From: a virus
Length of the DNA stretch: 64,000 bases
IMG/VR virus record: IMGVR_UViG_3300020472_000016
Coordinates: 1-64,000 of that record
Reading direction: 5' to 3' (one strand)
Below are positions 1-64,000 of the stretch, piece by piece. Below the pieces are notes generated by a model. That model made no database searches. It had not been told where the DNA came from and saw only the letters and a list, made by a program, of their open reading frames with translations. Both the position numbers and the translations under genes were made by a program. Every line of letters begins with the position of its first letter. Position 1 is the first letter of the stretch.

Positions 1-813
1 GGTAACCAGGTTATTAACCCAGTTACAGGTCAGATCACTAACGAAGATATTGCTCAACTTAACGTGTTGGGTGAAGAGGACACCACTATTGAGACCTTCT
101 CTGAGTTGGTTCTTACAGATAAACTAACCGTAATTGGTGGTGCATCTAACCAGTTGGAGTCTGTATTCTCTGGTCCTGTTACTTTCCAGAAGAAAGTTAC
201 ATCCCAGAATGAGATACAGTCCCTTAAGTACACATACTCCAACGATGATGGTACTGTTCTGAAGCAGACATTCCTCGCTGAGGAATTAAATGGTCTACCT
301 GACCTTGCTGGAGGACTAGCATTTAATAATGGTGATATTTGTTATAACATTGATTGGACCCCTGGCAATGCTATGGGATGGATATATGATACTGGCACAT
401 GGTATAAGTTTGGTATAAGTGATAGCACACCTATAGTTTCTAACAGATACTCTGGTGTTACACATTATGGTATCGGCATGGCACCTGATGCTTCTAATCG
501 TATGAAGATTAGTGGCAACACATATCTTGATGGTGATTTAGATGTTACTGGAAAGTATGGTTGTGCAGATAAATATACTTTAGCAACTGGTATTGCTAAC
601 AGTAATACTGGTGTCACATATAATGGTAATGGTGCAACTCAGACGTTTAATATTTCGCCTGGACACACTGCATTCTCACTTTTAGTATTCCTAAATGGTG
701 TTGCTCAAGTTCCTGGTGTGGATTATACAGTCACAGGTAATGCTGTTGACTTTAGTATATCTGCTCCACCTGCAACTGGTGACACGATTCAGATCCGTGA
801 ACTTGTTATTTAA
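1..813 (+). CDS. C-terminal part of a large virion structural/tail-fibre-like protein (5' truncated by window)
   Basis: Frame is open from base 1 (GNQVINPVTG...). Ends in the 'LLVFLNGVAQVPGVDYTV.G..V.F..APP' beta domain that also recurs in the giant gp7-like protein. Confidence 0.7.
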   Translation, partial: GNQVINPVTGQITNEDIAQLNVLGEEDTTIETFSELVLTDKLTVIGGASNQLESVFSGPVTFQKKVTSQNEIQSLKYTYSNDDGTVLKQTFLAEELNGLPDLAGGLAFNNGDICYNIDWTPGNAMGWIYDTGTWYKFGISDSTPIVSNRYSGVTHYGIGMAPDASNRMKISGNTYLDGDLDVTGKYGCADKYTLATGIANSNTGVTYNGNGATQTFNISPGHTAFSLLVFLNGVAQVPGVDYTVTGNAVDFSISAPPATGDTIQIRELVI

Positions 814-832
814 TTTCACGAGCGGTTAAAAA

Positions 833-1690
833 ATGTCAACAAAGATTATAGGTAATCAGATTGATGCTGCGACTAGAGCAATTATAACTGCTCTGACAGT
901 CACAGAACAAGTCAATCTGCCAGAACTTAATCAGACAGCAGTTAATGCCTTAGGTACACCTGCATTTGGTACCTTAATCTTTAACTCTACTGAAGATGAA
1001 GCACAAATCTGGCGACAAGATGTATCTGGTGCACCAGGTTGGGCATCTGTAGGTGGAGGTGGACCTTCTATTGGTGAGAATAGTATAGTACGTACGAATG
1101 GTACTACTATATCAGAGAACTTAACAATAGGTCCCACAGCAAATGGTGGTCCTGAGTTTACAAACGGTTTCTCTGCTGCTCCTATAACTATTGCTAACGG
1201 TTACACAGTCACGATTGAGACTGGTGCTCAATGGACATTGATAGGTGTAGACGAAGATCTAACTTCTACTCGTTTCTTTAACTACGCTGCTATTAATAAT
1301 CAATTAAGATTAGTACCAGGTGCACATTTAGAATTCGGTCAAACAAAAGAAAGATTAATTGCTTTCTCTAAGAGTGGTACTGTTAATTTAGATCATAGTC
1401 AAGCAAACGTATTTGTTACACAGAACCCTACAGGATATAATGGTAACTTTACTATAAACTTTCAGAATGTACCTACATCAGGTGGTTTTGTTTATGCTTC
1501 TACAGTAATGGTTAGACAGGTAAATGGTACTGGTTACGCTAGTAACATACGAATCAATGGTTCTGACCCTCTATTCATGTATTGGAATAATACTAGTAGA
1601 GAGGTTGGTCCAAACTGGGATGTATACCAACTACAGTTCTTCCTAGATGGAGGATGGATAGTAATGGGTATGGAAACCAAGTATGAATAA
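833..1690 (+). CDS. Tail-fibre-associated structural protein
   Basis: 285 aa. 'IVRTNGTTISENLTI...NGFSAAPITIANGYTVTI..GA.W' segment typical of marine phage fibre proteins; fibre-gene context. Confidence 0.55.
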   Translation: MSTKIIGNQIDAATRAIITALTVTEQVNLPELNQTAVNALGTPAFGTLIFNSTEDEAQIWRQDVSGAPGWASVGGGGPSIGENSIVRTNGTTISENLTIGPTANGGPEFTNGFSAAPITIANGYTVTIETGAQWTLIGVDEDLTSTRFFNYAAINNQLRLVPGAHLEFGQTKERLIAFSKSGTVNLDHSQANVFVTQNPTGYNGNFTINFQNVPTSGGFVYASTVMVRQVNGTGYASNIRINGSDPLFMYWNNTSREVGPNWDVYQLQFFLDGGWIVMGMETKYE

Positions 1691-1701
1691 GGAGATTTAC
1701 T

Positions 1702-2655
1702 ATGCCGATTGGAGTTAATAAAGTTGGATTGATGGGTGCTACTGGTGGAGGTGGTGCTGGCGCATCATTGATCCAATCTGCATCAGGTGGTAGTCAATGG
1801 AATGGTACTAATTCTAGACAGGGTGGTATGCCTGTTAGATTCCATAGATTTCAGTCTGGTGGTACTAATGGATTCCAAGTAAACGATATATCAGGTACTG
1901 GTGAAGCACTCTTGTATGTTTGGATGTGGGGTGCTGCTGGTGGTAGAGGAGGACAAGGTGGTAATAATGGTGGATCTGGAGGTGCATCATACTCTGAGAT
2001 CATTACGACTGCTGGTCAATACTGGGTCGCTGCTGTAGGCAGAGGCGGTGGTGGAGGATCAGGATGTCATGGTTGTTGGGGTGCTGGATCTGGAGGAAAT
2101 AATTCTACATCTTATGGTAATGGAGCACTAGGAATGTACCCTGCCTGTGGAGGTTGCTCTGCTGGTGGTGGAGGTGGAGGTGCTGCTTCTATCTTATACA
2201 TAGCAAACACTAACCGAGGAAGTATTCGTCAAGTCGCTGGTGGCGGCGGTGGCGGCGGTGGTCGAGAAGGTTGTGGTGGTGCTGGACATGGTGGTGCTGG
2301 TGGACAAAACGGTGCTGGTGGATCATGTGGTGCAGGTGGCGGTGGTTGCTGTGCACAGTCGTCAACAAATGCTCCTGGTTGTGGAAGACCAGGTGGTGAC
2401 CGCTCTGGTGGCGGTGGAGGAGGCGGCGGTTGGTACGCTGGAAACTGTGGTGGTGCACCAGGATGTGACTGTCATGGAGCAGGTGGAGCAGGAGGTGGAT
2501 CCTCTTGGACTGGATATGATTTCCAAGGTAATTCTGCCATATGGAATGGTAACTATGGAACTGTTGGAAACAGTGGAGAAGGAATAAGAAATGGTGCTGG
2601 ACAGAACAATGGTGGCACTGGTAACATAACTATTGCATACGAGATACAACAATAA
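1702..2655 (+). CDS. Gly/Cys-rich putative fibre-tip adhesin (polyglycine-helix type)
   Basis: 317 aa with many GGGGG runs, 'WMWGAAGGRGG' and 'AAVGRGGGGG' motifs, 12 Cys; GGAG RBS upstream. Confidence 0.6.
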   Translation: MPIGVNKVGLMGATGGGGAGASLIQSASGGSQWNGTNSRQGGMPVRFHRFQSGGTNGFQVNDISGTGEALLYVWMWGAAGGRGGQGGNNGGSGGASYSEIITTAGQYWVAAVGRGGGGGSGCHGCWGAGSGGNNSTSYGNGALGMYPACGGCSAGGGGGGAASILYIANTNRGSIRQVAGGGGGGGGREGCGGAGHGGAGGQNGAGGSCGAGGGGCCAQSSTNAPGCGRPGGDRSGGGGGGGGWYAGNCGGAPGCDCHGAGGAGGGSSWTGYDFQGNSAIWNGNYGTVGNSGEGIRNGAGQNNGGTGNITIAYEIQQ

Positions 2656-3281
2656 TGGCATTTCGAGACGTTAAAGGTGTAGAAGAGATAGTAAAGTGGC
2701 ATATTAATGTCACATTTATTATGGATGAGAAGCGTGTCGAAATCTCCAGAGATCTGGTACACTTTGAGGATATAATATTTGGTTATTATTTTCTAGAGGA
2801 TGGAGTATATGATAGAGAATTTGCTTCTGACTTTCATTATGGTATGACTATTAGTGGAGAGAATGGTGATATACTATTCACTAAAGAGACCAAAGGTCCA
2901 GAGATGTCTGATCAGAAATGCATAGAGGAGTTCGTAGCACATGTACCTCGCTCATGCATTGGAACTACACCATTGTGTACCGTTTGGGCAATTGAGAACG
3001 GTGAGCGTGTAGAAAAAAGTTTTGGGTTACAACTGTCTACAGATGGTGACAACCCACGTGGTGATGGGACTAAGTTTGCAAGGGAAGCACCCAATGTCAT
3101 GACTTACGAACCTATAGATCACTCATTAGCAGAAGCATCTGCTAACAGTAGAGGTGATTACTTCCCAACTGATGAAGAGTGGGCAGCACATCAACAGTGG
3201 ATGCCTGCAACTCCATTAGACAGACCTGTCGATCCTAATGCTGGTAAAGACTTAGGTGACGCTGGTGAGTTGGGTGAATAA
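2655..3281 (+). CDS. Hypothetical acidic protein
   Basis: 208-aa ORF coupled by TAATG to the upstream gene. Confidence 0.6.
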   Translation: MAFRDVKGVEEIVKWHINVTFIMDEKRVEISRDLVHFEDIIFGYYFLEDGVYDREFASDFHYGMTISGENGDILFTKETKGPEMSDQKCIEEFVAHVPRSCIGTTPLCTVWAIENGERVEKSFGLQLSTDGDNPRGDGTKFAREAPNVMTYEPIDHSLAEASANSRGDYFPTDEEWAAHQQWMPATPLDRPVDPNAGKDLGDAGELGE

Positions 3282-3288
3282 ATAAATA
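3277..3288 (+). promoter_or_regulatory. T4-type late promoter (AATAAATA, tandem)
   Basis: Matches the gp55-dependent NATAAATA motif, about 25 nt before ATG 3310. Confidence 0.6.
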
Positions 3289-3309
3289 AGAAGGGGAAGC
3301 AACTAACAA

Positions 3310-4113
3310 ATGACTAGATTAAACGTATCACAAGTAAAAGACCTCGGAGGACAAGGCGGAATGTCGTTCTCTGGTGGTGCTATTACTGCCAACGGTTCCC
3401 TGACTGTACAGCATATCGTTATTAATGGAACGATGTCTGGATCCTCAGGATATATTATTCCATCACAGTCTGGAAAGGGTGGTGATTATCTATATACTAA
3501 TGGATCTACTATCTCATGGGATACAGTTTCCTCTGGTGCTGGTATACCTAATGGTATAGCAGTATATAATGGTAATAGTACATGGAATAAACCATCATGG
3601 TGTAACCGTATATGGGTTAAATGTACTGGTGGTGGAGGAGGAGGTTCAGGATATGGTGAATCTGGTGCTGCTGGAGCACATACTGAATCATTTGTTGACG
3701 TTGCTAACATCAACTCAATTTCCGTCTCAGTAGGCGGTGGTGGCGGGGGAACTAATTACTCAGGTCGTGCTGGTAATGGAGGAACCTCATCATTTGGTAA
3801 CTACTGCTCATCAGGTGGAGGTCAAGGTGCCAATAGAAACCAACAGCACGATGGTGCTTTAGGTGGTAACCCTAACCAAGGATCTGTTAAAGTATATGGT
3901 GGATCGTCTCAAGGACATAGAAACCCTCCAGGTCTAGGACATGGTGGTGACAGTTTCTGGGGTGGATCATCTCCTACTTCACACAGACAACAGCAATGGG
4001 CACAGAGATATCGTGGTCATGCAGCATGGGGTGCAGGAGCATCATCATGCAGAAATCGTGAACGTGGTGGCGATGGTCGTCAAGGCATCATCGTTGTATA
4101 TGAGTTCATGTGA
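3310..4113 (+). CDS. Glycine-rich fibre/adhesin-like protein, paralog 1
   Basis: 267 aa. 'TWNKP...RIWVKCTGGGGGG', 'SVSVGGGGGG', 'GGTSSFG' and C-terminal 'GIIVVYEF', typical of Gly-rich phage tail proteins. Confidence 0.65.
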   Translation: MTRLNVSQVKDLGGQGGMSFSGGAITANGSLTVQHIVINGTMSGSSGYIIPSQSGKGGDYLYTNGSTISWDTVSSGAGIPNGIAVYNGNSTWNKPSWCNRIWVKCTGGGGGGSGYGESGAAGAHTESFVDVANINSISVSVGGGGGGTNYSGRAGNGGTSSFGNYCSSGGGQGANRNQQHDGALGGNPNQGSVKVYGGSSQGHRNPPGLGHGGDSFWGGSSPTSHRQQQWAQRYRGHAAWGAGASSCRNRERGGDGRQGIIVVYEFM

Positions 4114-4117
4114 TTCT

Positions 4118-4125
4118 TATAAATA
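4118..4125 (+). promoter_or_regulatory. T4 late promoter TATAAATA
   Basis: Exact T4 late consensus, followed by AAGGAG RBS and ATG 4150. Confidence 0.8.
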
Positions 4126-4149
4126 ACAAAGAAGGAGACAGAGTAATCA

Positions 4150-4950
4150 ATGAGTACCCTAAAAGTTAGTTCTATACGTGACCTGTCAGGTTCTGGTGGA
4201 TTAGATTTATCCTCAGGATCTATTACCGTGAATGGGACTCTGACCGTTAGTAATATTAGTATTAACGGAACGATCTCTGGATCATCAGCACAGGTTATAC
4301 CCTCAGTCAGTGGACAATCAGGTAAGTATCTGAGCACTGACGGTAATAGCATGTCTTGGGCAACCATACAAGGTGGTGGTGGACCTAAGTCTATTTCAGT
4401 TTATAATGGTGGTTCTACTTGGAACAAACCCTCAGGAGTTAAGAGGATTTGGGTTAAGTGTACTGCTGGAGGCGGTGGTGGATCAGGTTATGGAGAATCT
4501 GGTGCTGCTGGTGCCCACACCGAAAGTATTGTTAATGTAGAAAACATTAACTCCATCTCTGTCTCTGTTGGTGGCGGTGGTGGTGGTAGTAACTACTCTA
4601 ACCGAGCAGGTAATGGTGGTACTTCATCCTTTGGTAACTATTGTTCATCAGGTGGTGGACAGGGTGCTAACAGGAACCAACAACATGAAGGTGCTTTAGG
4701 TGGTAACCCATCTCAAGGATCTGTTAGAGTATATGGTGGTTCTTCACAGGGACACCGCAACCCACCAGGATTAGGTCATGGTGGTACTTCCTTCTGGGGT
4801 GGTTCTTCACCAACATCTCATAGACAGCAACAATGGGCACAAAGATACCGTGGTCATGCTGGTTGGGGTGCAGGTGCTTCATCCTGTAGGAACAGAGAGC
4901 GTGGCGGCGATGGTCGTCAGGGAATTGTAGTAGTTTACGAATTCGAATAA
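4150..4950 (+). CDS. Glycine-rich fibre/adhesin-like protein, paralog 2
   Basis: 266 aa; C-terminal two-thirds nearly identical in protein to 3310..4113. Confidence 0.65.
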   Translation: MSTLKVSSIRDLSGSGGLDLSSGSITVNGTLTVSNISINGTISGSSAQVIPSVSGQSGKYLSTDGNSMSWATIQGGGGPKSISVYNGGSTWNKPSGVKRIWVKCTAGGGGGSGYGESGAAGAHTESIVNVENINSISVSVGGGGGGSNYSNRAGNGGTSSFGNYCSSGGGQGANRNQQHEGALGGNPSQGSVRVYGGSSQGHRNPPGLGHGGTSFWGGSSPTSHRQQQWAQRYRGHAGWGAGASSCRNRERGGDGRQGIVVVYEFE

Positions 4951-4951
4951 A

Positions 4952-5482
4952 ATGAAAAAAGCACTAGTCCGTTGTGACGGATTCATTACAGATCTAGTAG
5001 AACCAGGTGAAGAGTTCGAAGTCTACACTGGTCCTGGATCAGGTCTAAAATGGATTGACATCCCCGATGATGCCAATGATGAATGGAAACTGGAATTGGG
5101 TGAATGGATACCTGATTTTGAGTTCCATAATCCTGCTACTGTAAGAGAAGTTGCTTACGGTGATCCTGGATTGCAATTAAGTATGCTATACTCAGATATA
5201 AAGAACGGAGTATTTGGTGATGCAGCAAAAGAAGGTGAATTCTTTAAGCATATCTCAAATGTCAAAGAGACATGTGAACCTGTCGAGTATGAAGATGTAG
5301 TGGAAGAAGATGAGAAAGGTGAGCAGGTCACTGTTAAGAAGCAAGTACTTCCAGATGCACCATTCCCACATGATGAGAATATGCCTGCATGGTTGACTCC
5401 TACTGAATTAGATGACGAGACTCAAAGAGAATTTAAAATAGGTGTATACGACCCAGATTACAACAAGACTGACGCAAATTAA
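4952..5482 (+). CDS. Putative tail-fibre assembly/chaperone-like protein
   Basis: 176 aa acidic; 'REVAYG..G.QLSMLY.DI...F..HI..VK' motif common after fibre genes in marine phages. Confidence 0.4.
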   Translation: MKKALVRCDGFITDLVEPGEEFEVYTGPGSGLKWIDIPDDANDEWKLELGEWIPDFEFHNPATVREVAYGDPGLQLSMLYSDIKNGVFGDAAKEGEFFKHISNVKETCEPVEYEDVVEEDEKGEQVTVKKQVLPDAPFPHDENMPAWLTPTELDDETQREFKIGVYDPDYNKTDAN

Positions 5483-5499
5483 TTAAATTATTTTTCATT

Positions 5500-7143
5500 A
5501 TGAAAATTCAGAATGTATTGATTGTAGGTGGTGGAACCTCTGGTTGGTTTACTGCTGCCTCTCTCCTTAAATTATGTCCTCATATTAATGTTTCTTTGAT
5601 TGAGAGTGAAGATCATCCCATCATAGGTGTTGGTGAGTCTACTCTTGGACAAATTAATGACTTTTTCCATCTCCTAGAACTCAATGATGATGAGTGGATG
5701 AGGGAAACAGGGTCAACCTATAAGGTAAATATTAGGTTTAACGATTTTTATAAAGAAGGAGAGACTTGGGACTACCCATTTGGTACATCTCATGAGAGAA
5801 TGTATGAGATGCAACATGGGTGGATGTCATGGTTTGCTCTGAATTATCATAAACCAGAGAAGTTCCACCGAGGTACGTTTGCTACTACCTTTAATAGTGT
5901 GGGACATCTTGCTAAGTACAATAAATTAACTTGGCAGGATAGGGTATGGAACCCACAATCTGATAGTGCATACCATATGGATGCTACTAGAATGGGTCAA
6001 TGGTTTAAGAAGAATAGATGTAAGAGTATAGTTGAGAAGGGTAACTATCATACAGGTACAGTTGTAGGTGCAACCAAGGATGAACATGGGTTCATTAAAA
6101 GTGTTGTTACTGATGATGGTAGGCATTTCGAAGCAGATATGTTTGTAGACTGCACTGGGTTTAAGTCTCTATTATTAGAACAAGAACTAGGTGTACCATT
6201 CCATTCATTCCATGCTAATGATGGTGGTTGTCTATTGTCTGATAGAGCAATTGCTACTCACATGCCACATGCTGAGGATGATGAGAGTCCTGATAGTTAT
6301 AGAAAGAGAGAAGTAATTAACACTACTAACTGTACTGCCATTGAGAATGGATGGACATGGGATGTTCCTCTATGGGATAGAGCAGGTGCAGGGTATGTAC
6401 ACTCTAGTGACTTTGCTACAGTAGAAGAGGCAGAAGGTCAGTTATATAATTATCTTCTTAAGACAAGAGGTAAGAAGAGAGCAGATCAAGCAGAGTTTAA
6501 GACTATTCCATTCAGGAGTGGTAAGCATGAGAAATCATGGTATAAGAATGTATGTGCAGTTGGTCTATCTAATGTGTTTGTAGAACCATTGGAAGCAACT
6601 GGTCTCTTGTGTACTCATGAACAGATTCTTAGATTATGTACTGCATTATCATCACGTGAGGGTCTAATCACTAACTCAGAGAAACAGATGGTTAACCTAG
6701 TTTGTGATCTTGAGATCGAAGGGTTTAAGAACTTTGTTGCATCTCACTATGCATTCACTGCACGTGAGTCACCATACTGGAGAGCAGTGTCTGAAGATAT
6801 TGATTACGACTTTACAACAGGATTTAATGATAACCTCTTTGTTAGGTATGCTAGTGAGAAGTATGTTGCCAATGAAGTCATATATAATGGGCAGACGTTC
6901 GATGATCATAACGATGGTCCTCGTTATGTTGCTGCTGGTATGGGATTTAATCCAATATGTAAGCACACATTGGAACTAAATAAGATACACAACCAAACCA
7001 TGACTGACTTAACACCTGAGTCTATGGATGAGGATGAGAAAAGGATTGACGAATGGAATGAAGAGATGTATAATTACTGCATGAGTATTCCAACATCCTA
7101 CGAGTTCCAGAAAAACACTATTTACAAGGAAGATTATGTCTAA
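5500..7143 (+). CDS. prnA: Flavin-dependent tryptophan halogenase family protein (PrnA-like)
   Basis: GGGTSG FAD motif, GVGEST, catalytic-Lys context TYKVNIRF, DCTGF, WxWxxP (GWTWDVPL), FVEPLEATG. Confidence 0.9.
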   Translation: MKIQNVLIVGGGTSGWFTAASLLKLCPHINVSLIESEDHPIIGVGESTLGQINDFFHLLELNDDEWMRETGSTYKVNIRFNDFYKEGETWDYPFGTSHERMYEMQHGWMSWFALNYHKPEKFHRGTFATTFNSVGHLAKYNKLTWQDRVWNPQSDSAYHMDATRMGQWFKKNRCKSIVEKGNYHTGTVVGATKDEHGFIKSVVTDDGRHFEADMFVDCTGFKSLLLEQELGVPFHSFHANDGGCLLSDRAIATHMPHAEDDESPDSYRKREVINTTNCTAIENGWTWDVPLWDRAGAGYVHSSDFATVEEAEGQLYNYLLKTRGKKRADQAEFKTIPFRSGKHEKSWYKNVCAVGLSNVFVEPLEATGLLCTHEQILRLCTALSSREGLITNSEKQMVNLVCDLEIEGFKNFVASHYAFTARESPYWRAVSEDIDYDFTTGFNDNLFVRYASEKYVANEVIYNGQTFDDHNDGPRYVAAGMGFNPICKHTLELNKIHNQTMTDLTPESMDEDEKRIDEWNEEMYNYCMSIPTSYEFQKNTIYKEDYV

Positions 7144-7618
7144 AGAGAATCCATCACTACCTGATTTCGAAGATTTGCCTGAAGTAGATCAGACTGATAC
7201 AGAATTATCTGAATCTGTTGCTACAGTAGAGAGTGAGAAGGAAGCAATCACATCGTTTGATGATCTCTGGATGAATCTTAGATATCAACACAGAGAGAAG
7301 TTTAAGAAATATGCTGACATGCAGTCATCATTGAGTTCTATGTCATTTGATAGGCAAGAGACTCGTATTGACTTTACTGAACTTAATGAACTCAGAGATG
7401 AGATTGTTAAGTTGGAAGGTGGCATGGAGACCATGAACATCCAACGTAGACTACTACGTAATGAGGATCCAGAACCATGGGTAGAGTCAGAGATCAAGAA
7501 GACAAGGATCAAGGTTAGAACAAACTCACCAAACAGTAAGAAAAAAGGCACGGATGCGTATAAGGAATATACTGAATGGCAAGGTACAGATAATCCAGAC
7601 ATGAATAAAACAGTGTAA
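7136..7618 (+). CDS. Hypothetical coiled-coil protein
   Basis: 160-aa ORF overlapping both neighbours. Confidence 0.6.
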   Translation: MSKENPSLPDFEDLPEVDQTDTELSESVATVESEKEAITSFDDLWMNLRYQHREKFKKYADMQSSLSSMSFDRQETRIDFTELNELRDEIVKLEGGMETMNIQRRLLRNEDPEPWVESEIKKTRIKVRTNSPNSKKKGTDAYKEYTEWQGTDNPDMNKTV

Positions 7619-8292
7619 TGCTCAATCTAGATTATGTGTTCCCTCAACCTATATGGTGGACGGATCTTGATATTGATTTAGAAAAACTACAAGAGATTGT
7701 CTACGACATTGCTAAGTCAATGCCTGGTAAAGGCAGATCTAATCGGGGTGAACTGAACTATCAGTCCCCCGATTTCTATGCTGAGAAGGTAATAGCAGAG
7801 CAAGACGATGAGTTTTCACGTCTGCTTACTTTAATTAAAAAGCATGGTCAAGAGGCATTCGATAGTTATGAGGCACAGGTGACTCATCTTGAGTTCGCTA
7901 ATGTATGGATCAACATTAACAACAAGGGTGGTTACAATGAGACACATACACATCCAGGTGCCTTGATGTCTGGTGCATTTTATGTTAAAGTACCAAAGGA
8001 AGGTGATTCAGGTAGTATTGTATTTCATAGGAACCCAATGGAAGCATATACTATACATTCATTGGGATTGGCAGAGGATATGAGTACAGCAGAGGAACTA
8101 CATACCTTTGCTACATGGACATATCCACCTACAGAGAATAGGTTAGTACTATTTCCTGCATGGATGCCACATGGTGTAAGAGAGAATGAAACTGATGAAG
8201 ATCGTATAAGTATTTCTTTTAATCTCATTCCCAATAGGGAACAACGTAATTTCACTGATATTATTAAGTCTCATGCCAGTAGAGAAAATTGA
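7618..8292 (+). CDS. Fe(II)/2OG oxygenase, TIGR02466-like
   Basis: FPQPI start, WININ...HTHP..MSGAFYV, LFPAWMPHGV, RISISFN. Confidence 0.85.
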   Translation: MLNLDYVFPQPIWWTDLDIDLEKLQEIVYDIAKSMPGKGRSNRGELNYQSPDFYAEKVIAEQDDEFSRLLTLIKKHGQEAFDSYEAQVTHLEFANVWININNKGGYNETHTHPGALMSGAFYVKVPKEGDSGSIVFHRNPMEAYTIHSLGLAEDMSTAEELHTFATWTYPPTENRLVLFPAWMPHGVRENETDEDRISISFNLIPNREQRNFTDIIKSHASREN

Positions 8293-9067
8293 TAACGCAT
8301 ACTATGCCGATAATAATACAGGTGTAGATATAAATGGTGATAGGATCGATGTACATCGTAATTTCCACTCAGTTGGCATGGAAACAGTTAATGTGTTTCC
8401 CACACCAATATGTACAGGGAAAATAGTCCCAACTGACACACAGTACCATGATGCAAATGTATTTTTGGATGGTCTATGGGATGAAGCAAAGCGTGGTGCA
8501 TGGGCAGCAGAGACGGGACTATCAACGGGTGAGTTAGAGCATGGACAAGAATTATATGAGAATCCTGTATTTGATTGGTTGACCATGCCTATGTTGACAG
8601 CAGTCAAGGAATACTGGATCGACGTGGTGCAATATCGTAGGGACTATCACATGTATATTGATAGCATGTGGGCAAACCTTCATGATGAAGGAGACACAAC
8701 GGGTGAGCATTCACATGTTAACGGGTATTGTAAGTCACATGTGTCATGTGTTTATTACTTGACCAAGGGGTCACAGGGTGGTGAGATTTGTTTTAAAAAT
8801 CCATTAGAGTATATTCATAGACTATGCCCACTTGATGCAGCATATGATTCAGTGGACAGACATAGTGGACCAATGTATGACTGGCACATGCTACAACCAA
8901 GACAGTTTGAGTATGTTATATTCCCATCATGGTTACCTCATAAGACTAGACCTAATGGTCCTGATGAACGAATTGCTATCAGTATGAACTTCAGTGGATT
9001 TCCACTCGACCCAACTCACGGTGATTTTGGTCATGTTGATGATTTGGAAGGAGAGCATTGTTCATGA
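8273..9067 (+). CDS. Fe(II)/2OG oxygenase, TIGR02466-like
   Basis: FPTPI, WAN...HSH, SCVYY, IFPSWLPH, RIAISMN. Confidence 0.85.
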   Translation: MPVEKIDNAYYADNNTGVDINGDRIDVHRNFHSVGMETVNVFPTPICTGKIVPTDTQYHDANVFLDGLWDEAKRGAWAAETGLSTGELEHGQELYENPVFDWLTMPMLTAVKEYWIDVVQYRRDYHMYIDSMWANLHDEGDTTGEHSHVNGYCKSHVSCVYYLTKGSQGGEICFKNPLEYIHRLCPLDAAYDSVDRHSGPMYDWHMLQPRQFEYVIFPSWLPHKTRPNGPDERIAISMNFSGFPLDPTHGDFGHVDDLEGEHCS

Positions 9068-9768
9068 AGTCCTTGATGATGCCATTTCTCAATCCTGAGT
9101 CATTTTATACTGATGATACACCACGTATTTTTCGTGATTGTCTCAAGGATCCATCACAATATGTTACATGGAGTGATGTTGAGAAATGTATGAACAACCC
9201 ATGGCATTTTAGATGCTGCCTACTGAACCCTGATGGACGTAGGTTAGAACTCACTCAACGATTTGAGGTATGGTATGAGAATCAGTTCCCACTTAAAGAG
9301 GAATTATTCCAAGGTATTGATGAAGGACTGACATTTACTATAGAACAGTATGGTCATTACAATCCAGCAGTAGATAATTTACTAGAAAATATAGAGGCAA
9401 GGTACGATTGTAACTGTGATGCACATATATTTGGCAATGCTAAACCTAATGGTGTGTCATTTGGTGCACATTGGGATATTCCTCCTAATTTAATTTGTCA
9501 GATAGAGGGTACAACACGTTGGCAGGTATTTAAAAATAGATGTTCTAGCATGATTAAGATGACAGACAATCCATACCTACCAGATAAGCATGATGAGGTG
9601 TTGGATGTGGCAATTGATGACACTCTTAATCCAGGTGATGTGTTATACATCCCATCAAGGACATATCATAAACCACATCCAGGTGATAAGAGACTGAGCA
9701 TGAGTATACCAATGTCATTCCCACGTGACACTGATAGTGATAGGAGACAGTATGCAATTAACTTCTAG
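9064..9768 (+). CDS. JmjC/cupin-4-like Fe(II)/2OG oxygenase
   Basis: SFGAHWD...QIEG.TRW, L.PGDVLYIP...YH, RLSMS. ATG 9064 chosen (ATGA overlap). Confidence 0.8.
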   Translation: MKSLMMPFLNPESFYTDDTPRIFRDCLKDPSQYVTWSDVEKCMNNPWHFRCCLLNPDGRRLELTQRFEVWYENQFPLKEELFQGIDEGLTFTIEQYGHYNPAVDNLLENIEARYDCNCDAHIFGNAKPNGVSFGAHWDIPPNLICQIEGTTRWQVFKNRCSSMIKMTDNPYLPDKHDEVLDVAIDDTLNPGDVLYIPSRTYHKPHPGDKRLSMSIPMSFPRDTDSDRRQYAINF

Positions 9769-10279
9769 TTATCCATTACCTCAACCAGTGGTGGATCAAT
9801 TGGATGAGATATGTACATCTACCACCTTCCCATGGTATTTTCTCAAGGACACTACATTCCTTGATGAACCATCCAAGTATAATAATCAGACAAGTTTCTC
9901 ACATGTACTGATGATGGACTATGAGGTGGTGAGTCATGAGTATCCATACTTTGAGAGTGCACTCAAGATAATATCACAACAAGCAGGTCAACCATTCACA
10001 GACATATATCGTGCACGTCTTGGATTATTATATCCTGATGGTAAGGCACATCATACACCACACATAGATTTTGAGTTTCCACATACTGTAGCATTATATT
10101 ATGTGAATGATGGTGATGGTGATACTCATTTCTTTGAGAACAGCATGACTATCAACAAGGCAACACCATCTAAAGGTCGAATGATAGTATTTGATGGACT
10201 GCGTAAGCATGCATCATCTAGTCCTACTGAAGGAGTGAGAATAGCACTGAATGTTAATTACAAACCCAGAGTTTCTTAA
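9752..10279 (+). CDS. Fe(II)/2OG oxygenase (cyanophage FPWY type)
   Basis: FPWY, PHID (HxD), LYYVNDGDGDT, FDG..KHASS.P...RI.LN. Confidence 0.85.
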   Translation: MQLTSSYPLPQPVVDQLDEICTSTTFPWYFLKDTTFLDEPSKYNNQTSFSHVLMMDYEVVSHEYPYFESALKIISQQAGQPFTDIYRARLGLLYPDGKAHHTPHIDFEFPHTVALYYVNDGDGDTHFFENSMTINKATPSKGRMIVFDGLRKHASSSPTEGVRIALNVNYKPRVS

Positions 10280-10958
10280 TCCTGATATCTATAGGACAGA
10301 TGATAGACCTAGGGTATGGCGTGGTGTTATATCATTAGGTATCGTCACATGGCAGGATGCCCAGGATGCCCTGAATCAACCATGGAATCATATAGTCACA
10401 GTCATAGGTGATGATGGTAAACGCATAGAACTTGATACAGTAGAGGAACCATGGTGGTATAAAGGTATTAGTAAGAAGGAAGAACTCTTCCACCTTGCCA
10501 ACTCTGGATATACTGTTAATATATGTCAGTACGGTCATGGTAATACTCATGTTGAGCATTTACTAGCAGAGATAGAGCAGTCATTTGATGGATGCTGTGA
10601 CTGTCATATCTTTATTACAAATGGTAAAGACAACAGACATCCATCATTCTCACCACACTGGGATCACCCATCTAATTTTATAATACAAATGGAAGGGCAC
10701 ACTCGGTGGCAGGTCTACAAGAACAGAGCATCTGCATTGATACCACTATCAGATACTAATGCTCAAGTCAATCCTGATGATTTGGAAATAGACATAGACA
10801 CTGTACTAAATCCAGGTGATCTGCTATACTTTCCTAGTAGGGCATATCATAACACCAGACACACTCTTGGTAGCAGATTGTCATTGAGCATTCCACTCTG
10901 GTCACCCAAGAGATGTGAGTGCAGTGACCGTAGTTACTACACCTTAGAGCGATCATAA
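10251..10958 (+). CDS. JmjC/cupin-4-like oxygenase, paralog of 9064..9768
   Basis: SFSPHWD...QMEG.TRWQV, LNPGDLLYFPSRAYH, RLSLS. Confidence 0.8.
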   Translation: MLITNPEFLNPDIYRTDDRPRVWRGVISLGIVTWQDAQDALNQPWNHIVTVIGDDGKRIELDTVEEPWWYKGISKKEELFHLANSGYTVNICQYGHGNTHVEHLLAEIEQSFDGCCDCHIFITNGKDNRHPSFSPHWDHPSNFIIQMEGHTRWQVYKNRASALIPLSDTNAQVNPDDLEIDIDTVLNPGDLLYFPSRAYHNTRHTLGSRLSLSIPLWSPKRCECSDRSYYTLERS

Positions 10959-10973
10959 TTGTGATCAGTTTCT

Positions 10974-10980
10974 CTAAATA
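10974..10980 (+). promoter_or_regulatory. Possible late promoter CTAAATA
   Basis: Late-promoter variant directly before ATG 10986. Confidence 0.4.
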
Positions 10981-10985
10981 ATAAC

Positions 10986-11180
10986 ATGTACCACCACAAG
11001 CAGATGAACTATGCGGAAGTAGGGTGTTTAACCTTACAAGAAGAACACAGAGAGATTATTAAGAAGGCACTTTTCTATTTACAGAAAGAGTGCTATACTA
11101 AGTATGGGAAAATTTCTGATGAGAAACGGAGATTAATTAGTGAAATTGCCACCGCCCTCCATCTCGAACCTAAGAGTTGA
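10986..11180 (+). CDS. Hypothetical protein
   Basis: 64-aa ORF in a dense operon. Confidence 0.55.
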   Translation: MYHHKQMNYAEVGCLTLQEEHREIIKKALFYLQKECYTKYGKISDEKRRLISEIATALHLEPKS

Positions 11181-11661
11181 GGACAACTTCTTAGAGGAGA
11201 CAGATCACAAAGAACTGTTAGCATTGTTGACATCATGGGAGTTCCCATGGTTCTATCAACAGACACTAACTGCTGGTCATGATGATCTACAAGCATTTGG
11301 ATTTAACCATTGGTTAAGTGCTGAGGAACACCCTGCTTATGCGAACCTGGTCACTCAGATGGAATCTGCCCTCGATGCCTGTAAATGTTTGCGTGTTCGT
11401 GCAGACATGACATTATATAATCCTAATGGTTATCAGCATGCATATCATGTAGATTCTGAAGAGGATCACATGGTGTGTATATACTATGTAAATGATAGTG
11501 ATGGTGATACATTAATCAGACAGGATGAATTCCATGAGGTGTGGCATGTACCACCTAGAGCGAACAGACTATTAATATTCCATGGTAAATACTATCACAC
11601 AGGACACTCTCCTGTTAAACATAAGTCAAGGATTCTAATCAATGCTAACTTCACTGTATGA
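11140..11661 (+). CDS. Fe(II)/2OG oxygenase (FPWF type)
   Basis: FPWF, YHVD (HxD), IYYVNDSDGDT, YHTGHSP...RILIN. Confidence 0.85.
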   Translation: MKLPPPSISNLRVEDNFLEETDHKELLALLTSWEFPWFYQQTLTAGHDDLQAFGFNHWLSAEEHPAYANLVTQMESALDACKCLRVRADMTLYNPNGYQHAYHVDSEEDHMVCIYYVNDSDGDTLIRQDEFHEVWHVPPRANRLLIFHGKYYHTGHSPVKHKSRILINANFTV

Positions 11662-11813
11662 ATAGTACAACCTATCACATATACAAGGATGGACAAGTCC
11701 TTGCTCACTCACTTGATGAAGATCAGGTTGAGAAACTCAAAGAACTACTACATATAGAACCTGAGGTAGTTCCAGTCCACGAACCAAATCACGACATCGA
11801 ACCTAGTTACTAA
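11658..11813 (+). CDS. Small hypothetical protein (51 aa, MNSTTYHIYKDG...)
   Basis: Translated by hand; ATGA overlap, fills the gap between genes. Confidence 0.55.
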   Translation: MNSTTYHIYKDGQVLAHSLDEDQVEKLKELLHIEPEVVPVHEPNHDIEPSY

Positions 11814-11818
11814 TTATT

Positions 11819-12445
11819 ATGACTGATTCTAACATTTTATCTGCGAATCTTGAGGATGCAATAGATCATGAAACCTATGGATTATTCATGACTCCAGTAA
11901 CAAAATATGGTATGTCAGAATTCATTGATCCATGTTTAGAATGGTGTAAGAATCAGGATTTTGTTGATGTTGCTGAAAGACAAGTATTATGTCACAATGT
12001 GCAACAAATAGGTGCAAAGAATCAAATACTCCAGGATGTCCCAGGATTAAAGACAGAACTATTAAGAGTAGCAGAGAAACATAACGATTCAGGTTTAAAC
12101 TATGCTACAGGATTTGATGTATCTGATTGTTTCGTAGAGGTTGCACATGCAGGTGCTATCTATGCACCACATGAACATGCTAATTGTTTATTTAGTGGTA
12201 CGTTCTTAATTAACTATGAAGCAGAGAAACATAGTTATCTTAAGTTTAAACGTAATGTGATGAGTCAAATGTATCCTATTATGATGCTACCATTTAAGAA
12301 CATGACAGCATTTAATTTACAGGAAGCAACTATACCTTATAAGAATGGTGATTGTATCATATACCCTGCTAATTTAACTCATGGGTATGAATCAAACATG
12401 ACAGATAACAGGATAGCATTAACATTTAATATTATCCCTGTATGA
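11819..12445 (+). CDS. Fe(II)/2OG oxygenase, TIGR02466-like
   Basis: LFMTPV, PHEHANCLFSG, IYPANLTHG, RIALTFN. Confidence 0.8.
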   Translation: MTDSNILSANLEDAIDHETYGLFMTPVTKYGMSEFIDPCLEWCKNQDFVDVAERQVLCHNVQQIGAKNQILQDVPGLKTELLRVAEKHNDSGLNYATGFDVSDCFVEVAHAGAIYAPHEHANCLFSGTFLINYEAEKHSYLKFKRNVMSQMYPIMMLPFKNMTAFNLQEATIPYKNGDCIIYPANLTHGYESNMTDNRIALTFNIIPV

Positions 12446-13092
12446 CTGACACATTAGTGCCATTGTTTTCATCACCTCTGTATATTTCAGAGGATAATGA
12501 TACTATGCCTGATATTATGCCAGAGTTAGCATCATCAGGCATAGTAAAAGGTGGATGGGAAGGTACATTACCCAACTCATTTAGATCTATTGAGTTAACA
12601 CATAGTAATGGTGGATCACAGTCAGTAGATAATAATATACTGGATAGATTTCCAGAACTGAAACAATGGGTAATGAAGCATGTAAATATATACTGCTTTG
12701 ATATAATGGAGATTGATAGTGATAGTCACACTGTCGATATTGTATGCTCTTGGTTAAATGTACATCCTCAATTTGCTCGTGCCCCCAGACACACTCATCG
12801 TAACTCTTGTTATTCTGGTACATTTTATATCAAAACATTTGATGGTTGTGGTGAACTAATATTTGAGAGATCAGATCATCAAATATTATGTCCTACATAT
12901 TCACATCAGAATGTATACAATAGTTCTTCATGGACGATAACACCTAAGGATGGAACTATGTTATTATTTCCATCATCAGTTATGCATTATGTACAACCTA
13001 ATGAGATAATGGATGAGAGAGTATCTATAGCATTTAATGTTATTGTAAGAGGTGAATTTGGTAATCCAACTTCATATTTAAAAATACAATGA
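12442..13092 (+). CDS. Fe(II)/2OG oxygenase, TIGR02466-like
   Basis: LFSSPL, SWLN...HTH.N..YSGTFY, LFPSSVMHYV, RVSIAFN. Confidence 0.85.
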   Translation: MTDTLVPLFSSPLYISEDNDTMPDIMPELASSGIVKGGWEGTLPNSFRSIELTHSNGGSQSVDNNILDRFPELKQWVMKHVNIYCFDIMEIDSDSHTVDIVCSWLNVHPQFARAPRHTHRNSCYSGTFYIKTFDGCGELIFERSDHQILCPTYSHQNVYNSSSWTITPKDGTMLLFPSSVMHYVQPNEIMDERVSIAFNVIVRGEFGNPTSYLKIQ

Positions 13093-13433
13093 GCACACCT
13101 ATTTTCTTAGCAAACGCAGTAGCATTGGAGATTAGAAACATTATGAGATCATTAGAAAAGGGCATGAAAGTGAGATTTGATGGTGATGAAGGTGTTATAA
13201 ACTTCATTGGTGATGATTATATAACTATCACTACAAATAGATGGAAAGATGATGGTTATAGGTCAGGATATAGGGAGACTAATGTATTAGTTTATGCAAA
13301 GGATTGGGATAACTTAGAGATAGAAGATGAGCATTTTTATAATCATCCTGATTATAAAGGTAAGATAAGTGAACATCCTGGTAATGAATCGTTACCTGAG
13401 GATATAACTGGGAAGAAACCAAATGTCACATAG
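13089..13433 (+). CDS. Hypothetical protein
   Basis: 114-aa coupled ORF. Confidence 0.6.
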   Translation: MSTPIFLANAVALEIRNIMRSLEKGMKVRFDGDEGVINFIGDDYITITTNRWKDDGYRSGYRETNVLVYAKDWDNLEIEDEHFYNHPDYKGKISEHPGNESLPEDITGKKPNVT

Positions 13434-13677
13434 TCACACACAAGATGGTAAAAAGGTTGATACATCACAAGTAGAATTTGATAAGAGTGGTAGTGTTGAT
13501 GAACATGGATTTAGTGTTAGACCACCAATTAGTGATAGAGAATGCATCTATAAAGCATTAGATAATGCTAGACAATTAGCAGGACTAGATAGAAAACAAG
13601 TAGCACGATTGTGTGACCAGTTTGAGACAATGAGTGATGACATTGAGTCAATAGAAAGTGAGTACCCACCATTATGA
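13423..13677 (+). CDS. Hypothetical protein
   Basis: 84-aa coupled ORF. Confidence 0.6.
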   Translation: MSHSHTQDGKKVDTSQVEFDKSGSVDEHGFSVRPPISDRECIYKALDNARQLAGLDRKQVARLCDQFETMSDDIESIESEYPPL

Positions 13678-13955
13678 TTTTTTGGATAGGATTTACATTA
13701 ATGTTCCTCAATGAGGGATTTGTAATGATGCGTCATGTATCACCATTCTTCTCTAGACTTAGAGATAAGGTGATTAATAAACTAGGTGATAAAGTGTGGT
13801 GGAGACTACATGGCACCCTAGATTGGTTATGGATAGCATTAGTAACTTGTGGATTAATAGTTAACTCTAATAGAATACTACACACAATAGTATTAGTAAC
13901 CTTCTGGACACTTGCGTGGTTAATATTCTATCTACCACGATGGATTAAGAAATGA
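13674..13955 (+). CDS. Small membrane protein
   Basis: 93 aa, Trp-rich, three hydrophobic segments. Confidence 0.6.
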   Translation: MIFWIGFTLMFLNEGFVMMRHVSPFFSRLRDKVINKLGDKVWWRLHGTLDWLWIALVTCGLIVNSNRILHTIVLVTFWTLAWLIFYLPRWIKK

Positions 13956-14080
13956 TTGAGAAGTATATTATACTCTCATTATTATACCTTGAGTATATTA
14001 CACAGAAACTACTCTGTTTACCATACAAACTGTATATTAAGTTTGATTATTGGAATTTTAATAGGAAATTACCTAAATAA
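13952..14080 (+). CDS. Small hypothetical protein (42 aa)
   Basis: Hand-translated MIEKYIILSLLYLE...; ATGA overlap. Confidence 0.45.
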   Translation: MIEKYIILSLLYLEYITQKLLCLPYKLYIKFDYWNFNRKLPK

Positions 14081-14104
14081 GTAGTAAGCAAATGGGATGC
14101 AGTC

Positions 14105-14263
14105 ATGTCAGTTCAGAGTAAAGTTAAAGGTGTATTTGTTAAGGTAGTTGAGTTTGATAAGAAGATAATTAAGAAGTGTCAGGATAAATGGGGACTGTCT
14201 GATTATCAGGTAGTTTGTATTAGTTTCCTTAAAGGATTTATTATTGGGGCAGTATTACTATGA
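14105..14263 (+). CDS. Small protein with C-terminal TM helix (52 aa)
   Basis: Hand-translated ...KCQDKWGLSDYQVVCISFLKGFIIGAVLL; CTAAATA at 14073-14079 upstream. Confidence 0.55.
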   Translation: MSVQSKVKGVFVKVVEFDKKIIKKCQDKWGLSDYQVVCISFLKGFIIGAVLL

Positions 14264-14439
14264 TACACTTTAATGAGAAAGATTTAGATCGTATGAAGAA
14301 AGCATGCGAGTATTATAAATCATTTGCACAACCTAATAATAGTATGGTTGAGGATTTTGAGAGATTAATTCATAAGATCCATAACTATGAGCATGACATA
14401 GAGTGTGATGACTGTGTATTATGTGAGTTGCATGCATGA
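14260..14439 (+). CDS. Small hypothetical protein (59 aa) with C-terminal CxxCxxC
   Basis: Hand-translated; ATGA overlaps on both sides. Confidence 0.55.
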   Translation: MIHFNEKDLDRMKKACEYYKSFAQPNNSMVEDFERLIHKIHNYEHDIECDDCVLCELHA

Positions 14440-14681
14440 CTGAGTTAACACCTGTTAATGTTAATGCAGCATTAGATGTGATGCGTCCCTACATAGAGGC
14501 AGATGGTGGGTATCTTGAGTTTGTTGAGATAGATTATATTGATGAAGGTCCAGTGGTTAAAGTACGACTGCTAGGTGCATGTAGCACATGCGCTATGAGT
14601 TCCCAGACTTTAAAGATGGGCATTGAGAGACAACTGCAAGAGGAGTTCCCTGAGATAGTGGAAGTCATACAGGTATTATAA
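14436..14681 (+). CDS. nifU: NifU C-terminal/Nfu-type Fe-S cluster carrier
   Basis: RPYIEADGG..E.V....V.VRLLGACSTCAMS..TLKMGIE..L: canonical NifU-C domain with CxxC. Confidence 0.9.
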   Translation: MTELTPVNVNAALDVMRPYIEADGGYLEFVEIDYIDEGPVVKVRLLGACSTCAMSSQTLKMGIERQLQEEFPEIVEVIQVL

Positions 14682-14735
14682 CCAGTTGACAAACTGTCCA
14701 CCATTTACCCCACTGGGTGTGTTTGTTGCTATACT
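14681..14735 (+). promoter_or_regulatory. Early-promoter cassette copy 1
   Basis: ACCAGTTGACAAACTGTCCAC, then TATACT 49 nt after motif start. Confidence 0.7.
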
Positions 14736-14759
14736 ATGTGAGTAGTCAACCAATTCTAC

Positions 14760-15053
14760 ATGACAGCATCAGTAGCAACACGTAAAACACGCTCTCGTAA
14801 AGCAACCAAAACAACTGCCAAGAGGAGTGTTATTAAAGTGACTGAAACACCAAAAACTGTTGCACCTGAACCACTATTAAAGTGGGAAGACTATAAGAAC
14901 GATGCGAAAATACGTTGGGAAATACATCAGTTTGAGACCAAAGAACTCTATAAAGATTGTGTCTGGGTCTACAACGAGTCTGTTCCTTATGTAAAGAAAG
15001 CATACAAATACGTTCTTGAGTCATACAACAGAGCATTTAATCCAGTCAACTAA
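14760..15053 (+). CDS. Hypothetical protein with basic N-terminal tail
   Basis: 97 aa, starts MTASVATRKTRSRKATKTTAKRS; directly behind the promoter cassette. Confidence 0.65.
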   Translation: MTASVATRKTRSRKATKTTAKRSVIKVTETPKTVAPEPLLKWEDYKNDAKIRWEIHQFETKELYKDCVWVYNESVPYVKKAYKYVLESYNRAFNPVN

Positions 15054-15096
15054 CTGGCACACACAACCCCCGCAAGGGGGTTTTTTAGTGTATTAT
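15041..15096 (+). promoter_or_regulatory. Early-promoter cassette copy 2
   Basis: TCCAGTCAACTAACTGGCACA, then TG-TATTAT 50 nt after motif start. Confidence 0.7.
15065..15086 (+). terminator. Rho-independent terminator embedded in the promoter cassette
   Basis: AACCCCC-GCAA-GGGGGTT stem with GNRA loop and T run, just after stop 15053. Confidence 0.8.
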
Positions 15097-15102
15097 TATA
15101 AA

Positions 15103-15152
15103 TGAGAGGCATAACGGATGCCGATCCCATAAGCAACTCGGATCTCCTCTCA
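15103..15152 (+). ncRNA. Candidate structured 5' leader/sRNA (three-way junction)
   Basis: TGAGAGG/CCTCTCA outer stem enclosing GCAT/ATGC and GATCC/GGATC hairpins; begins at the predicted +1. Confidence 0.45.
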
Positions 15153-15173
15153 CTACTATTCATTATTAACTAA

Positions 15174-16397
15174 GTGAACACAAGTTTAAGACCACATCAG
15201 CAACGTGCTTTGGACGCAATGAGCACTGCCGATCTAGGTCAAATCATTGTGCCTACGGGTGGTGGCAAGACATACATTATGATCTCTCATGCTAAACAGT
15301 TAGAGCGTGGGAGTACTATTGTAGTTGTTGCACCTCGTATATTATTAGCACGTCAATTGTGTGAGGATTTTAGATCACAAATAGATGCTAAGATCTTTCA
15401 TGCACATTCAGGTTACAGAGGTTATCAAGGTGGGACTGATCCCAACTGGATAGCACAATGGTGGGATACAAATAGAGATTATACTCGTATTATCTTTACT
15501 ACCTATCATTCATTACATAGAGTAATGCAAGCACAAGTATATGCAGATGTTGTATATTGTGATGAAGCACATAACAGTTGTGCTAAATCATTCTATGCAA
15601 GTATATTTGAGTTAGCACGATTCTCTGGTAAGAGATATTATTTTACTGCTACACCTCGTGTGTCTCGTAAACATTCTAGAGGCATGCACAATGAGGCAGT
15701 TTATGGTACAATACTATGTAATGTAGAAGCACAAGAGTTAATAGATCAAGGGACAATCCTTCCCCCTACAATTGTACCATTTGAGACAGATGGACATTAT
15801 AGTAAAGAGAAAGCACACGTACATCATGCTATTACAATAACATCTATACTAGATGAATTGGATGATGATAAGAGTGCTAAAGTGTTGGTAAGTGTGCCTA
15901 AGTCACGTGTACTTAACGACATGTTATCTCGTACTATATTATTACATGAGTTAAAAGATAGAGGATATCATGTATTACATGTAACCTCTAAGTTTGGTGC
16001 ATTTGTTGATGGTAAGAAGGTATCACGTGCAGTATTCATGGACACATTAAAAGAGTGGGGTTGTGATGATTCTATTCGTTTTGTGTGCTTCCATTATAGT
16101 ATACTAAGCGAGGGTATTAATGTTCCTGGATTAACTCATACTATCTTATTACGTTATCTAAATGTAGTTGAGATGGCACAGACTGTTGGTCGTGTTATAC
16201 GTCTACATACAGAAGATCGTGAAAAGATTAACAACGGAGAACTACAACCTTGTGAGTGGGGATTATATAAGAAACCCACTGGTTATGTAACAGTACCAGT
16301 ACATCCTAAGTATGGTGCACATGTAGTCAAGAGATTACAAAAGGTTGTTAACAGTATATTCATCGAAGGTGTTCCCCCTATTTCATTAATAACATAA
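15174..16397 (+). CDS. Superfamily 2 (DEAH) helicase, Res-III-like
   Basis: LRPHQ Q-motif, PTGGGKT, DEAH, TAT, SEGINVP, QTVGRVIR. Confidence 0.9.
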   Translation: MNTSLRPHQQRALDAMSTADLGQIIVPTGGGKTYIMISHAKQLERGSTIVVVAPRILLARQLCEDFRSQIDAKIFHAHSGYRGYQGGTDPNWIAQWWDTNRDYTRIIFTTYHSLHRVMQAQVYADVVYCDEAHNSCAKSFYASIFELARFSGKRYYFTATPRVSRKHSRGMHNEAVYGTILCNVEAQELIDQGTILPPTIVPFETDGHYSKEKAHVHHAITITSILDELDDDKSAKVLVSVPKSRVLNDMLSRTILLHELKDRGYHVLHVTSKFGAFVDGKKVSRAVFMDTLKEWGCDDSIRFVCFHYSILSEGINVPGLTHTILLRYLNVVEMAQTVGRVIRLHTEDREKINNGELQPCEWGLYKKPTGYVTVPVHPKYGAHVVKRLQKVVNSIFIEGVPPISLIT

Positions 16398-16999
16398 TGG
16401 GTCAAATACAAAATCTATTCCCTAAATTCTATTATCATGGTCATGTTGAGAGACATGATGAGTTAAAGCAGGTGTTACTTAGTGAGAGTACATCTGCTAA
16501 ACTCAGTCAACCTAAAGAATGGAATTGTAGTGTTACATCATCATTTGAGACTGACACTAATAGAGAAGATTTCAGTTGGGATTTATTCTTTGAGTGTATC
16601 AAAGATAATGTATTAGAGATGCACAACCAATTACATGGTCAAATGTTTAGTGAGGTGGTGTTATCTGAAGCATGGTTAAATGTATACTCTAGAGGTGATA
16701 GTCAAGAAGTACATACACATGTAGGTGGTGCTGATAGTACATTTAGTTGTGCATATTTTGTACAATATAATAAAGATAAGGATGCACAGTTTCTATTCTA
16801 TGATCCTAATCAAGAGAAACATCTAGGTAATTATAGTAAACACTATCCTGTGGAGAATACATGGTTTCCTGATGTTGTTGAGGGTGATATTATTATATTC
16901 CCTGCATACCTACATCATCAAGTAGAACCACAAAGAAGTGATACAAAACGTATCACAGTTAGTGCTAATTTTGGTATTAAAAAGAGGTTAGTAATGTGA
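16397..16999 (+). CDS. Fe(II)/2OG oxygenase, TIGR02466-like
   Basis: WLNVY...QEVHTH, FSCAYF, IFPAYLHHQV, RITVSAN. Confidence 0.85.
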   Translation: MGQIQNLFPKFYYHGHVERHDELKQVLLSESTSAKLSQPKEWNCSVTSSFETDTNREDFSWDLFFECIKDNVLEMHNQLHGQMFSEVVLSEAWLNVYSRGDSQEVHTHVGGADSTFSCAYFVQYNKDKDAQFLFYDPNQEKHLGNYSKHYPVENTWFPDVVEGDIIIFPAYLHHQVEPQRSDTKRITVSANFGIKKRLVM

Positions 17000-17523
17000 T
17001 AGAAACTATTGATGATTATTTCCCTAATTGGATGGTGCAGGATGTAGCAGAGTGGTTGACTGATTATTGTCCACTCTATTATAATAATGCACCTTATGGT
17101 GATTATAATAAGTCACGATTCTTAGGTAACACAGTTATTAGAAATAATGAGTTCACTGATACCTCACCATGGTATTGGTTCTTTGCATATATTAATGAAT
17201 GTGTTATTAAAGATATTGCTACACGTCCACAGTGTTCACATATTCATAGATTATTAGTTAATGGTCAAACTCCTGATATGATTAGTGAATTTCACACAGA
17301 CCACGATGTGCCTGCAACCTCTATAATATATCATGCATTTGGAGAGGATGGTGACACTGAGTTTGCAAATGGTAAAACTATACCATTTAAACAGGGACGT
17401 ATGGTAGTATTTGATAGCAGTCTTCACCATAGAGGCAACCCACCTTCTAAGGGTATGCGGTTGTCTTTAGGCATCATAGCACCTCACAAGGGTGTCCACG
17501 TTAACACAACCGACCCATGGTAA
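16996..17523 (+). CDS. Fe(II)/2OG oxygenase
   Basis: NGQT...FHTD (HxD), GDTEF, VFDS..HHRG.PP...R.SL. Confidence 0.8.
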   Translation: MIETIDDYFPNWMVQDVAEWLTDYCPLYYNNAPYGDYNKSRFLGNTVIRNNEFTDTSPWYWFFAYINECVIKDIATRPQCSHIHRLLVNGQTPDMISEFHTDHDVPATSIIYHAFGEDGDTEFANGKTIPFKQGRMVVFDSSLHHRGNPPSKGMRLSLGIIAPHKGVHVNTTDPW

Positions 17524-17744
17524 CAATGAATCACAGAATCGAAGTCAACAGTCAAGAGTGTTTTGCAGTTGTTAGAGCAAAGAATCTAACAGAGGAACTG
17601 ATCCAATTGTCCTCAAAATTAGAAAGACAAAGTTATGTTACAAAACTGCTCAAGAAACTGTACTCTGAACTAGACTATCAACATGAGTTACTCAAGAATC
17701 CATCACTCAAACAACTCAAATCCAATGATTCTTGGTTAGACTAA
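17517..17744 (+). CDS. Hypothetical protein
   Basis: 75-aa coupled ORF. Confidence 0.55.
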   Translation: MVTMNHRIEVNSQECFAVVRAKNLTEELIQLSSKLERQSYVTKLLKKLYSELDYQHELLKNPSLKQLKSNDSWLD

Positions 17745-17771
17745 ACAAACCCAATTCGCATAGGTGAATCA

Positions 17772-18908
17772 ATGACAACTAAACGAGGTGCTGGCAGTAC
17801 TGCCGACCATTACATCCAAGACACTGCTGAGATATACTTAGCAGCACGATTACAAGAGGAAGCAGAAAAGAATGGAGTTGCAATTAGTCACTGTTCAGCA
17901 GCACAAGAAGGACAATGGACAGAGTATGCCACATCACGCAATGTACTCTCTAAGTTCATTGGATCCAAGTATAAGACAAATGTTGATAAAACAGTCAGTG
18001 GAATTACATCTGATCTTATCAAGAAGTATCCTGGACGCAAGTTTTACTTTACATGCGTAGATGCTGAGTATAGAAATAAGAATCTAAAAGGTGATTTACT
18101 CATTACATTTGATAATTGTGAGCAAATATCTATCTCAGTTAAGAACTATAAGAATGGATATGATAGTTTACAAGTATGCTCAGGCACATTTAATAGTACT
18201 CTAGTTAACTTCTTATTTGAGAATACTGATTGTACACCAGGTACATATATTGGCACAGATAATAAGAAATTTAAAGGAAGTAAGAGATCAGTTAGAGATA
18301 GATATGTCAAAGAGATTGCACCACAGTTATTACCTTTCTTTTGGGAGTTAGATACAATTAATGATGATATTCGTTCATTCTATATTAATAGTGTAGAAGC
18401 AGAACATTGGGATAATGTATCATCTAAGTGGAAGGAAGATTGCACATCTATTGGTAAATCAGTAGCACAAACTGTGTGTGATGCGTTATCACTAATTGAC
18501 AACAAATTAGTGCTTAAAAGGTTACAGAAACAGACAGGAATTGTAGGTGATGAGCATCTACTTTGCATTGGTAAAGGTGAATACTTATTCTCACTAACTA
18601 ATGAGAAATATGAGACACTTAAGAATAGATTAACACATGCAAATAAGGTAGACATTCGTGTTAGTGGACAATCACTTTTCTATGATATATGTGATTTAGA
18701 TGGTATAATATTAACCATAAATCAACCATGTACTCTACAAAAGAATGGTGCTTGGCATGCACTTAATGAGGACAAATTTGATGGACTAAGAGAGAAGAAT
18801 GATAAGGGCAAGAAAGTATTACTTAAGTGGGGTCAACGTAGACCTGCTAAGAGTAAAGAACTTGCAACCTCAACTAACACTTACCTACGCATAAAACAGG
18901 CACTATAG
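17772..18908 (+). CDS. Putative PD-(D/E)xK-family (restriction-like) endonuclease
   Basis: 378 aa, Lys-rich; early helix Glu (TAE) and 'KGDLLI...SISVKNY' resembling the D...SxK variant active site. Confidence 0.45.
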   Translation: MTTKRGAGSTADHYIQDTAEIYLAARLQEEAEKNGVAISHCSAAQEGQWTEYATSRNVLSKFIGSKYKTNVDKTVSGITSDLIKKYPGRKFYFTCVDAEYRNKNLKGDLLITFDNCEQISISVKNYKNGYDSLQVCSGTFNSTLVNFLFENTDCTPGTYIGTDNKKFKGSKRSVRDRYVKEIAPQLLPFFWELDTINDDIRSFYINSVEAEHWDNVSSKWKEDCTSIGKSVAQTVCDALSLIDNKLVLKRLQKQTGIVGDEHLLCIGKGEYLFSLTNEKYETLKNRLTHANKVDIRVSGQSLFYDICDLDGIILTINQPCTLQKNGAWHALNEDKFDGLREKNDKGKKVLLKWGQRRPAKSKELATSTNTYLRIKQAL

Positions 18909-18909
18909 T

Positions 18910-19470
18910 ATGAAAACTCTGTTCCCTATACAATATCATCATGTACATATTAGAGACCATAAAGAAACATTTGGTAAACTATATGATTCATGCAAAGATA
19001 TATGTAAAGAGGTAGATGGTAAATGGAATTGTTCAGTTAATAGCACATTCTTTGATGAGAATGATATCGTAGCACCTGAACAATTGGGTGCATTGTTATC
19101 ACCTTACTTGTATCAATACTTCCCACCTGAAGTAGAATTAAAAATAGTTAATTCATGGTTAAATGTATACAATAAGGGACAACATCAAGAACCTCATCAT
19201 CATGTACAGTTTCCAGAGTTTATTAACTTTAGTGGTGTAATCTTCCTTAATTATGATAAAGAAAAGGATGCACCATTTTACTTTGAGAATATGAACTTAG
19301 ATCATACGATCTCAGGGTATACTCATATCTTTAAACAGAACCCCATCATGTACCCACAAGTAAGACAAGGTGATCTAATCGTCTTCCCTTCATTTGTGCG
19401 TCATGGTGTACTGTTACAGAAAGAGGATTCTAACCGTACCACATTATCATTTAATTTGGACGTGAGGTAG
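18910..19470 (+). CDS. Fe(II)/2OG oxygenase, TIGR02466-like
   Basis: SWLNVY...QEPHHH, FSGVIF, VFPSFVRHGV, RTTLSFN; close paralog of 16397..16999. Confidence 0.85.
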   Translation: MKTLFPIQYHHVHIRDHKETFGKLYDSCKDICKEVDGKWNCSVNSTFFDENDIVAPEQLGALLSPYLYQYFPPEVELKIVNSWLNVYNKGQHQEPHHHVQFPEFINFSGVIFLNYDKEKDAPFYFENMNLDHTISGYTHIFKQNPIMYPQVRQGDLIVFPSFVRHGVLLQKEDSNRTTLSFNLDVR

Positions 19471-19526
19471 GACAGTTTGCAAAGTGCACACTACATGCTG
19501 ACAAGGGCATCGAACTCGTGTATATT
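19471..19526 (+). promoter_or_regulatory. Early-promoter cassette copy 3
   Basis: GACAGTTTGCAAAGTGCACAC; CTGACA-17-TATATT; -10 lies 50 nt after motif start. Confidence 0.75.
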
Positions 19527-19530
19527 ATAA

Positions 19531-19630
19531 GAGTGGAAAACAAAACGAGGCATGGGTCTCGACATTGTGGGTAAATTGTCCTACTAAGAGCATCGAGTTT
19601 AATTCGAACCTCTCGTTTTTGTTTTCCCTC
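19531..19630 (+). ncRNA. Candidate ~100-nt structured RNA at transcript start
   Basis: GGAAAACAAAACGAG (19535-19549) pairs with CTCGTTTTTGTTTTCC (19612-19627); no ORF inside. Confidence 0.5.
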
Positions 19631-19656
19631 ACCTAGTCCCTTCTCTTCATTACATT

Positions 19657-19728
19657 ATGACAACTTATGATGCCACCATGTATGAAGAGATACTCAAATA
19701 CCTAAAGGAGTCTCAAAATGGCATTTAA
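19657..19728 (+). CDS. Possible 23-aa peptide
   Basis: Hand-translated MTTYDATMYEEILKYLKESQNGI. Confidence 0.35.
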   Translation: MTTYDATMYEEILKYLKESQNGI

Positions 19729-19816
19729 TGCACAACAAGCACTTGTTGCACGTCTAGTGGCAGCAGAATCAGGTTTCGAACTTCTTTCTATTATCGATGA
19801 GTATCTCAACAACTAA
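19718..19816 (+). CDS. Small hypothetical protein (32 aa)
   Basis: AAGGAG RBS; MAFNAQQALVARLVAAESGFELLSIIDEYLNN. Confidence 0.5.
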   Translation: MAFNAQQALVARLVAAESGFELLSIIDEYLNN

Positions 19817-20006
19817 CACACAGTATGCATGGGGGTCAGGGGACGTAAGTCCCTTTGCCCCTTCTCTTACAACTGAGGAGTACGAAGAGATCATTACATG
19901 CATACATGAAAAGATCAAGAGTGAGTACAAGGACGATGAAACTTGTAGGTTTTATTCTCATCTCTTGGGTAAACTCCTAGTCCTGGCAAATCAAGAGGAA
20001 CAATGA
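19797..20006 (+). CDS. Small early hypothetical protein
   Basis: 69-aa ORF in a chain of overlapping ORFs. Confidence 0.5.
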   Translation: MSISTTNTQYAWGSGDVSPFAPSLTTEEYEEIITCIHEKIKSEYKDDETCRFYSHLLGKLLVLANQEEQ

Positions 20007-20188
20007 ACTACACAGTCAATTTTAATCATGGTGAGTTGTACCGTCTTCTAGAAATCATGGAAGGTGAGTATAACCAACTCAAAGAATCAATTGTTAAGTA
20101 TAAAGATGATGATTTCTTAAGTGATAACATAGAGGATTATATTTCACACGATATCTATCACAAACTCAAGCAATCTTTCACCAAATGA
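20003..20188 (+). CDS. Small early hypothetical protein
   Basis: 61 aa, GAGGA RBS, ATGA overlap. Confidence 0.6.
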   Translation: MNYTVNFNHGELYRLLEIMEGEYNQLKESIVKYKDDDFLSDNIEDYISHDIYHKLKQSFTK

Positions 20189-20409
20189 CTGACATTAACT
20201 GGGAAATCTTCACTAATGAAACTGATGACAAGCAGCACTCAATTGATAATATGGGTGATACTTTGTTAGAGAAACTTGAGGCACATATAAATGTAAACAA
20301 TTTGGAAGAGGCACGAGCAATATTTAATGAGTGGATTGTAGATGGAGACGACCCCGAAGACAATGAGTATGAATTCCTATTTTTGGATGCACTCGTAGAC
20401 ACTCCATAA
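20185..20409 (+). CDS. Small acidic early protein
   Basis: 74 aa, ATGA overlap. Confidence 0.6.
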   Translation: MTDINWEIFTNETDDKQHSIDNMGDTLLEKLEAHINVNNLEEARAIFNEWIVDGDDPEDNEYEFLFLDALVDTP

Positions 20410-20453
20410 ACTGTCCACCATTCACCCCATTAGGTGCCGTTTATGCTTATAAT
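20398..20453 (+). promoter_or_regulatory. Early-promoter cassette copy 4
   Basis: GACACTCCATAAACTGTCCAC, then TATAAT 50 nt after motif start. Confidence 0.75.
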
Positions 20454-20480
20454 GACAGTATGGAAAACAAAACAGATCAA

Positions 20481-20621
20481 ATGACCGTCCTCAACCTCAC
20501 TCAGTCCGAAGCAGCACTTCTCAACAGCATTTTCGCTTCTGTCGCTGATTTGGATCTCACCGAGCATATGGACGATGAAACAGAATTCGACACCCTATGG
20601 GACAAAGTTTGCAAACTTTGA
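20481..20621 (+). CDS. Small acidic early protein (46 aa; alternative start 20460)
   Basis: Hand-translated MTVLNLTQSEAALL...LWDKVCKL. Confidence 0.55.
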   Translation: MTVLNLTQSEAALLNSIFASVADLDLTEHMDDETEFDTLWDKVCKL

Positions 20622-20663
20622 TCCCATTTTTTATTATAAATCACTATCACGGAGTTACTAACA

Positions 20664-20810
20664 ATGAGCACCTTAAATCACGAGACAATTCTAGAAACAA
20701 TCTATGATGAATTCATAGATGAAGCAACACAAACAGGCAACATCTCAATGTATACACAAAAAGAGATTGAGTCCATTGTTTATCAACGTTTCGAGGATCT
20801 TTGCCAATGA
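20664..20810 (+). CDS. Small early protein (48 aa)
   Basis: GGAG RBS; MSTLNHETILETIYDE...RFEDLCQ. Confidence 0.6.
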   Translation: MSTLNHETILETIYDEFIDEATQTGNISMYTQKEIESIVYQRFEDLCQ

Positions 20811-21064
20811 TTAACAATCACAATGAAATCAGTATCATGGCAAGAAAACGTTATGATACAGTCTTATCTTCTCACTTTGGCATGACATTTTGGTTAGATG
20901 ATGATAACGACTTCTGTTATTGTCCTACCTTTAATGATAACAAACCAGATAAAGATAACTGGGGTTATGTATGTGAATGGGATACAATTACATCTACTGA
21001 TTTAGATAAATTGTTCTACATTCATAAAGAATGTGTATTAAACAAAGCATCAATCTGGGCATGA
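20807..21064 (+). CDS. Small early hypothetical protein
   Basis: ATGA-coupled start 20807 within the track ORF 20801..21064. Confidence 0.6.
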   Translation: MINNHNEISIMARKRYDTVLSSHFGMTFWLDDDNDFCYCPTFNDNKPDKDNWGYVCEWDTITSTDLDKLFYIHKECVLNKASIWA

Positions 21065-21408
21065 ATTATTATCAACAAGCAAATCCAAATGCTACTAACT
21101 CAGAGTTAGATAGTAAGGTAATCATTAGGAGAGATTGTTTTAAAGAATGCAAGAGATTAGACATTCCTGGATATCATGAAGAGTTGTTCATTCATGGTGA
21201 CAATGTTACACTTAGTCCTGCATTTACCATCAACTCCGTTGATAACGAGTATCATGTAATGCAACGTCTTAAGTTAACAACAACTAACCAAGAATGCTAT
21301 GTGTATGAAAAGATTTATCATGCAGATACAGTTGCTGATTGTAAAGAATATGTGCTACAATATATACAAGAACCTATTACTTTGGAGATCATAAATGGGG
21401 AAAGATAA
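21061..21408 (+). CDS. Hypothetical early protein
   Basis: ATGA-coupled start 21061 within the track ORF 21031..21408. Confidence 0.6.
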   Translation: MNYYQQANPNATNSELDSKVIIRRDCFKECKRLDIPGYHEELFIHGDNVTLSPAFTINSVDNEYHVMQRLKLTTTNQECYVYEKIYHADTVADCKEYVLQYIQEPITLEIINGER

Positions 21409-21589
21409 AGAGAAACTACGTGCACAAGTTAAGTCACGTTTCTATTACCTATTTTGGGGAATTGCCACGATCTCAGTTGTATCAGGTCAAATACTTGTAG
21501 CATCTGGTTATAACAAATTTGCTAACACATTAGATCGCTTGTTTGATACTATTGAGATACAAATTGATGACCCTATTAATTACTATTAG
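21395..21589 (+). CDS. Small single-TM protein
   Basis: QVKSRFYYLFWGIATISVVSGQI hydrophobic helix; GGAG RBS. Confidence 0.65.
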   Translation: MGKDKEKLRAQVKSRFYYLFWGIATISVVSGQILVASGYNKFANTLDRLFDTIEIQIDDPINYY

Positions 21590-21595
21590 ATCATA

Positions 21596-21733
21596 ATGTA
21601 CAAGAACGTTTGTTTAACTTTGTTAGTTGCAATTAGTGCCACTAACTTATACATGAATACCATAGAACCACGCATCCGTCAATATAAAATAGACACTTTA
21701 CAAAGTGTCCAGTATGCACACCATTTCCCCTAG
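21596..21733 (+). CDS. Small hypothetical protein (45 aa)
   Basis: Hand-translated MYKNVCLTLLVAIS...; overlaps promoter cassette 5. Confidence 0.4.
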   Translation: MYKNVCLTLLVAISATNLYMNTIEPRIRQYKIDTLQSVQYAHHFP

Positions 21734-21747
21734 ATTGTGTGTATAAT
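21692..21747 (+). promoter_or_regulatory. Early-promoter cassette copy 5
   Basis: GACACTTTACAAAGTGTCCAG (7-bp arms GACACTT/AAGTGTC around a 4-nt spacer), then TG-TATAAT 50 nt after motif start. Confidence 0.8.
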
Positions 21748-21778
21748 AAGTATAACAAACAAACACAGACTTTCACCC

Positions 21779-22102
21779 ATGCGTAAGATCGAACAGCAAA
21801 TGAATCGTGCTCTAGTTAGTAAAAAGAACTGGGCAGGATCTAACACCACTGTTTCATACAATGAAAACACAAATTGCTCACAAGTCTTATTACATGGTCA
21901 TCAAATTGCATCATACGATCATAACACTAACGCAATCAAATTAGACTCTTGTGGATATGAAACAGTGACCACAAAGAGCAGACTAAATGCACTTTTAGAT
22001 GAAGTAATGTATGGTGCTAAAGTATTCCAAAGAAATTGGACTTGGTTCGTTAGTTATAACAATCAAACAGAATCTTTCGTTGATGGAATGATACTTATCT
22101 AG
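21779..22102 (+). CDS. Conserved cyanophage early protein (MRKIEQQMN... family)
   Basis: ATG 21779 downstream of the promoter; 'G..T.TTKSRLNAL...VFQ.NW.WFV' motif. Confidence 0.7.
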   Translation: MRKIEQQMNRALVSKKNWAGSNTTVSYNENTNCSQVLLHGHQIASYDHNTNAIKLDSCGYETVTTKSRLNALLDEVMYGAKVFQRNWTWFVSYNNQTESFVDGMILI

Positions 22103-22144
22103 CACAATCTCCCATTACTAAATATCATTAAACCAACACAATCT

Positions 22145-22264
22145 ATGCTAGTTAAAGTATCAACAACTCAACAGACTCGCCCCACTAAGTATCAACAACC
22201 TGTACAACTCCAAAGTGTATACAATCCCCCTAAATCACGTAAATTAAGTATACTTAATGATTAA
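22145..22264 (+). CDS. Possible 39-aa protein
   Basis: Hand-translated; CTAAATA at 22118-22124 upstream. Confidence 0.35.
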   Translation: MLVKVSTTQQTRPTKYQQPVQLQSVYNPPKSRKLSILND

Positions 22265-22292
22265 ACAGTTCTTTACACTTTTCCACAACATT

Positions 22293-22511
22293 ATGTCACT
22301 TGTTATTACACCAATTGAGTACACAATCGCTGCATCAATTAATAACACTTTAGCAGATGAATATCCTGACTTAGATGATAACGCAATTGCTGAATTATCT
22401 AAACAAGTTGCAAACAATTATGACTATTCCGCAATTTACGATGATATCCTATTTCTTGCAGATGAGCATATTAGATATCTAACAACAGATGCAAGTTTGT
22501 ACACTAATTAA
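22293..22511 (+). CDS. Small acidic hypothetical protein
   Basis: Likely start MSLVITPIEY within the track ORF 22257..22511. Confidence 0.55.
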   Translation: MSLVITPIEYTIAASINNTLADEYPDLDDNAIAELSKQVANNYDYSAIYDDILFLADEHIRYLTTDASLYTN

Positions 22512-22644
22512 CAATGAGTTTTCCACAGGTTATTAACACTTTTCCACAGCATTGTGTAGTATTACGGTATTATTTTAAATGTTTAATTTAATATGGTTAA
22601 GTGTTAGATAGATGAGTTAATCTTGCTGACTGTTGTTGTCTAAG

Positions 22645-22673
22645 AGTGTACTCTATTATGTAGGAGTTGTCAA
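22645..22673 (-). promoter_or_regulatory. Leftward sigma70-type promoter TTGACA-17-TACACT
   Basis: + strand AGTGTA 22645-22650 and TGTCAA 22668-22673, 17-nt spacer; no minus-strand gene follows. Confidence 0.65.
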
Positions 22674-22709
22674 CATTTAAGGGACACAACACAAAATGTC
22701 ATATAGGGG

Positions 22710-22738
22710 TTGACTTTTCAGCGAATCCTATATACAAT
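22710..22738 (+). promoter_or_regulatory. Rightward sigma70-type promoter TTGACT-17-TACAAT
   Basis: Near-consensus hexamers with 17-nt spacer, upstream of ATG 22780. Confidence 0.7.
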
Positions 22739-22779
22739 AGGTACAGTTACAAAGTTACACTTAGTAATCGAATTTACCC

Positions 22780-22959
22780 ATGGGTAGGACATACAAACGT
22801 AACGACACGTATAAGTCAAATAGACCGAAATCTATTCGGGAAAAGAGACAACAATCGAGTCGTAATCGTCCACGGTACAATGATACTTTTTCCACAGACT
22901 ATGGGGAAAAGTATAACAAACCCACCAGACAGTTTAATTCACATAGTGATGACAATTAG
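22780..22959 (+). CDS. Small basic protein (59 aa, MGRTYKRND...RPKSIREKR)
   Basis: Hand-translated; first ATG after the promoter at 22710. Confidence 0.6.
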   Translation: MGRTYKRNDTYKSNRPKSIREKRQQSSRNRPRYNDTFSTDYGEKYNKPTRQFNSHSDDN

Positions 22960-23035
22960 TCTGTGCACAGTGTAAGATAGTAGAGATAATATACAGGTCA
23001 ATTCTTTACACTTTCTCTTGCTCTAATTGCCCCTC

Positions 23036-23203
23036 ATGACTAAAACTTTAACTCTCGAAACTTCACCCCCAGTTAGTGTTAAACTGTGGGCAAAGGGTTC
23101 TAAACACTTTTGGGCGTATGATTACCCACAATGTAATAAGAATGGTCCATTCAGTTCTTATCAACAATGTCTGAAAGATTGCCAGGAGTATAGTAACAAA
23201 TGA
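23036..23203 (+). CDS. Small hypothetical protein (55 aa)
   Basis: Hand-translated MTKTLTLETSPPVSVKLW...GPFSSYQQC; ATGA overlap with the next gene. Confidence 0.6.
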   Translation: MTKTLTLETSPPVSVKLWAKGSKHFWAYDYPQCNKNGPFSSYQQCLKDCQEYSNK

Positions 23204-23400
23204 GCACACAATCTATACCCCGTTCGTTATCATTTTTAATGGAAATGTATGACCTTGGTTCTCTACCAGCAGACGAACAGATAGTATTAGCGCAGGGACT
23301 AATTGACTGTGGTCTCGATGATACTTTACATGGCAAATATCAGCAACTATGTGATTACTTTGTTGCAGAGGGTTTGTGTTACTATGTCCCTGACGATTAG
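23200..23400 (+). CDS. Small hypothetical protein
   Basis: 66-aa coupled ORF. Confidence 0.6.
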   Translation: MSTQSIPRSLSFLMEMYDLGSLPADEQIVLAQGLIDCGLDDTLHGKYQQLCDYFVAEGLCYYVPDD

Positions 23401-23563
23401 GGACAGTAAATGATATCGACAGTTGGTTAATCATCATCGTTGCTTGTTACATAGGGCGTTATTAAAAAAGTACCTAACGCTAAGCTATAAACGTATCCCA
23501 GAGCGGTTGTTATATTTAAAAGCATTTTAAAAAATTTTACAATATAAAAAAAGGTCACAGAGG

Positions 23564-23722
23564 TTGGACGAGCAAAAAAGAAAATCAGATAGGAAAGCTG
23601 CTAAGAAAATTATTAAACAAGCGAAAGAGCATCCTGGATATTATACCAAAGAGGATGTGAGGTATGCTAAACTTATTAAACGCCGCACGAAGAAGCGCAA
23701 AACTGAGAATGATAAGACATGA
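23564..23722 (+). CDS. Small basic protein (52 aa, TTG start)
   Basis: Hand-translated ...KAAKKIIKQAKEHPGYYTKEDVRYAKLIK... Confidence 0.55.
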   Translation: MDEQKRKSDRKAAKKIIKQAKEHPGYYTKEDVRYAKLIKRRTKKRKTENDKT

Positions 23723-23775
23723 ACTCTCATATGTTGCGATAACCACGTACGCACTCCTAAAAATACTACTACATC

Positions 23776-24264
23776 ATGGCAAGAAAACGTTACGACGAAG
23801 TTTACGAGGTATGGAAGGATTACATAGGCATACCGTGGTGGAGAGAAAAGAAAGCAATCGGAGGGTGTTATGACATCATCCTGAAGTTCTATAAGGAACA
23901 GTTCGGGATGGAGTTGTTTGACTACCCATCAGAGAAGAAGTATCTTTTTAAACCTGAGTACATCGAAGCAGAATCACAACGTCAGGGAGGGAGCATAGTT
24001 GTCTACACTGGTAGAAACGATGAGTCCTTCGATATGAATATAATGCAGTTCGGTGATGTAATGATCATGCATCTGTTTATCGACCCACTGGCGGGGGGTT
24101 ACAGGGTCGATGGTAAGCGTTTGTGCAACCATATCGGTATATACCTAGGAGATGGATGGATGTTACACCACCCTTACCAGTGCGAATCTGATATTGTCGA
24201 TCTACATGACAACAACTGTTCGTGGTATTGCACTAACACAGAGTTGGTTCTGAGAAAAAAGTAA
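23776..24264 (+). CDS. NlpC/P60 (C40) family peptidase
   Basis: YIGIPW....GCY..I..FY, GDV, NHIGIYLGDG.MLHH: Cys/His/His catalytic pattern. Confidence 0.8.
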   Translation: MARKRYDEVYEVWKDYIGIPWWREKKAIGGCYDIILKFYKEQFGMELFDYPSEKKYLFKPEYIEAESQRQGGSIVVYTGRNDESFDMNIMQFGDVMIMHLFIDPLAGGYRVDGKRLCNHIGIYLGDGWMLHHPYQCESDIVDLHDNNCSWYCTNTELVLRKK

Positions 24265-24298
24265 ACACTATATAAAGTGTTATTGAGAAATAATTCCT

Positions 24299-24484
24299 AT
24301 GTCAAATCGCTATACCTTCCAGATAGATTCTGATGAACATGGGGAGCTCTTTATTACATTTCCTGATGATCTGATGGATGATCTAGGTTGGAAGTTCGGT
24401 GATGTGTTAGAATATGAGGATGAGACCGACGGTAGTCTAATTATTAAGAAGTCGGAAGACTCTCCTAAGTTAGAAGACCTTTAA
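24299..24484 (+). CDS. AbrB/MazE-like swapped-hairpin protein
   Basis: GELFITFPDDLMDDLGWKFGDVLE.....GSLIIKK. Confidence 0.7.
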   Translation: MSNRYTFQIDSDEHGELFITFPDDLMDDLGWKFGDVLEYEDETDGSLIIKKSEDSPKLEDL

Positions 24485-24507
24485 AAAAATACCCCCGAAA
24501 AACCACC

Positions 24508-25218
24508 GTGGACTTGATATGTATTCAGTGTGCTGCTATGGCAGCAAGATTCGATATGCAAGGGGAAAATGTCATAGAGACTTGCCCAGGTCGCCAACCC
24601 ACCAACAACGAGAAATTGTATAGATGGTCGAGTTGGCAACCTAAAACACCTTTCGCTCCTACGTGGGATTGTCCCATGTATATGGATACGGTAGATAGTG
24701 CGTTGTGTAATACTATCCTTACGGGCTTAACGAAAATAGAAGAAAAGATTGGTCATTGGACTACCTATAACTTTTTCTTAACTGATGATCCTATAGCACT
24801 TCAGTTAAAAGAACGTATAAAGGAGTCCCTATATGAGTTTGGAGACGAATTAAAAATAACCTTTTCCGACCAACTGTGGATCAGAGGTTGGATGCATTGT
24901 ACGAAGATAGGAGAGAAACTACCTATACATTCACATTCGATGCATGAGAATACATTCTTATCTGGTAACCTCCTGCTTCATAATAGTAATATACAGACAG
25001 AATACATAATCCCACACTATAGTACGTACTGTGGGAACTTTAAACCTGAGGCAAAATGTGGTAAGATGTTATGGTTCCCTTCATGGGTAGAACACTATGT
25101 ACCTGAATGCAATGAGAATAGATATTCTATAGCATGGGATATTTACACCAATGAAGCAATGGAGTACATGGCAGAGAACCATCCTGAAGACTCAATGAGT
25201 TTAAGTTGTTTATTATGA
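24508..25218 (+). CDS. Fe(II)/2OG oxygenase, TIGR02466-like (start uncertain)
   Basis: GWMH...IHSH...LSGN, WFPSWVEHYV, RYSIAWD. Confidence 0.75.
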   Translation: MDLICIQCAAMAARFDMQGENVIETCPGRQPTNNEKLYRWSSWQPKTPFAPTWDCPMYMDTVDSALCNTILTGLTKIEEKIGHWTTYNFFLTDDPIALQLKERIKESLYEFGDELKITFSDQLWIRGWMHCTKIGEKLPIHSHSMHENTFLSGNLLLHNSNIQTEYIIPHYSTYCGNFKPEAKCGKMLWFPSWVEHYVPECNENRYSIAWDIYTNEAMEYMAENHPEDSMSLSCLL

Positions 25219-25391
25219 ATGAGCAAATGAAAAAAGAGATTCCCGATTGGGAGAAAGAATATCTCACCATGAATAAGAACCTCACTGAACGGCAGAAAGA
25301 GATTCTTAAAGGTGCTGAGATCAAATCTCATGAGGGCATGCTATTTGGTGGCATGTATTCTGATTGGAAGAGGCAAAAAGGTTATGAGTGA
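25215..25391 (+). CDS. Small hypothetical protein
   Basis: ATGA-coupled start in the track ORF 25206..25391. Confidence 0.6.
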   Translation: MNEQMKKEIPDWEKEYLTMNKNLTERQKEILKGAEIKSHEGMLFGGMYSDWKRQKGYE

Positions 25392-25632
25392 AAAATCATT
25401 TGAGGATATCTATGCTGAACACATGGAGATGATCAGCAAGGCAATAGAGAACCTAGCAGAGCGTCAGAAGGGTATAGAAGAAGCGTTTGGGCATATACCT
25501 AAACCTGGTGCTGATATGATTAAGTACAAACCACCTGAGTATGAGGATTATCTTAATCTCACGCAAATCTTTGACGATCTGTATACTAGACTAAATATGT
25601 TGGAGGGTCGTATTAAAGAATTAGAGAAGTAA
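25384..25632 (+). CDS. Small coiled-coil protein
   Basis: Likely start MSEKSF; coupled to 25632 by TAATG. Confidence 0.6.
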   Translation: MSEKSFEDIYAEHMEMISKAIENLAERQKGIEEAFGHIPKPGADMIKYKPPEYEDYLNLTQIFDDLYTRLNMLEGRIKELEK

Positions 25633-28600
25633 TGGCTTCTTATATCATTGAGACAGGTCGTGGATATCCAAATGCCGTTAGTCAGCAGACGTATACGAAT
25701 ACGTATGATCGTCCTAGTAATGGCAACTATCGTAGTCACGATTACCACTCAGGTCCTGGAACAAATTATAATATAACATTTAATGACTTTGGTCCTGGTA
25801 CCATGGTCATGGGAAAGGATATTGTCTATTATATTGGTGATGAAGAGGAAACTTGTGTAGGAGCAAACTGTGATGGGTATAGGAGGGGCATATACAGGTG
25901 GTACAGAGGCAAATATACAGACCATAAGTATACAGATACAAAGTACTTTGATTATGATTATGACTTCCCAGGTGAATCTAACAGTGGAAGAGAGAAAGTA
26001 GGTAGAGGATATAATAGAGAACCTCGTGATGGACGTGCTGTCTTTTGGTTATCTAAAACAGATATAGCAGGAAAGACTACACCATTGGTGTCTTACTACA
26101 ATAACGACATCAATGATACGTTGTTGAGTACTTCACCTACTACCGTTACTCCAACCTTTGATGCATCTGGTAACTTAGTTGTTGGTGGTACAGGGACTGG
26201 AACTATAGAATTTAGATTCAGTTGGAATGATAATCCTAATACTGCTGGAGTTGCACTTGGAACTTATGCGATTGCTTCTCTTGGAATATCCTTCACACAG
26301 ACATCAGGTGTACAAACTGGATCATTACCAAGTCAGCAAGCTACTGTAACAGCAGGTCAGACATATAACTGCACCATTACTAATGGTAATGCTGCTGGAT
26401 TCGATGTAATAAATGGTAATCAGACTCTATGCTTTAAGGATGGTCATGGTAACGATTGTAATGCAACGCTATCCATTGGTTATCCAGGGGATTATGAACG
26501 AGTAAGCACCATAGGACACATATGGACATCATTGGCAAATGCACAAGAATATGCAGTAGCTGGAGAGACACCCGTCCCTTTATATGAATACCTGTGGAAT
26601 ACAAATACTACACGTCGAGATCATCTCTACACGATATCTCCACAAGAGGAAGTGAACCTGCAGACGGGAATTGCTGGAGTCCCAGACTGTAAAGATCCAC
26701 GAGATCAGAATTATACTTACATTGGGATAATAGGGTATGTCTTTTCATTAGACAGATCTACAGCAGCAAAGAAACTCATGAGAGATATTGCTGCTATTGG
26801 TCCCACAGGAGAATGTAATGTCAATAGGTCGGACTGGTATCAGTGGAATAATGAATGGACACTATTAAAGTATCTTCGTGAACAGAATGGAGTACCTGCG
26901 ATACAAGGTTGGGGTAACCCTGCTAATGTAGCAGGTGTTAATACTACGGATGCATTGTTCGAATGGTTCTATGGTAGGAATGGTGCAGTCAAGGCAGCAC
27001 TTCCTAGATACCTATCTTTTGAGACTTCATATGACTCACAGTTCGTTTACTATCTGTATGATACGTCATACCCATGGAACGGACCAATTTTTGGTATCAA
27101 TTTTTCGTTAAGTGATGCAGCATGTTGTCCTAACTCAACTGATGCTGAAGGATGTCCGTCTTGTGTACCTGTACCTATAGAGTATAGTAGGTTCTATGAG
27201 ATCCGAGAGGACTCATGGGAGACTATGAAAACCAAATTAGTACTGTCTGATATGGCATCAGAGAATATTAATGAGTCTTATAACGTTTTTGATACAGAAT
27301 CCCGTAGGATTCTCTTCAGATATACTACTACATCAGGTTCCTTTTACATCGGTGAAAAGATCAACGGGTGGGATATTACTCAATTGCGCTATTTTGGTGA
27401 TGAACTCAAGGTAGGATACATGGAATTGAGTGGTGAAGGCAATGCTTTTAGTTATAATCAGGCATTTACCTCTACAGATAATGGTGCTATCGTAGTTCTT
27501 GCGGGCTTTGGTATACCAGATAAGGCGGGCTTTGCTGGTGTATACGAATTTCCGAAGAAAATTCAGTACTATCAGGTAGAAATTGACCCAGAACAACTAA
27601 TTGCTACCCGTACTTTGGACAAAGCAGAGATAGTTGCGAACATAAACAACAAAGGACAGGTCGCATCTATCGATATTATCAATGGTGGCTTCGGATATAT
27701 CAAGCCTAAGATCGATATTGAGCAGCCTGCAGTGCTAACTGAACTAGGTGCTAACGATTTATCACGTAAAACACTACATGGTATGGGTGGTTGGAGTGGT
27801 CAAACACTAGAAGCACCTGAAGATCCCGTGTATAACCCACGTGGTGACAAGAATAACTTCATGATGAAGGACATTAAGGAGAAGCAATCCGCTATAGCAA
27901 ACGAAAAGAACGAAGAAACGTATCAAGAAAGAGAAAGATTGATGCCTTATTCGGAGAATAGTGATGTTCAGCTCTCAGGTACTGACCAAACAATAAGTGT
28001 AGAGAAGAAAAAACTACGTCGTCAGACTGGTGAGGGTAAAGGAAAGACAGAATTTAGGAAAGCAAAGTTACAAATCACCAAACTAGACGACAATGGAACC
28101 ATAGAAGAGATACTAATTACCGACAGAGGGTCAGGATATGACTTCGATCCCGACAATAAACCTCAAATTTATATCGTTGACGTGGAAACAGAGACCTATA
28201 AGATCAGAGGTCCTAACACACAACCGCAAGTAGAAGATTATAAGACAGCAATTAGGCACCCAAAAGGTCTTAAGCAGGAACTTAAGAAGAGTACTACTGC
28301 TAATGATGAGGAAATGGACGTTATGGACATCGGTGTTATCGGTGGACTTAACACTTTAATGAACGGATTCACTGCTCAATACCCTGTTGGGTACTTAAGA
28401 ATGAACGATATAGACAGAGAAGAGGAAACTGCTCTGTGTAATAACCTCCCTGCAGGGTGTATTAACATAGAATTTCCCAAAGTTATTGAGGATGCACTGT
28501 TTACAGTCGAAGATGTGCAAGGAATGATTGAGGGAAGTGATGAATTTGCTGAGTTTATGGACAATCAATACCCTACATTGCTAGCTGCATCTAGAGATGG

Positions 28601-29759
28601 GGACGGAACAGCAGATCAAGTTGGTGGTTTGTATGGATTTAATGGTGGACAAAAGTGTGTTAAGATAGGACAACCTAAATTTTACTCTGCAACTAGGTTC
28701 TACGACATACCTTGTCCGTATATTAAGACCAATGATGATGGTGATAACCGAGCATTTGGGTATATGGTACACAAGTACTGTGCTTCTAAGTCGGATAATG
28801 CCAGTTTTAGAGTATCAATGGTCACTGAGGGACATACAACTGGTGCTCAGGGGCAAGAATTTATGAATTTCCTTAGGAATTTGCCCGAACCTAAACTTAC
28901 AGAGACCAGAAAGACCCCTCCAGGCGGTTCTAGTGACCAAAAATGTTGGCCATGCAAACGTGGTAGCATAGAAGGACGTTGTTATAGGGACTCAAACAAC
29001 CAAGCGGACATAATTTTCGTTCCTGTGGGTAGTGATGAGAACACTTATGACTGGAATAGGCAAGGATTTTCGGAATATGAACAGTTTAAAGTTTGGTTAG
29101 GAGATAATCTTACAAATCATTCACCAGGAACTTCATATACATGGATTGCTCATGAGGAAGATCCTGAAACTGGGCAAGAACTTGATGTACGACAATGGAG
29201 TTATACAGATATAACTGTAGCAATGCCTGCTGCAGGTACAATGACCCCTCCTAACGAGTGTTGGGACACTTATCTCAGAACCACTCAGAACACCATAGGA
29301 CCGTTAGATGCATTCTGTGGGTACAATCCATCCGAACCTCCTCCAGGCACCGATAAGACCGCCACAGGAGGGTACTGGGACGTTGGATACATTGCCACTC
29401 CTCCTTGTGCAGGACATTTAGCACTCGATTTTGTATCTGACGCAGCAATTGCTGTAAATCCTAGACTTTGTAGTGAATTTGAGGTTATTCTAGGACCTGT
29501 TAATGGTACTATGGACGTTAAAAATTATAATACTGGTGCAACTATAGTATTTGGTGATACAGTACGTAATGTAGGTAACCCTTACTTCACTGAATGTGAT
29601 CTAGTCTTCGGTCAAATGACTTCTATTGTCAATCCTCCTAAATTACTTAAAGGGAAAGAGCGAATTGCGAAGGTATCATGGGATCCTTCTGATCCAGATC
29701 GACCCGAATACGATCCTAACTTTAAAATACCTGAAACTAACTTGGAGCATGCTGAATAA
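25632..29759 (+). CDS. Large virion structural protein (baseplate region)
   Basis: 1375 aa; 'I.I..GxGY..P' repeats shared with the gp7-like giant, PLY/DHLYT-type segments, many Cys; directly upstream of the PAAR-like gene. Confidence 0.6.
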   Translation: MASYIIETGRGYPNAVSQQTYTNTYDRPSNGNYRSHDYHSGPGTNYNITFNDFGPGTMVMGKDIVYYIGDEEETCVGANCDGYRRGIYRWYRGKYTDHKYTDTKYFDYDYDFPGESNSGREKVGRGYNREPRDGRAVFWLSKTDIAGKTTPLVSYYNNDINDTLLSTSPTTVTPTFDASGNLVVGGTGTGTIEFRFSWNDNPNTAGVALGTYAIASLGISFTQTSGVQTGSLPSQQATVTAGQTYNCTITNGNAAGFDVINGNQTLCFKDGHGNDCNATLSIGYPGDYERVSTIGHIWTSLANAQEYAVAGETPVPLYEYLWNTNTTRRDHLYTISPQEEVNLQTGIAGVPDCKDPRDQNYTYIGIIGYVFSLDRSTAAKKLMRDIAAIGPTGECNVNRSDWYQWNNEWTLLKYLREQNGVPAIQGWGNPANVAGVNTTDALFEWFYGRNGAVKAALPRYLSFETSYDSQFVYYLYDTSYPWNGPIFGINFSLSDAACCPNSTDAEGCPSCVPVPIEYSRFYEIREDSWETMKTKLVLSDMASENINESYNVFDTESRRILFRYTTTSGSFYIGEKINGWDITQLRYFGDELKVGYMELSGEGNAFSYNQAFTSTDNGAIVVLAGFGIPDKAGFAGVYEFPKKIQYYQVEIDPEQLIATRTLDKAEIVANINNKGQVASIDIINGGFGYIKPKIDIEQPAVLTELGANDLSRKTLHGMGGWSGQTLEAPEDPVYNPRGDKNNFMMKDIKEKQSAIANEKNEETYQERERLMPYSENSDVQLSGTDQTISVEKKKLRRQTGEGKGKTEFRKAKLQITKLDDNGTIEEILITDRGSGYDFDPDNKPQIYIVDVETETYKIRGPNTQPQVEDYKTAIRHPKGLKQELKKSTTANDEEMDVMDIGVIGGLNTLMNGFTAQYPVGYLRMNDIDREEETALCNNLPAGCINIEFPKVIEDALFTVEDVQGMIEGSDEFAEFMDNQYPTLLAASRDGDGTADQVGGLYGFNGGQKCVKIGQPKFYSATRFYDIPCPYIKTNDDGDNRAFGYMVHKYCASKSDNASFRVSMVTEGHTTGAQGQEFMNFLRNLPEPKLTETRKTPPGGSSDQKCWPCKRGSIEGRCYRDSNNQADIIFVPVGSDENTYDWNRQGFSEYEQFKVWLGDNLTNHSPGTSYTWIAHEEDPETGQELDVRQWSYTDITVAMPAAGTMTPPNECWDTYLRTTQNTIGPLDAFCGYNPSEPPPGTDKTATGGYWDVGYIATPPCAGHLALDFVSDAAIAVNPRLCSEFEVILGPVNGTMDVKNYNTGATIVFGDTVRNVGNPYFTECDLVFGQMTSIVNPPKLLKGKERIAKVSWDPSDPDRPEYDPNFKIPETNLEHAE

Positions 29760-30289
29760 TGGCTTATGGAATGTTACTACCAGTCGCACCTTACACGGGC
29801 TTGCCGTGTTCAGGGCATGGTATATGCATCCCATCTACTGTACATAGTGTACAGGCATGTGGAACTCCACCAATTCCTTACACGATTAGGATAAAGGAGT
29901 TCACTTGCTGGTGGCCACCTTTCCCAATGATACTCACTGGGACATTAAGTCCACTCAAAGCAACGGTACTAACAAACTTTCTACCGACTTTGACCTTTGG
30001 TGATATGTTTATTAACCATCCATCACCGTGTACTAACATAGTCATATACATGTGTCCTTGTGGAAAGGCAATGTGCCCTATCCCAACACCCATTCCCTGC
30101 TCAGTATTGACGATTGAGGATATGGGTATAGGTCATATGAGGTTCTTATGGGCCACTACCTTCGCTACATACTGTACCAAGCTACCAATAGGTAGAATTT
30201 TGGATCCATTGGGAATCGGATTCCCAGGATTTAGTTATCCTTGTTCATCCGTAGTTGCGTATGGAAGTCCAAATGTGTTATCATCTTAA
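29759..30289 (+). CDS. PAAR-like spike-tip protein (gp5.4-like), Cys/Pro-expanded
   Basis: CSGHG, 'GD....H', 'GRI.D', C-terminal VAYGSPNV; position before gp25. Confidence 0.65.
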   Translation: MAYGMLLPVAPYTGLPCSGHGICIPSTVHSVQACGTPPIPYTIRIKEFTCWWPPFPMILTGTLSPLKATVLTNFLPTLTFGDMFINHPSPCTNIVIYMCPCGKAMCPIPTPIPCSVLTIEDMGIGHMRFLWATTFATYCTKLPIGRILDPLGIGFPGFSYPCSSVVAYGSPNVLSS

Positions 30290-30304
30290 AAGTTAGAGAT
30301 TATT

Positions 30305-30454
30305 ATGGCAAAAGCAACAGCAGGTGCATGGGGAACTGGTAGTTATGTACCATCCACACCGAAAATGACTAGACAAGGTACTAGTAAGAACACAAAGTAT
30401 GCTGCTACTTCTAGAAATGGTGCTAGAAAGAAGTACAGAGGGCAGGGTAGATAA
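30305..30454 (+). CDS. Small basic peptide (49 aa) ending RKKYRGQGR
   Basis: Hand-translated MAKATAGAWG...ARKKYRGQGR; stop overlaps the SET ATG (TAATG). Confidence 0.7.
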   Translation: MAKATAGAWGTGSYVPSTPKMTRQGTSKNTKYAATSRNGARKKYRGQGR

Positions 30455-30747
30455 TGTACAAGGCACTGCCTAATTGTTTACATGTGAAAGATAGCTCTGT
30501 CGCAGGACAGGGCTTATTTGCTACACAAGATATACCAGATGATGTGTATCTTGGCATATCACATGTTGTAGTAGATGAAGAGATTATGAGGACACCTTTG
30601 GGTGGTTTTGTGAATCACAGTGAAGAACCCAATTGTATCAAGGTTTATGAGGAAGAAGATTGGGGAAAGATATACCATATGAGAACTATTAGAGCAATTA
30701 AGAAGGGTGAAGAACTGTTCTTAAAGTATACTTTCTACAAAGTGTGA
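30454..30747 (+). CDS. Minimal SET-domain protein lysine methyltransferase
   Basis: S.V.GQGLFA..DI, GFVNHSEEPNC, R.IKKGEELFLKY: all SET signature motifs. Confidence 0.9.
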   Translation: MYKALPNCLHVKDSSVAGQGLFATQDIPDDVYLGISHVVVDEEIMRTPLGGFVNHSEEPNCIKVYEEEDWGKIYHMRTIRAIKKGEELFLKYTFYKV

Positions 30748-30753
30748 TAAATA
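30746..30753 (+). promoter_or_regulatory. Late promoter GATAAATA
   Basis: NATAAATA motif upstream of gp25. Confidence 0.6.
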
Positions 30754-30782
30754 AAAGATAAAGTGAGTAATAACCACGAATA

Positions 30783-31205
30783 ATGCCTGCCTATAGGTTT
30801 AGATCAGAGAAATTTTTCTCAAGAGCGTTTAAGGATTTCGCTATTTCATTTAAAGCGAACCCAAACACTAAGGATTTTAGTTCTGTCAGTAATGACAATG
30901 CCATAAAACAGTCCGTTCGAAACCTAGTGCTTACAAATTTCGGTGAGAGACCTTTCCAAAATGAAATTGGATCTAGGGTTACTCAAATGTTATTCGAACC
31001 GTTTGATGTGTTCCTACAAGAGGATCTTCGGGATGAAATTAGAAATACTATAGAAAGACTGGAACCTCGTGTCGAGACTGTTTCAGTAGTAGTGAGTTCT
31101 CCAGAGAGCTCATCAATTACTAATGACGTTGACGTTTCTGTTGAGTATAAAATAGTAGGTCAATCACAAGTCCAGAATATCGAGTTCCTATTAGAAAGAA
31201 CCTAA
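30783..31205 (+). CDS. g25: Baseplate wedge subunit gp25
   Basis: AIKQSVRNLVLT..GERPF...GS...LFEP, I...EPRV motif. Confidence 0.92.
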   Translation: MPAYRFRSEKFFSRAFKDFAISFKANPNTKDFSSVSNDNAIKQSVRNLVLTNFGERPFQNEIGSRVTQMLFEPFDVFLQEDLRDEIRNTIERLEPRVETVSVVVSSPESSSITNDVDVSVEYKIVGQSQVQNIEFLLERT

Positions 31206-31206
31206 A

Positions 31207-33297
31207 ATGCCTGCGATTCCATCAGAATTAACCTCGCTAGATTTCTTTGAGATCAAGGAATCGATCAAATCTTACTTGCGTACACGTACTGAGTTTACAG
31301 ATTATGATTTTGAGGGATCTTCTGCGTCATATCTGATCGATACTTTAGCATATAATACTTACTACACCGCATTTAACGCTAACATGGCGATGAATGAGGC
31401 GTTTTTAGAATCTGCAACCGTAAGAGATAACATTGTTCGGATTGCAAAGCAATTAAATTATACACCTAGGTCAATAAAAGCGGCAAGAGGGTGTATACAA
31501 ATGGTAATACAGTGTGCAACACTGCCTGGAGGACAAACTTACCCTGATACTGTAACGATTAAGAAGGGTGATGTCTTCATTTCTAGAAATAATACGGACA
31601 CATTTCCATTTTGCTTGTTAAAAGATACTCAAGCATCGGTTGATCAGAATACTGGTCTTGCAACTTTCTCTAAAATGATTGTTTATCAGGGAAACTTGCT
31701 TTCATATCACTATACTGTTGATGATACTCAGAAACAGAACTTCGTTATACCCGCAGAAAACGTAGATACTGAGATTTTGACCGTTTCTGTTAAACCAACA
31801 GAGCAATCAGTAGAAGTTGACGAGTATTCTTTATCTACAAACGTTGTAGAATTGACATCCACCTCTAGAAACTACTTTTTAGAGGAAACTGAAGACCTTA
31901 GATACAAGGTAGTTTTTGGAGATGGTGTTTTAGGACGTAAATTAATCGATAATGAGTTCATCATACTCAAGTATGTTGTAACATCTGGTGAAGCTGCTAA
32001 CGGATGCACTAAATTCTCCTTTATTGGGCAAGCAATTGACTCTGCAGACCGTCCCATATCCCCTGCCAGCATGTCTCTAGGGACTATAGACAGTTCGGAA
32101 GATGGCACTGACAGAGAAAGTGCATTATCTGTTAAATTCCGTGCTCCTAGGTCATTCTCAACGCAGAACAGAGCAGTCACAGAAGACGATTATGCTTATA
32201 TCGTCTCTGACTTATATCCTCAAGCAGCTGCTGTAACTGCTTATGGTGGTGAGAAACTAAATCCCCCTATTTACGGTAAAGTTTACATAGCAGTTCGTTC
32301 TAAGTCAGGTGTAAACCTAAACACTACGACTAAGACTCGTATTAAGAACCAACTACTAAAGTATTCGATGGCATCAATTGAGCCAGTCATCGTTGACCCA
32401 CGTATCTTCTATATTGTACCTAAAGTTTATCCGTTCTTTAATGGTAACGAGACTTCTAGGTCAGCAAATGAGTTGGCAACGGAAATCTTAAAATCAATTG
32501 ACAAATTTAACACACAAAATAGAGACGCTAGATTTGGTGATCGTGTAGAAGCATCTAAGTTTAATTCCATGGTTGATGCTTCTGATGATGCCATTAGTGG
32601 TAGTACCACACAGTTTACTATGGGTCAAAACCTTGATCAATTCACTTTCGGTAATATCTTTACCCAATGTCTTGATTTTGGTAATCCTATTACTAACCCA
32701 AGTGATACTGGTGGTAACACCGCAGGAGATTCTACTTGCCCACCTAAGTTCTCTGCCATGAAGTCTGGTAAGTTTTATGCTACTGGATATACAGAGAATC
32801 TTGCTGATCTAGTGGCTTCTGGTGAGACTGCATATGAAACTGCAACACCAGCAGACGAAGTAATCTACGCATCTGGTACAAGGACAACTGAGGTTCTAGT
32901 TCCTGTAAATATCAGAGACGATGGTAAAGGCAACTTATTGTTAGTTGCTACTCGTAATGAGAAAGAGGTTGTGCTGAACGCAAGCATTGGTACTATTGAC
33001 TACGGTCAGGGTATTGTTTGTGTAGGACCTCTGAATGTAGCAGATACTGGTGATGGTACGACAAGAATTCCTGTAGTGGTTCATCCTGCTACTGATTCTA
33101 TCATTATTCCTCCTGGAGTTGATCCTACGGTCTTTAACCCAGAAGTTTATCCTATTGACTTTGTTACTAACCCAACTACTGTCAGTAACTTTGACCCTAA
33201 TAACTTTAGCGGTTGGAGCTATGGTGGAACCCCAATAAATATTATCGAATATCCAGTGGATGCATTTACGTATCCCGAAATCACGACGTGTTTCTAG
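31207..33297 (+). CDS. g6: Baseplate wedge subunit gp6
   Basis: LDF..IK...FTDYDFEGS...LAYNTYY..FNANM..NE.FL.SA..R; FGDG..G; QNRAVT..DY. Confidence 0.93.
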   Translation: MPAIPSELTSLDFFEIKESIKSYLRTRTEFTDYDFEGSSASYLIDTLAYNTYYTAFNANMAMNEAFLESATVRDNIVRIAKQLNYTPRSIKAARGCIQMVIQCATLPGGQTYPDTVTIKKGDVFISRNNTDTFPFCLLKDTQASVDQNTGLATFSKMIVYQGNLLSYHYTVDDTQKQNFVIPAENVDTEILTVSVKPTEQSVEVDEYSLSTNVVELTSTSRNYFLEETEDLRYKVVFGDGVLGRKLIDNEFIILKYVVTSGEAANGCTKFSFIGQAIDSADRPISPASMSLGTIDSSEDGTDRESALSVKFRAPRSFSTQNRAVTEDDYAYIVSDLYPQAAAVTAYGGEKLNPPIYGKVYIAVRSKSGVNLNTTTKTRIKNQLLKYSMASIEPVIVDPRIFYIVPKVYPFFNGNETSRSANELATEILKSIDKFNTQNRDARFGDRVEASKFNSMVDASDDAISGSTTQFTMGQNLDQFTFGNIFTQCLDFGNPITNPSDTGGNTAGDSTCPPKFSAMKSGKFYATGYTENLADLVASGETAYETATPADEVIYASGTRTTEVLVPVNIRDDGKGNLLLVATRNEKEVVLNASIGTIDYGQGIVCVGPLNVADTGDGTTRIPVVVHPATDSIIIPPGVDPTVFNPEVYPIDFVTNPTTVSNFDPNNFSGWSYGGTPINIIEYPVDAFTYPEITTCF
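33234..33241 (+). promoter_or_regulatory. Late promoter AATAAATA (inside end of g6)
   Basis: About 60 nt upstream of the giant ORF. Confidence 0.5.
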
Positions 33298-33301
33298 ATA
33301 G

Positions 33302-36300
33302 ATGTTTGCAAAAACAGTAAATATTTCCGATAGGGTCGAGAATCAACTTCCCGCCTTTATCAGAGAAGAGGATGAACAATTTGTCAATTTCTTATTTGAG
33401 TACTACAAGTCTCAAGAGAAGACAGGTCGTCCATACAATATTCTAAATAATCTTCTTAATTATTTGGACTTAGATGACTATGACCAGAAGGTCTTAGCAT
33501 CAACTACAGTTCTAATTAAAGACGTTGACCCAACAAATACATTAATCGAAGTAGAGTCCATCGATGGATTCATGGATCGTGATGGATCTGTGATGATCGA
33601 TAATGAAGTAATATATTACGAGAACACAGTTCGTGGTCCTGATGCTATCCTCACTCCAGGACTATCATTAGAAGAATTTAATAAGAAAAGACAAGAACTA
33701 GAAAATCCAATTCAGGAATTTGATGGGGTTAGAACTACATTCCCTCTTAATTTCCTAGGTACCCCTGTATCACCTGTTTCTGCTGAACACCTTGCAGTTA
33801 CAGTTTTTAATGTTAGTCAGGTTCCTGGTGTTGATTACTCCATTAGTGGTAGTCAGATTACATTTACTAATCCACCTAGAGCAAGGATCGGTACTGACTC
33901 AGTTGGATCATGTCAGATTGTATATTATATCGGTTTTGCAGATGCTGTCGTTAAGGAATTAACTTATCCTAACGTATTTGATATTGCTGGTGATGATTCT
34001 ATGGCATTGAGCTATGAGAGTCTTTCATATTCACCAATTTCTGAAATTGGTTTGATTGTTAACCGTAATGGTACTCTTCAGCAACCATATATCGACTATG
34101 TGTTGACTGACAACAATAGTAAAATTAAGTTTTTTGTTAATATCACTAATCAGGATAATTTCCATATTCGTTCTATCGAATATGTGTCTGCTTCCTTTGG
34201 TACTGGTGCACATGCAGTTACCAGTGTTGGTGTAAATGGTCAAATTGAGGCAATTAATGTTAAGGAGGGTGGTAAAGGTTATAAACTGAACTTTGCTCCT
34301 AAGGTTGCTATCACATCTAGTACCGAAAAAGGTACTGGCGCAGCAGCGAGGACGTTAGTTGCTGGAATTAAAGATATAAGATTAATTAATGGAGGTCAAG
34401 GTTATACTTCATACAATCCACCGAAGGTTAAGATCACACAACCATCCGATATGGTCAATGGATCTGGTGCTACTGCTTCTATTCAGGTAGATGATACAAC
34501 TGGAACAGTTTCATCTATTAAGATTACTAACTCAGGTTCTGGATATGACTTTATACCTGCCATTACCTTTGTAAATCCAAGTGGTGCTATTATTACAGAT
34601 CCTACCATCGATGGTGAGGGTCGTTTAGACGGTGCATCCATCACAATCACTGATGGTGGTATAGGTTATAGCAATCCACCTGTAATTTACATTGATCCTG
34701 CACCTACAGGTGGTATTGATGCTGTTGCTGATTGTACAGTATCTCCAGATGGTGAAATTGTAGCTGTTAATATCTCAAATAGAGGTCGTGGATACTTAAC
34801 ACCACCTAGAGCAAGAGTTGTGCAACCAATTGGTGCTCAAGTTTTAGACGTTACGGTTGCGAATGGTAGTGTTACTAATATCAACCTCCTAACTGGTGGT
34901 AAAGGATATACAGATGCACCTTCTGTCTACATTGTAGATGATCGTAAGGGTTCATTAGGTGAAGCAATCGGTGGTACTGGTGCTCAAGCAGCAGCAACTA
35001 TCTTTAATGGTGAAATTACTGATATTAACATTATAAATTTTGGATCTGGTTATTCAGATAGTGAACCACCTAAGATTTACGTTGCAGAACCATTAGCAGC
35101 ACAGGCATCTTGTGATGTTGGATTTGGTGAAGTCACTGGATTTACTATTTTATCATCTGGTAAGGAATACGAACCTTCTTCTCTTAACGGATGTTCTAGA
35201 GGAGTATCTGATGTTGTCACTTTTGACAAATACAACAACCAGATCTTTGCAAAAGAGTCACAACTTGCTCAGAGTGACCATGTTTCTGGTTCTTCAGTTA
35301 AAAACCTTGATTCCCAGATTATTAGTAAGGTATTTGACAAGTTCCGTCGTCAATACATGCCTACAATCAATATTGACTACACTCAAGTCAATCCGATTCA
35401 GGTTATTAAGACAATTAAGGATTTCTACCTTGCTAAAGGTACGAAAACTGCTGCACAGTACTTATTTAAGATTCTATTTGGTGAAGAAGTCGATATCTTC
35501 TATCCTAGAGATGAATTAATCAAACCATCTGATGCTTCTTGGGTTGTTGACACAATTTTACGTGCTCAACTGATTTCTGGTAACCCTGCTAACTTGACAA
35601 ATGCTCAATTGGTTCAGGAAGCAGATGTTGTTGACCAAAATGTTAAAGATGCATCGGTTTTGATCGAAAATGTCATTTCCATCATCGAAGGAACTGATAT
35701 CATCTACGAATTAGCAATATCTGAAGAAACTCTGACAGGTGTCTTTAAGATTCCTTATAAAACAGGTCTTGTAGAACCATTAACAACTACAGAGAACATA
35801 ATTACCGTTGACTCGACTATTGGATGGCCCGAAAAGAACGGAACCATCATTATTAACGATCAAGAGATTGTTCAGTACAAAGAAAAGTCATTAAACCAGT
35901 TTATTGAGTGTACTAGGTCTAAAAATGCCATTGTAGAGGATTGGGATCCTGGCACAATCATTTATTCGGACATTTTCGTCTATGCAAACAAAGGAACTGA
36001 TGAAGAAGTCAAATTACGTGTTCTAGGTATCGCAGAAGCGGGTACAACCGTCTTAGAAGACAGTGGTTCCTACTATTTGCCTGGAGATAAGTTAAATGTT
36101 GCTGCTTTAGGTTCTACTGCTGATGATGAGCGTCTACAATCATGGTTATACAACGTTAAGAAGTTAATTAGCGTTACTAGCATCACTCCTGGTGGTCTTA
36201 ACAACCAAACTGCAACTGTTATTACAGGCAATGCCCATGGTTTGCTTGTAGAAGACAAAGTTACCATTTATGGTGCAAACCCTGCTGTCTATAACGGTAC

Positions 36301-39300
36301 ATTTGAGGTTACTGCTCGTCTAGACGACTATTCGTTCTCTTATAGTATACCTACCCCAATGACTATTGTCCCACAGGGTAATATACTACTTTCTGTTGAC
36401 CTGAACCGTGGTAAATCCTCAGTATCAACTATTAATGAGGTAATTTCACTATTCACCTCTAACGTACAGAACTCTTTCTTTAATAACGATTACGTTTACG
36501 TTGCTGCCTCTGGATTGCCCAACTATAAGGTTGGTCCTTTCACTGGGTCTGCTATGATTCCAGGAAACCAGCGTAAACTGCTTCGTTTCCCTAGAACAGT
36601 CTCTACAATCTCCACAAGAACAGAAGTTGCTCCAAATAGTCCAATTGGATCATGGGTTAACGGTGTTTCTGCCTGGTCTTACAAATCTTCCGAGTTTGTT
36701 ACTTTTGGTCCTCTAACTGGTATCAATATCAATAGTGGTGGTGAAGATTATGATGCTGGATCAAAACCAGCACTAGAAATCACTGGTGGTGGCGGTACAG
36801 GTGCTTTAGCGACTGTAACCGTTAATGGATCACTCGATTCAGTCGAAGTTACTGCAGAAGGTACTGGATATACAGAACAACCCCTAATTTCGATTGTTGG
36901 AGGTGGTGGTACTGGTGCTACTGCTCAAGCTGTTGTTACTAACGGTAGAGTAACAAGAATTCTTGTAGAAAACCCAGGAACTGGATATACTGCTCAACCT
37001 ACTATATCAATCACTGGTGGAAACGGTGCTGGTGCCCTCGCTGTTGCCTCTGTAAGAGGTCCAATCAGTGCAGTGACCCTATCTAACTCTGGATCAGGAT
37101 ATACCTCAAAACCGACCATTAAACTGAACTCTGGTGAAGGTGCATTAGCACAACCCATCGTTATCAATGGTAGAATCGTATCTATCGCTATTATTAACTC
37201 TGGAGATGCCTATACTTCAGCACCTAAGGTTTATATCAATGGTGATGGATTTGGTGCTCAAGCAACTGCTATTATTGGAACAATTGGTGAAGATAAAGGT
37301 AAAGTAATCTCAGTATCCATTACTAACAAGGGTGTTGGTTATACCCAAGGTATGACATCCGTTAGAATGGAAGCAATCGGTCAATTAGCAACATTTGCTG
37401 CTGATGTGTACCAATGGAGAAAGAATGTTGAGTATGACTTATCATCTAAGTATGACGTTGCTCGTGGATACGTATTTACGGGATTTAATAACCAATACGG
37501 TGGCGAATACGCTCATGTCTCAGATCCTAAGGAACTACGTTATGTAGTTGGTGATAATGTATTCTTAAATCCTGCCACACAGAATTTCCAAGAAGTTCCA
37601 TCAAATATCGAACACTCTCCTATCATTGGATGGGCATTTGATGGTAACCCAATTTATGGTCCTTATGGTTACATTGATCCAACAGATCAGAACAGTGGCA
37701 TTCGAAGAATGCGTTCCTCTTACACTTTAAAATCAGAAGTTGTATATGATATTGACACCAACCCCACTCCAGCTAGAACTGACGGCCCAGCTCTTGCCAC
37801 ATATCCTGCTGGTAATTTCATCAACGATTATAAGTACACCTTCCAACAAGGAGATCTAGACCCTTACAATGGACGTTTCTGTAAGACTCCAGATTATCCT
37901 GCTGGTACATATGCATACTTTGTAACGATTGACGAGTCAGATGCTGGTATTCCAGTATTCCCTTATGTTATTGGTCCTGAGTACAACTCTGTTGTTGACA
38001 CATGGAACCTTTCACTTAGTGCTGTACAGGAGAACATTCCTGCAGACGTTGCACGTTTCAGAGATCCATATACTAACGTTGATATCGATATTGATCGTCA
38101 ACCTAACCAAGAATCTGATTCATTTGTAACTGAGAAGGAAGGAGACCTTCTTATCTTCGAAATTGAGGATATAGACGGTGATGCTATCATTTCACCTTCT
38201 GAAATTGCTAATGAGCAAGCTATAACTGAGGAAGCTGCTCTAGAAATCTATGATTACTTCCCAAGTGTCTCTACTGAGTCAAGAGTTGACATCGAAGTTG
38301 ATACAACGACTAAATTCGAGAATGCAAGGATTGATGGATTTGTTGTAGAGAATGCTGGTTCTTCTTATCAGGTAAATGACACTTTATACTTTGATAATAC
38401 AGGAACCGACGGTTTTGGTGCTTCTGCTATCATTGAGTCTGTACAGGGACGTACTATTAATGGATATCAGAAAGAAATCATTAATGACATCTCATATGGT
38501 AAAATTACGACTGCAACTGAGCACGAGTTAGTAGCACAGGATGAGATCATCGTTAATTCGAGAGTTATCACTGATAACACGAATAAGCGTTTCTATATGT
38601 CTGTTGTAACAGGTATCGAAGATATTACCGTTACTCAAGTTGGTATTGGTTATAATACTCAACTTCCACCGACATATGAGATTATTACCTCTCAAGGACA
38701 GGATATTAACTTTAATATCATCCTAGACGAGACTACAGGTAAAGTTGGTGAAGTTAACATCATTAACTCTGGTTATGGGTATGATGTAGACAATCCACCT
38801 CAAATTAGGGTTTCACATCCTCAACAATACAAGAAAACTTACTATTGGTTGTCTGAGTACTATGAAGCTGCTGGAAGTATAGAAATATTCGATATTGTAA
38901 TGGCAACTGACCGTTACATGTATGTTTGTGGTGAATTAACTCAAACTAATGGTGATACTGCTGCATTCCTTGCTAAGTTCACCGATTTGGGTGTAATGGT
39001 CTGGGATAGAACCCTTCTACCTAGTGCATCTATTAAGAAGGCACGTTGGAAGTCTATTTACCTTGATGAGACATCTGAAGAGAATAATCTTCTGTATATG
39101 ATTGGTGAAACCGAATCTCAAGGTACTGCGACATATAATCCAGATATTTTGATTGCTAAGTACGAATCTGGGTTTGATAACTCTAATGCACCTGAAGGTA
39201 TTGTTAGATGGCAGAAAGAGATCGCTGGTGTCTCTGGTGCAGCACGTAGAGACTATGCTGGTGACATCTTCATGGATGACGAGCAAAGAGTCTATATTTG

Positions 39301-42300
39301 TGGTTGGACAGACACTAATGCTGTAGATGCCTATGATATTTGGGTTATGCAGCTCAATAACACTGGTGATGTTGTTGAGAAGAGAAAATTCGCTTCTAAT
39401 AGCGAAGGTGAGAGAATGGAGCAACTCCATTACATCGGAAACAACAAGATGCTCTGGTGTGGTGTTGATCAGGACAATAATGACCTCATATTCGGTGAAA
39501 TGGAGTACGATGGTGCTAACATCGAACTCAACTATGTTAAGAGACTTGCTATAAGTGGTGGTGACGTAAAACGTCCTCGTTTCCAGATTGATGAGTATAA
39601 CGATCTCTTCTTTATCTGCGATATGTGGAATGGAACCAAATTCTATGGTTGTTCCTTCCTTAAGATTGCTTTAAATCAACTTTCCACAAACCCAACAACT
39701 CCTGAGTACTATTTCTCTAAGACTATCCAACCTAGTGGTAATTTTGAGTCTATTAATCATGCAGGACTCAGTATTGATGTATTTGGTAACGTTAGTATCG
39801 CTACTGATGTTAAGTACAGTGATAATGACTTACAAGCGGTTGTTATGTCGTTTAAGTACGATGGAACCCTTCTTAAGAGTACTAATATTAAGGATACTGA
39901 TGATATTGGATTTAAGACAAGAAATCATATTGTAGATAACTCTGGTGATGTTATTATTGCTGCTAATAAGCAGAAACCAATTCAGACAGTAGTCAATCGT
40001 TTTGATTCTGCACCTATCTCCTTTGCTGGTGATATTGCTTCTGGTGCTGCAACTGTTACTAATGTAAGTAATGCTACTAGTCTTGCAACTGGAGATGTTG
40101 TCTCAATCACCAGTGGTGCTGGATCAGTAACCCTTGCTGCTGGTGTAAAAGTTCTAACAGCAACTGGAACTACAGTAACTTTAGACACTAATTTCGGTGG
40201 TAGTGGATCTGCCACAGGTGCTATCCTTTCTGCAGTAGATGTTAGTGGTCTTATAGAAGATAGTAGTAAGCAAGCAAATACAACTGCTACCTTCTCAGAT
40301 GTAACTAAAGTCATGCATAACACTGCAGACTATAAGTTTGGTAGTGGGTCACTTAAGTTCTCTGGTGGTCCAACCTATATGAAGCATGCTGGTGCAGGTC
40401 TAACAAGTAATTGGACTGCTTCTGTATGGAGTTTGATGGAAGCATCTCATGCTTCTAACAACCCTAAAGTTGAGATGATCACTATTGATGATGCTTTAGG
40501 AAACGGTATAGTAGTAACAGTAGATGGTAATGCTGCTAGTGGTAACTTAGGTAAGATCGAAATGACCATCGCACCTCAGGGTGGTGGTGGATCAACTATT
40601 GCTTCTGTTGGATCTACTTATTGGACAACTTTACAAGATAGTGCATTCCACCATTGGGCAGTAGTTAAAGAGACACCTTCTCTTGGTTCTTACACCTACT
40701 CTGTTTATTTTGACGGTGTTCAGGTATGTACAGCAACTGTTGCAACTGAAATTGGTCTTAATGATCTTTATATTGGTGCTAATAAGACTTCACCTGCTAC
40801 TGGTAACTGCTTCTTAGGTAGTATCGATGATGTAGTTATCGAACCTAACTCAGTCTTTACTGGTGCTTCATTTACACTACCAACAACTCAATTTGCTATT
40901 ACCTCTAATAATTCTCAACTCAATCTAATCAAATTTGATAGATTACATGATAAGAGAGGTGCTTATAGTGCATTCCCATCAACAACATATACTAAGGCAT
41001 TAACATTTACAGAGACTAGTGGAATCAATGTTAACAATCTTACTAATCCTGTAATCACAGTTTGGGCAGAAGGTTCCTCTGGTTTACAGATCCTTGACAT
41101 GTCAGATACTATATCAACTCTGGCACCAGGAACTTATACATTTACCAATGCAACTCATCAATTTGCTTCTAAGACCTCTACAGTACCTTCACCATTAGGT
41201 GTAAAACTAAAAGTAGATGCTATTGTCATACCGAAGTACTATGTTAGAGATGCTGGATTCCAGAAGATTGATAACGTATTAGAATTCCAATTTAACCAAG
41301 ATGTCAGGTTTACTAAGGGAACTATACTACAGCAGTATAATTCTCAGGGTGTTGTACAGGCATATGGTACTATTGTTGAGGTTCCAACTGGTACTCTAGA
41401 TGAACCAGGATTGGGTGATAAGTATAAGATTGGTAAGATGTTTGGTAACTTTAATGATACCGATCTCTTTAAGAACAATACAGGTGAAGAAAATATAATT
41501 AAAGACGTAATTTTCCAGCCAGAACGGGCACAGGCCGAATGGTTAACTGCTACAGCATATACCACAGATGATCAGGTTTGGAGTGATGGTAAGATCTATA
41601 AAGCAACTAATACTGCTACTTCTGGTGCTACTGCTCCTACCCATGAGATTGGTAACGTAACTGACGGTTCAGTTATATGGCAATACATCAGTGCTGCTGG
41701 TCCTATAGAAGTTGCACTAATAGATCATCCATGGCCAGTTCCTTCCGAACCACTATGGCAAGCAACTAAATCTTATGCTCTTAATGACTTAGTTTACTTT
41801 GGTAGACAGAAGTATAAGTGTACAACTGCTGGTGTAACAGGATCTGTTGCTCCTACTCATACTAGTGGTACTGCTACTGATGGTACTGTGGTCTGGACAT
41901 GGCAGTCTCAATATGATTCTATACATGCTTATGCTAGATTCCGTCCATATGATGCTGGTGATTATAAGGTTAAGATCCTAGAAGTCTATAGTGGATCTGA
42001 CTTTATAGTTGGTGACGTTATCTCACTTGGTGGATCTGTAACTACTGGTCCTAAAGAAGGTGATCCTAAGATTGGTCAAATTAATGGTGTAACTACTGTT
42101 AAGAAGGTAGAATATGTTGTAAATCTAGATAAGGACATTATTAGAAGTGCTAATACACGTACTGACCTTATCTACTGTCAAGCACTATCTCCTCATAGGT
42201 TCCTTGCTGGAGATATCCTCTTTGTAGAAGGATTTACTACTGCACAGTTTAATGGTTCATTCTTCGTAGAAGAAGTGTTCTCTTCTAGAGACTTCCTCTA

Positions 42301-45300
42301 TAGAATGAGAAATGCTGCTGATAGTGAACCAGTATTCTACAATAATGCAATATTTAACGTTAAGATATCATCCAAGCACCCAACATTGATGTTGGTAAGG
42401 AATCACTCTTACGTTTTTGATATGAGTGATGCTTCCAACTTTGGATACTTCCTATCATTCTCCCAAGACAACCAGTTTAAACTTGAGTACTCATTTAACG
42501 TTATTGAGAGATCTGGAACTCCTGGTTTGTCCTCTAACACCGAGACTCCTATAGTCAACTTTACAATCGGTGGTGAAGTTACAAATATCACGTACTATTT
42601 TGATCCAAGCCGAACATTATCCTCTAACTCCCCAGTAGGCACCAACTCCTTCATTGACGTTATTAAGACACCATATGACGGAACATTTAAGATTGCTGAG
42701 GTTATAAGTGAGACTGAATTCAGATTCCCACTAGAAATCGAACCAGAATTTAATAATGCTGAAATTGGTTTAGATGATCAAGATAACCCCAATTCCTACT
42801 ATTCTACAACGTCTACGAAGGCAATTGGACCAATTAACACTATTAAGTTGATCTCTCCAGGTGGATTCTATAGGAAGCTACCAATTATCTCTGATATTGC
42901 TTCAGATCGTAAGATTGAGAAGATTAAGATCAAGAATGGTGGTACTGAGTATGCTGTTGGGGTATATACTCAAGTTCCTATTATTGGTGATGGTGAAGGT
43001 GGTCTTTGTATCATTACCGTCGAACTTGATGTAGAAACCAATTCTGGTACTATAACTGATGTTAATTTAACTGATCCAGGCAAAGGATATACATTTGGAT
43101 CGATTGATGTTGATGGTATTACAGGAATCTTAGGATCTACCCTATCTGGTTCTGGTGGTGAATTAGATGTCGTTATACCTGATGAAGGTACAGGTGCTTC
43201 TGTATTCTTAACTGGTACAGAGATTGGTAAGATCAAAACTCTTAAAAACAATGAATTTGGTTATGGTTACTCTCATGACTATACTTTACGTCCTGAGATT
43301 GCATTCCCAGTCAACTTACAACTCTTTAACACCTCAATTCTCTCTGAGATCAAAATAACTGACCCAGGTGCTGGATATACCTCTGCACCAGTTGTAGTCA
43401 TCTCTGGTGGTGGTGGATTAGGTGCTGATGCAGAAGCAATTGTTAAAAACAACAGATTGTCTGAAATCATTGTTAAAGACCCAGGTGCTGGATATAGTTC
43501 TCAACCAAGTGTTTTACTTAAGTCAGAATTTACATATGTTGTTAACTTAGACCTCAATTACTTACAGTTTAACTTCCCTCATGGTATAACCACTGGTGCT
43601 GCTATTCAGTTCCGTGCAGAGGATATTGGTAGTGATGTTGGTGAATTACCAAAACCAAGTAGTGTTGGTTTGACTTCATTGTCATCCACAACAATATACT
43701 ATGCTATTGCTGGTAACGTTGCTGGTTTAGAATCTGACCAGTTGAGATTTGCTTTAACACCTGCTGATTCTGAATCAGGTAACTATATTACTTTCTTAAC
43801 ACAAGGTAATGGTAGACAGGTGCTATTAACCGAGGTATTCGGTGGTAAAGCAGAAGCAGTCGTAGAAACTTCTAGATTCTTAGAATCTGAAGAAGTATTC
43901 CAAGGTGAGACCTATGAATTGGCAAATGCCTTCGGTACTGTATCAACTAACGATGGTTGGCAGATTGGACCTAAGATTCTTAAGGTTGTTAATCCTAAGG
44001 GTGTTTTTGTCAAGGGTGGTAAGGTTCAGGGTGTAATTTCTAGAGCATCTGGTATTATCGATAATGTACAGATTGCTAAGGGTATTCTAAACATTGATGC
44101 TATCACTAAGACCTCTGGTAGGTTTATTGATGACGTTGGTAAGCCTTCTGAGATTGTACAGAAGATTCAGGACTCTTACTTCTATCAGAACTTCTCATAC
44201 GTTATTAAGTCCCAAATTCCGATCAACCGTTGGAAGAAACAGATATTAGAGAATAACCACCCAGCTGGCTTTAATATGTTCGGTCAGTTGGAATTAACGG
44301 GCGGTAAGGACATCTCAGGCCGAAAAATTGGTACTGAGTTTACTAAGCAGGTAAACATAGATGAATACACGAATGTTAACCAAATTACGTCCTTTGGTGC
44401 TGCTCAACCGATCTATTCTACCTTTAACAACTCTGAAGTTTTATTCAGGAAGAAAAGACTAACAAACTCCGAGGAAATTCTAACTTCTATCGTTAAGAAG
44501 ATTGATAGCATTTCTGATCAGTTTGATGGTGCTACAAAGGCATTTAACCTTACTGTAGAAGGTGATCAGGTTATTATTAAAGAAAATCAGATGTTGGTCA
44601 CCTTAAACGGTGTTATCCAATCTCCTGGTGAAGCATATCAAATTGTTGGTAATCAGATCGTATTTGCTGAAGCACCACGTCCTGATTCTAAAGTTATCTA
44701 CAGAAATGTCGATATTACCGTTTTACCGATTAAGAGACTTAACTTAACTCAGATTGGTGGTATTTTCCCACAAATCGGTGATATCATCACATCTAAGTTT
44801 AATAACGTTAACTCAAGTGCTAAAGTCATTGATACTAGTACTAATACTGTTGATATCATCCAAATCATCGGTACAACGTTTGTAAACAACGCTAGAGTCG
44901 ATGTAAGTAGAACTGGGTTCAGTGCGTTCATTGGAAGCATCGATGACGTTAATCAGTCAACTATTTTCGAATTTGGCGAAACAGTTACTAAAGTTGATCT
45001 AGCTGGCGAAACAGCAATTATAGAAGAGACAAACCTCGATTTAGATGGTAATCTCGATAATAGTCTTGTACTTTCCAAAACTTCTGGTACTGCACAGTAT
45101 GAAACTGGTGCTTACAACATTTTACTCAATGATGTCATATATTCGGCAGGATCGAAGATTGCAGCTCAAGTAACTGGAATTTCACCTTATAGAGACCCAG
45201 TTACCTCTATTAACCTTGCACAAGCAGTTGCATTCGAAGAAGACCAATTAATCACTGGTGGAAGTTCTGGTGCTCAAGCACTAGTTGTTAGAGTGGATGC

Positions 45301-48300
45301 AGAAGCTAATCCACCTGTTCTTTACTATGTTAAGAAAAATACCCCCGATTTCGTAGATGGAGAAACAGTAACTAACCAAAATGCTGTTAATGGAGTTATA
45401 TCGGGTGAACCTAAGGTTGGGGACGTTGTAGACACTTTAATCATCAACAAAGGTTCTTCATTCTTTGGATTGGTCTTTGAGCGTCTTATTTCACTTTCTA
45501 ACCAGAATGTCATCCTAGATAACATTTCAGAGACTACAATTAGTCCTGTTGAGTTAAACAATGCAGCAAATCGTATTAACGCTGATTTCTTGGATTATGA
45601 AGAAGTTCGTTCTACAGAGATCGAATATAGCGGATTAAGTGGTGGTTCACTTGCCGTTAACGATGTTATCCGTTCTATCAACGTAACTTATGGTAACCCT
45701 GTAACTGACGCACTTAACAGATATAAGGATGCTGCTAGAAGTATAAGAAATAATAGACAAGAAATTATCGATTTTGCAACATCACAGATTGCAATTGACT
45801 ATCCTGGTTTCTACCACACTGGTGACAATCAAATTGCCCAAATGGGTAGATTTAAGGATGCTTATCGTTTAATCCAGAAGAATAAGGAATGGATCATTGC
45901 TAAGTCTTATGATGAGATGATTACTCAATATCCTGGTACTACTATTCCTAGTGCTACTAAGTGTAAGAGAGACCTTGGATATTTCATCGATGCTCTATCC
46001 AGAGACACAGGATGGGGTGGAACAGTCTATACACGTAAATTGTGTAATATGTTCTTCCCAGATGGATCTACCTTCCAATACGTTAATTCTCAAGCTAATG
46101 AGATTAACTATGGTTATGGTAAGGCATATGATCATATGGTCGAAGCACTTACTAACACATTAAGTGGTTCTGAGACAATCGATTCTGTTGCATATACGAA
46201 GTATAATGAACAATCTACAGGCGGTTCTGGTGGATCAGGAATTACTGCTGACCCATCTCCAGGAGATAACTACGGTACTTCTGGTTCTAACGCCACCAAT
46301 AATGGTCCTAATAATTGTGCTGATGTTACAGCAGCACTGAACACTCTTTGGACTAATGTATCAGAGGTAATACTCTCTGCTTCTTTAACTGACCTTATTG
46401 ATCTTTCACAACCTGTTGCACTAACACCATTAGAAACTAAGTGTACTCGTGACACTGGTTACTTCATCGATGCTATTGCTGATGACCTAGATGGTGATGG
46501 TAACTATTATATGGTTGAGTTCACTAAGAAGTTCTTTAATACTGACGGTGTATTCATAGGTCTTCCAGAAACACAGGAAGCAATTACAGCATTTAATGCT
46601 GCTAAGGATCTGTGTAAGAATGCAATGAGAAATATCATGTATGAGCAAACACTTGCTACTGCTGGATATAACCTCAATGATCCTACAACATATTCTGCAC
46701 CTTACTTAAACAGTTCTTCTACTGCCCAATATTACGATCCTAACTACTCTTCAGGTAGTAACCAAGGTGGTACTAATTGTGCAAACGTAGCAACTGCTAT
46801 TGACACATTAGCAAATATTGCAACTACTTCCTTCACAGGTGCTCAATTTACACCATCTGCTGCATCATACACTGCTGCTACTGGTGACTTAATTCTAACA
46901 ATTGGATCACATAGTTTGACAACTGCTGATACCGTTAGGATAGAACCTAATTCATTGACATTCACTTGTGCGATGGACGGCAATACTGCCAATAAGACAT
47001 ATCCTCGTTCTAGTGACCCAACCTACAACCAGCAGATTGCAATTACTGCTGTAGGTGCTACAACTATTACTGTTAACGTCGGTGCATCACCTATTGTTAA
47101 CCACACAGTAACTGGTGCTACTTACGACCCAGTATCAGGTGTCATGGTATTGACCATTGGTGCTCATACTTTAGGAGTTGGGGAAAGTATTAAGATTGCT
47201 ACTGGATCATTAACCTTTAGTTGTGATCAGGGTGGTACTGTTGGAACTGGAACTTATCCTCGTTCTACTGGAGCAAGTACTGGCGACGGTGAGGACTATG
47301 CATACGACACCGCTATAGAAATTACCGCCAAGACTGATACTACAATCACTGTTAACGTTAACGGTGGACAGGGTGCTGTTACTAACACCAATGCACATAC
47401 ATTTGTATCTGCTACACCTAACGGTATACAGAGTGGTGGTAACTATACACACACCTTTGTTTCTGCTGGTACTAACTCAGTATCTGAGGGTGGTGGTCTT
47501 GCATATATTAATTCACTCGCTACTGTTACCGATGGTACTTACGAGGAAGGTGAGAACATAAGGGTTTATAAGTTTGCTTATAAGGATAGAGCTGGACTTG
47601 GATTCTTTACTCCTGGTGATACCATTAAGGGTCATAAGTCTGAAGCAAACTTCTCATGTAAGGGTGCTAACTCTGGATTACGTTGGCTCTATACTAATGC
47701 TCTAACTGGTACATTCCAGAACAGAGAGTATATTACAAATACAAAACTTACAAATGTTGCTGGTGCATCTAACGTTACTGTTACACCAACAAACGCAACC
47801 TATGATGCTGCTACTGGACATTTAACAATAACAGTTGCTGCTCATGGATTCTCTACAGGTAATGAAGTTTCTATTGCTGCAAATGCAATTAGATTTACTT
47901 GTGGTATGGATGCTAATGCTACTCAGCATGATTATCCAAGACTTACTGACCCTGTTGCTAATAATGTTAGATTACCTATCATTAAGACAACAGCAAGTAC
48001 ATTTACTGTAAACGTTGGTTCATCTCCACTTAAGCATTACACACCAACTGGTGTTGATTATCAACCAGATACAGGTGTAATGTCAATTACCATTGGACCT
48101 AACAATCTTAACGTTGGTGAGAAGATTAGATTTAAGCCAGAGTCATTAGTATTCACATGTGACCAAGATGGTAACCAAACAGAGCATGCTTATCCAAGAA
48201 GTTCTGACCCATTCTATAATACTTCATGTAACATTGATGGTATTACATCAAGTACTTACTCAATTACTGGTGCATCATATCTTCCTGCTAAGGGAACTTT

Positions 48301-51300
48301 AAATCTTACCATTGCTAATCATGGATTCTCGAATGGTGAGATGATCAAGATTGCTGATAATTCATTAACCTTCACTTGCACGAACGATAATAATGCTACA
48401 AACCATACTTATCCAAGAACAACTGATCCAGCAAGTTATCAGTGGTTACCTATTTCAGTAGTTGATAATAATACTATTGGTGTTCAGATTGGTGTTTCTA
48501 CTGATATTTCAGTTCACACCTTTGTAAGTGCAACTTCTAATAATATTACGAAACAAGATGGTGGTGTTATCGTTGTTAATGTACTAAACAGTTCTCCTTC
48601 TACTAACACTACTTTACACACCTTTGTACGTGGTGAAGATGCCATTATCACTGGTGGTGACTATGCTCACACCTTTGTAAGTGCAGTATCTAACTCCTTC
48701 ACTGTATATCCAGCGAAGGCAAGATTAACTTCACTCGATAAGCGTAGTGGAAGTAACTCTCTAGTATTAGAATCAAATGCATATCTTACTCATGATCTAT
48801 CTGATGTAAATGCATTTGGTTCTAGCAACTTTACTGTAGAGATGTGGATCAAGGCCAAGGCAGTAACTGGTGGACAGTATTTGTTCGACTTCCGTACAAG
48901 TGGACTTAGTGAGACTGGATCTTTAAGTCTATATCTTGATGGTGGTAGTATCAAACTTGCTTACGATAGTGCTGATGTTATTAGTGGTTCTCATGGAATC
49001 AGTGCTGGTACATGGACTCACGTAGCAGTATCTAAGACTTCTGGTATTACTAAGGTATGGGTTGGTGGTGTTCAGGTTGGAACAGACTACAGTGACAGCA
49101 ACACTTATTATGAAAGAAAGATAACCATTGGTGCTGCTCAAGATGGTGCCAACTTCTATCAAGGTCATATTGATAATTTTATTATTACTAAGGGAGTATC
49201 TAAGTATCAAGCATCATTCACTCCTCCTGTCATCTTTACTACTAATGATGATATATCATTCTCTATGAGTAATGAGCATCCTATCATTATGAGTGATAAG
49301 GATAGTTATGCAACCTTCACTGGTACTACAAACTCTGCTGCTGCAGCCAAGAAGGTCAATTACGCTAATAAAGAAATAATTGTTGAGGATGTTCAGCTCT
49401 CTAGAGATGAGCATCGTAGAGCTGCTGATATGCTCGAACTTAACAGAGCATGGATTGCCGAAACAGCAGTTAATAAGATGAAGGCTAAGTATCCTGACCT
49501 CTTGATGCCAGGTGATACTGCTGATGGTATTGGTCCACAACAGGGTACTACATTCTGTTTAAGGGATACACAAGAGTTTATCCTTAAAGGTATCATAGAT
49601 GATATCCGTTATGGTGGTAACTATAACAGTACAATTGCTGCTAGATCTTACTTAACTGCTTATGAAGGTCTTGAGCATATTGCTAATGAAGTACTTCAGT
49701 CGATTTACACATATAGAGAATTAGCACCTATCTGTAACTATGTTCTAACAACTACAAGTACAGATCTTGAGAACTATGGTGTTGATGGTGATGGTAATCC
49801 TATCAAGTACACTGACATTCTTCGCATACCTAACAACTTCTCTTCACCTATAGCTCAGACTATTCAGGATGAGATTGTAGCACTTGGAGATGAGATTGGT
49901 GACATCATTGGACCTACTGGACAGAGGTTCAGAGATGCTGGTGATATGATCTGGAAGAACCGTGATGTAATTGCAAACGAAGCAGTAGGTTGGTTGGAAG
50001 CAACTTATCAGAAAGATATTAATGGTACTGTTTATGACTTCTATACAAACCCCAATGCGAACGCTAATAAGTGCACCCATGAGATCAAGACTTATATACT
50101 TCCAGCTATCGTTGCTGACTTGGTTACTGGTGGTAATTCTGGAATACGGAACGTTACCGCCAAGTTCCTAAATGCGAATGGCGAACTCTATTCTGTTGAT
50201 AATGAGTTAAGTGCTGTATTGGATGTATATGAGTATGTTGGTAAACTTTGTAAGCATGCAATCAATAACACTCTAGTAACTAAGGGTAGTACTGCTGCTG
50301 AACTTGGTGTACCATCTGAGTATCAAGATGATTATCATGTTAACGAGTATACCGAACTGACTGTATACAGAGATGATACCATTACTATTGACTCTGAAGG
50401 TTACAATGCTTTCAGAACTTCTAACGATAGACTGTTAGATGCTGCAGATATGCTTGAGCGTAATGCTAATGTCATTGCTTGGGAAGCAGTTCATACCATG
50501 AATGATCTATCGAAGTATCTTAACTTCGGTGTTCCTGATGGTGCACAGAATTGTGTAGATGATGTTCTCGATGTATTAGGTGCTGTTGTTCATGATATAA
50601 GAAAAGGTGGTAACTCTAAGACTTGGGATGCTGCTAGTCTCTATCTTAATAAAGAAGATAAGTCTCTTATCCAGTTAAATGGTCGTCAACACACTCATCA
50701 GTATGTAAGATCAGAACTTGACGCTATTTACACTGGTGGTAACTACGATCATACCTTCGTTACTGCTGCTACTAACGCTGTAGTAGATGATGGAAGTAAT
50801 AATTTCACTCCAACTAACGTAGTTTACACTCCTGGAGACGGTAAGTTAGTTATTACCATGCCTAATCATGGATTAGCTACATCAAATACTATTACTATTG
50901 CAGAAGAATCACTAACATTCACCTGCTCAATGGATGAGCATGCTTCGAAGCACAAGTATCCAAGAAAAGGTGACCCTGCATACGGTAAATCTATTGCTAT
51001 TCTTGAGACTACAATCTCCACAATCACTGTTAACGTTGGTGCTTCACCAATAGTTAACTATAATGTCTCCAATGCTGACTATAACGCAGTAACTGGTGAT
51101 CTAACAATGAACGTTGGTGCTCATACATTGCAACCTGGTACTTCTATTAGGTTCAGAGATGGTGCTTTAACCTTCAGTTGTGATAGAGATGACTATGCTA
51201 CAGAGCATTCTTATCCTCGTATTAGTGATCCTGTATATAATACCTCTGTAAATGTCTCTAGTGTTGGTACAACCACATCTACACCTACCGATGCATCATA

Positions 51301-54300
51301 CGATACATCAACAGGTATTGTAACGATCACTCAGAATGGTCATGGATTCACTGGTGAGACTACAGCAAGTACTTCTGATGCTGCTTACAATCCTAATACT
51401 GGTATAATGACCATTACATCCAATGGTCATGGATTTGCTGCTGGTGATAGCGTTAAGATTGCTGGAAATTCACTAACATTCACATGTGGTTTTGACGGTG
51501 ACCTCTCTAACCACACATATCCAAGGTCAACTGACCCTGCATACAATTCTTGGTTACCTGTACTTAACGTAACTACAAATACATTTGATGTTCAGGTACT
51601 AAAAGAGATTCCATCTACTAATGTTACCGTTCATACCTTCGTTTCTGCTACTGCTAGTAACATAACCAAGGCAAATGACTATGTAATGATCGATGAGAAT
51701 GCATTATCAATGAGTTGTGATACTGGATCTGGTGCTCAGACTAAGACTTATCCAAGACCACAGGATCCTGCATACAAAGCATGGTTACCAATATCAAATG
51801 TACAGTTAAACACCTTTGATATACAAGTATTATCAACAGTACCATCTACAAATACAAATGCTCATACATTTGTGTCATTTGCATCTAATGGACTGTCTAG
51901 ACAGACTGGTAATATTACAGTTAATGTCGGTGTAGCACCTGGCGAAGACGCTGCTGCTATTAGTGTTCTTAAACTTGCTACTGAGATGGCAATAATGACC
52001 ATGCGTAATGCATTTGGTCGTGAGAATCTCTATATCTTCGACCCAGAACCTGACCCTGACGGTGATACTACACCTGCAGGTGGTGATGAGTCTATTGATA
52101 ACGTTGATGTTGAGTCTTATGAGCGTAATGCTGTTAAGGATAGGTTCATTAACGCTGCTGATCTCATCGAAAGAAACATTCGTTTGATTGCTGAAGAGTC
52201 TATTGCTGCTGCTTTAGTACAATATCCTTCACTCAACATTCCTGGTGGTAACATCAACTGTGTTCATGACTTAACTGACTTCTTGGATTCTATGGTTTGG
52301 AACCTCCGTCATGGTGGTAACAACAAGGTCTTCCATGCTGCTGAATACTATGTCAATGAAGGTCTGACACATAACACTGAAGCAACTTGGATCACTAATT
52401 ACGCCAGAGATCTCGCCATCCAGGTGATGAGGAACGAATCTCTTGCACTTAACTATGGTAGAGACCCTGCATTTGATACTGCTGTACCTATTGTATCTGT
52501 TGCCTCTACTCAACACACTGCTACTGATGCTTCTTACGATGCTGGTACTGGTTTACTGACTTTAACAGTAGCTGGTCATGGTTTTGCAGAGGGTAATAGA
52601 GTCAATATTGCTGACAATTCATTGACATTTACCTGCTCAATGGACGGAAATTACAGTAATCACACCTATCCTAGACTCTCTGATCCTGTAAGTAACCAGT
52701 GGTTACCAATTATTTCTACATCTACTGACACATTCACAGTCAATGTTGGAGTATCAAGGATCAAGAAATTTACTCCCACAGCAATTAGTTACGAGCCGAA
52801 CACTGGTAACCTCATAATGACTGTGGGAGTTCACGACCTTGCGGTTGGAACTAACCTAAAAATCGAACCTAATTCACTCACATTTACTTGTGCAATGGAT
52901 AATGGTGCTACTAATCACACCTATCCAAGAATTACTGACCCAGTACATGACGAGCCAATTGAGATCGTAGGTGTAACTGAAACTACTGTTACTGTTAACG
53001 TTGGTACTACTGGCATCACAAACTTTGATATACATGATGCTGAGTTTAATCCTACTAGTGGTCAACTTGATATCAATATTGGTGCTCACACCTTTAGAGA
53101 AGGAGAGAGTGTTAAGTTAGGTACTAATGCATTAACCTTTACTTGTGCAATGGACAGTCATGCGACTGACCATGCATATCCTCGTGCTTCTGGTCCTGGT
53201 GGTCCTGATGCAGGATATAATACTTCCATATCAATCGATAAGATTGGTTTAGACACCTATGATATAACCAATGCTGGATATAATCCAACAACAGGTGTTA
53301 TGACAGTGACTATTCCTAGTCATGGATTTAAAGGAAGAACTACTCATACTCCAACTGGTGTAGAATACACACCTGCAACTGGTAAGATGATTATCAGTCT
53401 TGCTAATCATGGATTCCAGAATGATGACAGAGTTAAGATTGGTCAAAATGGTTTAGTATTCACATGTGGTATGGATGGACATACAACCAACCATGCTTAT
53501 CCTAGAAATTATAATTCTTCTGCTCCTGGTGGAGAAGACTATGCATATGACAAGTGGTTACACGTTACTAATGTAACTCAGAACACATTTGAGGTTAACG
53601 TTGGTGTATCTTCTAATCAGACTGAGCATACATTTGTCAATTCAGTAACTAACTGTTTGACTCATGCTGGTGATCACGTTAAGGTCTGCACTAAGGCTAT
53701 TGGATTTAAGTGTACTAAGGATGGTAACTCCACTACTCACTCATATCCAAGACAGTCCGACCCATCATATGATGAGTGGTTACCTGTTACTAACGCAGGC
53801 ACAGATACATTTGACATCTTTGTTGGATTCTCTGGTCCTAATGACAACTATACTCACACCTTTGCTGCTAATACTGATTTAACACCTACTAACGCTGCTT
53901 ACGATCCTAATAGTGGTAAGATGACTCTTACCGTTAACGATCACGGTATGCAGAATGGTGATACCATTTGGATCGAAGACGGTGCTGTAACCTTTAGATG
54001 TGGTGAAGATAGTCAGAGTTCAGACCACGCATATCCAAGAAATATTACTGATACATTTACTATCACTGGTGCAACATATGATGCTGCTGCTGGTGTTATG
54101 GAATGTACTGTTGCCAACCATGGATTTGGTAATGGTGCGATGGTTAAGTTTGCACCTGGGTCTATCAAGTTCACTTGCTCGATGGATAATTATGATACTA
54201 CTCATGCTTATCCAAGACATGACGATCCTATCGCTGACAAGTGGATTCCTGTATTTAATGTAGAGACAAATACTTTCCAAGTTCGTGTTGGACAATCAAT

Positions 54301-57300
54301 AGAGAAGCAATGGACTCCTAGTGCTGCTGCTTACTCACCAACAACAGGTGTTATGGATCTGACTATTGGTGCTCATAATTTCCGTGCTGGTGCATCATTA
54401 ACACCTTCTAACGCTGACTATAACCCAACATCAGGTATCATGAGATTGACCATTGCTGGTCATAACATTGCTGAAGGTGAGCATATTAAGATTGCTGATA
54501 ATGCACTGACATTCACATGTACATTAGATGGTGGTAGTGCACAGAAGACATATCCAAGACCTTCTACTATTAGTCACACAGCAACTACTGGTACTACACA
54601 TGATCCTTCTACAGGTATCTTACATATCAATACTACGTCTGCACATGACCTAACCAATGGAGATTGGGTTAAGTTTGCTGACAACTCCTTGACATTTACT
54701 TGTGGTTTAGATGGAGATCAAACCAACCATTCTTATCCTAGGGCAGATGACCCAATGAGCGGTAAGTGGGTACAGATTTCTAATGCTACTGCTAGTGGAT
54801 TTGATGTACAAGTTCTAAACTCAATACCTCAGTCTAATACTTCTACTCACGTATTCGTATCTGCTACATCTAATGGTATCCAAACTAGAGACCCCTTCAG
54901 TGGTCGTTGGATGGAAGTTAGAGAAGTTGGTACAGATTGGATTGATGTTAAAGTTCTAACTACTGCACCTTCTACTAATACTAATCCACACACCTTCATA
55001 AGTGCTGCTGCTAATTGTATCCAGACATCTGGTGACTCTGTAAGAATCTCTGCAAACTCTATTACCTTCACATGTAATAAGGACAGCAATGCTACTCAGC
55101 ACACATACCCAAGAGCAGCAATGAATGCTGCTGGTGGTGCTGACCCAGTATATAACGGTGCTGCTAAGATTGTTGCTGTTACTGATACTACTATCAGTGT
55201 ATGGGTTGGTACTTCTGCTAACACTACATCGCACTCCTTTGTTTCTGCTGCTGCTAATGCAGTTAGATCTGGTGGTACATATACACACAACTTTGCATCT
55301 GCTGATGCTAATGGTCTTTCACAACAACGTGACTGGGCACATAACAACTACATTCCAATTTCCGATGTAACTACTAACACATTTAGTGTACAGTTACTAC
55401 AGAAGATTCCTTCTACTAATACTACTACACACGTATTCCAGTCTGCTGCTTCTAATAGCATTCATAGAGGTGTTATACAGAAACAAAATGGATGGATCCA
55501 ACTTAATGTTGGTACTTCATCTAATACTTCATGGCATGGATTTAAGTTCGCTGATTCTGGTGCTCTGATAAGTGGTGGTTACTATGATCACTCATTTATA
55601 TCTGCATCTACAGGTGCTGTACATACAGGTGGTGACTATATTCACGACTTTGTATCTGCTGTCACTAATGGTATTACCAGACAGAATCCTTCAGGTATAG
55701 TAACACTTGATATTGGTGCTTCTGGACCTAATGATCAGTATACTCATACCTTCGTATCTGCTGCTAACGGCGCATTGATTACTGGTGGTAACTATGCTCA
55801 CAAGTTTGTATCTGCTACAGACCGTGCATTGGTAAGTGGTGGTAATTATGAGCACACATTTGTATCTGCTGCATCTAACTCAGTTAATGTAACTGGTGGA
55901 TCTCAGTTAACTCCAACTAATGCTGCTTATGATCCTCTAACTGGTCATCTAACATTGACCTTTGGTTCTGCTCATGGGTTGACTGCTAACATCAATACAG
56001 TCACAATTGATAACAACGCAATACAGTTCTCTTGTGAATTTGATGGTAATTCATCCACTCATGGATATCCAAGATCAACTGATCCTGCTTCGGGTACAAC
56101 TTTAACTATAATTTCTAACACAACAGATACTATTACTGTTAATATTGGATCCACTCCTGAGGTTAACTTTAACGTAACCGACGCTACCTATGATGCTGGT
56201 ACAGGTAACCTAACACTTGATATTGGGTCTAATAGTCTACAAGGTCCTACACTTGGTTTAACACCTACTGATGCCGCTTACAACCCCACTACAGGTATCA
56301 TTACACTTACTATCAACGGTCATGGATTCGCTAACGGTGAATACATTAAGATTGCTGATAATGGATTAACTTTCACTTGTACTCAAGGTGGTGGCAACCA
56401 CTCATATCCAAGAGTTACTGACCCTGCATCTGGTAAGTGGTTAACAATTTCTAATGTACAGACAAATACATTTGATGTACAGGTATTAGATACAGTTCCT
56501 TCCACCAACACAACAACTCATACACTGGTTAGCATTGCTAATGGTTGCGTTGATAAGGCAGGTGAATCTGTCATGGTTAGACCTAATTCTTTGACCTTCA
56601 CATGTCAACAGGATAACTACTCTACTAACCATACATATCCTCGTGCTAAGGATCCATCATTCGATAGACCTATTCCTATTGTTGGTAAGTCTGGTCAGAC
56701 TATTACTATCGATGTTGGTAACTCTGCCATCGTTACATATACTCCAACAAATGCAACATATGATGCTGCAACTGGATATCTAGCAGTAACAATTGGTGCA
56801 CACGGATTGTCAACAGGAACTACTGTTAAGTTGGCACCTAACTCCTTTACATTCACATGTACAAGAGACGGCAATACTGCTCAGAAGACATATCCTAGAG
56901 GTGGTCATACCTTCGCTCAGAAGTTCTATGCTGATCTTGACTTCTATCCTTACAATCAAGGTGAATATGTAATCACTGCTGATACTGCTAATCCTAAGTG
57001 TGCTGACGTAGCATCTGCTATTACATCCTTGATGGGTCTGTATACTGATGCTATTGCTACACCTGCAAGTCTAACTGACGGTACTATTAGTAAGACTCTA
57101 CCAAATATTTGGCCAGTTAAGTACGCTTCAGAAATGGTAATGCGTGATGTTAGTGTCACCTTCGATCAGAATGGTGCTACTACTGGTGATTGGAATACTA
57201 CTTGTGTTGGTGTTGCAGATAAGATCGAAGGATTGATGGATATTGTCATCAATACTATAGAACTTGCATCTGGTGGTGGTGGTAGTCACTTAGATGCTGT

Positions 57301-60300
57301 AGAACGTGAAGTTCCATGGAGATTTAACAACAACTATCAGTTCTATACATGCTATAACGTAACATCAGCAACTGACACACTCTTTGATGTATTGTTAAGT
57401 ACTCTTGGTGGTGGTTCTAAATCTGATAAGCATTGTGCACGTCACATACTCTTTAATTATCATGCTATTACTGCTAAGGCATTTGAGAGAACTCAAAATA
57501 ACCATCCAGATACTACAGCAGATATAACATTTGCTGAGAATATGGTAAAGGCTTTGATGTACGACCTGAATACAGGTGGTAACCAAGGTATGCTGAAGTT
57601 AGCTAACTCTTGGTTCGATGGTGAAGGTAACTTCATAGCATTCGGGAATATCGTTAGACAGCACTTACTCTTCTATGTTACACGTATACGTGAGTATGTT
57701 AAACGTGGTTTATATGACTACAACAATGATACACAGTGGGCAGGATATGATCTATATCTAGAACCATCCAATACTGCTGCTATTAATAATAGATTTGAGT
57801 ATGAGAAGGAATCTACAGAATTTACAATTGATAGTTCTATCAACCTTGCATTCCATGCACTGAATAGATCTCAAGCACCTTCCACTAATAAGATTGATTA
57901 TATCAATAGTGATAATATCACTAACATGACTAATGTATATGATGAAGGTGAAGATTATAATACTGATCCAGAATTGATCCTATTGACTCCAACTATTGAG
58001 GTTGGATTTGAGAGAAGAGAGAACACTGTAACAGTACATAAACCTAACTTCTTCTCACGTGGTGATGTCCTTGCATACGTTCCTGCTTCTCAGGATTTGG
58101 ATCCTAATTTACAGGATCAGGAATACTATTATGTCCTTAATGCTGAGGCAGATTACTTCGAAGTTACTCGTGAGAAGCGTCATGATGCAAGATATAGACA
58201 GTTTGCATTCGATCAATCTTTAAAAGGTCAGCAAAGATTGCAGACAGTTGTACGTACTGGTATCAATATGCCAGCAATGGTTTCACCTGTAAGGGATAAC
58301 GCTCAACCAATTAGTGCTGGATTTAACACTGCTGATTATCTAGTTGGATCTACTTCTAATGCTTCTTCTGAGGTTGTTCGTACAATGAACAATGAAGCAG
58401 ATATCATTAAACTCTATAAGAAGTTTAATATAGACGCAGCAACTGGTAGGTTTACTAATGGTGAGACCATACAAGTACAGGGTGCAACAGCTAATAACGG
58501 TATTGTTGTTCAGACTTCTGCGTTAACAGGTGATCAGAGCAATGAAGGGTGGATATATGTTGAGGATATGAATGGAACATTCTCTGATAATGATGTATTA
58601 GAGGGTGTAACTAGTGGAATCACTAATGCTGTTAATGGTACTAGTGTTGAGCGTATGCTAATTAACACCTCTAGAGGTGCATTTAAGCAAGATGAGAAGA
58701 TCTTTAACAAAGGTAATAGTGCTGAGGCAGACATCGTTAAGTATGAAAACTCTGCTGGTGCTCTTGTAGGTAACAGTGGTGGACGTATTACTATCGATAT
58801 CGAAACTATCCAAGATGACTTTACTGATGGTGACGTTATCTATGGTTCTATAACTGATAAGATCCTTGATATAGCATATATCACTGCTACTGGATTCGAA
58901 GAACTAACTCTTAACCAGTACGTACATGCAGAATCTCAGGTAGAATGTGATGTAAATAACATCATTCGTGATGGTGGATATGCAGGAAACTTTACTGCTG
59001 GTGATGTAGTTTATCTCCTCGCAGGTACTACCATTAAGCAACCAGGATTCACTGCTGTTGTCACTAAGTATCAAGCATTTGATGATAGTGTTACTCCTAA
59101 CATCCCACATAAGATTTGGATTGCAAACCTCAGACCATATGGAACTAACTCTCAAGGTGAGGTAGTTACACCTGATCCTCAGGAGTTAGCCTCTGGTGGT
59201 ACTGCAATTGGTAAGTTTGAGAACCTCAATAACTTCCCAATTATCCTCGCTGAGATGAGTAGTGTAACAGTCACTAACTACAATTCTTACGGTAGGGTTT
59301 CTGGTAAGGATATTACTGGTGACACAGGTAGGATTTGGTTGGAAGATGTTGTAGGAGATTTCCCAAGCAATATCACAATTAAGTCTGATGCTGGTTGGTA
59401 CGCTGGTGTTACTCAATCTAAGGGTCTAGTTGGACGTTGTAACAGATTCTTTAGAGGATTTGATGGTACACAAACATCCTTTAAACTTACTACAAATAAC
59501 GGAGAAGCATACTTCCCAGATCCTGCTGGACACCTATTGGTATTCACTAATGGTGTTCTACAACCTCCAGGTGGTACACAAGCATACACAGCATTCTCTG
59601 ATCAGATTCAGTTCACTGAACCTCCAACAATCGGTTCTGAGTTCATCGGATACTACGTTGGTAAACTTAGACAGTTGGATGATATCAGCTTTGAGTTTGA
59701 CTCGTTACGTTCATCCTTTAACCTCAGGTACGCTGGTGGATTCTACTCCTTGACACTGACTGAAGGTGTTTCTTCTAGCACTATACTTCCAGAAAACAAC
59801 ATTGTTGTTTCTCTGAATGGTGTTATTCAGGAACCTGGAGTTGGTTATGAACTGGTTGGTTCACGTATCATCTTCGCTGAAGTTCCTCGTGCGGGATCAA
59901 CATTCGTTGCATTCTCCTATATTGGTTCTGACGCAGACGTTATTGCTGCTACAGTCGTACCTCCAATTGAGGCAGGAGACTTATTACAAATTGATGGAGA
60001 AGGAGAGAATCGTGAAGTTGCTCTAATTGAGTCTTCTAACTCTTTGATTACCTTCGAGTACACAGGAACTGTTAAGGGTCGTGGTGCTGCAGCACTTGCT
60101 CAGATAACCTCTGGTGAAATGACAACAGCAATTATCACCTCTCCTGGTGATGGTTACTCTTCACGTCCAAACGTTGATGTTATATCATCTTCTGGATTTG
60201 ATGGTCGTGTTCGTGCTCTAATGGGTCTCTTGAGGATTGATGTTAAGACTGCTGGTGTTGGTTACGCTCAACCACAAGTTGCAATCCACAACGTTGTTGA

Positions 60301-60760
60301 GGATGACTGGACTGCACCTGAAGGTCCTGCTATGAACGGTGGTTATGACACCTACGCAGGTGAGGGTACTGACCAAGATGGTAATCCAATCGTAATCGTT
60401 GATGGTTATATAACTATCACTTCACAACCTGTTAACGTAACAGTTAACCAAGGTCAAATGGCAGGATTTACTGTACTCGCTACGTTTAATCTTTCATCTG
60501 ATGGTTCTGTAGGATCTACTCCTCTGAACTACCAGTGGCAACGTAAGCAGTATGGTGAGACCACATGGGCAAACATAACAGGTGCTACAGGTGGTGTTTA
60601 TACTACTGACTCTGCTGAACAGGCAGACGATGGTGATGAGTTCCGTGTAGCAATAACTGCTGCTGGTGCTTCACCTGTTTACTCTAACTCTGTAATCCTC
60701 TCGGTACAGACTGGTGCAACAGTTATTTCTAACTTCGTACCAACTCAAATATTCCAATAA
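33302..60760 (+). CDS. g7: Giant (9152 aa) gp7-like baseplate wedge/virion protein with many inserted domains
   Basis: Follows g6. N-terminal 'QLP.FIRE....FV.FL..YY.SQE', 'IKDFY.AKGT....YLFKILFGE', 'IQDSYFYQ.FSYVIKS...HPAGF' gp7-type motifs. Also GxGY repeats, YHYH-like segment (~37.5-38.0 kb), LamG-like domains (~40.3-40.9, 48.7-49.2 kb), CBM-like Trp repeats (~41.5-41.9 kb), C-terminal Ig-like domain. Confidence 0.8.
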   Translation: MFAKTVNISDRVENQLPAFIREEDEQFVNFLFEYYKSQEKTGRPYNILNNLLNYLDLDDYDQKVLASTTVLIKDVDPTNTLIEVESIDGFMDRDGSVMIDNEVIYYENTVRGPDAILTPGLSLEEFNKKRQELENPIQEFDGVRTTFPLNFLGTPVSPVSAEHLAVTVFNVSQVPGVDYSISGSQITFTNPPRARIGTDSVGSCQIVYYIGFADAVVKELTYPNVFDIAGDDSMALSYESLSYSPISEIGLIVNRNGTLQQPYIDYVLTDNNSKIKFFVNITNQDNFHIRSIEYVSASFGTGAHAVTSVGVNGQIEAINVKEGGKGYKLNFAPKVAITSSTEKGTGAAARTLVAGIKDIRLINGGQGYTSYNPPKVKITQPSDMVNGSGATASIQVDDTTGTVSSIKITNSGSGYDFIPAITFVNPSGAIITDPTIDGEGRLDGASITITDGGIGYSNPPVIYIDPAPTGGIDAVADCTVSPDGEIVAVNISNRGRGYLTPPRARVVQPIGAQVLDVTVANGSVTNINLLTGGKGYTDAPSVYIVDDRKGSLGEAIGGTGAQAAATIFNGEITDINIINFGSGYSDSEPPKIYVAEPLAAQASCDVGFGEVTGFTILSSGKEYEPSSLNGCSRGVSDVVTFDKYNNQIFAKESQLAQSDHVSGSSVKNLDSQIISKVFDKFRRQYMPTINIDYTQVNPIQVIKTIKDFYLAKGTKTAAQYLFKILFGEEVDIFYPRDELIKPSDASWVVDTILRAQLISGNPANLTNAQLVQEADVVDQNVKDASVLIENVISIIEGTDIIYELAISEETLTGVFKIPYKTGLVEPLTTTENIITVDSTIGWPEKNGTIIINDQEIVQYKEKSLNQFIECTRSKNAIVEDWDPGTIIYSDIFVYANKGTDEEVKLRVLGIAEAGTTVLEDSGSYYLPGDKLNVAALGSTADDERLQSWLYNVKKLISVTSITPGGLNNQTATVITGNAHGLLVEDKVTIYGANPAVYNGTFEVTARLDDYSFSYSIPTPMTIVPQGNILLSVDLNRGKSSVSTINEVISLFTSNVQNSFFNNDYVYVAASGLPNYKVGPFTGSAMIPGNQRKLLRFPRTVSTISTRTEVAPNSPIGSWVNGVSAWSYKSSEFVTFGPLTGININSGGEDYDAGSKPALEITGGGGTGALATVTVNGSLDSVEVTAEGTGYTEQPLISIVGGGGTGATAQAVVTNGRVTRILVENPGTGYTAQPTISITGGNGAGALAVASVRGPISAVTLSNSGSGYTSKPTIKLNSGEGALAQPIVINGRIVSIAIINSGDAYTSAPKVYINGDGFGAQATAIIGTIGEDKGKVISVSITNKGVGYTQGMTSVRMEAIGQLATFAADVYQWRKNVEYDLSSKYDVARGYVFTGFNNQYGGEYAHVSDPKELRYVVGDNVFLNPATQNFQEVPSNIEHSPIIGWAFDGNPIYGPYGYIDPTDQNSGIRRMRSSYTLKSEVVYDIDTNPTPARTDGPALATYPAGNFINDYKYTFQQGDLDPYNGRFCKTPDYPAGTYAYFVTIDESDAGIPVFPYVIGPEYNSVVDTWNLSLSAVQENIPADVARFRDPYTNVDIDIDRQPNQESDSFVTEKEGDLLIFEIEDIDGDAIISPSEIANEQAITEEAALEIYDYFPSVSTESRVDIEVDTTTKFENARIDGFVVENAGSSYQVNDTLYFDNTGTDGFGASAIIESVQGRTINGYQKEIINDISYGKITTATEHELVAQDEIIVNSRVITDNTNKRFYMSVVTGIEDITVTQVGIGYNTQLPPTYEIITSQGQDINFNIILDETTGKVGEVNIINSGYGYDVDNPPQIRVSHPQQYKKTYYWLSEYYEAAGSIEIFDIVMATDRYMYVCGELTQTNGDTAAFLAKFTDLGVMVWDRTLLPSASIKKARWKSIYLDETSEENNLLYMIGETESQGTATYNPDILIAKYESGFDNSNAPEGIVRWQKEIAGVSGAARRDYAGDIFMDDEQRVYICGWTDTNAVDAYDIWVMQLNNTGDVVEKRKFASNSEGERMEQLHYIGNNKMLWCGVDQDNNDLIFGEMEYDGANIELNYVKRLAISGGDVKRPRFQIDEYNDLFFICDMWNGTKFYGCSFLKIALNQLSTNPTTPEYYFSKTIQPSGNFESINHAGLSIDVFGNVSIATDVKYSDNDLQAVVMSFKYDGTLLKSTNIKDTDDIGFKTRNHIVDNSGDVIIAANKQKPIQTVVNRFDSAPISFAGDIASGAATVTNVSNATSLATGDVVSITSGAGSVTLAAGVKVLTATGTTVTLDTNFGGSGSATGAILSAVDVSGLIEDSSKQANTTATFSDVTKVMHNTADYKFGSGSLKFSGGPTYMKHAGAGLTSNWTASVWSLMEASHASNNPKVEMITIDDALGNGIVVTVDGNAASGNLGKIEMTIAPQGGGGSTIASVGSTYWTTLQDSAFHHWAVVKETPSLGSYTYSVYFDGVQVCTATVATEIGLNDLYIGANKTSPATGNCFLGSIDDVVIEPNSVFTGASFTLPTTQFAITSNNSQLNLIKFDRLHDKRGAYSAFPSTTYTKALTFTETSGINVNNLTNPVITVWAEGSSGLQILDMSDTISTLAPGTYTFTNATHQFASKTSTVPSPLGVKLKVDAIVIPKYYVRDAGFQKIDNVLEFQFNQDVRFTKGTILQQYNSQGVVQAYGTIVEVPTGTLDEPGLGDKYKIGKMFGNFNDTDLFKNNTGEENIIKDVIFQPERAQAEWLTATAYTTDDQVWSDGKIYKATNTATSGATAPTHEIGNVTDGSVIWQYISAAGPIEVALIDHPWPVPSEPLWQATKSYALNDLVYFGRQKYKCTTAGVTGSVAPTHTSGTATDGTVVWTWQSQYDSIHAYARFRPYDAGDYKVKILEVYSGSDFIVGDVISLGGSVTTGPKEGDPKIGQINGVTTVKKVEYVVNLDKDIIRSANTRTDLIYCQALSPHRFLAGDILFVEGFTTAQFNGSFFVEEVFSSRDFLYRMRNAADSEPVFYNNAIFNVKISSKHPTLMLVRNHSYVFDMSDASNFGYFLSFSQDNQFKLEYSFNVIERSGTPGLSSNTETPIVNFTIGGEVTNITYYFDPSRTLSSNSPVGTNSFIDVIKTPYDGTFKIAEVISETEFRFPLEIEPEFNNAEIGLDDQDNPNSYYSTTSTKAIGPINTIKLISPGGFYRKLPIISDIASDRKIEKIKIKNGGTEYAVGVYTQVPIIGDGEGGLCIITVELDVETNSGTITDVNLTDPGKGYTFGSIDVDGITGILGSTLSGSGGELDVVIPDEGTGASVFLTGTEIGKIKTLKNNEFGYGYSHDYTLRPEIAFPVNLQLFNTSILSEIKITDPGAGYTSAPVVVISGGGGLGADAEAIVKNNRLSEIIVKDPGAGYSSQPSVLLKSEFTYVVNLDLNYLQFNFPHGITTGAAIQFRAEDIGSDVGELPKPSSVGLTSLSSTTIYYAIAGNVAGLESDQLRFALTPADSESGNYITFLTQGNGRQVLLTEVFGGKAEAVVETSRFLESEEVFQGETYELANAFGTVSTNDGWQIGPKILKVVNPKGVFVKGGKVQGVISRASGIIDNVQIAKGILNIDAITKTSGRFIDDVGKPSEIVQKIQDSYFYQNFSYVIKSQIPINRWKKQILENNHPAGFNMFGQLELTGGKDISGRKIGTEFTKQVNIDEYTNVNQITSFGAAQPIYSTFNNSEVLFRKKRLTNSEEILTSIVKKIDSISDQFDGATKAFNLTVEGDQVIIKENQMLVTLNGVIQSPGEAYQIVGNQIVFAEAPRPDSKVIYRNVDITVLPIKRLNLTQIGGIFPQIGDIITSKFNNVNSSAKVIDTSTNTVDIIQIIGTTFVNNARVDVSRTGFSAFIGSIDDVNQSTIFEFGETVTKVDLAGETAIIEETNLDLDGNLDNSLVLSKTSGTAQYETGAYNILLNDVIYSAGSKIAAQVTGISPYRDPVTSINLAQAVAFEEDQLITGGSSGAQALVVRVDAEANPPVLYYVKKNTPDFVDGETVTNQNAVNGVISGEPKVGDVVDTLIINKGSSFFGLVFERLISLSNQNVILDNISETTISPVELNNAANRINADFLDYEEVRSTEIEYSGLSGGSLAVNDVIRSINVTYGNPVTDALNRYKDAARSIRNNRQEIIDFATSQIAIDYPGFYHTGDNQIAQMGRFKDAYRLIQKNKEWIIAKSYDEMITQYPGTTIPSATKCKRDLGYFIDALSRDTGWGGTVYTRKLCNMFFPDGSTFQYVNSQANEINYGYGKAYDHMVEALTNTLSGSETIDSVAYTKYNEQSTGGSGGSGITADPSPGDNYGTSGSNATNNGPNNCADVTAALNTLWTNVSEVILSASLTDLIDLSQPVALTPLETKCTRDTGYFIDAIADDLDGDGNYYMVEFTKKFFNTDGVFIGLPETQEAITAFNAAKDLCKNAMRNIMYEQTLATAGYNLNDPTTYSAPYLNSSSTAQYYDPNYSSGSNQGGTNCANVATAIDTLANIATTSFTGAQFTPSAASYTAATGDLILTIGSHSLTTADTVRIEPNSLTFTCAMDGNTANKTYPRSSDPTYNQQIAITAVGATTITVNVGASPIVNHTVTGATYDPVSGVMVLTIGAHTLGVGESIKIATGSLTFSCDQGGTVGTGTYPRSTGASTGDGEDYAYDTAIEITAKTDTTITVNVNGGQGAVTNTNAHTFVSATPNGIQSGGNYTHTFVSAGTNSVSEGGGLAYINSLATVTDGTYEEGENIRVYKFAYKDRAGLGFFTPGDTIKGHKSEANFSCKGANSGLRWLYTNALTGTFQNREYITNTKLTNVAGASNVTVTPTNATYDAATGHLTITVAAHGFSTGNEVSIAANAIRFTCGMDANATQHDYPRLTDPVANNVRLPIIKTTASTFTVNVGSSPLKHYTPTGVDYQPDTGVMSITIGPNNLNVGEKIRFKPESLVFTCDQDGNQTEHAYPRSSDPFYNTSCNIDGITSSTYSITGASYLPAKGTLNLTIANHGFSNGEMIKIADNSLTFTCTNDNNATNHTYPRTTDPASYQWLPISVVDNNTIGVQIGVSTDISVHTFVSATSNNITKQDGGVIVVNVLNSSPSTNTTLHTFVRGEDAIITGGDYAHTFVSAVSNSFTVYPAKARLTSLDKRSGSNSLVLESNAYLTHDLSDVNAFGSSNFTVEMWIKAKAVTGGQYLFDFRTSGLSETGSLSLYLDGGSIKLAYDSADVISGSHGISAGTWTHVAVSKTSGITKVWVGGVQVGTDYSDSNTYYERKITIGAAQDGANFYQGHIDNFIITKGVSKYQASFTPPVIFTTNDDISFSMSNEHPIIMSDKDSYATFTGTTNSAAAAKKVNYANKEIIVEDVQLSRDEHRRAADMLELNRAWIAETAVNKMKAKYPDLLMPGDTADGIGPQQGTTFCLRDTQEFILKGIIDDIRYGGNYNSTIAARSYLTAYEGLEHIANEVLQSIYTYRELAPICNYVLTTTSTDLENYGVDGDGNPIKYTDILRIPNNFSSPIAQTIQDEIVALGDEIGDIIGPTGQRFRDAGDMIWKNRDVIANEAVGWLEATYQKDINGTVYDFYTNPNANANKCTHEIKTYILPAIVADLVTGGNSGIRNVTAKFLNANGELYSVDNELSAVLDVYEYVGKLCKHAINNTLVTKGSTAAELGVPSEYQDDYHVNEYTELTVYRDDTITIDSEGYNAFRTSNDRLLDAADMLERNANVIAWEAVHTMNDLSKYLNFGVPDGAQNCVDDVLDVLGAVVHDIRKGGNSKTWDAASLYLNKEDKSLIQLNGRQHTHQYVRSELDAIYTGGNYDHTFVTAATNAVVDDGSNNFTPTNVVYTPGDGKLVITMPNHGLATSNTITIAEESLTFTCSMDEHASKHKYPRKGDPAYGKSIAILETTISTITVNVGASPIVNYNVSNADYNAVTGDLTMNVGAHTLQPGTSIRFRDGALTFSCDRDDYATEHSYPRISDPVYNTSVNVSSVGTTTSTPTDASYDTSTGIVTITQNGHGFTGETTASTSDAAYNPNTGIMTITSNGHGFAAGDSVKIAGNSLTFTCGFDGDLSNHTYPRSTDPAYNSWLPVLNVTTNTFDVQVLKEIPSTNVTVHTFVSATASNITKANDYVMIDENALSMSCDTGSGAQTKTYPRPQDPAYKAWLPISNVQLNTFDIQVLSTVPSTNTNAHTFVSFASNGLSRQTGNITVNVGVAPGEDAAAISVLKLATEMAIMTMRNAFGRENLYIFDPEPDPDGDTTPAGGDESIDNVDVESYERNAVKDRFINAADLIERNIRLIAEESIAAALVQYPSLNIPGGNINCVHDLTDFLDSMVWNLRHGGNNKVFHAAEYYVNEGLTHNTEATWITNYARDLAIQVMRNESLALNYGRDPAFDTAVPIVSVASTQHTATDASYDAGTGLLTLTVAGHGFAEGNRVNIADNSLTFTCSMDGNYSNHTYPRLSDPVSNQWLPIISTSTDTFTVNVGVSRIKKFTPTAISYEPNTGNLIMTVGVHDLAVGTNLKIEPNSLTFTCAMDNGATNHTYPRITDPVHDEPIEIVGVTETTVTVNVGTTGITNFDIHDAEFNPTSGQLDINIGAHTFREGESVKLGTNALTFTCAMDSHATDHAYPRASGPGGPDAGYNTSISIDKIGLDTYDITNAGYNPTTGVMTVTIPSHGFKGRTTHTPTGVEYTPATGKMIISLANHGFQNDDRVKIGQNGLVFTCGMDGHTTNHAYPRNYNSSAPGGEDYAYDKWLHVTNVTQNTFEVNVGVSSNQTEHTFVNSVTNCLTHAGDHVKVCTKAIGFKCTKDGNSTTHSYPRQSDPSYDEWLPVTNAGTDTFDIFVGFSGPNDNYTHTFAANTDLTPTNAAYDPNSGKMTLTVNDHGMQNGDTIWIEDGAVTFRCGEDSQSSDHAYPRNITDTFTITGATYDAAAGVMECTVANHGFGNGAMVKFAPGSIKFTCSMDNYDTTHAYPRHDDPIADKWIPVFNVETNTFQVRVGQSIEKQWTPSAAAYSPTTGVMDLTIGAHNFRAGASLTPSNADYNPTSGIMRLTIAGHNIAEGEHIKIADNALTFTCTLDGGSAQKTYPRPSTISHTATTGTTHDPSTGILHINTTSAHDLTNGDWVKFADNSLTFTCGLDGDQTNHSYPRADDPMSGKWVQISNATASGFDVQVLNSIPQSNTSTHVFVSATSNGIQTRDPFSGRWMEVREVGTDWIDVKVLTTAPSTNTNPHTFISAAANCIQTSGDSVRISANSITFTCNKDSNATQHTYPRAAMNAAGGADPVYNGAAKIVAVTDTTISVWVGTSANTTSHSFVSAAANAVRSGGTYTHNFASADANGLSQQRDWAHNNYIPISDVTTNTFSVQLLQKIPSTNTTTHVFQSAASNSIHRGVIQKQNGWIQLNVGTSSNTSWHGFKFADSGALISGGYYDHSFISASTGAVHTGGDYIHDFVSAVTNGITRQNPSGIVTLDIGASGPNDQYTHTFVSAANGALITGGNYAHKFVSATDRALVSGGNYEHTFVSAASNSVNVTGGSQLTPTNAAYDPLTGHLTLTFGSAHGLTANINTVTIDNNAIQFSCEFDGNSSTHGYPRSTDPASGTTLTIISNTTDTITVNIGSTPEVNFNVTDATYDAGTGNLTLDIGSNSLQGPTLGLTPTDAAYNPTTGIITLTINGHGFANGEYIKIADNGLTFTCTQGGGNHSYPRVTDPASGKWLTISNVQTNTFDVQVLDTVPSTNTTTHTLVSIANGCVDKAGESVMVRPNSLTFTCQQDNYSTNHTYPRAKDPSFDRPIPIVGKSGQTITIDVGNSAIVTYTPTNATYDAATGYLAVTIGAHGLSTGTTVKLAPNSFTFTCTRDGNTAQKTYPRGGHTFAQKFYADLDFYPYNQGEYVITADTANPKCADVASAITSLMGLYTDAIATPASLTDGTISKTLPNIWPVKYASEMVMRDVSVTFDQNGATTGDWNTTCVGVADKIEGLMDIVINTIELASGGGGSHLDAVEREVPWRFNNNYQFYTCYNVTSATDTLFDVLLSTLGGGSKSDKHCARHILFNYHAITAKAFERTQNNHPDTTADITFAENMVKALMYDLNTGGNQGMLKLANSWFDGEGNFIAFGNIVRQHLLFYVTRIREYVKRGLYDYNNDTQWAGYDLYLEPSNTAAINNRFEYEKESTEFTIDSSINLAFHALNRSQAPSTNKIDYINSDNITNMTNVYDEGEDYNTDPELILLTPTIEVGFERRENTVTVHKPNFFSRGDVLAYVPASQDLDPNLQDQEYYYVLNAEADYFEVTREKRHDARYRQFAFDQSLKGQQRLQTVVRTGINMPAMVSPVRDNAQPISAGFNTADYLVGSTSNASSEVVRTMNNEADIIKLYKKFNIDAATGRFTNGETIQVQGATANNGIVVQTSALTGDQSNEGWIYVEDMNGTFSDNDVLEGVTSGITNAVNGTSVERMLINTSRGAFKQDEKIFNKGNSAEADIVKYENSAGALVGNSGGRITIDIETIQDDFTDGDVIYGSITDKILDIAYITATGFEELTLNQYVHAESQVECDVNNIIRDGGYAGNFTAGDVVYLLAGTTIKQPGFTAVVTKYQAFDDSVTPNIPHKIWIANLRPYGTNSQGEVVTPDPQELASGGTAIGKFENLNNFPIILAEMSSVTVTNYNSYGRVSGKDITGDTGRIWLEDVVGDFPSNITIKSDAGWYAGVTQSKGLVGRCNRFFRGFDGTQTSFKLTTNNGEAYFPDPAGHLLVFTNGVLQPPGGTQAYTAFSDQIQFTEPPTIGSEFIGYYVGKLRQLDDISFEFDSLRSSFNLRYAGGFYSLTLTEGVSSSTILPENNIVVSLNGVIQEPGVGYELVGSRIIFAEVPRAGSTFVAFSYIGSDADVIAATVVPPIEAGDLLQIDGEGENREVALIESSNSLITFEYTGTVKGRGAAALAQITSGEMTTAIITSPGDGYSSRPNVDVISSSGFDGRVRALMGLLRIDVKTAGVGYAQPQVAIHNVVEDDWTAPEGPAMNGGYDTYAGEGTDQDGNPIVIVDGYITITSQPVNVTVNQGQMAGFTVLATFNLSSDGSVGSTPLNYQWQRKQYGETTWANITGATGGVYTTDSAEQADDGDEFRVAITAAGASPVYSNSVILSVQTGATVISNFVPTQIFQ
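45719..57590 (+). repeat. 6-7 helical phycobiliprotein-like repeats in the giant protein
   Basis: R..DA...I..N...I...(Y)P...C..D....(I/L)..D...GGN; Cys codons at 45962, 46442, 49556, 50072, 50552, 52259; Cys-less copy ~57.4-57.6 kb. Confidence 0.7.
46840..56910 (+). repeat. About 23 copies of an ~90-aa beta repeat (A.Y.P.TG..TLT...H...L.FTC..D...H.YPR..DP) in the giant protein
   Basis: 23 'YPR' cores counted by eye between ~47.0 and 56.9 kb. Confidence 0.85.
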
Positions 60761-60763
60761 ATA
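60756..60763 (+). promoter_or_regulatory. Late promoter AATAAATA
   Basis: Overlaps the giant ORF stop, 10 nt before ATG 60774. Confidence 0.65.
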
Positions 60764-60773
60764 ATTAGAAACT

Positions 60774-62372
60774 ATGGCTGCCACGTCATCATACAACGCA
60801 GGAACAAAAATGCTCACAGTGGATGGGGATGGACTCCCCGATCCAGTGTTGTATGGTACGTTCCCTAATAACGACAATCCTAATGCTGTAACAGAGCAGG
60901 ATTTTGAGCATACTTTCTATTTTAGAGGTGGTTCATTTGGTACTGCTCGTACATTTGATACTCCTTCATTCACACAGAATGGTTATCTTGTAGATGTACC
61001 TTTGTCTACAGCAGACAATGATTTGTTAGGTGTTGAGATCCAAGTAGGGGACAGGATTCTGTTTGTTTTTGATAAGCAAACTGCTAATGAGAAGAAGCAA
61101 GTATTTGTGTATAGAGGAACTAGTCAAACTGTTACTCCTGGTGAGTTTTGGAGAGAGACATCAAATAATCTTGAGTTAGTTGTAGACTATAGTAGAAGTA
61201 ATCATACTGGTACTCTAGAATATTTTGATCAAAGAAATGCTAGATCAAATGTACCTTTAGGTATTGTTGGTGTTACTGCTAATGGTGTAGCAATCTTTAA
61301 TCCTAGTGCTGGAGCAGGTGGTAACCCACCAACAGGATTTCAGTGGAATGCACATTATGAAGACTCTCCTGTAGATTTTGGAGATGATTCATGTGGTGGA
61401 CACCCAGAGAATACAGGACAGTATCACTATCACGACACACATTTCCTAGAGTGTTGGCAGAATAATGCTGTGATGGCAGGATATAATGATTACTATGGTT
61501 CTAGTCAGTTTAATGGTGATAATTTAAGACATCCAGACGGTCATTCTAAGATAATTGGTGTTTCGTTTGATGGTTTCCCTGTATATGGACCGTATATTTA
61601 CTCTAATCCATGGGACAATTCATCATCTAAAATTTTAGCAAGTAGTTCATATAGAGTTAGATCCGAAGAAGCACCAGGTAGACCTACTTACGGTAATACT
61701 ACTGCCAACCCTCCTGCTGGATCATTGATGCAGGATTGGGAATATGCAGAAGGTACTGGTGTTCTTGATTTCCATAATGGAAGATTCTGTGTAACACCAG
61801 AATATCCTACAGGAACATATGCATACTTCTTAGCAACTGAAGAAGGTAATGAAGGTGCATTAGATCCACAGTTCCCTTATATGATGGGAACTACTTCTCG
61901 TGAAACTCTCAATAAACCAGCCAATGATGGTGCTGCTGCACCTCCAGGAGACGGTGGTGATGGAGGAGGAGAGGCTCCACCTGCTACTATTCTGATTGGT
62001 GCACAACCACAGAATGCTACTGTTGCTCAAAGTACAACAGCTACATTTACGATTACTGCCTCTATCAGTCCTGAGGATGGACCTAAGACTTATCAATGGT
62101 ACAGATCTACAGACGGTGGATATTCATTCGCTGTTCTTACAGGATCTACTGCTAATAGTCTTACCTTCACTGCGTTGTCATATATGTCTGGATACAAATT
62201 CAGATGTGTAATTGAGGGACCAATCGGTGCACCTGCTGCACAGAACTCTCCTCTAACAACTGACGTTGCTACTCTCACCGTAACTGGTGGAGGCGGTGGT
62301 CAGCAAGCAGAGAACTTCGATGGTACTAATGCTACCTTCGATACTACTGGTATCACCTTCGATGCCACCTAA
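60774..62372 (+). CDS. YHYH-domain virion protein with C-terminal Ig-like domain
   Basis: G...NGV.IFNP, D.CGGHP...GQYHYH, HS.IIG...DGFPVYGP, NGRFCVTPEYP.GTYAYF; QPQN.TV...YQWY...FRCV. Confidence 0.85.
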   Translation: MAATSSYNAGTKMLTVDGDGLPDPVLYGTFPNNDNPNAVTEQDFEHTFYFRGGSFGTARTFDTPSFTQNGYLVDVPLSTADNDLLGVEIQVGDRILFVFDKQTANEKKQVFVYRGTSQTVTPGEFWRETSNNLELVVDYSRSNHTGTLEYFDQRNARSNVPLGIVGVTANGVAIFNPSAGAGGNPPTGFQWNAHYEDSPVDFGDDSCGGHPENTGQYHYHDTHFLECWQNNAVMAGYNDYYGSSQFNGDNLRHPDGHSKIIGVSFDGFPVYGPYIYSNPWDNSSSKILASSSYRVRSEEAPGRPTYGNTTANPPAGSLMQDWEYAEGTGVLDFHNGRFCVTPEYPTGTYAYFLATEEGNEGALDPQFPYMMGTTSRETLNKPANDGAAAPPGDGGDGGGEAPPATILIGAQPQNATVAQSTTATFTITASISPEDGPKTYQWYRSTDGGYSFAVLTGSTANSLTFTALSYMSGYKFRCVIEGPIGAPAAQNSPLTTDVATLTVTGGGGGQQAENFDGTNATFDTTGITFDAT

Positions 62373-62375
62373 ATA
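62368..62375 (+). promoter_or_regulatory. Late promoter CCTAAATA
   Basis: Late motif variant upstream of ATG 62398. Confidence 0.55.
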
Positions 62376-62397
62376 ACACTGTACAAACTGTAGAAAC

Positions 62398-63897
62398 ATG
62401 GCAAAACAGCTAGTTGGTATCGGTTCTTCGGCAAATGATGGCACAGGTGACACCCTGCGGGACGGTGCTATCAAGTATAATGCCAACTTTGACGAACTAT
62501 ATCAGAAATTAGGTAATGACACGGACATCCATATAGATATCACTGCTGGTATAACGGATGGACAAGTACTTAAATGGAGTAGTACACCAACTCCTGCATT
62601 CCGAGGTGCAGACTTTAATCTTTTAAGTGCGAATTTAGATACGAATGCTCATCAGATAATTTGTGACGGTACAGATGATATTGTAGTTAAGCAGACTGGT
62701 ACTGGTGATATTAAACTTTGGGGTGGTGGATCAGGTTCAGCATACACTTATATTGATGGTGCTGATGGATACTTTAAATGGTATGCACCATATGCAAATG
62801 CTGCTGCTCTACCAAATGCTACTAACCACCATGGTATGTTTGCACATACACATGACACTGGAAAGGCACACTTCGCTCATGATCCTGATTGGATCCAATT
62901 AGTAGATGTAAACGATAGTATTAATATCCTGTCTGATGTAGACACCACTGTGAACGGTGGTCCTTCAGGTGGGCAAGTTTTAAAGTGGAATGCGAGTACT
63001 ACAAAATGGGAGCCAGCGAATGACGAACAAGGATCTGGAGGTGGAGGAGGTACTACACAGAATTTATTCGAAACAGTTACCGCTGACACTGGCACAACAA
63101 CTGCTTCCGCAGCTAACGATACTCTCATTATTGCTGGTGGTACTAATATCTCCACCACTCTTGTTGGCGATACTCTTACTGTAGACATGACAGGAGCACT
63201 TGGTGCACCTGATCAGAATCTATTCTCAACTTTCTCTGCAGATAATGGTAGCACTTCTGCTACTGTAGCTACAGACACCTTGTCTATTGCAGGTGGTGCT
63301 AGTATCAGTACAAACTTAAGTACCAATACTATTACCATTACTAACGATGCACCTAACATCGTACAGAATGTTCTACAGACAATTACTGGTAACAGTGGAT
63401 CTTATACGTCAAATTCTTCCACTGCTTCTGTTGCAATAGAAGGTTCTAATGGAATTACTACTTCGGTATCAGGATCCACACTGAGTATTACTTCTACCAG
63501 ATTACTTCCATCAAATACTTTGGAAGGTAAATCAATTTATTATGATGGTGAGAATGATGCATGGGAAGTAGGAGATGGTCCTGTATACTTCTATTCATTT
63601 ACTGCACCTAGCGATATGATATATCGGGTGTCAGGTCCAGGAGTTGATTCTGGGACAGATAATCCTGGTTTAGTTCTCTTTAGAGGACATACTTATAAGT
63701 TATACAATACTACTGGTGCTAATCACCCACTGAAGCTACGTGTATCTTCAGGTGGTGCTGCAGTTACCGATGGTGTGAACGCAATGTCTAATGGCACTAC
63801 AACATACACAGTACCTATGACCGTTGCTGCTGGTACGACTTATGTCTATCAGTGTGAATTACATTCAGCAATGATGGGTACCATAACAATAGCATAA
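62398..63897 (+). CDS. gp9/gp10-like baseplate-anchored fibre with C-terminal cupredoxin-like motif
   Basis: N-terminus KQ..IG..ANDGTGDTLR.G..K.N.NF.ELY; GQVLKW and 'TL.IAGG..IST' fibre repeats; C-terminus HPL...YQCELHSAMMGTITI. Confidence 0.75.
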   Translation: MAKQLVGIGSSANDGTGDTLRDGAIKYNANFDELYQKLGNDTDIHIDITAGITDGQVLKWSSTPTPAFRGADFNLLSANLDTNAHQIICDGTDDIVVKQTGTGDIKLWGGGSGSAYTYIDGADGYFKWYAPYANAAALPNATNHHGMFAHTHDTGKAHFAHDPDWIQLVDVNDSINILSDVDTTVNGGPSGGQVLKWNASTTKWEPANDEQGSGGGGGTTQNLFETVTADTGTTTASAANDTLIIAGGTNISTTLVGDTLTVDMTGALGAPDQNLFSTFSADNGSTSATVATDTLSIAGGASISTNLSTNTITITNDAPNIVQNVLQTITGNSGSYTSNSSTASVAIEGSNGITTSVSGSTLSITSTRLLPSNTLEGKSIYYDGENDAWEVGDGPVYFYSFTAPSDMIYRVSGPGVDSGTDNPGLVLFRGHTYKLYNTTGANHPLKLRVSSGGAAVTDGVNAMSNGTTTYTVPMTVAAGTTYVYQCELHSAMMGTITIA

Positions 63898-63898
63898 G

Positions 63899-64000
63899 AT
63901 GACAAGAACAGTCCCTGGAAGTGGAGCCACAATCGAACCAGTCTTTAACAGTGTATATGGTGTTAAAGATGTAATCGTTACTAACCCTGGACAGGATTAT
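63899..64000 (+). CDS. Start of next structural protein (3' truncated)
   Basis: MTRTVPGSGATIEPVFNSVYGVKDVIVTNPGQDY, a GxGY-type repeat start. Confidence 0.6.
   Translation, partial: MTRTVPGSGATIEPVFNSVYGVKDVIVTNPGQDY

Follow-up and report, generated by a model that had tools for sequence, protein, structure and literature searches.

Does the giant virion protein of an uncultured marine cyanophage contain domains related to the light-harvesting pigment proteins of the host, and could these domains bind a bilin within the virus particle? This question was raised by positions 1 to 64,000 of the IMG/VR record IMGVR_UViG_3300020472_000016, referred to below as the window. A preliminary description had proposed six cysteine-retaining, phycobiliprotein-like helical repeats at 45719-52330 and had considered them part of a possibly pigmented, light-sensing virion. 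Taken as a whole, this interpretation was partly supported by the results presented here.

Genomic Context of the Giant Baseplate Gene

The window represents an uncultured T4-like cyanophage from the ocean, the closest isolate being P-RSM6. All phycobiliprotein-like copies are encoded by a single ORF of 9,152 aa (Table 1), both ends of which matched phrog_701 ('virion structural protein'). Further matches were obtained to phrog_2885 ('baseplate wedge subunit') and PF23786; by name, the Pfam families matched were Baseplate_wedge (aa 699-739), YHYH (aa 1398-1544), and Laminin_G_3 (aa 2356-2513). The syntenic orthologue in P-RSM6, comprising 8,573 aa, carries the annotation 'virion structural protein'. 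Furthermore, the gene located 3' of the giant ORF matched phrog_677 (baseplate wedge tail fibre connector), and the gene order gp25, gp6, gp7, and following wedge genes was found here and, identically, in the P-RSM6 annotation. T4 gp7 has a length of approximately 1,030 aa. The giant ORF resembles T4 gp7 and its cyanophage counterparts (phrog_701, phrog_2885) in its gene position after the gp25 and gp6 homologues and in its matching ends, but exceeds T4 gp7 ninefold in length, with lectin-like, beta-repeat, and phycobiliprotein-like insertions making up its middle 5,000 residues. The beta-type repeats, for which no Pfam family was matched, separate the phycobiliprotein-like blocks from each other.

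Table 1. Positions of the giant baseplate gene, its phycobiliprotein-like copies, and adjacent features in the window.
Feature	Position (nt)	Strand	Characteristics
gp6-like baseplate wedge subunit	31207..33297	+	Immediately 5' of the giant ORF; phrog_219, E 7.7e-197
Giant ORF	33302..60760	+	gp7-position baseplate-wedge / virion structural protein
Half copy, aa 4138-4178	45713..45835	+	Limited to the first helices; E-helix and Cys absent
Copy 1, aa 4180-4317, KCKRD	45839..46252	+	Cys4221 = nt 45962-45964; PF00502 26.5 bits
Copy 2, aa 4339-4506, KCTRD	46316..46819	+	Cys4381 = nt 46442-46444; found by HMM iteration
Beta-type repeat arrays	46955..56899	+	At least 21 repeats, motif LTFTC..D.....H.YPR; regex count and positions
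Laminin_G_3 / concanavalin-like lectin domain	48797..49186	+	PF13385, 52.5 bits; between two helical blocks
Copy 3, aa 5367-5534, FCLRD	49400..49903	+	Cys5419 = nt 49556-49558; PF00502 19.7 bits; long B-E loop
Copy 4, aa 5539-5699, KCTHE	49916..50398	+	Cys5591 kept; Arg and Asp replaced
Copy 5, aa 5707-5844, NCVDD	50420..50833	+	Cys5751 and Asp kept; Arg replaced; leads directly into beta repeats
Copy 6, aa 6278-6416, NCVHD after PGGN	52133..52549	+	Cys6320 and Asp kept; Arg replaced; PF00502 15.5 bits
Copy 7, aa 8039-8179	57416..57838	+	Recognisable domain; no Cys, Arg, or Asp triad

Copies of the Helical Domain

By HMM iteration, seven full copies and one half copy of a helical domain (115-160 aa in the family) were identified in the giant ORF, the half copy yielding a separate PF00502 stretch at 45728-45841. 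All six repeats proposed previously were recovered, and their motifs were located at the residues given for them in the translated ORF (Cys4221, 4381, 5419, 5591, 5751, and 6320); however, the count proved to be too low, and the proposed span ends within copy 6 and leaves copy 7 outside. Likewise, the designation as Cys-retaining holds for copies 1 to 6, but copy 7 is devoid of the Cys, and the full C-x-R-D triad is present in only three of the seven copies (1 to 3). In P-RSM6, the motifs of copies 5 and 6 are identical to those found here, the counterpart of copy 4 reads KCSYE, and that of copy 7 likewise has no motif; C-x-R-D is retained at the copy 4 position in L011 and L018. Since the altered motif states of copies 4 to 6 are common to P-RSM6, the domain is maintained without the canonical site.

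The persistence of copies 4 to 7 would also be compatible with a pigment-free structural role, in which the domain was captured once and now serves only as a compact helical building block lengthening and stiffening baseplate and fibre proteins, with the Cys, Arg, and Asp kept for folding or inter-module packing. Long tandem arrays, in which a single protein can reach 35 matched stretches, resemble structural fibre repeats and point in the same direction; moreover, we know of no report of coloured or pigmented cyanophage virions. In light of the residue conservation described below, this explanation is regarded as less probable than bilin binding.

Relationship to Phycobiliproteins

The phycobiliprotein resemblance proposed in the preliminary description was found to be far beyond chance, as PF00502 reached a summed score of 47.6 bits over aa 4001-7000 (E 2.2e-12) and the gathering score of 22.2 bits was exceeded even by copy 1 searched separately (E 7e-6). 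Searched copy by copy, copies 3 and 6 remained under the cut-off, and no separate match was obtained for copies 2, 4, 5, and 7; the match spans profile positions 29-85 only. Phage-only profiles searched against the PDB, with E-values down to 1e-5, retrieved phycobiliproteins exclusively among the best 60 sequences (profile A1) and as 27 out of 27 top matches (profile A3). In the profile alignment, the phage Cys, Arg, and Asp are placed on Cys84, Arg86, and Asp87, and the phage GGN on GGT. Copy 1 indeed combines KCKRD with a GGT 18 residues after Cys4221, a spacing like that of phycocyanin alpha, and the family consensus K-C-x-R-D-x-G-Y equals the phycocyanin alpha-84 site.

The globin-like fold suspected beforehand was also predicted by structure modelling, the best matches being phycobiliproteins and the ApcE bilin domain. 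The AF2 model of copy 3 (mb41ecdee81d2; pLDDT 83.8) matched phycoerythrin beta best (5aqd_M; Z 16.0, rmsd 2.8 Å, 150 of 174 residues), with the alignment covering chain residues 23-182 and helices A to H, and aligned with the ApcE bilin domain (4xxi_A) over 115 residues (Z 12.8, rmsd 2.2 Å). In a wide structure search of 48,161 chains, independent of Foldseek, the top eight matches of copy 3 (Z 16.0 to 12.0) and the top nine of copy 1 (AF2 model mb724d577484a; Z 11.7 to 12.4) were all phycobiliproteins, ApcE, or photocobilins. The Foldseek matches listed for the copy 1 model consisted, without exception, of phycobiliproteins and of fluorescent proteins obtained from these by engineering.

That an amphipathic helical repeat merely came to look like phycobiliproteins by chance or convergence could be suspected from the PDB search with a single sequence, which placed designed pentatricopeptide repeats first and phycocyanin only at E ~0.14, and from the weak Foldseek E-values of the first model (copy 1; 0.08 to 0.3). 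However, the Pfam match lies above a curated threshold, the reciprocal profile searches were specific, and no other helical fold ranked as high as phycobiliproteins in the wide search, so that chance resemblance, effectively refuted by the Pfam score, the reciprocal profiles, and the structural match of copy 3, is considered negligible.

The structural assignment is thus supported by three independent lines, namely the Pfam match above the cut-off, the phage-only profiles specific for phycobiliproteins in the PDB and in register with Cys84, Arg86, and Asp87, and the predicted folds. At the level of sequence and models, the repeats were shown to be diverged phycobiliprotein or bilin-binding-globin-fold modules inserted in a gp7-type wedge protein, and the domain is truly related to the host light-harvesting pigment proteins. 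No published description of a phycobiliprotein-like domain in a phage virion protein was found.

With the phycobiliprotein alpha and beta chains of PF00502 (CpcA/B, CpeA/B, ApcA/B, and cryptophyte beta), the phage domains share the globin-like fold of helices A-H and, in register, the helix B Asn, the P-G-G turn, the K-C-x-R-D-x-G-Y helix E, and the G-G-(N/T) at Cys+18. In contrast to these free subunits of 160-180 aa, they are tandem domains of 115-160 aa within giant virion proteins, possess family-specific, near-invariant Asp (Cys+14) and Tyr (Cys+30) residues, and, in copies 4 to 7 studied here, deviate from the full triad. The N-terminal X-Y hairpin is absent, since the structural alignments begin at chain residues 23-33, and the tandem copies of relatives recur every 110-145 aa, which leaves no space for it. 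Because of this absence, the modules are not canonical light-harvesting subunits, and neither an alpha-beta heterodimer nor an (alpha-beta)3 ring, both of which are built by means of the hairpin, is expected. The bilin-binding (PB) domain of ApcE is similarly a phycobiliprotein-fold domain inside a large multidomain protein, but is present once, with a loop insertion, and serves cytoplasmic energy transfer, compared with 7.5 copies here and up to 35 in relatives. ApcE attaches its bilin without a lyase and hence provides a precedent for self-attachment in the phage domains.

Conservation of the Putative Attachment Site

Clustered at 50% identity, the family forms 1,402 or more groups. Among 1,238 copies from 150 representative proteins, with a mean identity of approximately 29%, the Cys was conserved in 96%, the Arg in 93%, and the Asp in 99%. 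The same residues have no role in the parent family other than serving the bilin, and C-x-R-D is the recognised bilin-binding motif, BBAG proteins bearing it self-assembling with bilins (PMC10151467). In Cys-less copies, the Arg and Asp were retained in 47% and 68%, respectively, compared with 95% and 99.9% where the Cys is present; the triad is lost as a unit, according to raw counts that ignore phylogeny and misalignment. No conserved disulfide partner was found across the family columns, none of the others containing Cys above 6%, and the 'CA(D/N)V' cysteines (aa 4339, 4493, and 7900), considered previously as possible disulfide partners, belong to the module that follows, where they are located in its first helix. 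Conservation of the triad at such low identity, its joint loss, and an unpaired Cys kept without a partner in an extracellular protein all argue against a purely structural module.

Alternatively, the conserved Cys could serve another ligand or chemistry, namely heme, another tetrapyrrole, a metal, a redox thiol, or a cross-link between molecules formed as the virion assembles. Heme is also a ligand of the globin-like fold, globin sensors reached Z values of up to 10.4 against the copy 3 model, copies 4 to 6 exchange the Arg for His or Asp while the Cys stays, and BBAG-2 proteins, although devoid of C-x-R-D, bind biliverdin (PMC10151467). Nevertheless, the profiles retrieved phycobiliproteins only and no heme globins, the family consensus is that of the phycocyanin alpha-84 site, and no His was conserved in the family column at the globin proximal position, rendering such a function improbable.

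Occurrence of the Domain and of Bilin Genes

In a set of 50,697 cultured phage records, only cyanophages were found to possess the domain. The genome of P-RSM6 includes cpeT, ho1, and two FDBRs, the heme oxygenase and FDBR genes lying elsewhere than the domain gene. On the contig of the window, which is 44% complete, ho1, FDBR, and cpeT were not found. As a new observation, the family was also encountered in uncultured phages of the T4 superfamily that have neither psbA nor cpeT. Three psbA-less phages of this kind with near-complete genomes (G003, G050, and G053) carry a hemO-FDBR cassette together with 3-7 domains, and the capsid genes of G003 and G050, the two checked, resemble those of phages of heterotrophs. 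No CpeT was found in G003 (93% complete), and one psbA-less domain-bearing phage carries curli genes. G050 and G053 were selected via FDBR, and the co-occurrence of domain and bilin genes is therefore not an unbiased sample; two fragments selected by the domain (G020 and G046) also carry FDBR. In P-RSM6 and these five, the association exists at the genome level and not at the operon level. A repeat equally common in phages of non-phototrophs lacking bilin genes had been named as a counter-indication; outside cyanophages, the domain occurred in phages with bilin-synthesis genes. BBAG-1 and BBAG-3 (PMC10151467) are likewise phycobiliprotein paralogues with C-x-R-D outside cyanobacteria and linked to heme oxygenase/FDBR genes, but are small cellular proteins encoded in operons, the comparable linkage in G003, G050, and G053 being at the genome level.

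This distribution bears on two of the alternatives. The co-occurrence with hemO-FDBR cassettes in psbA-less phages speaks against a pigment-free module, while phages with bilin genes can be devoid of the domain, as exemplified by the pelagiphage Mosig (hemO and pcyX) and P-SSM2 (ho1 and pebS); accordingly, the domain alone cannot explain phage bilin genes. Confinement to cyanophages among cultured records would fit ligand-free host mimicry, in which the domain would imitate host phycobiliproteins so that, at assembly or entry, it could bind a component of the host (for instance a linker, lyase, or protease). However, the domain was also detected in psbA-less phages with capsids resembling those of phages of heterotrophs, the X-Y hairpin mediating phycobiliprotein assembly is absent, and phycobilisomes are cytoplasmic, whereas the baseplate works at the cell surface, making mimicry very improbable.

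Light-dependent cyanophage adsorption has been known since 1979 and is, to our knowledge, still without a mechanism. Adsorption in the dark is absent in P-HM1, P-HM2, and S-PM2, but takes place in P-SSM2 and P-SSP7 (PMC6628666); in this comparison of five phages, the former encode 6, 6, and 11 domains, respectively, and the latter none.

A Possible Bilin-Bearing Baseplate

The proposed explanation, to which we assign roughly even chances, is that the modules (helices A-H, no X-Y hairpin) are bilin-carrying baseplate parts, with light-gating as their most probable use. Most likely, at least copies 1 to 3, with the intact triad, would acquire a bilin inside the infected cell, at the stage of late assembly. 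As in phycobiliproteins, a thioether bond would connect this bilin to the Cys, and the Arg and Asp would hold it in place. The attachment could be self-catalysed, for which ApcE and BBAG proteins are examples, or aided by a phage CpeT-type lyase. The virion baseplate would then carry a few dozen chromophores. More tentatively, the baseplate or the fibres may change conformation in response to light and thereby gate adsorption. Copies 4 to 7, with altered motifs conserved in P-RSM6, may represent structural or differently tuned modules. The wider proposition that many T4-superfamily virions, of cyanophages and of uncultured probable heterotroph phages, bear covalently bound bilins on arrays of such domains in baseplate and fibre proteins, acting as a photoreceptor gating adsorption, is speculative and rather unlikely; it would explain light-dependent adsorption and supply the missing acceptor for at least some of the phage ho1/hemO, pebS/pcyA/pcyX, and cpeT genes.

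The purpose of bilin genes in phages of Prochlorococcus or of non-phototrophs has been called a 'mystery' (PMC3037559) and 'still enigmatic' (PMC11480375). With three copies bearing the full attachment motif, virion pigmentation and light sensing become testable on a defined protein and residue. Two long-standing questions can thereby be addressed directly: why light, irrespective of photosynthesis by the host, is needed for some cyanophages to adsorb, and why phages, including those of non-phototrophs and of Prochlorococcus, which has no phycobilisomes, carry working bilin-synthesis and lyase genes. If true, a photoreceptor built into the virus particle would constitute a new virion function; even if pigment-free, the domain would clearly exemplify the recruitment of a light-harvesting fold from the host into the architecture of the virion.

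The Giant Baseplate Protein and Its Repeated Domains

A single open frame of the window (33302-60760, plus strand) codes for 9,152 residues. Its upstream neighbor encodes a gp6-type baseplate wedge subunit (phrog_219, E 7.7e-197), and the second gene 3' of it a baseplate wedge-tail fibre connector. In the nearest cultured relative of the window, the cyanophage P-RSM6 (host Prochlorococcus NATL2A), a syntenic 8,573-aa 'virion structural protein' is located 3' of the gp25 and gp6 homologues. Moreover, both termini of the giant protein matched phrog_701 ('virion structural protein', a 6,136-position profile) and phrog_2885 (baseplate wedge), and Pfam matches comprised Baseplate_wedge, YHYH, two Laminin_G_3 domains and a weak CBM_5_12. 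Considering these gene neighbors, the synteny with P-RSM6 and the profile matches, the open frame encodes a much-enlarged gp7-position baseplate protein of a T4-like cyanophage.

The YHYH domain (PF14240, 99.4 bits) within the baseplate protein spans window positions 37493-37933 (aa 1398-1544). Also, a beta-type repeat without annotation was recognized in at least 21 copies between 46955 and 56899 (aa 4552-7866), spaced 59-124 aa apart in arrays and accompanied by 15 'H-T-F-V-S' units. No Pfam family matched these repeats. Each unit carries one Cys and one His in the motif L-T-F-T-C-x-x-D-x5-H-x-Y-P-R, and the conserved Cys, His and Asp suggest a possible metal site. Outside the giant open frame, a 176-aa ORF (29759-30289) located between a 1,375-aa baseplate-related protein and the gp6 homologue matched a PAAR-motif family (phrog_281, E 7e-17), and probably represents the spike-tip protein.

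Iterated HMM searches of the giant protein and its P-RSM6 orthologue revealed seven full copies and one half copy of a phycobiliprotein-like domain in each of the two. The preliminary description had reported six such repeats; the motifs quoted therein were all found, each at the residue given, while the half copy and copy 7 had been overlooked and the delimited region ended inside copy 6, thus cutting that copy. The motifs of the window protein and P-RSM6 are identical or similar copy by copy, and the copy-specific states are therefore stable and do not reflect random decay.

Phycobiliprotein-like domain copies of the giant baseplate protein and motifs at the Cys84-like position
Copy	Residues (aa)	Motif, window protein	Motif, P-RSM6 orthologue	Remark
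Half copy	4138-4178			detected by iterated HMM
Copy 1	4180-4317	KCKRD	KCKRD	
Copy 2	4339-4506	KCTRD	KCNRD	
Copy 3	5367-5534	FCLRD	FCLRD	
Copy 4	5539-5699	KCTHE	KCSYE	
Copy 5	5707-5844	NCVDD	NCVDD	
Copy 6	6278-6416	NCVHD	NCVHD	
Copy 7	8039-8179	none recognisable	none	

Relationship to Phycobiliproteins

The phycobiliprotein family PF00502 matched aa 4001-7000 of the giant protein with 47.6 bits (E 2.2e-12); among single copies, copy 1 scored 26.5 bits (gathering score 22.2), copy 3 19.7 and copy 6 15.5. For the reverse test, profiles built from phage sequences only were compared with all 177,635 distinct PDB sequences. Profile A1 (16 copies from the window and three related contigs) yielded 140 matches at E up to 1, the best 60 of which were all phycobiliproteins (E down to 1e-5), and for profile A3 (89 copies, mean column identity 18%) phycobiliproteins accounted for all of the first 27 matches. 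The alignments are in register, placing the phage Cys, Arg and Asp on Cys84, Arg86 and Asp87, the invariant Asn on the helix-B Asn, and the G-G-N of the phage profile on the G-G-T turn 18 residues past the Cys; the sequence signal is confined to helices B to E. Designed pentatricopeptide repeats, which topped a single-sequence PDB search, represented a short-helix match and were dismissed as not meaningful.

For copy 1 plus flanking sequence, AlphaFold gave a model of mediocre overall quality (pLDDT 60.8), with core blocks at 66-91. Among the Foldseek matches listed for it, to rank 50, every one was a phycobiliprotein or an engineered fluorescent derivative, at weak E-values of 0.08-0.3, and re-alignment of the model gave Z 12.4 and an rmsd of 2.4 A over 117 residues. 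A good model was obtained for copy 3 from the 89-sequence alignment (pLDDT 83.8, pTM 0.83) and was searched against 48,161 chain representatives without the Foldseek pre-filter. Phycoerythrin beta came out on top (5aqd_M, chain residues 23-182; Z 16.0 and rmsd 2.8 A with 150 of the 174 residues aligned), followed by allophycocyanins (Z 13.8 and 13.3), phycoerythrin alpha (13.0) and the bilin domain of ApcE (12.8 to 12.0); photocobilins (11.4 and 11.1) and heme globin sensors (at most 10.4) ranked lower. Copy 1 produced an identical ranking in this wide search.

A chance or coiled-coil resemblance is ruled out by the PF00502 score above cut-off, the reverse profile searches and the structure search with copy 3. 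We consider it established that the phage domains share ancestry with the phycobiliprotein branch of globin-fold proteins, as the preliminary description had proposed; the baseplate protein carries 7.5 copies of a genuine, though diverged, domain of the phycobiliprotein fold. However, these copies lack the X-Y hairpin, through which phycobiliproteins form the alpha-beta monomer, the alignments starting at about chain residue 23-33, and are not canonical light-harvesting subunits.

Conservation of the Bilin-Attachment Triad

Scanning 1.84 billion cluster representatives with A1 (HMMER) recovered 1,402 proteins at E up to 1e-3, 421 of them at E up to 1e-30; in the largest array, 35 stretches of one protein were matched, and copies recur every 110-145 residues in such proteins. 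To evaluate conservation, 1,238 near-full-length copies were taken from the 150 top-scoring proteins; their mean pairwise identity is 29%. Conservation amounts to 96% for the Cys, 93% for the Arg and 99% for the Asp, and to 98% each for an Asp (Cys+14) and a Tyr (Cys+30). This large phage family thus preserves the bilin-attachment triad almost perfectly.

The three residues also behave as one unit, since Arg and Asp are present in 95% and 99.9% of the Cys-bearing copies (n=1,191) versus 47% and 68% of the Cys-less ones (n=47); the corresponding Fisher P values (~1e-19 for Arg, ~1e-21 for Asp) ignore shared ancestry and the misalignment of degenerate copies. In phycobiliproteins and bilin biosynthesis-associated globins (BBAGs), all three serve the chromophore, namely by the thioether link, a propionate contact and a pyrrole-nitrogen contact (PMC10151467).

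A disulfide between the motif Cys and the 'CA(D/N)V' Cys, the main alternative raised in the preliminary description, was rejected at the family level: no partner column is conserved among the 1,238 copies, and the only two other Cys columns reach 5.7% and 4.3%. An unpaired conserved thiol in an extracellular protein would be unusual unless modified or buried.

The window protein itself is a poorer example than the family consensus, because three of its six Cys-bearing copies lack the Arg, compared to 4.8% of the Cys-bearing copies family-wide. The main alternative to a pigment-carrying domain, i.e., a structural module without pigment, draws on the same protein, four copies of which are conserved despite lacking the full triad; we regard it as somewhat unlikely.

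Distribution among Phages

Searching 50,697 cultured phage records (tblastn) with copies 1-2 retrieved 355 records, and with the domain array of an unrelated jumbo contig 271 records, all of them cyanophages in both cases. The carriers were annotated as short tail fibre, tail fibre, baseplate wedge initiator or virion structural protein. Among the isolates, P-RSM6 has seven domains and P-SSM4 three. A restriction to cyanophages holds for these cultured records but fails for uncultured contigs.

Three such contigs, retrieved through a protein with multiple domain copies (P0004), are G001 (256 kb, 72% complete), G002 (236 kb, 66%) and G003 (330 kb, 93%). Their domains feature textbook motifs, e.g., KCERD.GYI.DA...YD..YGGN, and at these levels of completeness none of the three encodes psbA, psbD or cpeT. 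The domain is thus not restricted to genomes with cpeT, as the 93%-complete G003 shows. The host marker pmoC was not found in G001-G005. The T4-type major capsid protein of G003 shares 70-76% identity with those of jumbo phages of Sinorhizobium, Vibrio, Pseudomonas (PA5oct) and Erwinia; of its cultured relatives, PA5oct, Vibrio phage 2.275.O and Sinorhizobium phage Phosso lack the domain. In the openly accessible literature, no description of such domains was found, and neither globin nor bilin domains are mentioned in a review of jumbo phages.

Bilin-Synthesis Genes in Domain-Bearing Phages

No bilin genes were found on the viral source contig of the window (81.5 kb), which is uninformative because the contig is only an estimated 44% complete. 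P-RSM6 encodes heme oxygenase (ho1), two adjacent reductases and cpeT. Its two side-by-side ferredoxin-dependent bilin reductase (FDBR) genes (NC_020855.1, 73522-74722) scored 163.7 and 54.1 bits, the second being far more diverged. In cyanophage S-PM2, a gene for a 3,792-aa protein with the domain follows cpeT at a distance of 1.4 kb. The RefSeq record of S-PM2 (NC_006820.1, L115) annotates about 14 tRNA genes inside this uninterrupted frame (168556-170110) and gives the CDS a locus tag of the tRNA type, apparently through a mistake in coordinates or annotation.

In G003 (IMGVR_UViG_3300042564_002819), the heme oxygenase (hemO) stop overlaps the FDBR start by 4 nt, and the FDBR shares 51% identity with the PcyX-type enzyme of pelagiphage Mosig. 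In this region (L117:7197-13293, 269-275 kb), an Hsp20 and a GMP-reductase-like gene precede the hemO-FDBR cassette, which is followed by CsgF, CsgG and two curlin-repeat proteins, a curli secretion set within a phage genome. These neighbors suggest that the host is a Gram-negative heterotroph. Calculated from capsid-gene positions, the cassette of G001 and G002 would lie past their contig ends, provided that gene order is conserved.

Conversely, 25 contigs were picked for a G003-like reductase. Both near-complete members encode the domain, with three copies in G050 (208 kb, 100% complete) and six in G053 (318 kb, 85%), and it is present in two fragments of this sample, too; furthermore, the reductase was detected in two further fragments selected for the domain (G020 and G046). 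The complete G050 lacks psbA. The nearest relatives of its capsid protein (70%) are found in the Sinorhizobium phages phiM12 and phiN3 and the Methylophilales Melnitz phages, and G050 therefore belongs to a lineage other than that of G003. Its three domains reside in an ORF of at least 862 aa within a 987-aa open frame (L202:514-3102, minus strand) with an apparent N-terminal beta-helix, tailspike-like by eye; two feature the motifs KCKRD and TCVRD, and the third has lost the Cys.

Neither the phage profile nor PF00502 detected the domain in Mosig (hemO and pcyX) or in P-SSM2, which encodes ho1 and pebS (PMC3037559). These two phages rule out that bilin genes are always accompanied by the domain, and the domain is accordingly not the sole reason for phage bilin synthesis.

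Proposed Bilin Binding and Light-Dependent Adsorption

We see even chances that, within infected cells, a bilin becomes covalently bound to the copies whose triad is intact. The domain would catalyse this step itself, as ApcE and BBAGs do, or the phage CpeT would help. Assuming six gp7 copies per baseplate, as in T4, with 3-6 sites each, a suspension of 1e12 particles per ml would contain an estimated 3-6e-8 M bilin and have an absorbance of no more than a few thousandths; a lack of visible colour would hence not speak against bound pigment.

Adsorption of P-HM1 and P-HM2 does not occur in the dark, P-SSM2 adsorbs in the dark, but less than in light, and the podovirus P-SSP7 adsorbs in the dark (PMC6628666). 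For S-PM2, adsorption requires light but not host photosynthesis, according to Jia et al. 2010 as cited in PMC6628666. The light effect was ascribed to unknown light-sensitive receptors and/or tail fibres (PMC6628666). Six domains each were counted for P-HM1 and P-HM2, 11 for S-PM2, and none for P-SSM2 and P-SSP7. This match fits light-gating of adsorption and, comprising five phages of which two are near-identical, is only a lead. A further step of the proposal, that the bound chromophore makes adsorption light-dependent, is in our estimation somewhat unlikely overall.

Follow-up and report, generated by a model that had tools for sequence, protein, structure and literature searches.

How are 23 copies of one beta unit held in a single viral reading frame, when many of them break off midway at the start of another copy? 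The window analysed here is a 64,000-nucleotide stretch of viral DNA (IMGVR_UViG_3300020472_000016:1-64000), for which a sequence-only reading had proposed growth by nested domain insertion. This proposal is largely supported on three independent lines: complementary break points in an HMM of the unit, comparison with orthologues, and concentric ranges in two AlphaFold2 (AF2) models. We hold with good confidence that the region consists of loop-anchored projections of a giant baseplate protein in the gp7 position, built by recursive nested insertion of a beta-barrel of about 100 residues. These nested barrels probably build variable projections on the phage tail.

The region belongs to one ORF, identified from the ORF list and its translation.

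33302..60760, + strand: single ORF of 9152 aa, a giant baseplate or virion structural protein in the gp7 position

The nested region takes up residues ~4513-7870 of the 9152, the first nucleotide of residue r being 33302+3(r-1). The ORF is matched by PHROG 701, 2885 and 5342, which are annotated as virion structural, baseplate wedge and tail fiber, and its baseplate-wedge families are PHROG 2885 (E = 0) and PHROG 708. Pfam adds Baseplate_wedge, YHYH and Laminin_G_3, the first of these (PF23786) standing at its cut-off (27.1 bits versus 27). The gene order is PAAR, gp25-like (phrog_261), gp6-like (phrog_219), the giant ORF, a structural protein and a wedge-fibre connector. The beta-barrel unit was found in 317 cyanophage records, where the genes that carry it are called gp7, baseplate wedge or structural protein. 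By family matches and gene position, the ORF, from a marine T4-like cyanophage, is thus predicted to encode a baseplate wedge protein of gp7 type; its presence in the virion is inferred from annotations of relatives only.

Compared to T4 gp7 and its cyanophage homologues, the ORF likewise follows gp25-like and gp6-like genes, has wedge-family matches and has relatives annotated as gp7. It is about nine times as long as T4 gp7, and it differs in its nested-barrel and helical region, to which no Pfam or NCBIfam family could be assigned except one Laminin_G_3 and weak phycobiliprotein matches on the helical repeats. The beta-barrel unit itself hit no family in Pfam or NCBIfam searches, and phmmer searches with four units against PDB sequences gave no match at E <= 1. 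For annotation this is a warning: standard domain callers are blind to the nested region, and colinear repeat finders would mis-parse it.

The unit is about 100 residues long and has four sub-elements: an N-terminal hairpin (a), the FTC...YPR..DP core (b1), a second hairpin (b2) and the HTFVSA closing strand (c). An HMM of 101 columns, built from six contiguous units, finds 23 units in the window's ORF. The sequence-only reading had counted about 23 repeats with the core FTC..D...H.YPR..DP, and its count is matched by the cores as well (22 by regular expression plus an SMSC variant at residue 6137). There are also 23 N-terminal hairpins, and the closing strands of HTFVSA type comprise 22 that score in the HMM and one divergent 'HTHQYVRSE' at residue 5797. 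Discontinuous copies make up 16 of the 23; each of the 23 units, once reassembled, fills 74-101 of the 101 HMM columns, with C40 and YPR present in every one.

Parsing of the HMM matches revealed bracket-like nesting, in which split units appear as partial matches with complementary coordinates. In one example, 1-27 [1-54 [1-101] 54-101] 25-101, the parts lie at residues 7005-7031 (1-27), 7034-7087 (1-54), 7094-7195 (1-101), 7195-7242 (54-101) and 7243-7323 (25-101). The break positions of openers and continuations pair (25/25, 24/25, 54/54, 27/25, 55/53, and so on) and are grouped at HMM positions 20-29, 50-59, 65-74 and 75-89, and every nest has a full-length match (1-101) at its centre. Two interruptions singled out earlier proved real: 'HGFTGETTA' gives way to 'STSDAAYNP' at residues 6018/6023 (HMM position 25), and 'YPRNITD' to 'TFTITGATYD' at residues 6915/6918 (position 55).

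A stack parser closed residues 6406-7456 with no orphans and no unit open, at a depth of eight; it worked with a tolerance of 12 HMM positions, and many closers could stand in for one another. The window has 14 continuation elements that resume the uppermost unit of the stack, versus a shuffle mean of 6.7, and at least 14 were reached in 4 of 20,000 shuffles. For the window and 57 related loci together, 204 elements were matched versus 123 +/- 8 when continuation elements were shuffled among slots. None of 500 such shuffles reached 204, a count that cannot be read as a probability because the loci are related to each other.

The first three blocks of units, and the helical repeat that receives the third, are as follows.

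46850..47479, + strand: block 1 (residues 4517-4726), two units by HMM parse, the outer opened to HMM position 85, one contiguous inside, with a GGNY.HTFVSA closer
47783..48697, + strand: block 2 (residues 4828-5132), three units three deep by HMM parse, (79 (74 O 66) 84)
50399..50680, + strand: helical repeat 5, part before the insert, ending '...SLIQLNG', from alignment with the contiguous L028, L037, L048 and L049
50681..51940, + strand: block 3 (residues 5794-6213), four units inside helical repeat 5, from the parse, orthologue alignment and an AF2 model
51941..52087, + strand: helical repeat 5, resumed part 'GEDAAAISVLKLATEMAIMTMRN...', aligning with 'GEEEASQWVMKFAQEMCILTMRN', which is contiguous in L028-type orthologues

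The architecture of block 2 is common to loci L001-L011. Beta units had been placed inside the helical domains, and this holds for blocks 3 and 4, which lie in repeats 5 and 6, and fails for blocks 1 and 2, which lie between helical repeats. The proposed split of helical repeat 5 was located precisely: 'SLIQLNG' ends at nt 50680 and 'GEDAAAISVLKL' begins at nt 51941, 1260 nt on, the two parts being contiguous in orthologues. Globin/phycobiliprotein-like matches for this repeat span residues 4..554 of model 1 (AF2 m43e5e86a2c11, block 3 in helical repeat 5), in which block 3 has pLDDT 70-93.

Block 3 reads c, c', [a b1 b2], a b1 b2-alpha, [a [full unit] b1 b2 c], b2-beta. Its nesting is circularly permuted, as two closing strands precede the openers. 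Ranges in model 1 were taken from VIA structural alignments to solved small beta-barrels. The contiguous unit (329..435) and the split unit (301..512, of which only 67-73 residues aligned) matched the same FNR-type barrels, and the two permuted units gave the ranges 121..224 and 106..522. An automated parse in which the two units left open in block 3 were closed by strands far downstream (residues 7474-7507) was rejected for three reasons. First, orthologues show that block 3 and block 4 are distinct inserts, each in its own helical domain, and that both domains occur uninterrupted elsewhere. Second, block 3 starts with two closing strands of its own. Third, the ranges 121..224 and 106..522 in model 1 speak against such closure.

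The fourth block and its surroundings are larger.

52109..52498, + strand: helical repeat 6, part before the insert, contiguous without beta units in orthologue L049
52499..55672, + strand: block 4a (residues 6400-7457), ten units U1-U10 in one balanced bracket of depth 8, from the stack parse and an orthologous five-unit model
53861..55435, + strand: U6-U10 subtree, 525 aa, from parse strings and alignment
55508..55879, + strand: pile of six consecutive 18-aa closing strands (residues 7403-7526), from the c-element HMM, the parse and model 2 range ends
55691..56905, + strand: block 4b (residues 7464-7868), four units U11-U14 with closers first, from the parse
56906..57106, + strand: helical repeat 6, resumed part 'GGHTFAQKFYADLDF...KCADVASAITSL', contiguous with the first part in L049

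That repeat 6 finishes only after an insert of about 4.4 kb is confirmed by 'KCADVASAI', which starts at nt 56996, and by L049, where the repeat is contiguous ('...VMQNDTITVAGSHGYTQKFYADLDF...TCADVRSAM'). A further candidate closing strand, 'GGHTFAQKF' at residue 7868, was rejected; by comparison with L049 it is native helical-domain sequence. The tree of block 4a is U1>U2>U3>{U4>U5, U6>U7>U8>U9>U10}. The suggestion of a branched, not linear, appendage is met by three forks, while the parse tree is for the most part a linear chain of beads.

Closing strands are indeed piled at ~55.2-55.9 kb (residues 7311-7526, nt 55232-55879), and the comparison of this pile with closing brackets is partly right. 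In the parse, strands 1-3 close U3, U2 and U1, whereas strands 4-6 are assigned, along with a b2-beta strand, to U14, U12 and U11 downstream. The reassembled units of block 4b cover 74-99 of the 101 HMM columns, and as judged from the parse its nesting appears to be circularly permuted, with closers ahead of openers. Because closers come before openers in blocks 3 and 4b, the last three strands of the pile (residues 7474-7526) are given to the units that follow.

Model 2 is an AF2 model of an orthologue (61% identical) whose compact nest has five levels, not of the window's 1,058-aa nest. It gave five concentric VIA ranges (279..392, 251..466, 172..502, 88..519 and 1..536), with 62-87 aligned residues each. 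Thus, concentric ranges match the parse in both models, and the outer closers of model 2 remain below pLDDT 50. U6-U10 and block 4b lie outside both models, and U6-U10 has only three close homologues for alignment. The three-dimensional evidence is limited to where structural alignments begin and end, at middling Z (4.8-8.3), without coordinates or contact maps.

It could be argued that the units are colinear, the truncated ones being degenerate or partial, and that the 18-residue GG.Y.H.FVSA strands in tandem make up a beta domain of their own, for instance a small sheet or solenoid. The strict 18-aa tandem of the six strands in the pile fits this idea, as does the pLDDT of only 27-47 for the three terminal strands that were modelled. 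It is nevertheless very unlikely, since opener and continuation break points are complementary and lone closers stand deep in the nest exactly where the parse requires them (e.g., residues 7320-7337, directly after U8 closes). Furthermore, the c' strand has the invariant His and the HTFVSA motif of the c strand in contiguous barrels and adjoins its unit in model 1 (pLDDT ~85), and the range ends 502, 519 and 536 of model 2 agree with the parse.

Comparison of insertion points among orthologues revealed uninterrupted parents at the same sites and a balanced subtree that is missing as a whole. Helical repeat 5 is unbroken at the exact insertion site in L028, L037, L048 and L049, and L028, L037 and L048 have one contiguous unit in another loop of helical repeat 6. 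The orthologues form a series with no insert at one end, deep trees at the other and a single contiguous unit in between. The U6-U10 subtree is present in the window, L001, L002 and L004 and is absent whole from L006, L007, L008, L010 and L011; in the alignment, its absence is an in-phase 525-aa indel between two c elements. DNA repeats were sought at the borders of this indel as a sign of homologous recombination, and the longest shared word there was only 8 nt.

High repetitiveness at the protein level raises the question of whether repetitive DNA has produced the pattern artificially, through an assembly or frame error. This is scarcely credible, as pairwise identity among the units is only ~45-63%, the longest DNA word shared at the tested junctions is the 8 nt given above, and the frame stays open without interruption over 27.5 kb. 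Moreover, L001, L002 and L004, which are independent contigs from metagenomes with ~90% identity, have the identical architecture.

Intertwined trimers are common among phage fibre proteins. The barrels might likewise be completed in trans in an oligomeric fibre, where strands of a neighbouring chain close the openers by domain swapping and the bracket order is a matter of register. The low confidence of the outermost closers in the monomer model would allow this, and the permuted blocks are examples of closers that do not come after their openers. We regard this possibility as unlikely: the helical domains that carry the inserts in their loops look monomeric and are contiguous in orthologues, which means that every insert has to come back to where it began, and inner split units (251..466 in model 2; 301..512 in model 1) are modelled as intrachain barrels with pLDDT 80-92.

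As for the fold, the unit aligns with six-stranded barrels of FNR-type (FAD-binding)/EF-Tu domain 2-like fold at Z 5.6-8.3 and rmsd 2.1-3.4 Å over 73-84 residues, where Z below 8 may mean a common arrangement only. No sequence match to these families was obtained in Pfam, NCBIfam or phmmer against the PDB, and a Foldseek search of the whole 576-residue model against the PDB returned only meaningless multi-domain matches (TM ~0.08).

Recursive insertion would work as follows. New units sit at four permissive sites: behind a, behind b1, inside the b2 turn and ahead of c; therefore, the chain would lead away through the opening halves of one barrel after another, form a contiguous barrel at the tip and come back through the closing halves. 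Each barrel would be tied to its parent by two linkers, with both ends of any insert meeting again, and as a result whole trees of barrels could fit in loops of the helical (globin-like) scaffold domains and leave the scaffold unbroken. Balanced subtrees may be gained and lost by lineages, which is inferred and not shown. The appendage could serve as a variable, semi-rigid structure on the baseplate that is adhesive or extends its reach, an inference for which there is no direct functional evidence.

A His-Cys-His triad, contributed by three different sub-elements as His(a), Cys(b1) and His(c), is near-invariant. Among 166 distinct contiguous units, H21 is kept in 98%, C40 in 100% and H89 in 100%, and H49 in only 63%; the window's units have H21 in 21, C40 in 23 and H89 in 22 of 23. 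This ligand set is compatible with a structural metal site in each unit, for which neither metal nor distance data exist. The three separable sub-elements may be stapled to one another by the triad, perhaps via a metal. The closing element lacks an HxH motif: its consensus is H-T-F-V-S-A with a single invariant His, and 94% of units have Phe or Tyr at the +2 position.

A bolder proposal is that protein growth in marine T4-like cyanophages is grammar-like, in which a four-loop barrel is recursively inserted into itself, also in permuted form, to give doubly tethered trees on the baseplate. Lineages would exchange, gain or lose whole branches and so tune their contact with the host, and a His-Cys-His metal staple would join the pieces of each barrel that lie apart in the sequence. 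We put this forward tentatively, as a possibility that we would not presently bet on. If true, no natural nested-domain architecture described would be deeper, and phages would have a new principle for building and varying their receptor-recognition structures.

Domain insertion usually goes to one or two levels, between unrelated folds. The present protein is an unusually deep case of this known mode of protein growth; what sets it apart is a single domain family nested in itself to a depth of eight. It offers a natural series for studying discontinuous-domain folding and insertion-tolerant loops, and it shows how a projection could grow from an internal loop with the host domain undisturbed. 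It is also a hypervariable, lineage-specific baseplate part of abundant ocean cyanophages, one that may determine adsorption or host range.

Compared to known systems, the protein shares several features and departs in others. In the T4 long tail fibre protein gp37, an intertwined trimer with HxH iron sites, the chain reaches the tip and folds back. Outgoing and returning segments build the proximal parts in both proteins, and both have conserved His; in contrast to gp37, the closing element of the giant protein has a single His (H.F) without HxH, and the units are modelled as monomeric barrels. The top VIA match of the unit is the phi92 endosialidase 4hiz_A (Z 7.6-8.0, rmsd 2.1-2.4 Å, 82-83 aligned residues), where the matched barrel is a domain inserted in the beta-propeller of a phage tail protein. 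By this alignment both are small beta-barrels of similar fold; the endosialidase has one insertion level with unrelated parent and insert folds, and the unit of the giant protein is nested recursively in copies of itself.

Among published systems, the nearest analogue found is the Si3 insertion of the cyanobacterial RNA polymerase beta' subunit. Si3 has eight SBHM domains in the trigger loop, and its chain "folds over itself" without a simple tandem, four of the eight domains being formed from distant sequence segments (PMC10895346). Like the phage region, it is an elongated array of one repeated small beta domain that sits in a loop of a host domain and ends back at the insertion point. The differences are that Si3 has the SBHM fold and the phage unit, by VIA matches, an FNR/EF-Tu-d2-like barrel; that four domains are discontinuous in Si3 versus 16 of 23, at depth 8, here; that Si3 is part of a cellular enzyme and the phage protein a predicted virion protein; and that comparable lineage gain or loss of subtrees, or circularly permuted sub-nests, are not known to be described for Si3 (PMC10895346). 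No SBHM-containing chain is among the 50 matches in either VIA list, an absence that does not exclude the family. No earlier account of nesting in these cyanophage proteins was found in the literature, subscription journals being outside the coverage.

Parent and child units are not mutual nearest paralogues, contrary to what recent self-insertion would predict. The closest paralogues of units are those of the same nest rank in other blocks, and this resemblance points to a possible duplication of whole nested modules.

The sequence-only reading had proposed that beta-repeat domains of the giant protein are inserted recursively into one another and into helical domains. This interpretation was supported, with refinements; all the features quoted for it were confirmed at the positions given, and 23 units (predicted beta-barrel domains of ~100 aa) were counted. 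The whole nested region lies inside a single reading frame, in which the first nucleotide of residue r is 33302+3(r-1).

Window 33302..60760, + strand: giant-protein ORF, 9152 aa
Window 60774-62372: next gene, 532 aa
Window ~45700-52500 and 56900-58200: helical repeats (e.g., aa 4190-4516, 5360-5793, 6214-6399, 7869-8300)
aa 4517-4726: block 1, 2 units
aa 4828-5132: block 2, 3 units
aa 5794-6213: block 3, 4 units
aa 6400-7868: block 4, 14 units
HMM positions 1-25: sub-element a of the unit, TPT.A.YD..TG.L.ITV..HGF
HMM positions 25-55: sub-element b1, G..V.I...L.FTC..D...H.YPR..DP
HMM positions 55-82: sub-element b2, WLPI.NV..NTFDVQVL
HMM positions 83-101: sub-element c, PSTNT..HTFVSA..N (variant c', GGNY.HTFVSA)

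A unit HMM was built from the window's six uninterrupted units and then searched against the giant protein. Interrupted units appeared as partial matches with complementary coordinates around complete matches, as in the following examples (HMM positions in brackets).

aa 5994-6018 (1-25), 6023-6123 (1-101), 6124-6199 (25-100): nest
aa 6655-6677 (2-24), 6683-6788 (1-101), 6789-6858 (25-95): nest
aa 7005-7031 (1-27), 7034-7087 (1-54), 7094-7195 (1-101), 7195-7242 (54-101), 7243-7323 (25-101): nest
aa 6861-6915 (1-55) ... 7341-7389 (53-101): split unit

In the stack parser used, a match starting at HMM position 1 opens a unit and each later fragment must continue whichever unit is uppermost on the stack. 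It closed aa 6406-7456 with no orphans and nothing left open, at a depth of 8: U1>U2>U3>{U4>U5, U6>U7>U8>U9>U10}, where U1-U10 are the units of block 4a. Fourteen continuations were matched in the window against a shuffle mean of 6.7, and only 4 of 20,000 element shuffles reached 14. For the window and 57 related loci together, 204 were matched versus 123 +/- 8 when continuation elements were permuted among their own slots (0 of 500 shuffles reached 204), a comparison that is not a probability because the loci are mutually related. Break points were confined to four places (HMM positions 20-29, 50-59, 65-74, and 75-89), and the 23 units, 16 of them discontinuous, filled 74-101 of the 101 HMM columns when reassembled from their parsed parts. 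The parse tree was mostly linear, with three forks: U3 to U4 and U6, B3U2 to B3U1 and B3U3 (block 3), and U12 to U11 and U13 (block 4b).

In block 3 and at aa 7464-7868, units remain unclosed after their own openers while a matching number of closing strands stands in front. The helical domains that house these two regions are uninterrupted in other relatives, so each region must be self-contained; with its closers in front, each is thus parsed as a circularly permuted nest, in which the chain would run outward via the c strands and back via a-b1-b2. This affects the pile of six consecutive 18-aa closing strands (aa 7403-7526), which had been read as the missing ends of units opened earlier: the strands are where they had been reported, but the last three close the units after them, not those before. 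The sequence 'GGHTFAQKF' at aa 7868 is native to the helical domain.

Predicted structures were compared through VIA-align aligned ranges against single-domain PDB chains, for which only the range ends are given. Model 1 (window aa 5690-6265; 29-row alignment) had a pLDDT of 70-93 in its beta part and <50 in its helical part. Its contiguous unit (residues 329..435) resembled small six-stranded barrels with Z 6-8.3, including UBA1 FCCH, the phi92 endosialidase barrel, and FNR-type FAD-binding domains. Around it, the same FNR-type barrels aligned with the split unit over 301..512 with just 67-73 residues aligned, and PilZ-type barrels aligned over 121..224 (c'+a+b1+b2) as well as over 106..522, the outermost unit (c to b2-beta). 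At the split of the b2 hairpin, the model has two strands of unusual length (293-304 and 509-519). Model 2 covered aa 4045-4580 of the orthologue L007, which comprises U1-U5 and the closing pile but has no U6 subtree. Its ranges were predicted from the parse beforehand and then matched, as bracket-like nesting would have it: five concentric ranges (279..392, 251..466, 172..502, 86-92..517-519, and 1-5..536), each with 62-87 residues aligning to that same type of barrel (Z 4.8-8.0), with the three closing strands at a pLDDT of only 27-47.

The helical repeats hosting the beta inserts have a globin/phycobiliprotein-like look. Pfam Phycobilisome reached 27.1 bits summed against a cut-off of 22.2 with no single stretch significant, NCBIfam CpeA matched weakly, and 'KC.RD.GYFIDA' is present in the first two repeats. 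In model 1, the helical part, itself of low confidence, resembled allophycocyanin, phycoerythrin, photocobilin, and globin-sensor chains (Z 5.5-7.1), in alignments spanning the insert (residues 4..554).

Relatives of the giant protein, encoded at 57 IMG/VR loci, bore on the same question. First, the reported splitting of helical repeats 5 and 6 was verified by orthologues contiguous at those sites. Repeat 5 is contiguous ('...LLHVEGEEEASQWVMKFAQEMCILTMRN...') in the more distant L028, L037, L048, and L049, at the site where 420 aa separate 'SLIQLNG' from 'GEDAAAISVLKLATEMAIMTMRN' in the window; repeat 6 is contiguous in L049 ('...VMQNDTITVAGSHGYTQKFYADLDF...TCADVRSAM'), where the window has 1,469 aa. 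Second, L001, L002, and L004 (~90% identity) have an architecture identical to that of the window, and L006, L007, L008, L010, and L011 (66-69% identity) are missing precisely aa ~6854-7378, the entire balanced U6-U10 subtree. This 525-aa indel is bounded by corresponding positions in two c elements, which preserves the phase, and at present its edges carry no DNA repeat. Third, numerous additional patterns of nesting occur at other loci, again with these complementary break points, such as (55 O 55) and (25 O 25). Judged from these sequences, insertion has clearly occurred repeatedly and at several sites.

L028 (~11500-12000), L037, and L048 carry a single contiguous unit in another loop of repeat 6, between 'YPSL.I.GG' and 'CVHD.TD', where the window has nothing; loops of one helical domain were therefore colonised independently. 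The more distant L012-L019 gave still more complex parse strings (e.g., L016, L017, and L019), rich in (55 O 55), (25 O 25), and (18 O 18) motifs. These nests may be deeper or differently permuted; the parser leaves many of their units open, and its depths of 12-18 are unreliable.

The 23 window units most closely resembled those at an equal nest rank in other blocks (0.53-0.63 identity) rather than their own parent or child, which suggested that whole nested modules were duplicated and gave no indication of recent self-insertion.

H21 (in a), C40 (in b1), and H89 (in c) are invariant or nearly so. The pieces they belong to are the very three that insertions drive apart. In the reassembled units, C40 and YPR were present in 23/23, H89 in 22/23, and H21 in 21/23. 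A metal or other staple through these residues is plausible, with no binding data. In B3U3 (aa 6137-6139, nt ~51710), 'SMSC' replaces 'FTC' and Lys replaces His at HMM position 49, and the units at aa ~4934 and ~7644 have Asn in place of His in the hairpin; such naturally occurring changes could be used to probe the His-Cys-His idea. Blocks 1 and 2 are separated by ~100 aa of a different type of sequence (window 47480-47782, aa 4727-4827; '...YKFAYKDRAGLGFFTPGD...NFSCKG...') for which no family match was found, and a Laminin_G_3 domain (Pfam) follows block 2 (window 48700-49300).

Every insert would come back to its own starting point, so that a chain of barrels could grow from a barrel or a helical-domain loop with the host unbroken. 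Two short linkers would tie each barrel to its parent, and such a projection should, by inference, be more rigid than tandem beads on a string. The closest published analogue found was the Si3 insertion of cyanobacterial RNA polymerase (PMC10895346), so the principle itself was already known. What appears to be new is the depth of 8, the 16 of 23 discontinuous copies, self-insertion at four sites, the permuted forms, and the lineage-to-lineage plasticity of nesting in a virion protein. No description of such nesting was found in the literature, of which our coverage was incomplete.

Every large ORF in the window is encoded on the + strand, and the nearest isolate is Cyanophage P-RSM6 (72% nucleotide identity over 1 kb; phage collection). 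The giant ORF matched PHROGs annotated as virion structural protein, baseplate wedge subunit, and tail fiber, and Pfam YHYH, Laminin_G_3 (twice), Baseplate_wedge (at cut-off), and Phycobilisome (weak). PAAR, gp25-like, and gp6-like genes lie 5' of it, and a structural protein and a wedge-fibre connector 3'. From these matches and neighbours, its predicted product is the giant gp7-position protein in the baseplate module of a T4-like cyanomyophage. The unit is covered by neither a Pfam nor an NCBIfam family, and by no sequence match in PDB. It was present in 317 phage records, every one a marine Synechococcus or Prochlorococcus phage, in genes called gp7, baseplate wedge, structural, or tail fiber. 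Inferred from this context, the role is most likely that of a variable baseplate appendage for host contact. The 532-aa neighbour and aa ~1420-1545 of the giant protein (YHYH region) have a ~120-aa segment in common via PHROGs 701, 2885, and 2576, and modules appear to have been swapped between neighbouring baseplate genes.
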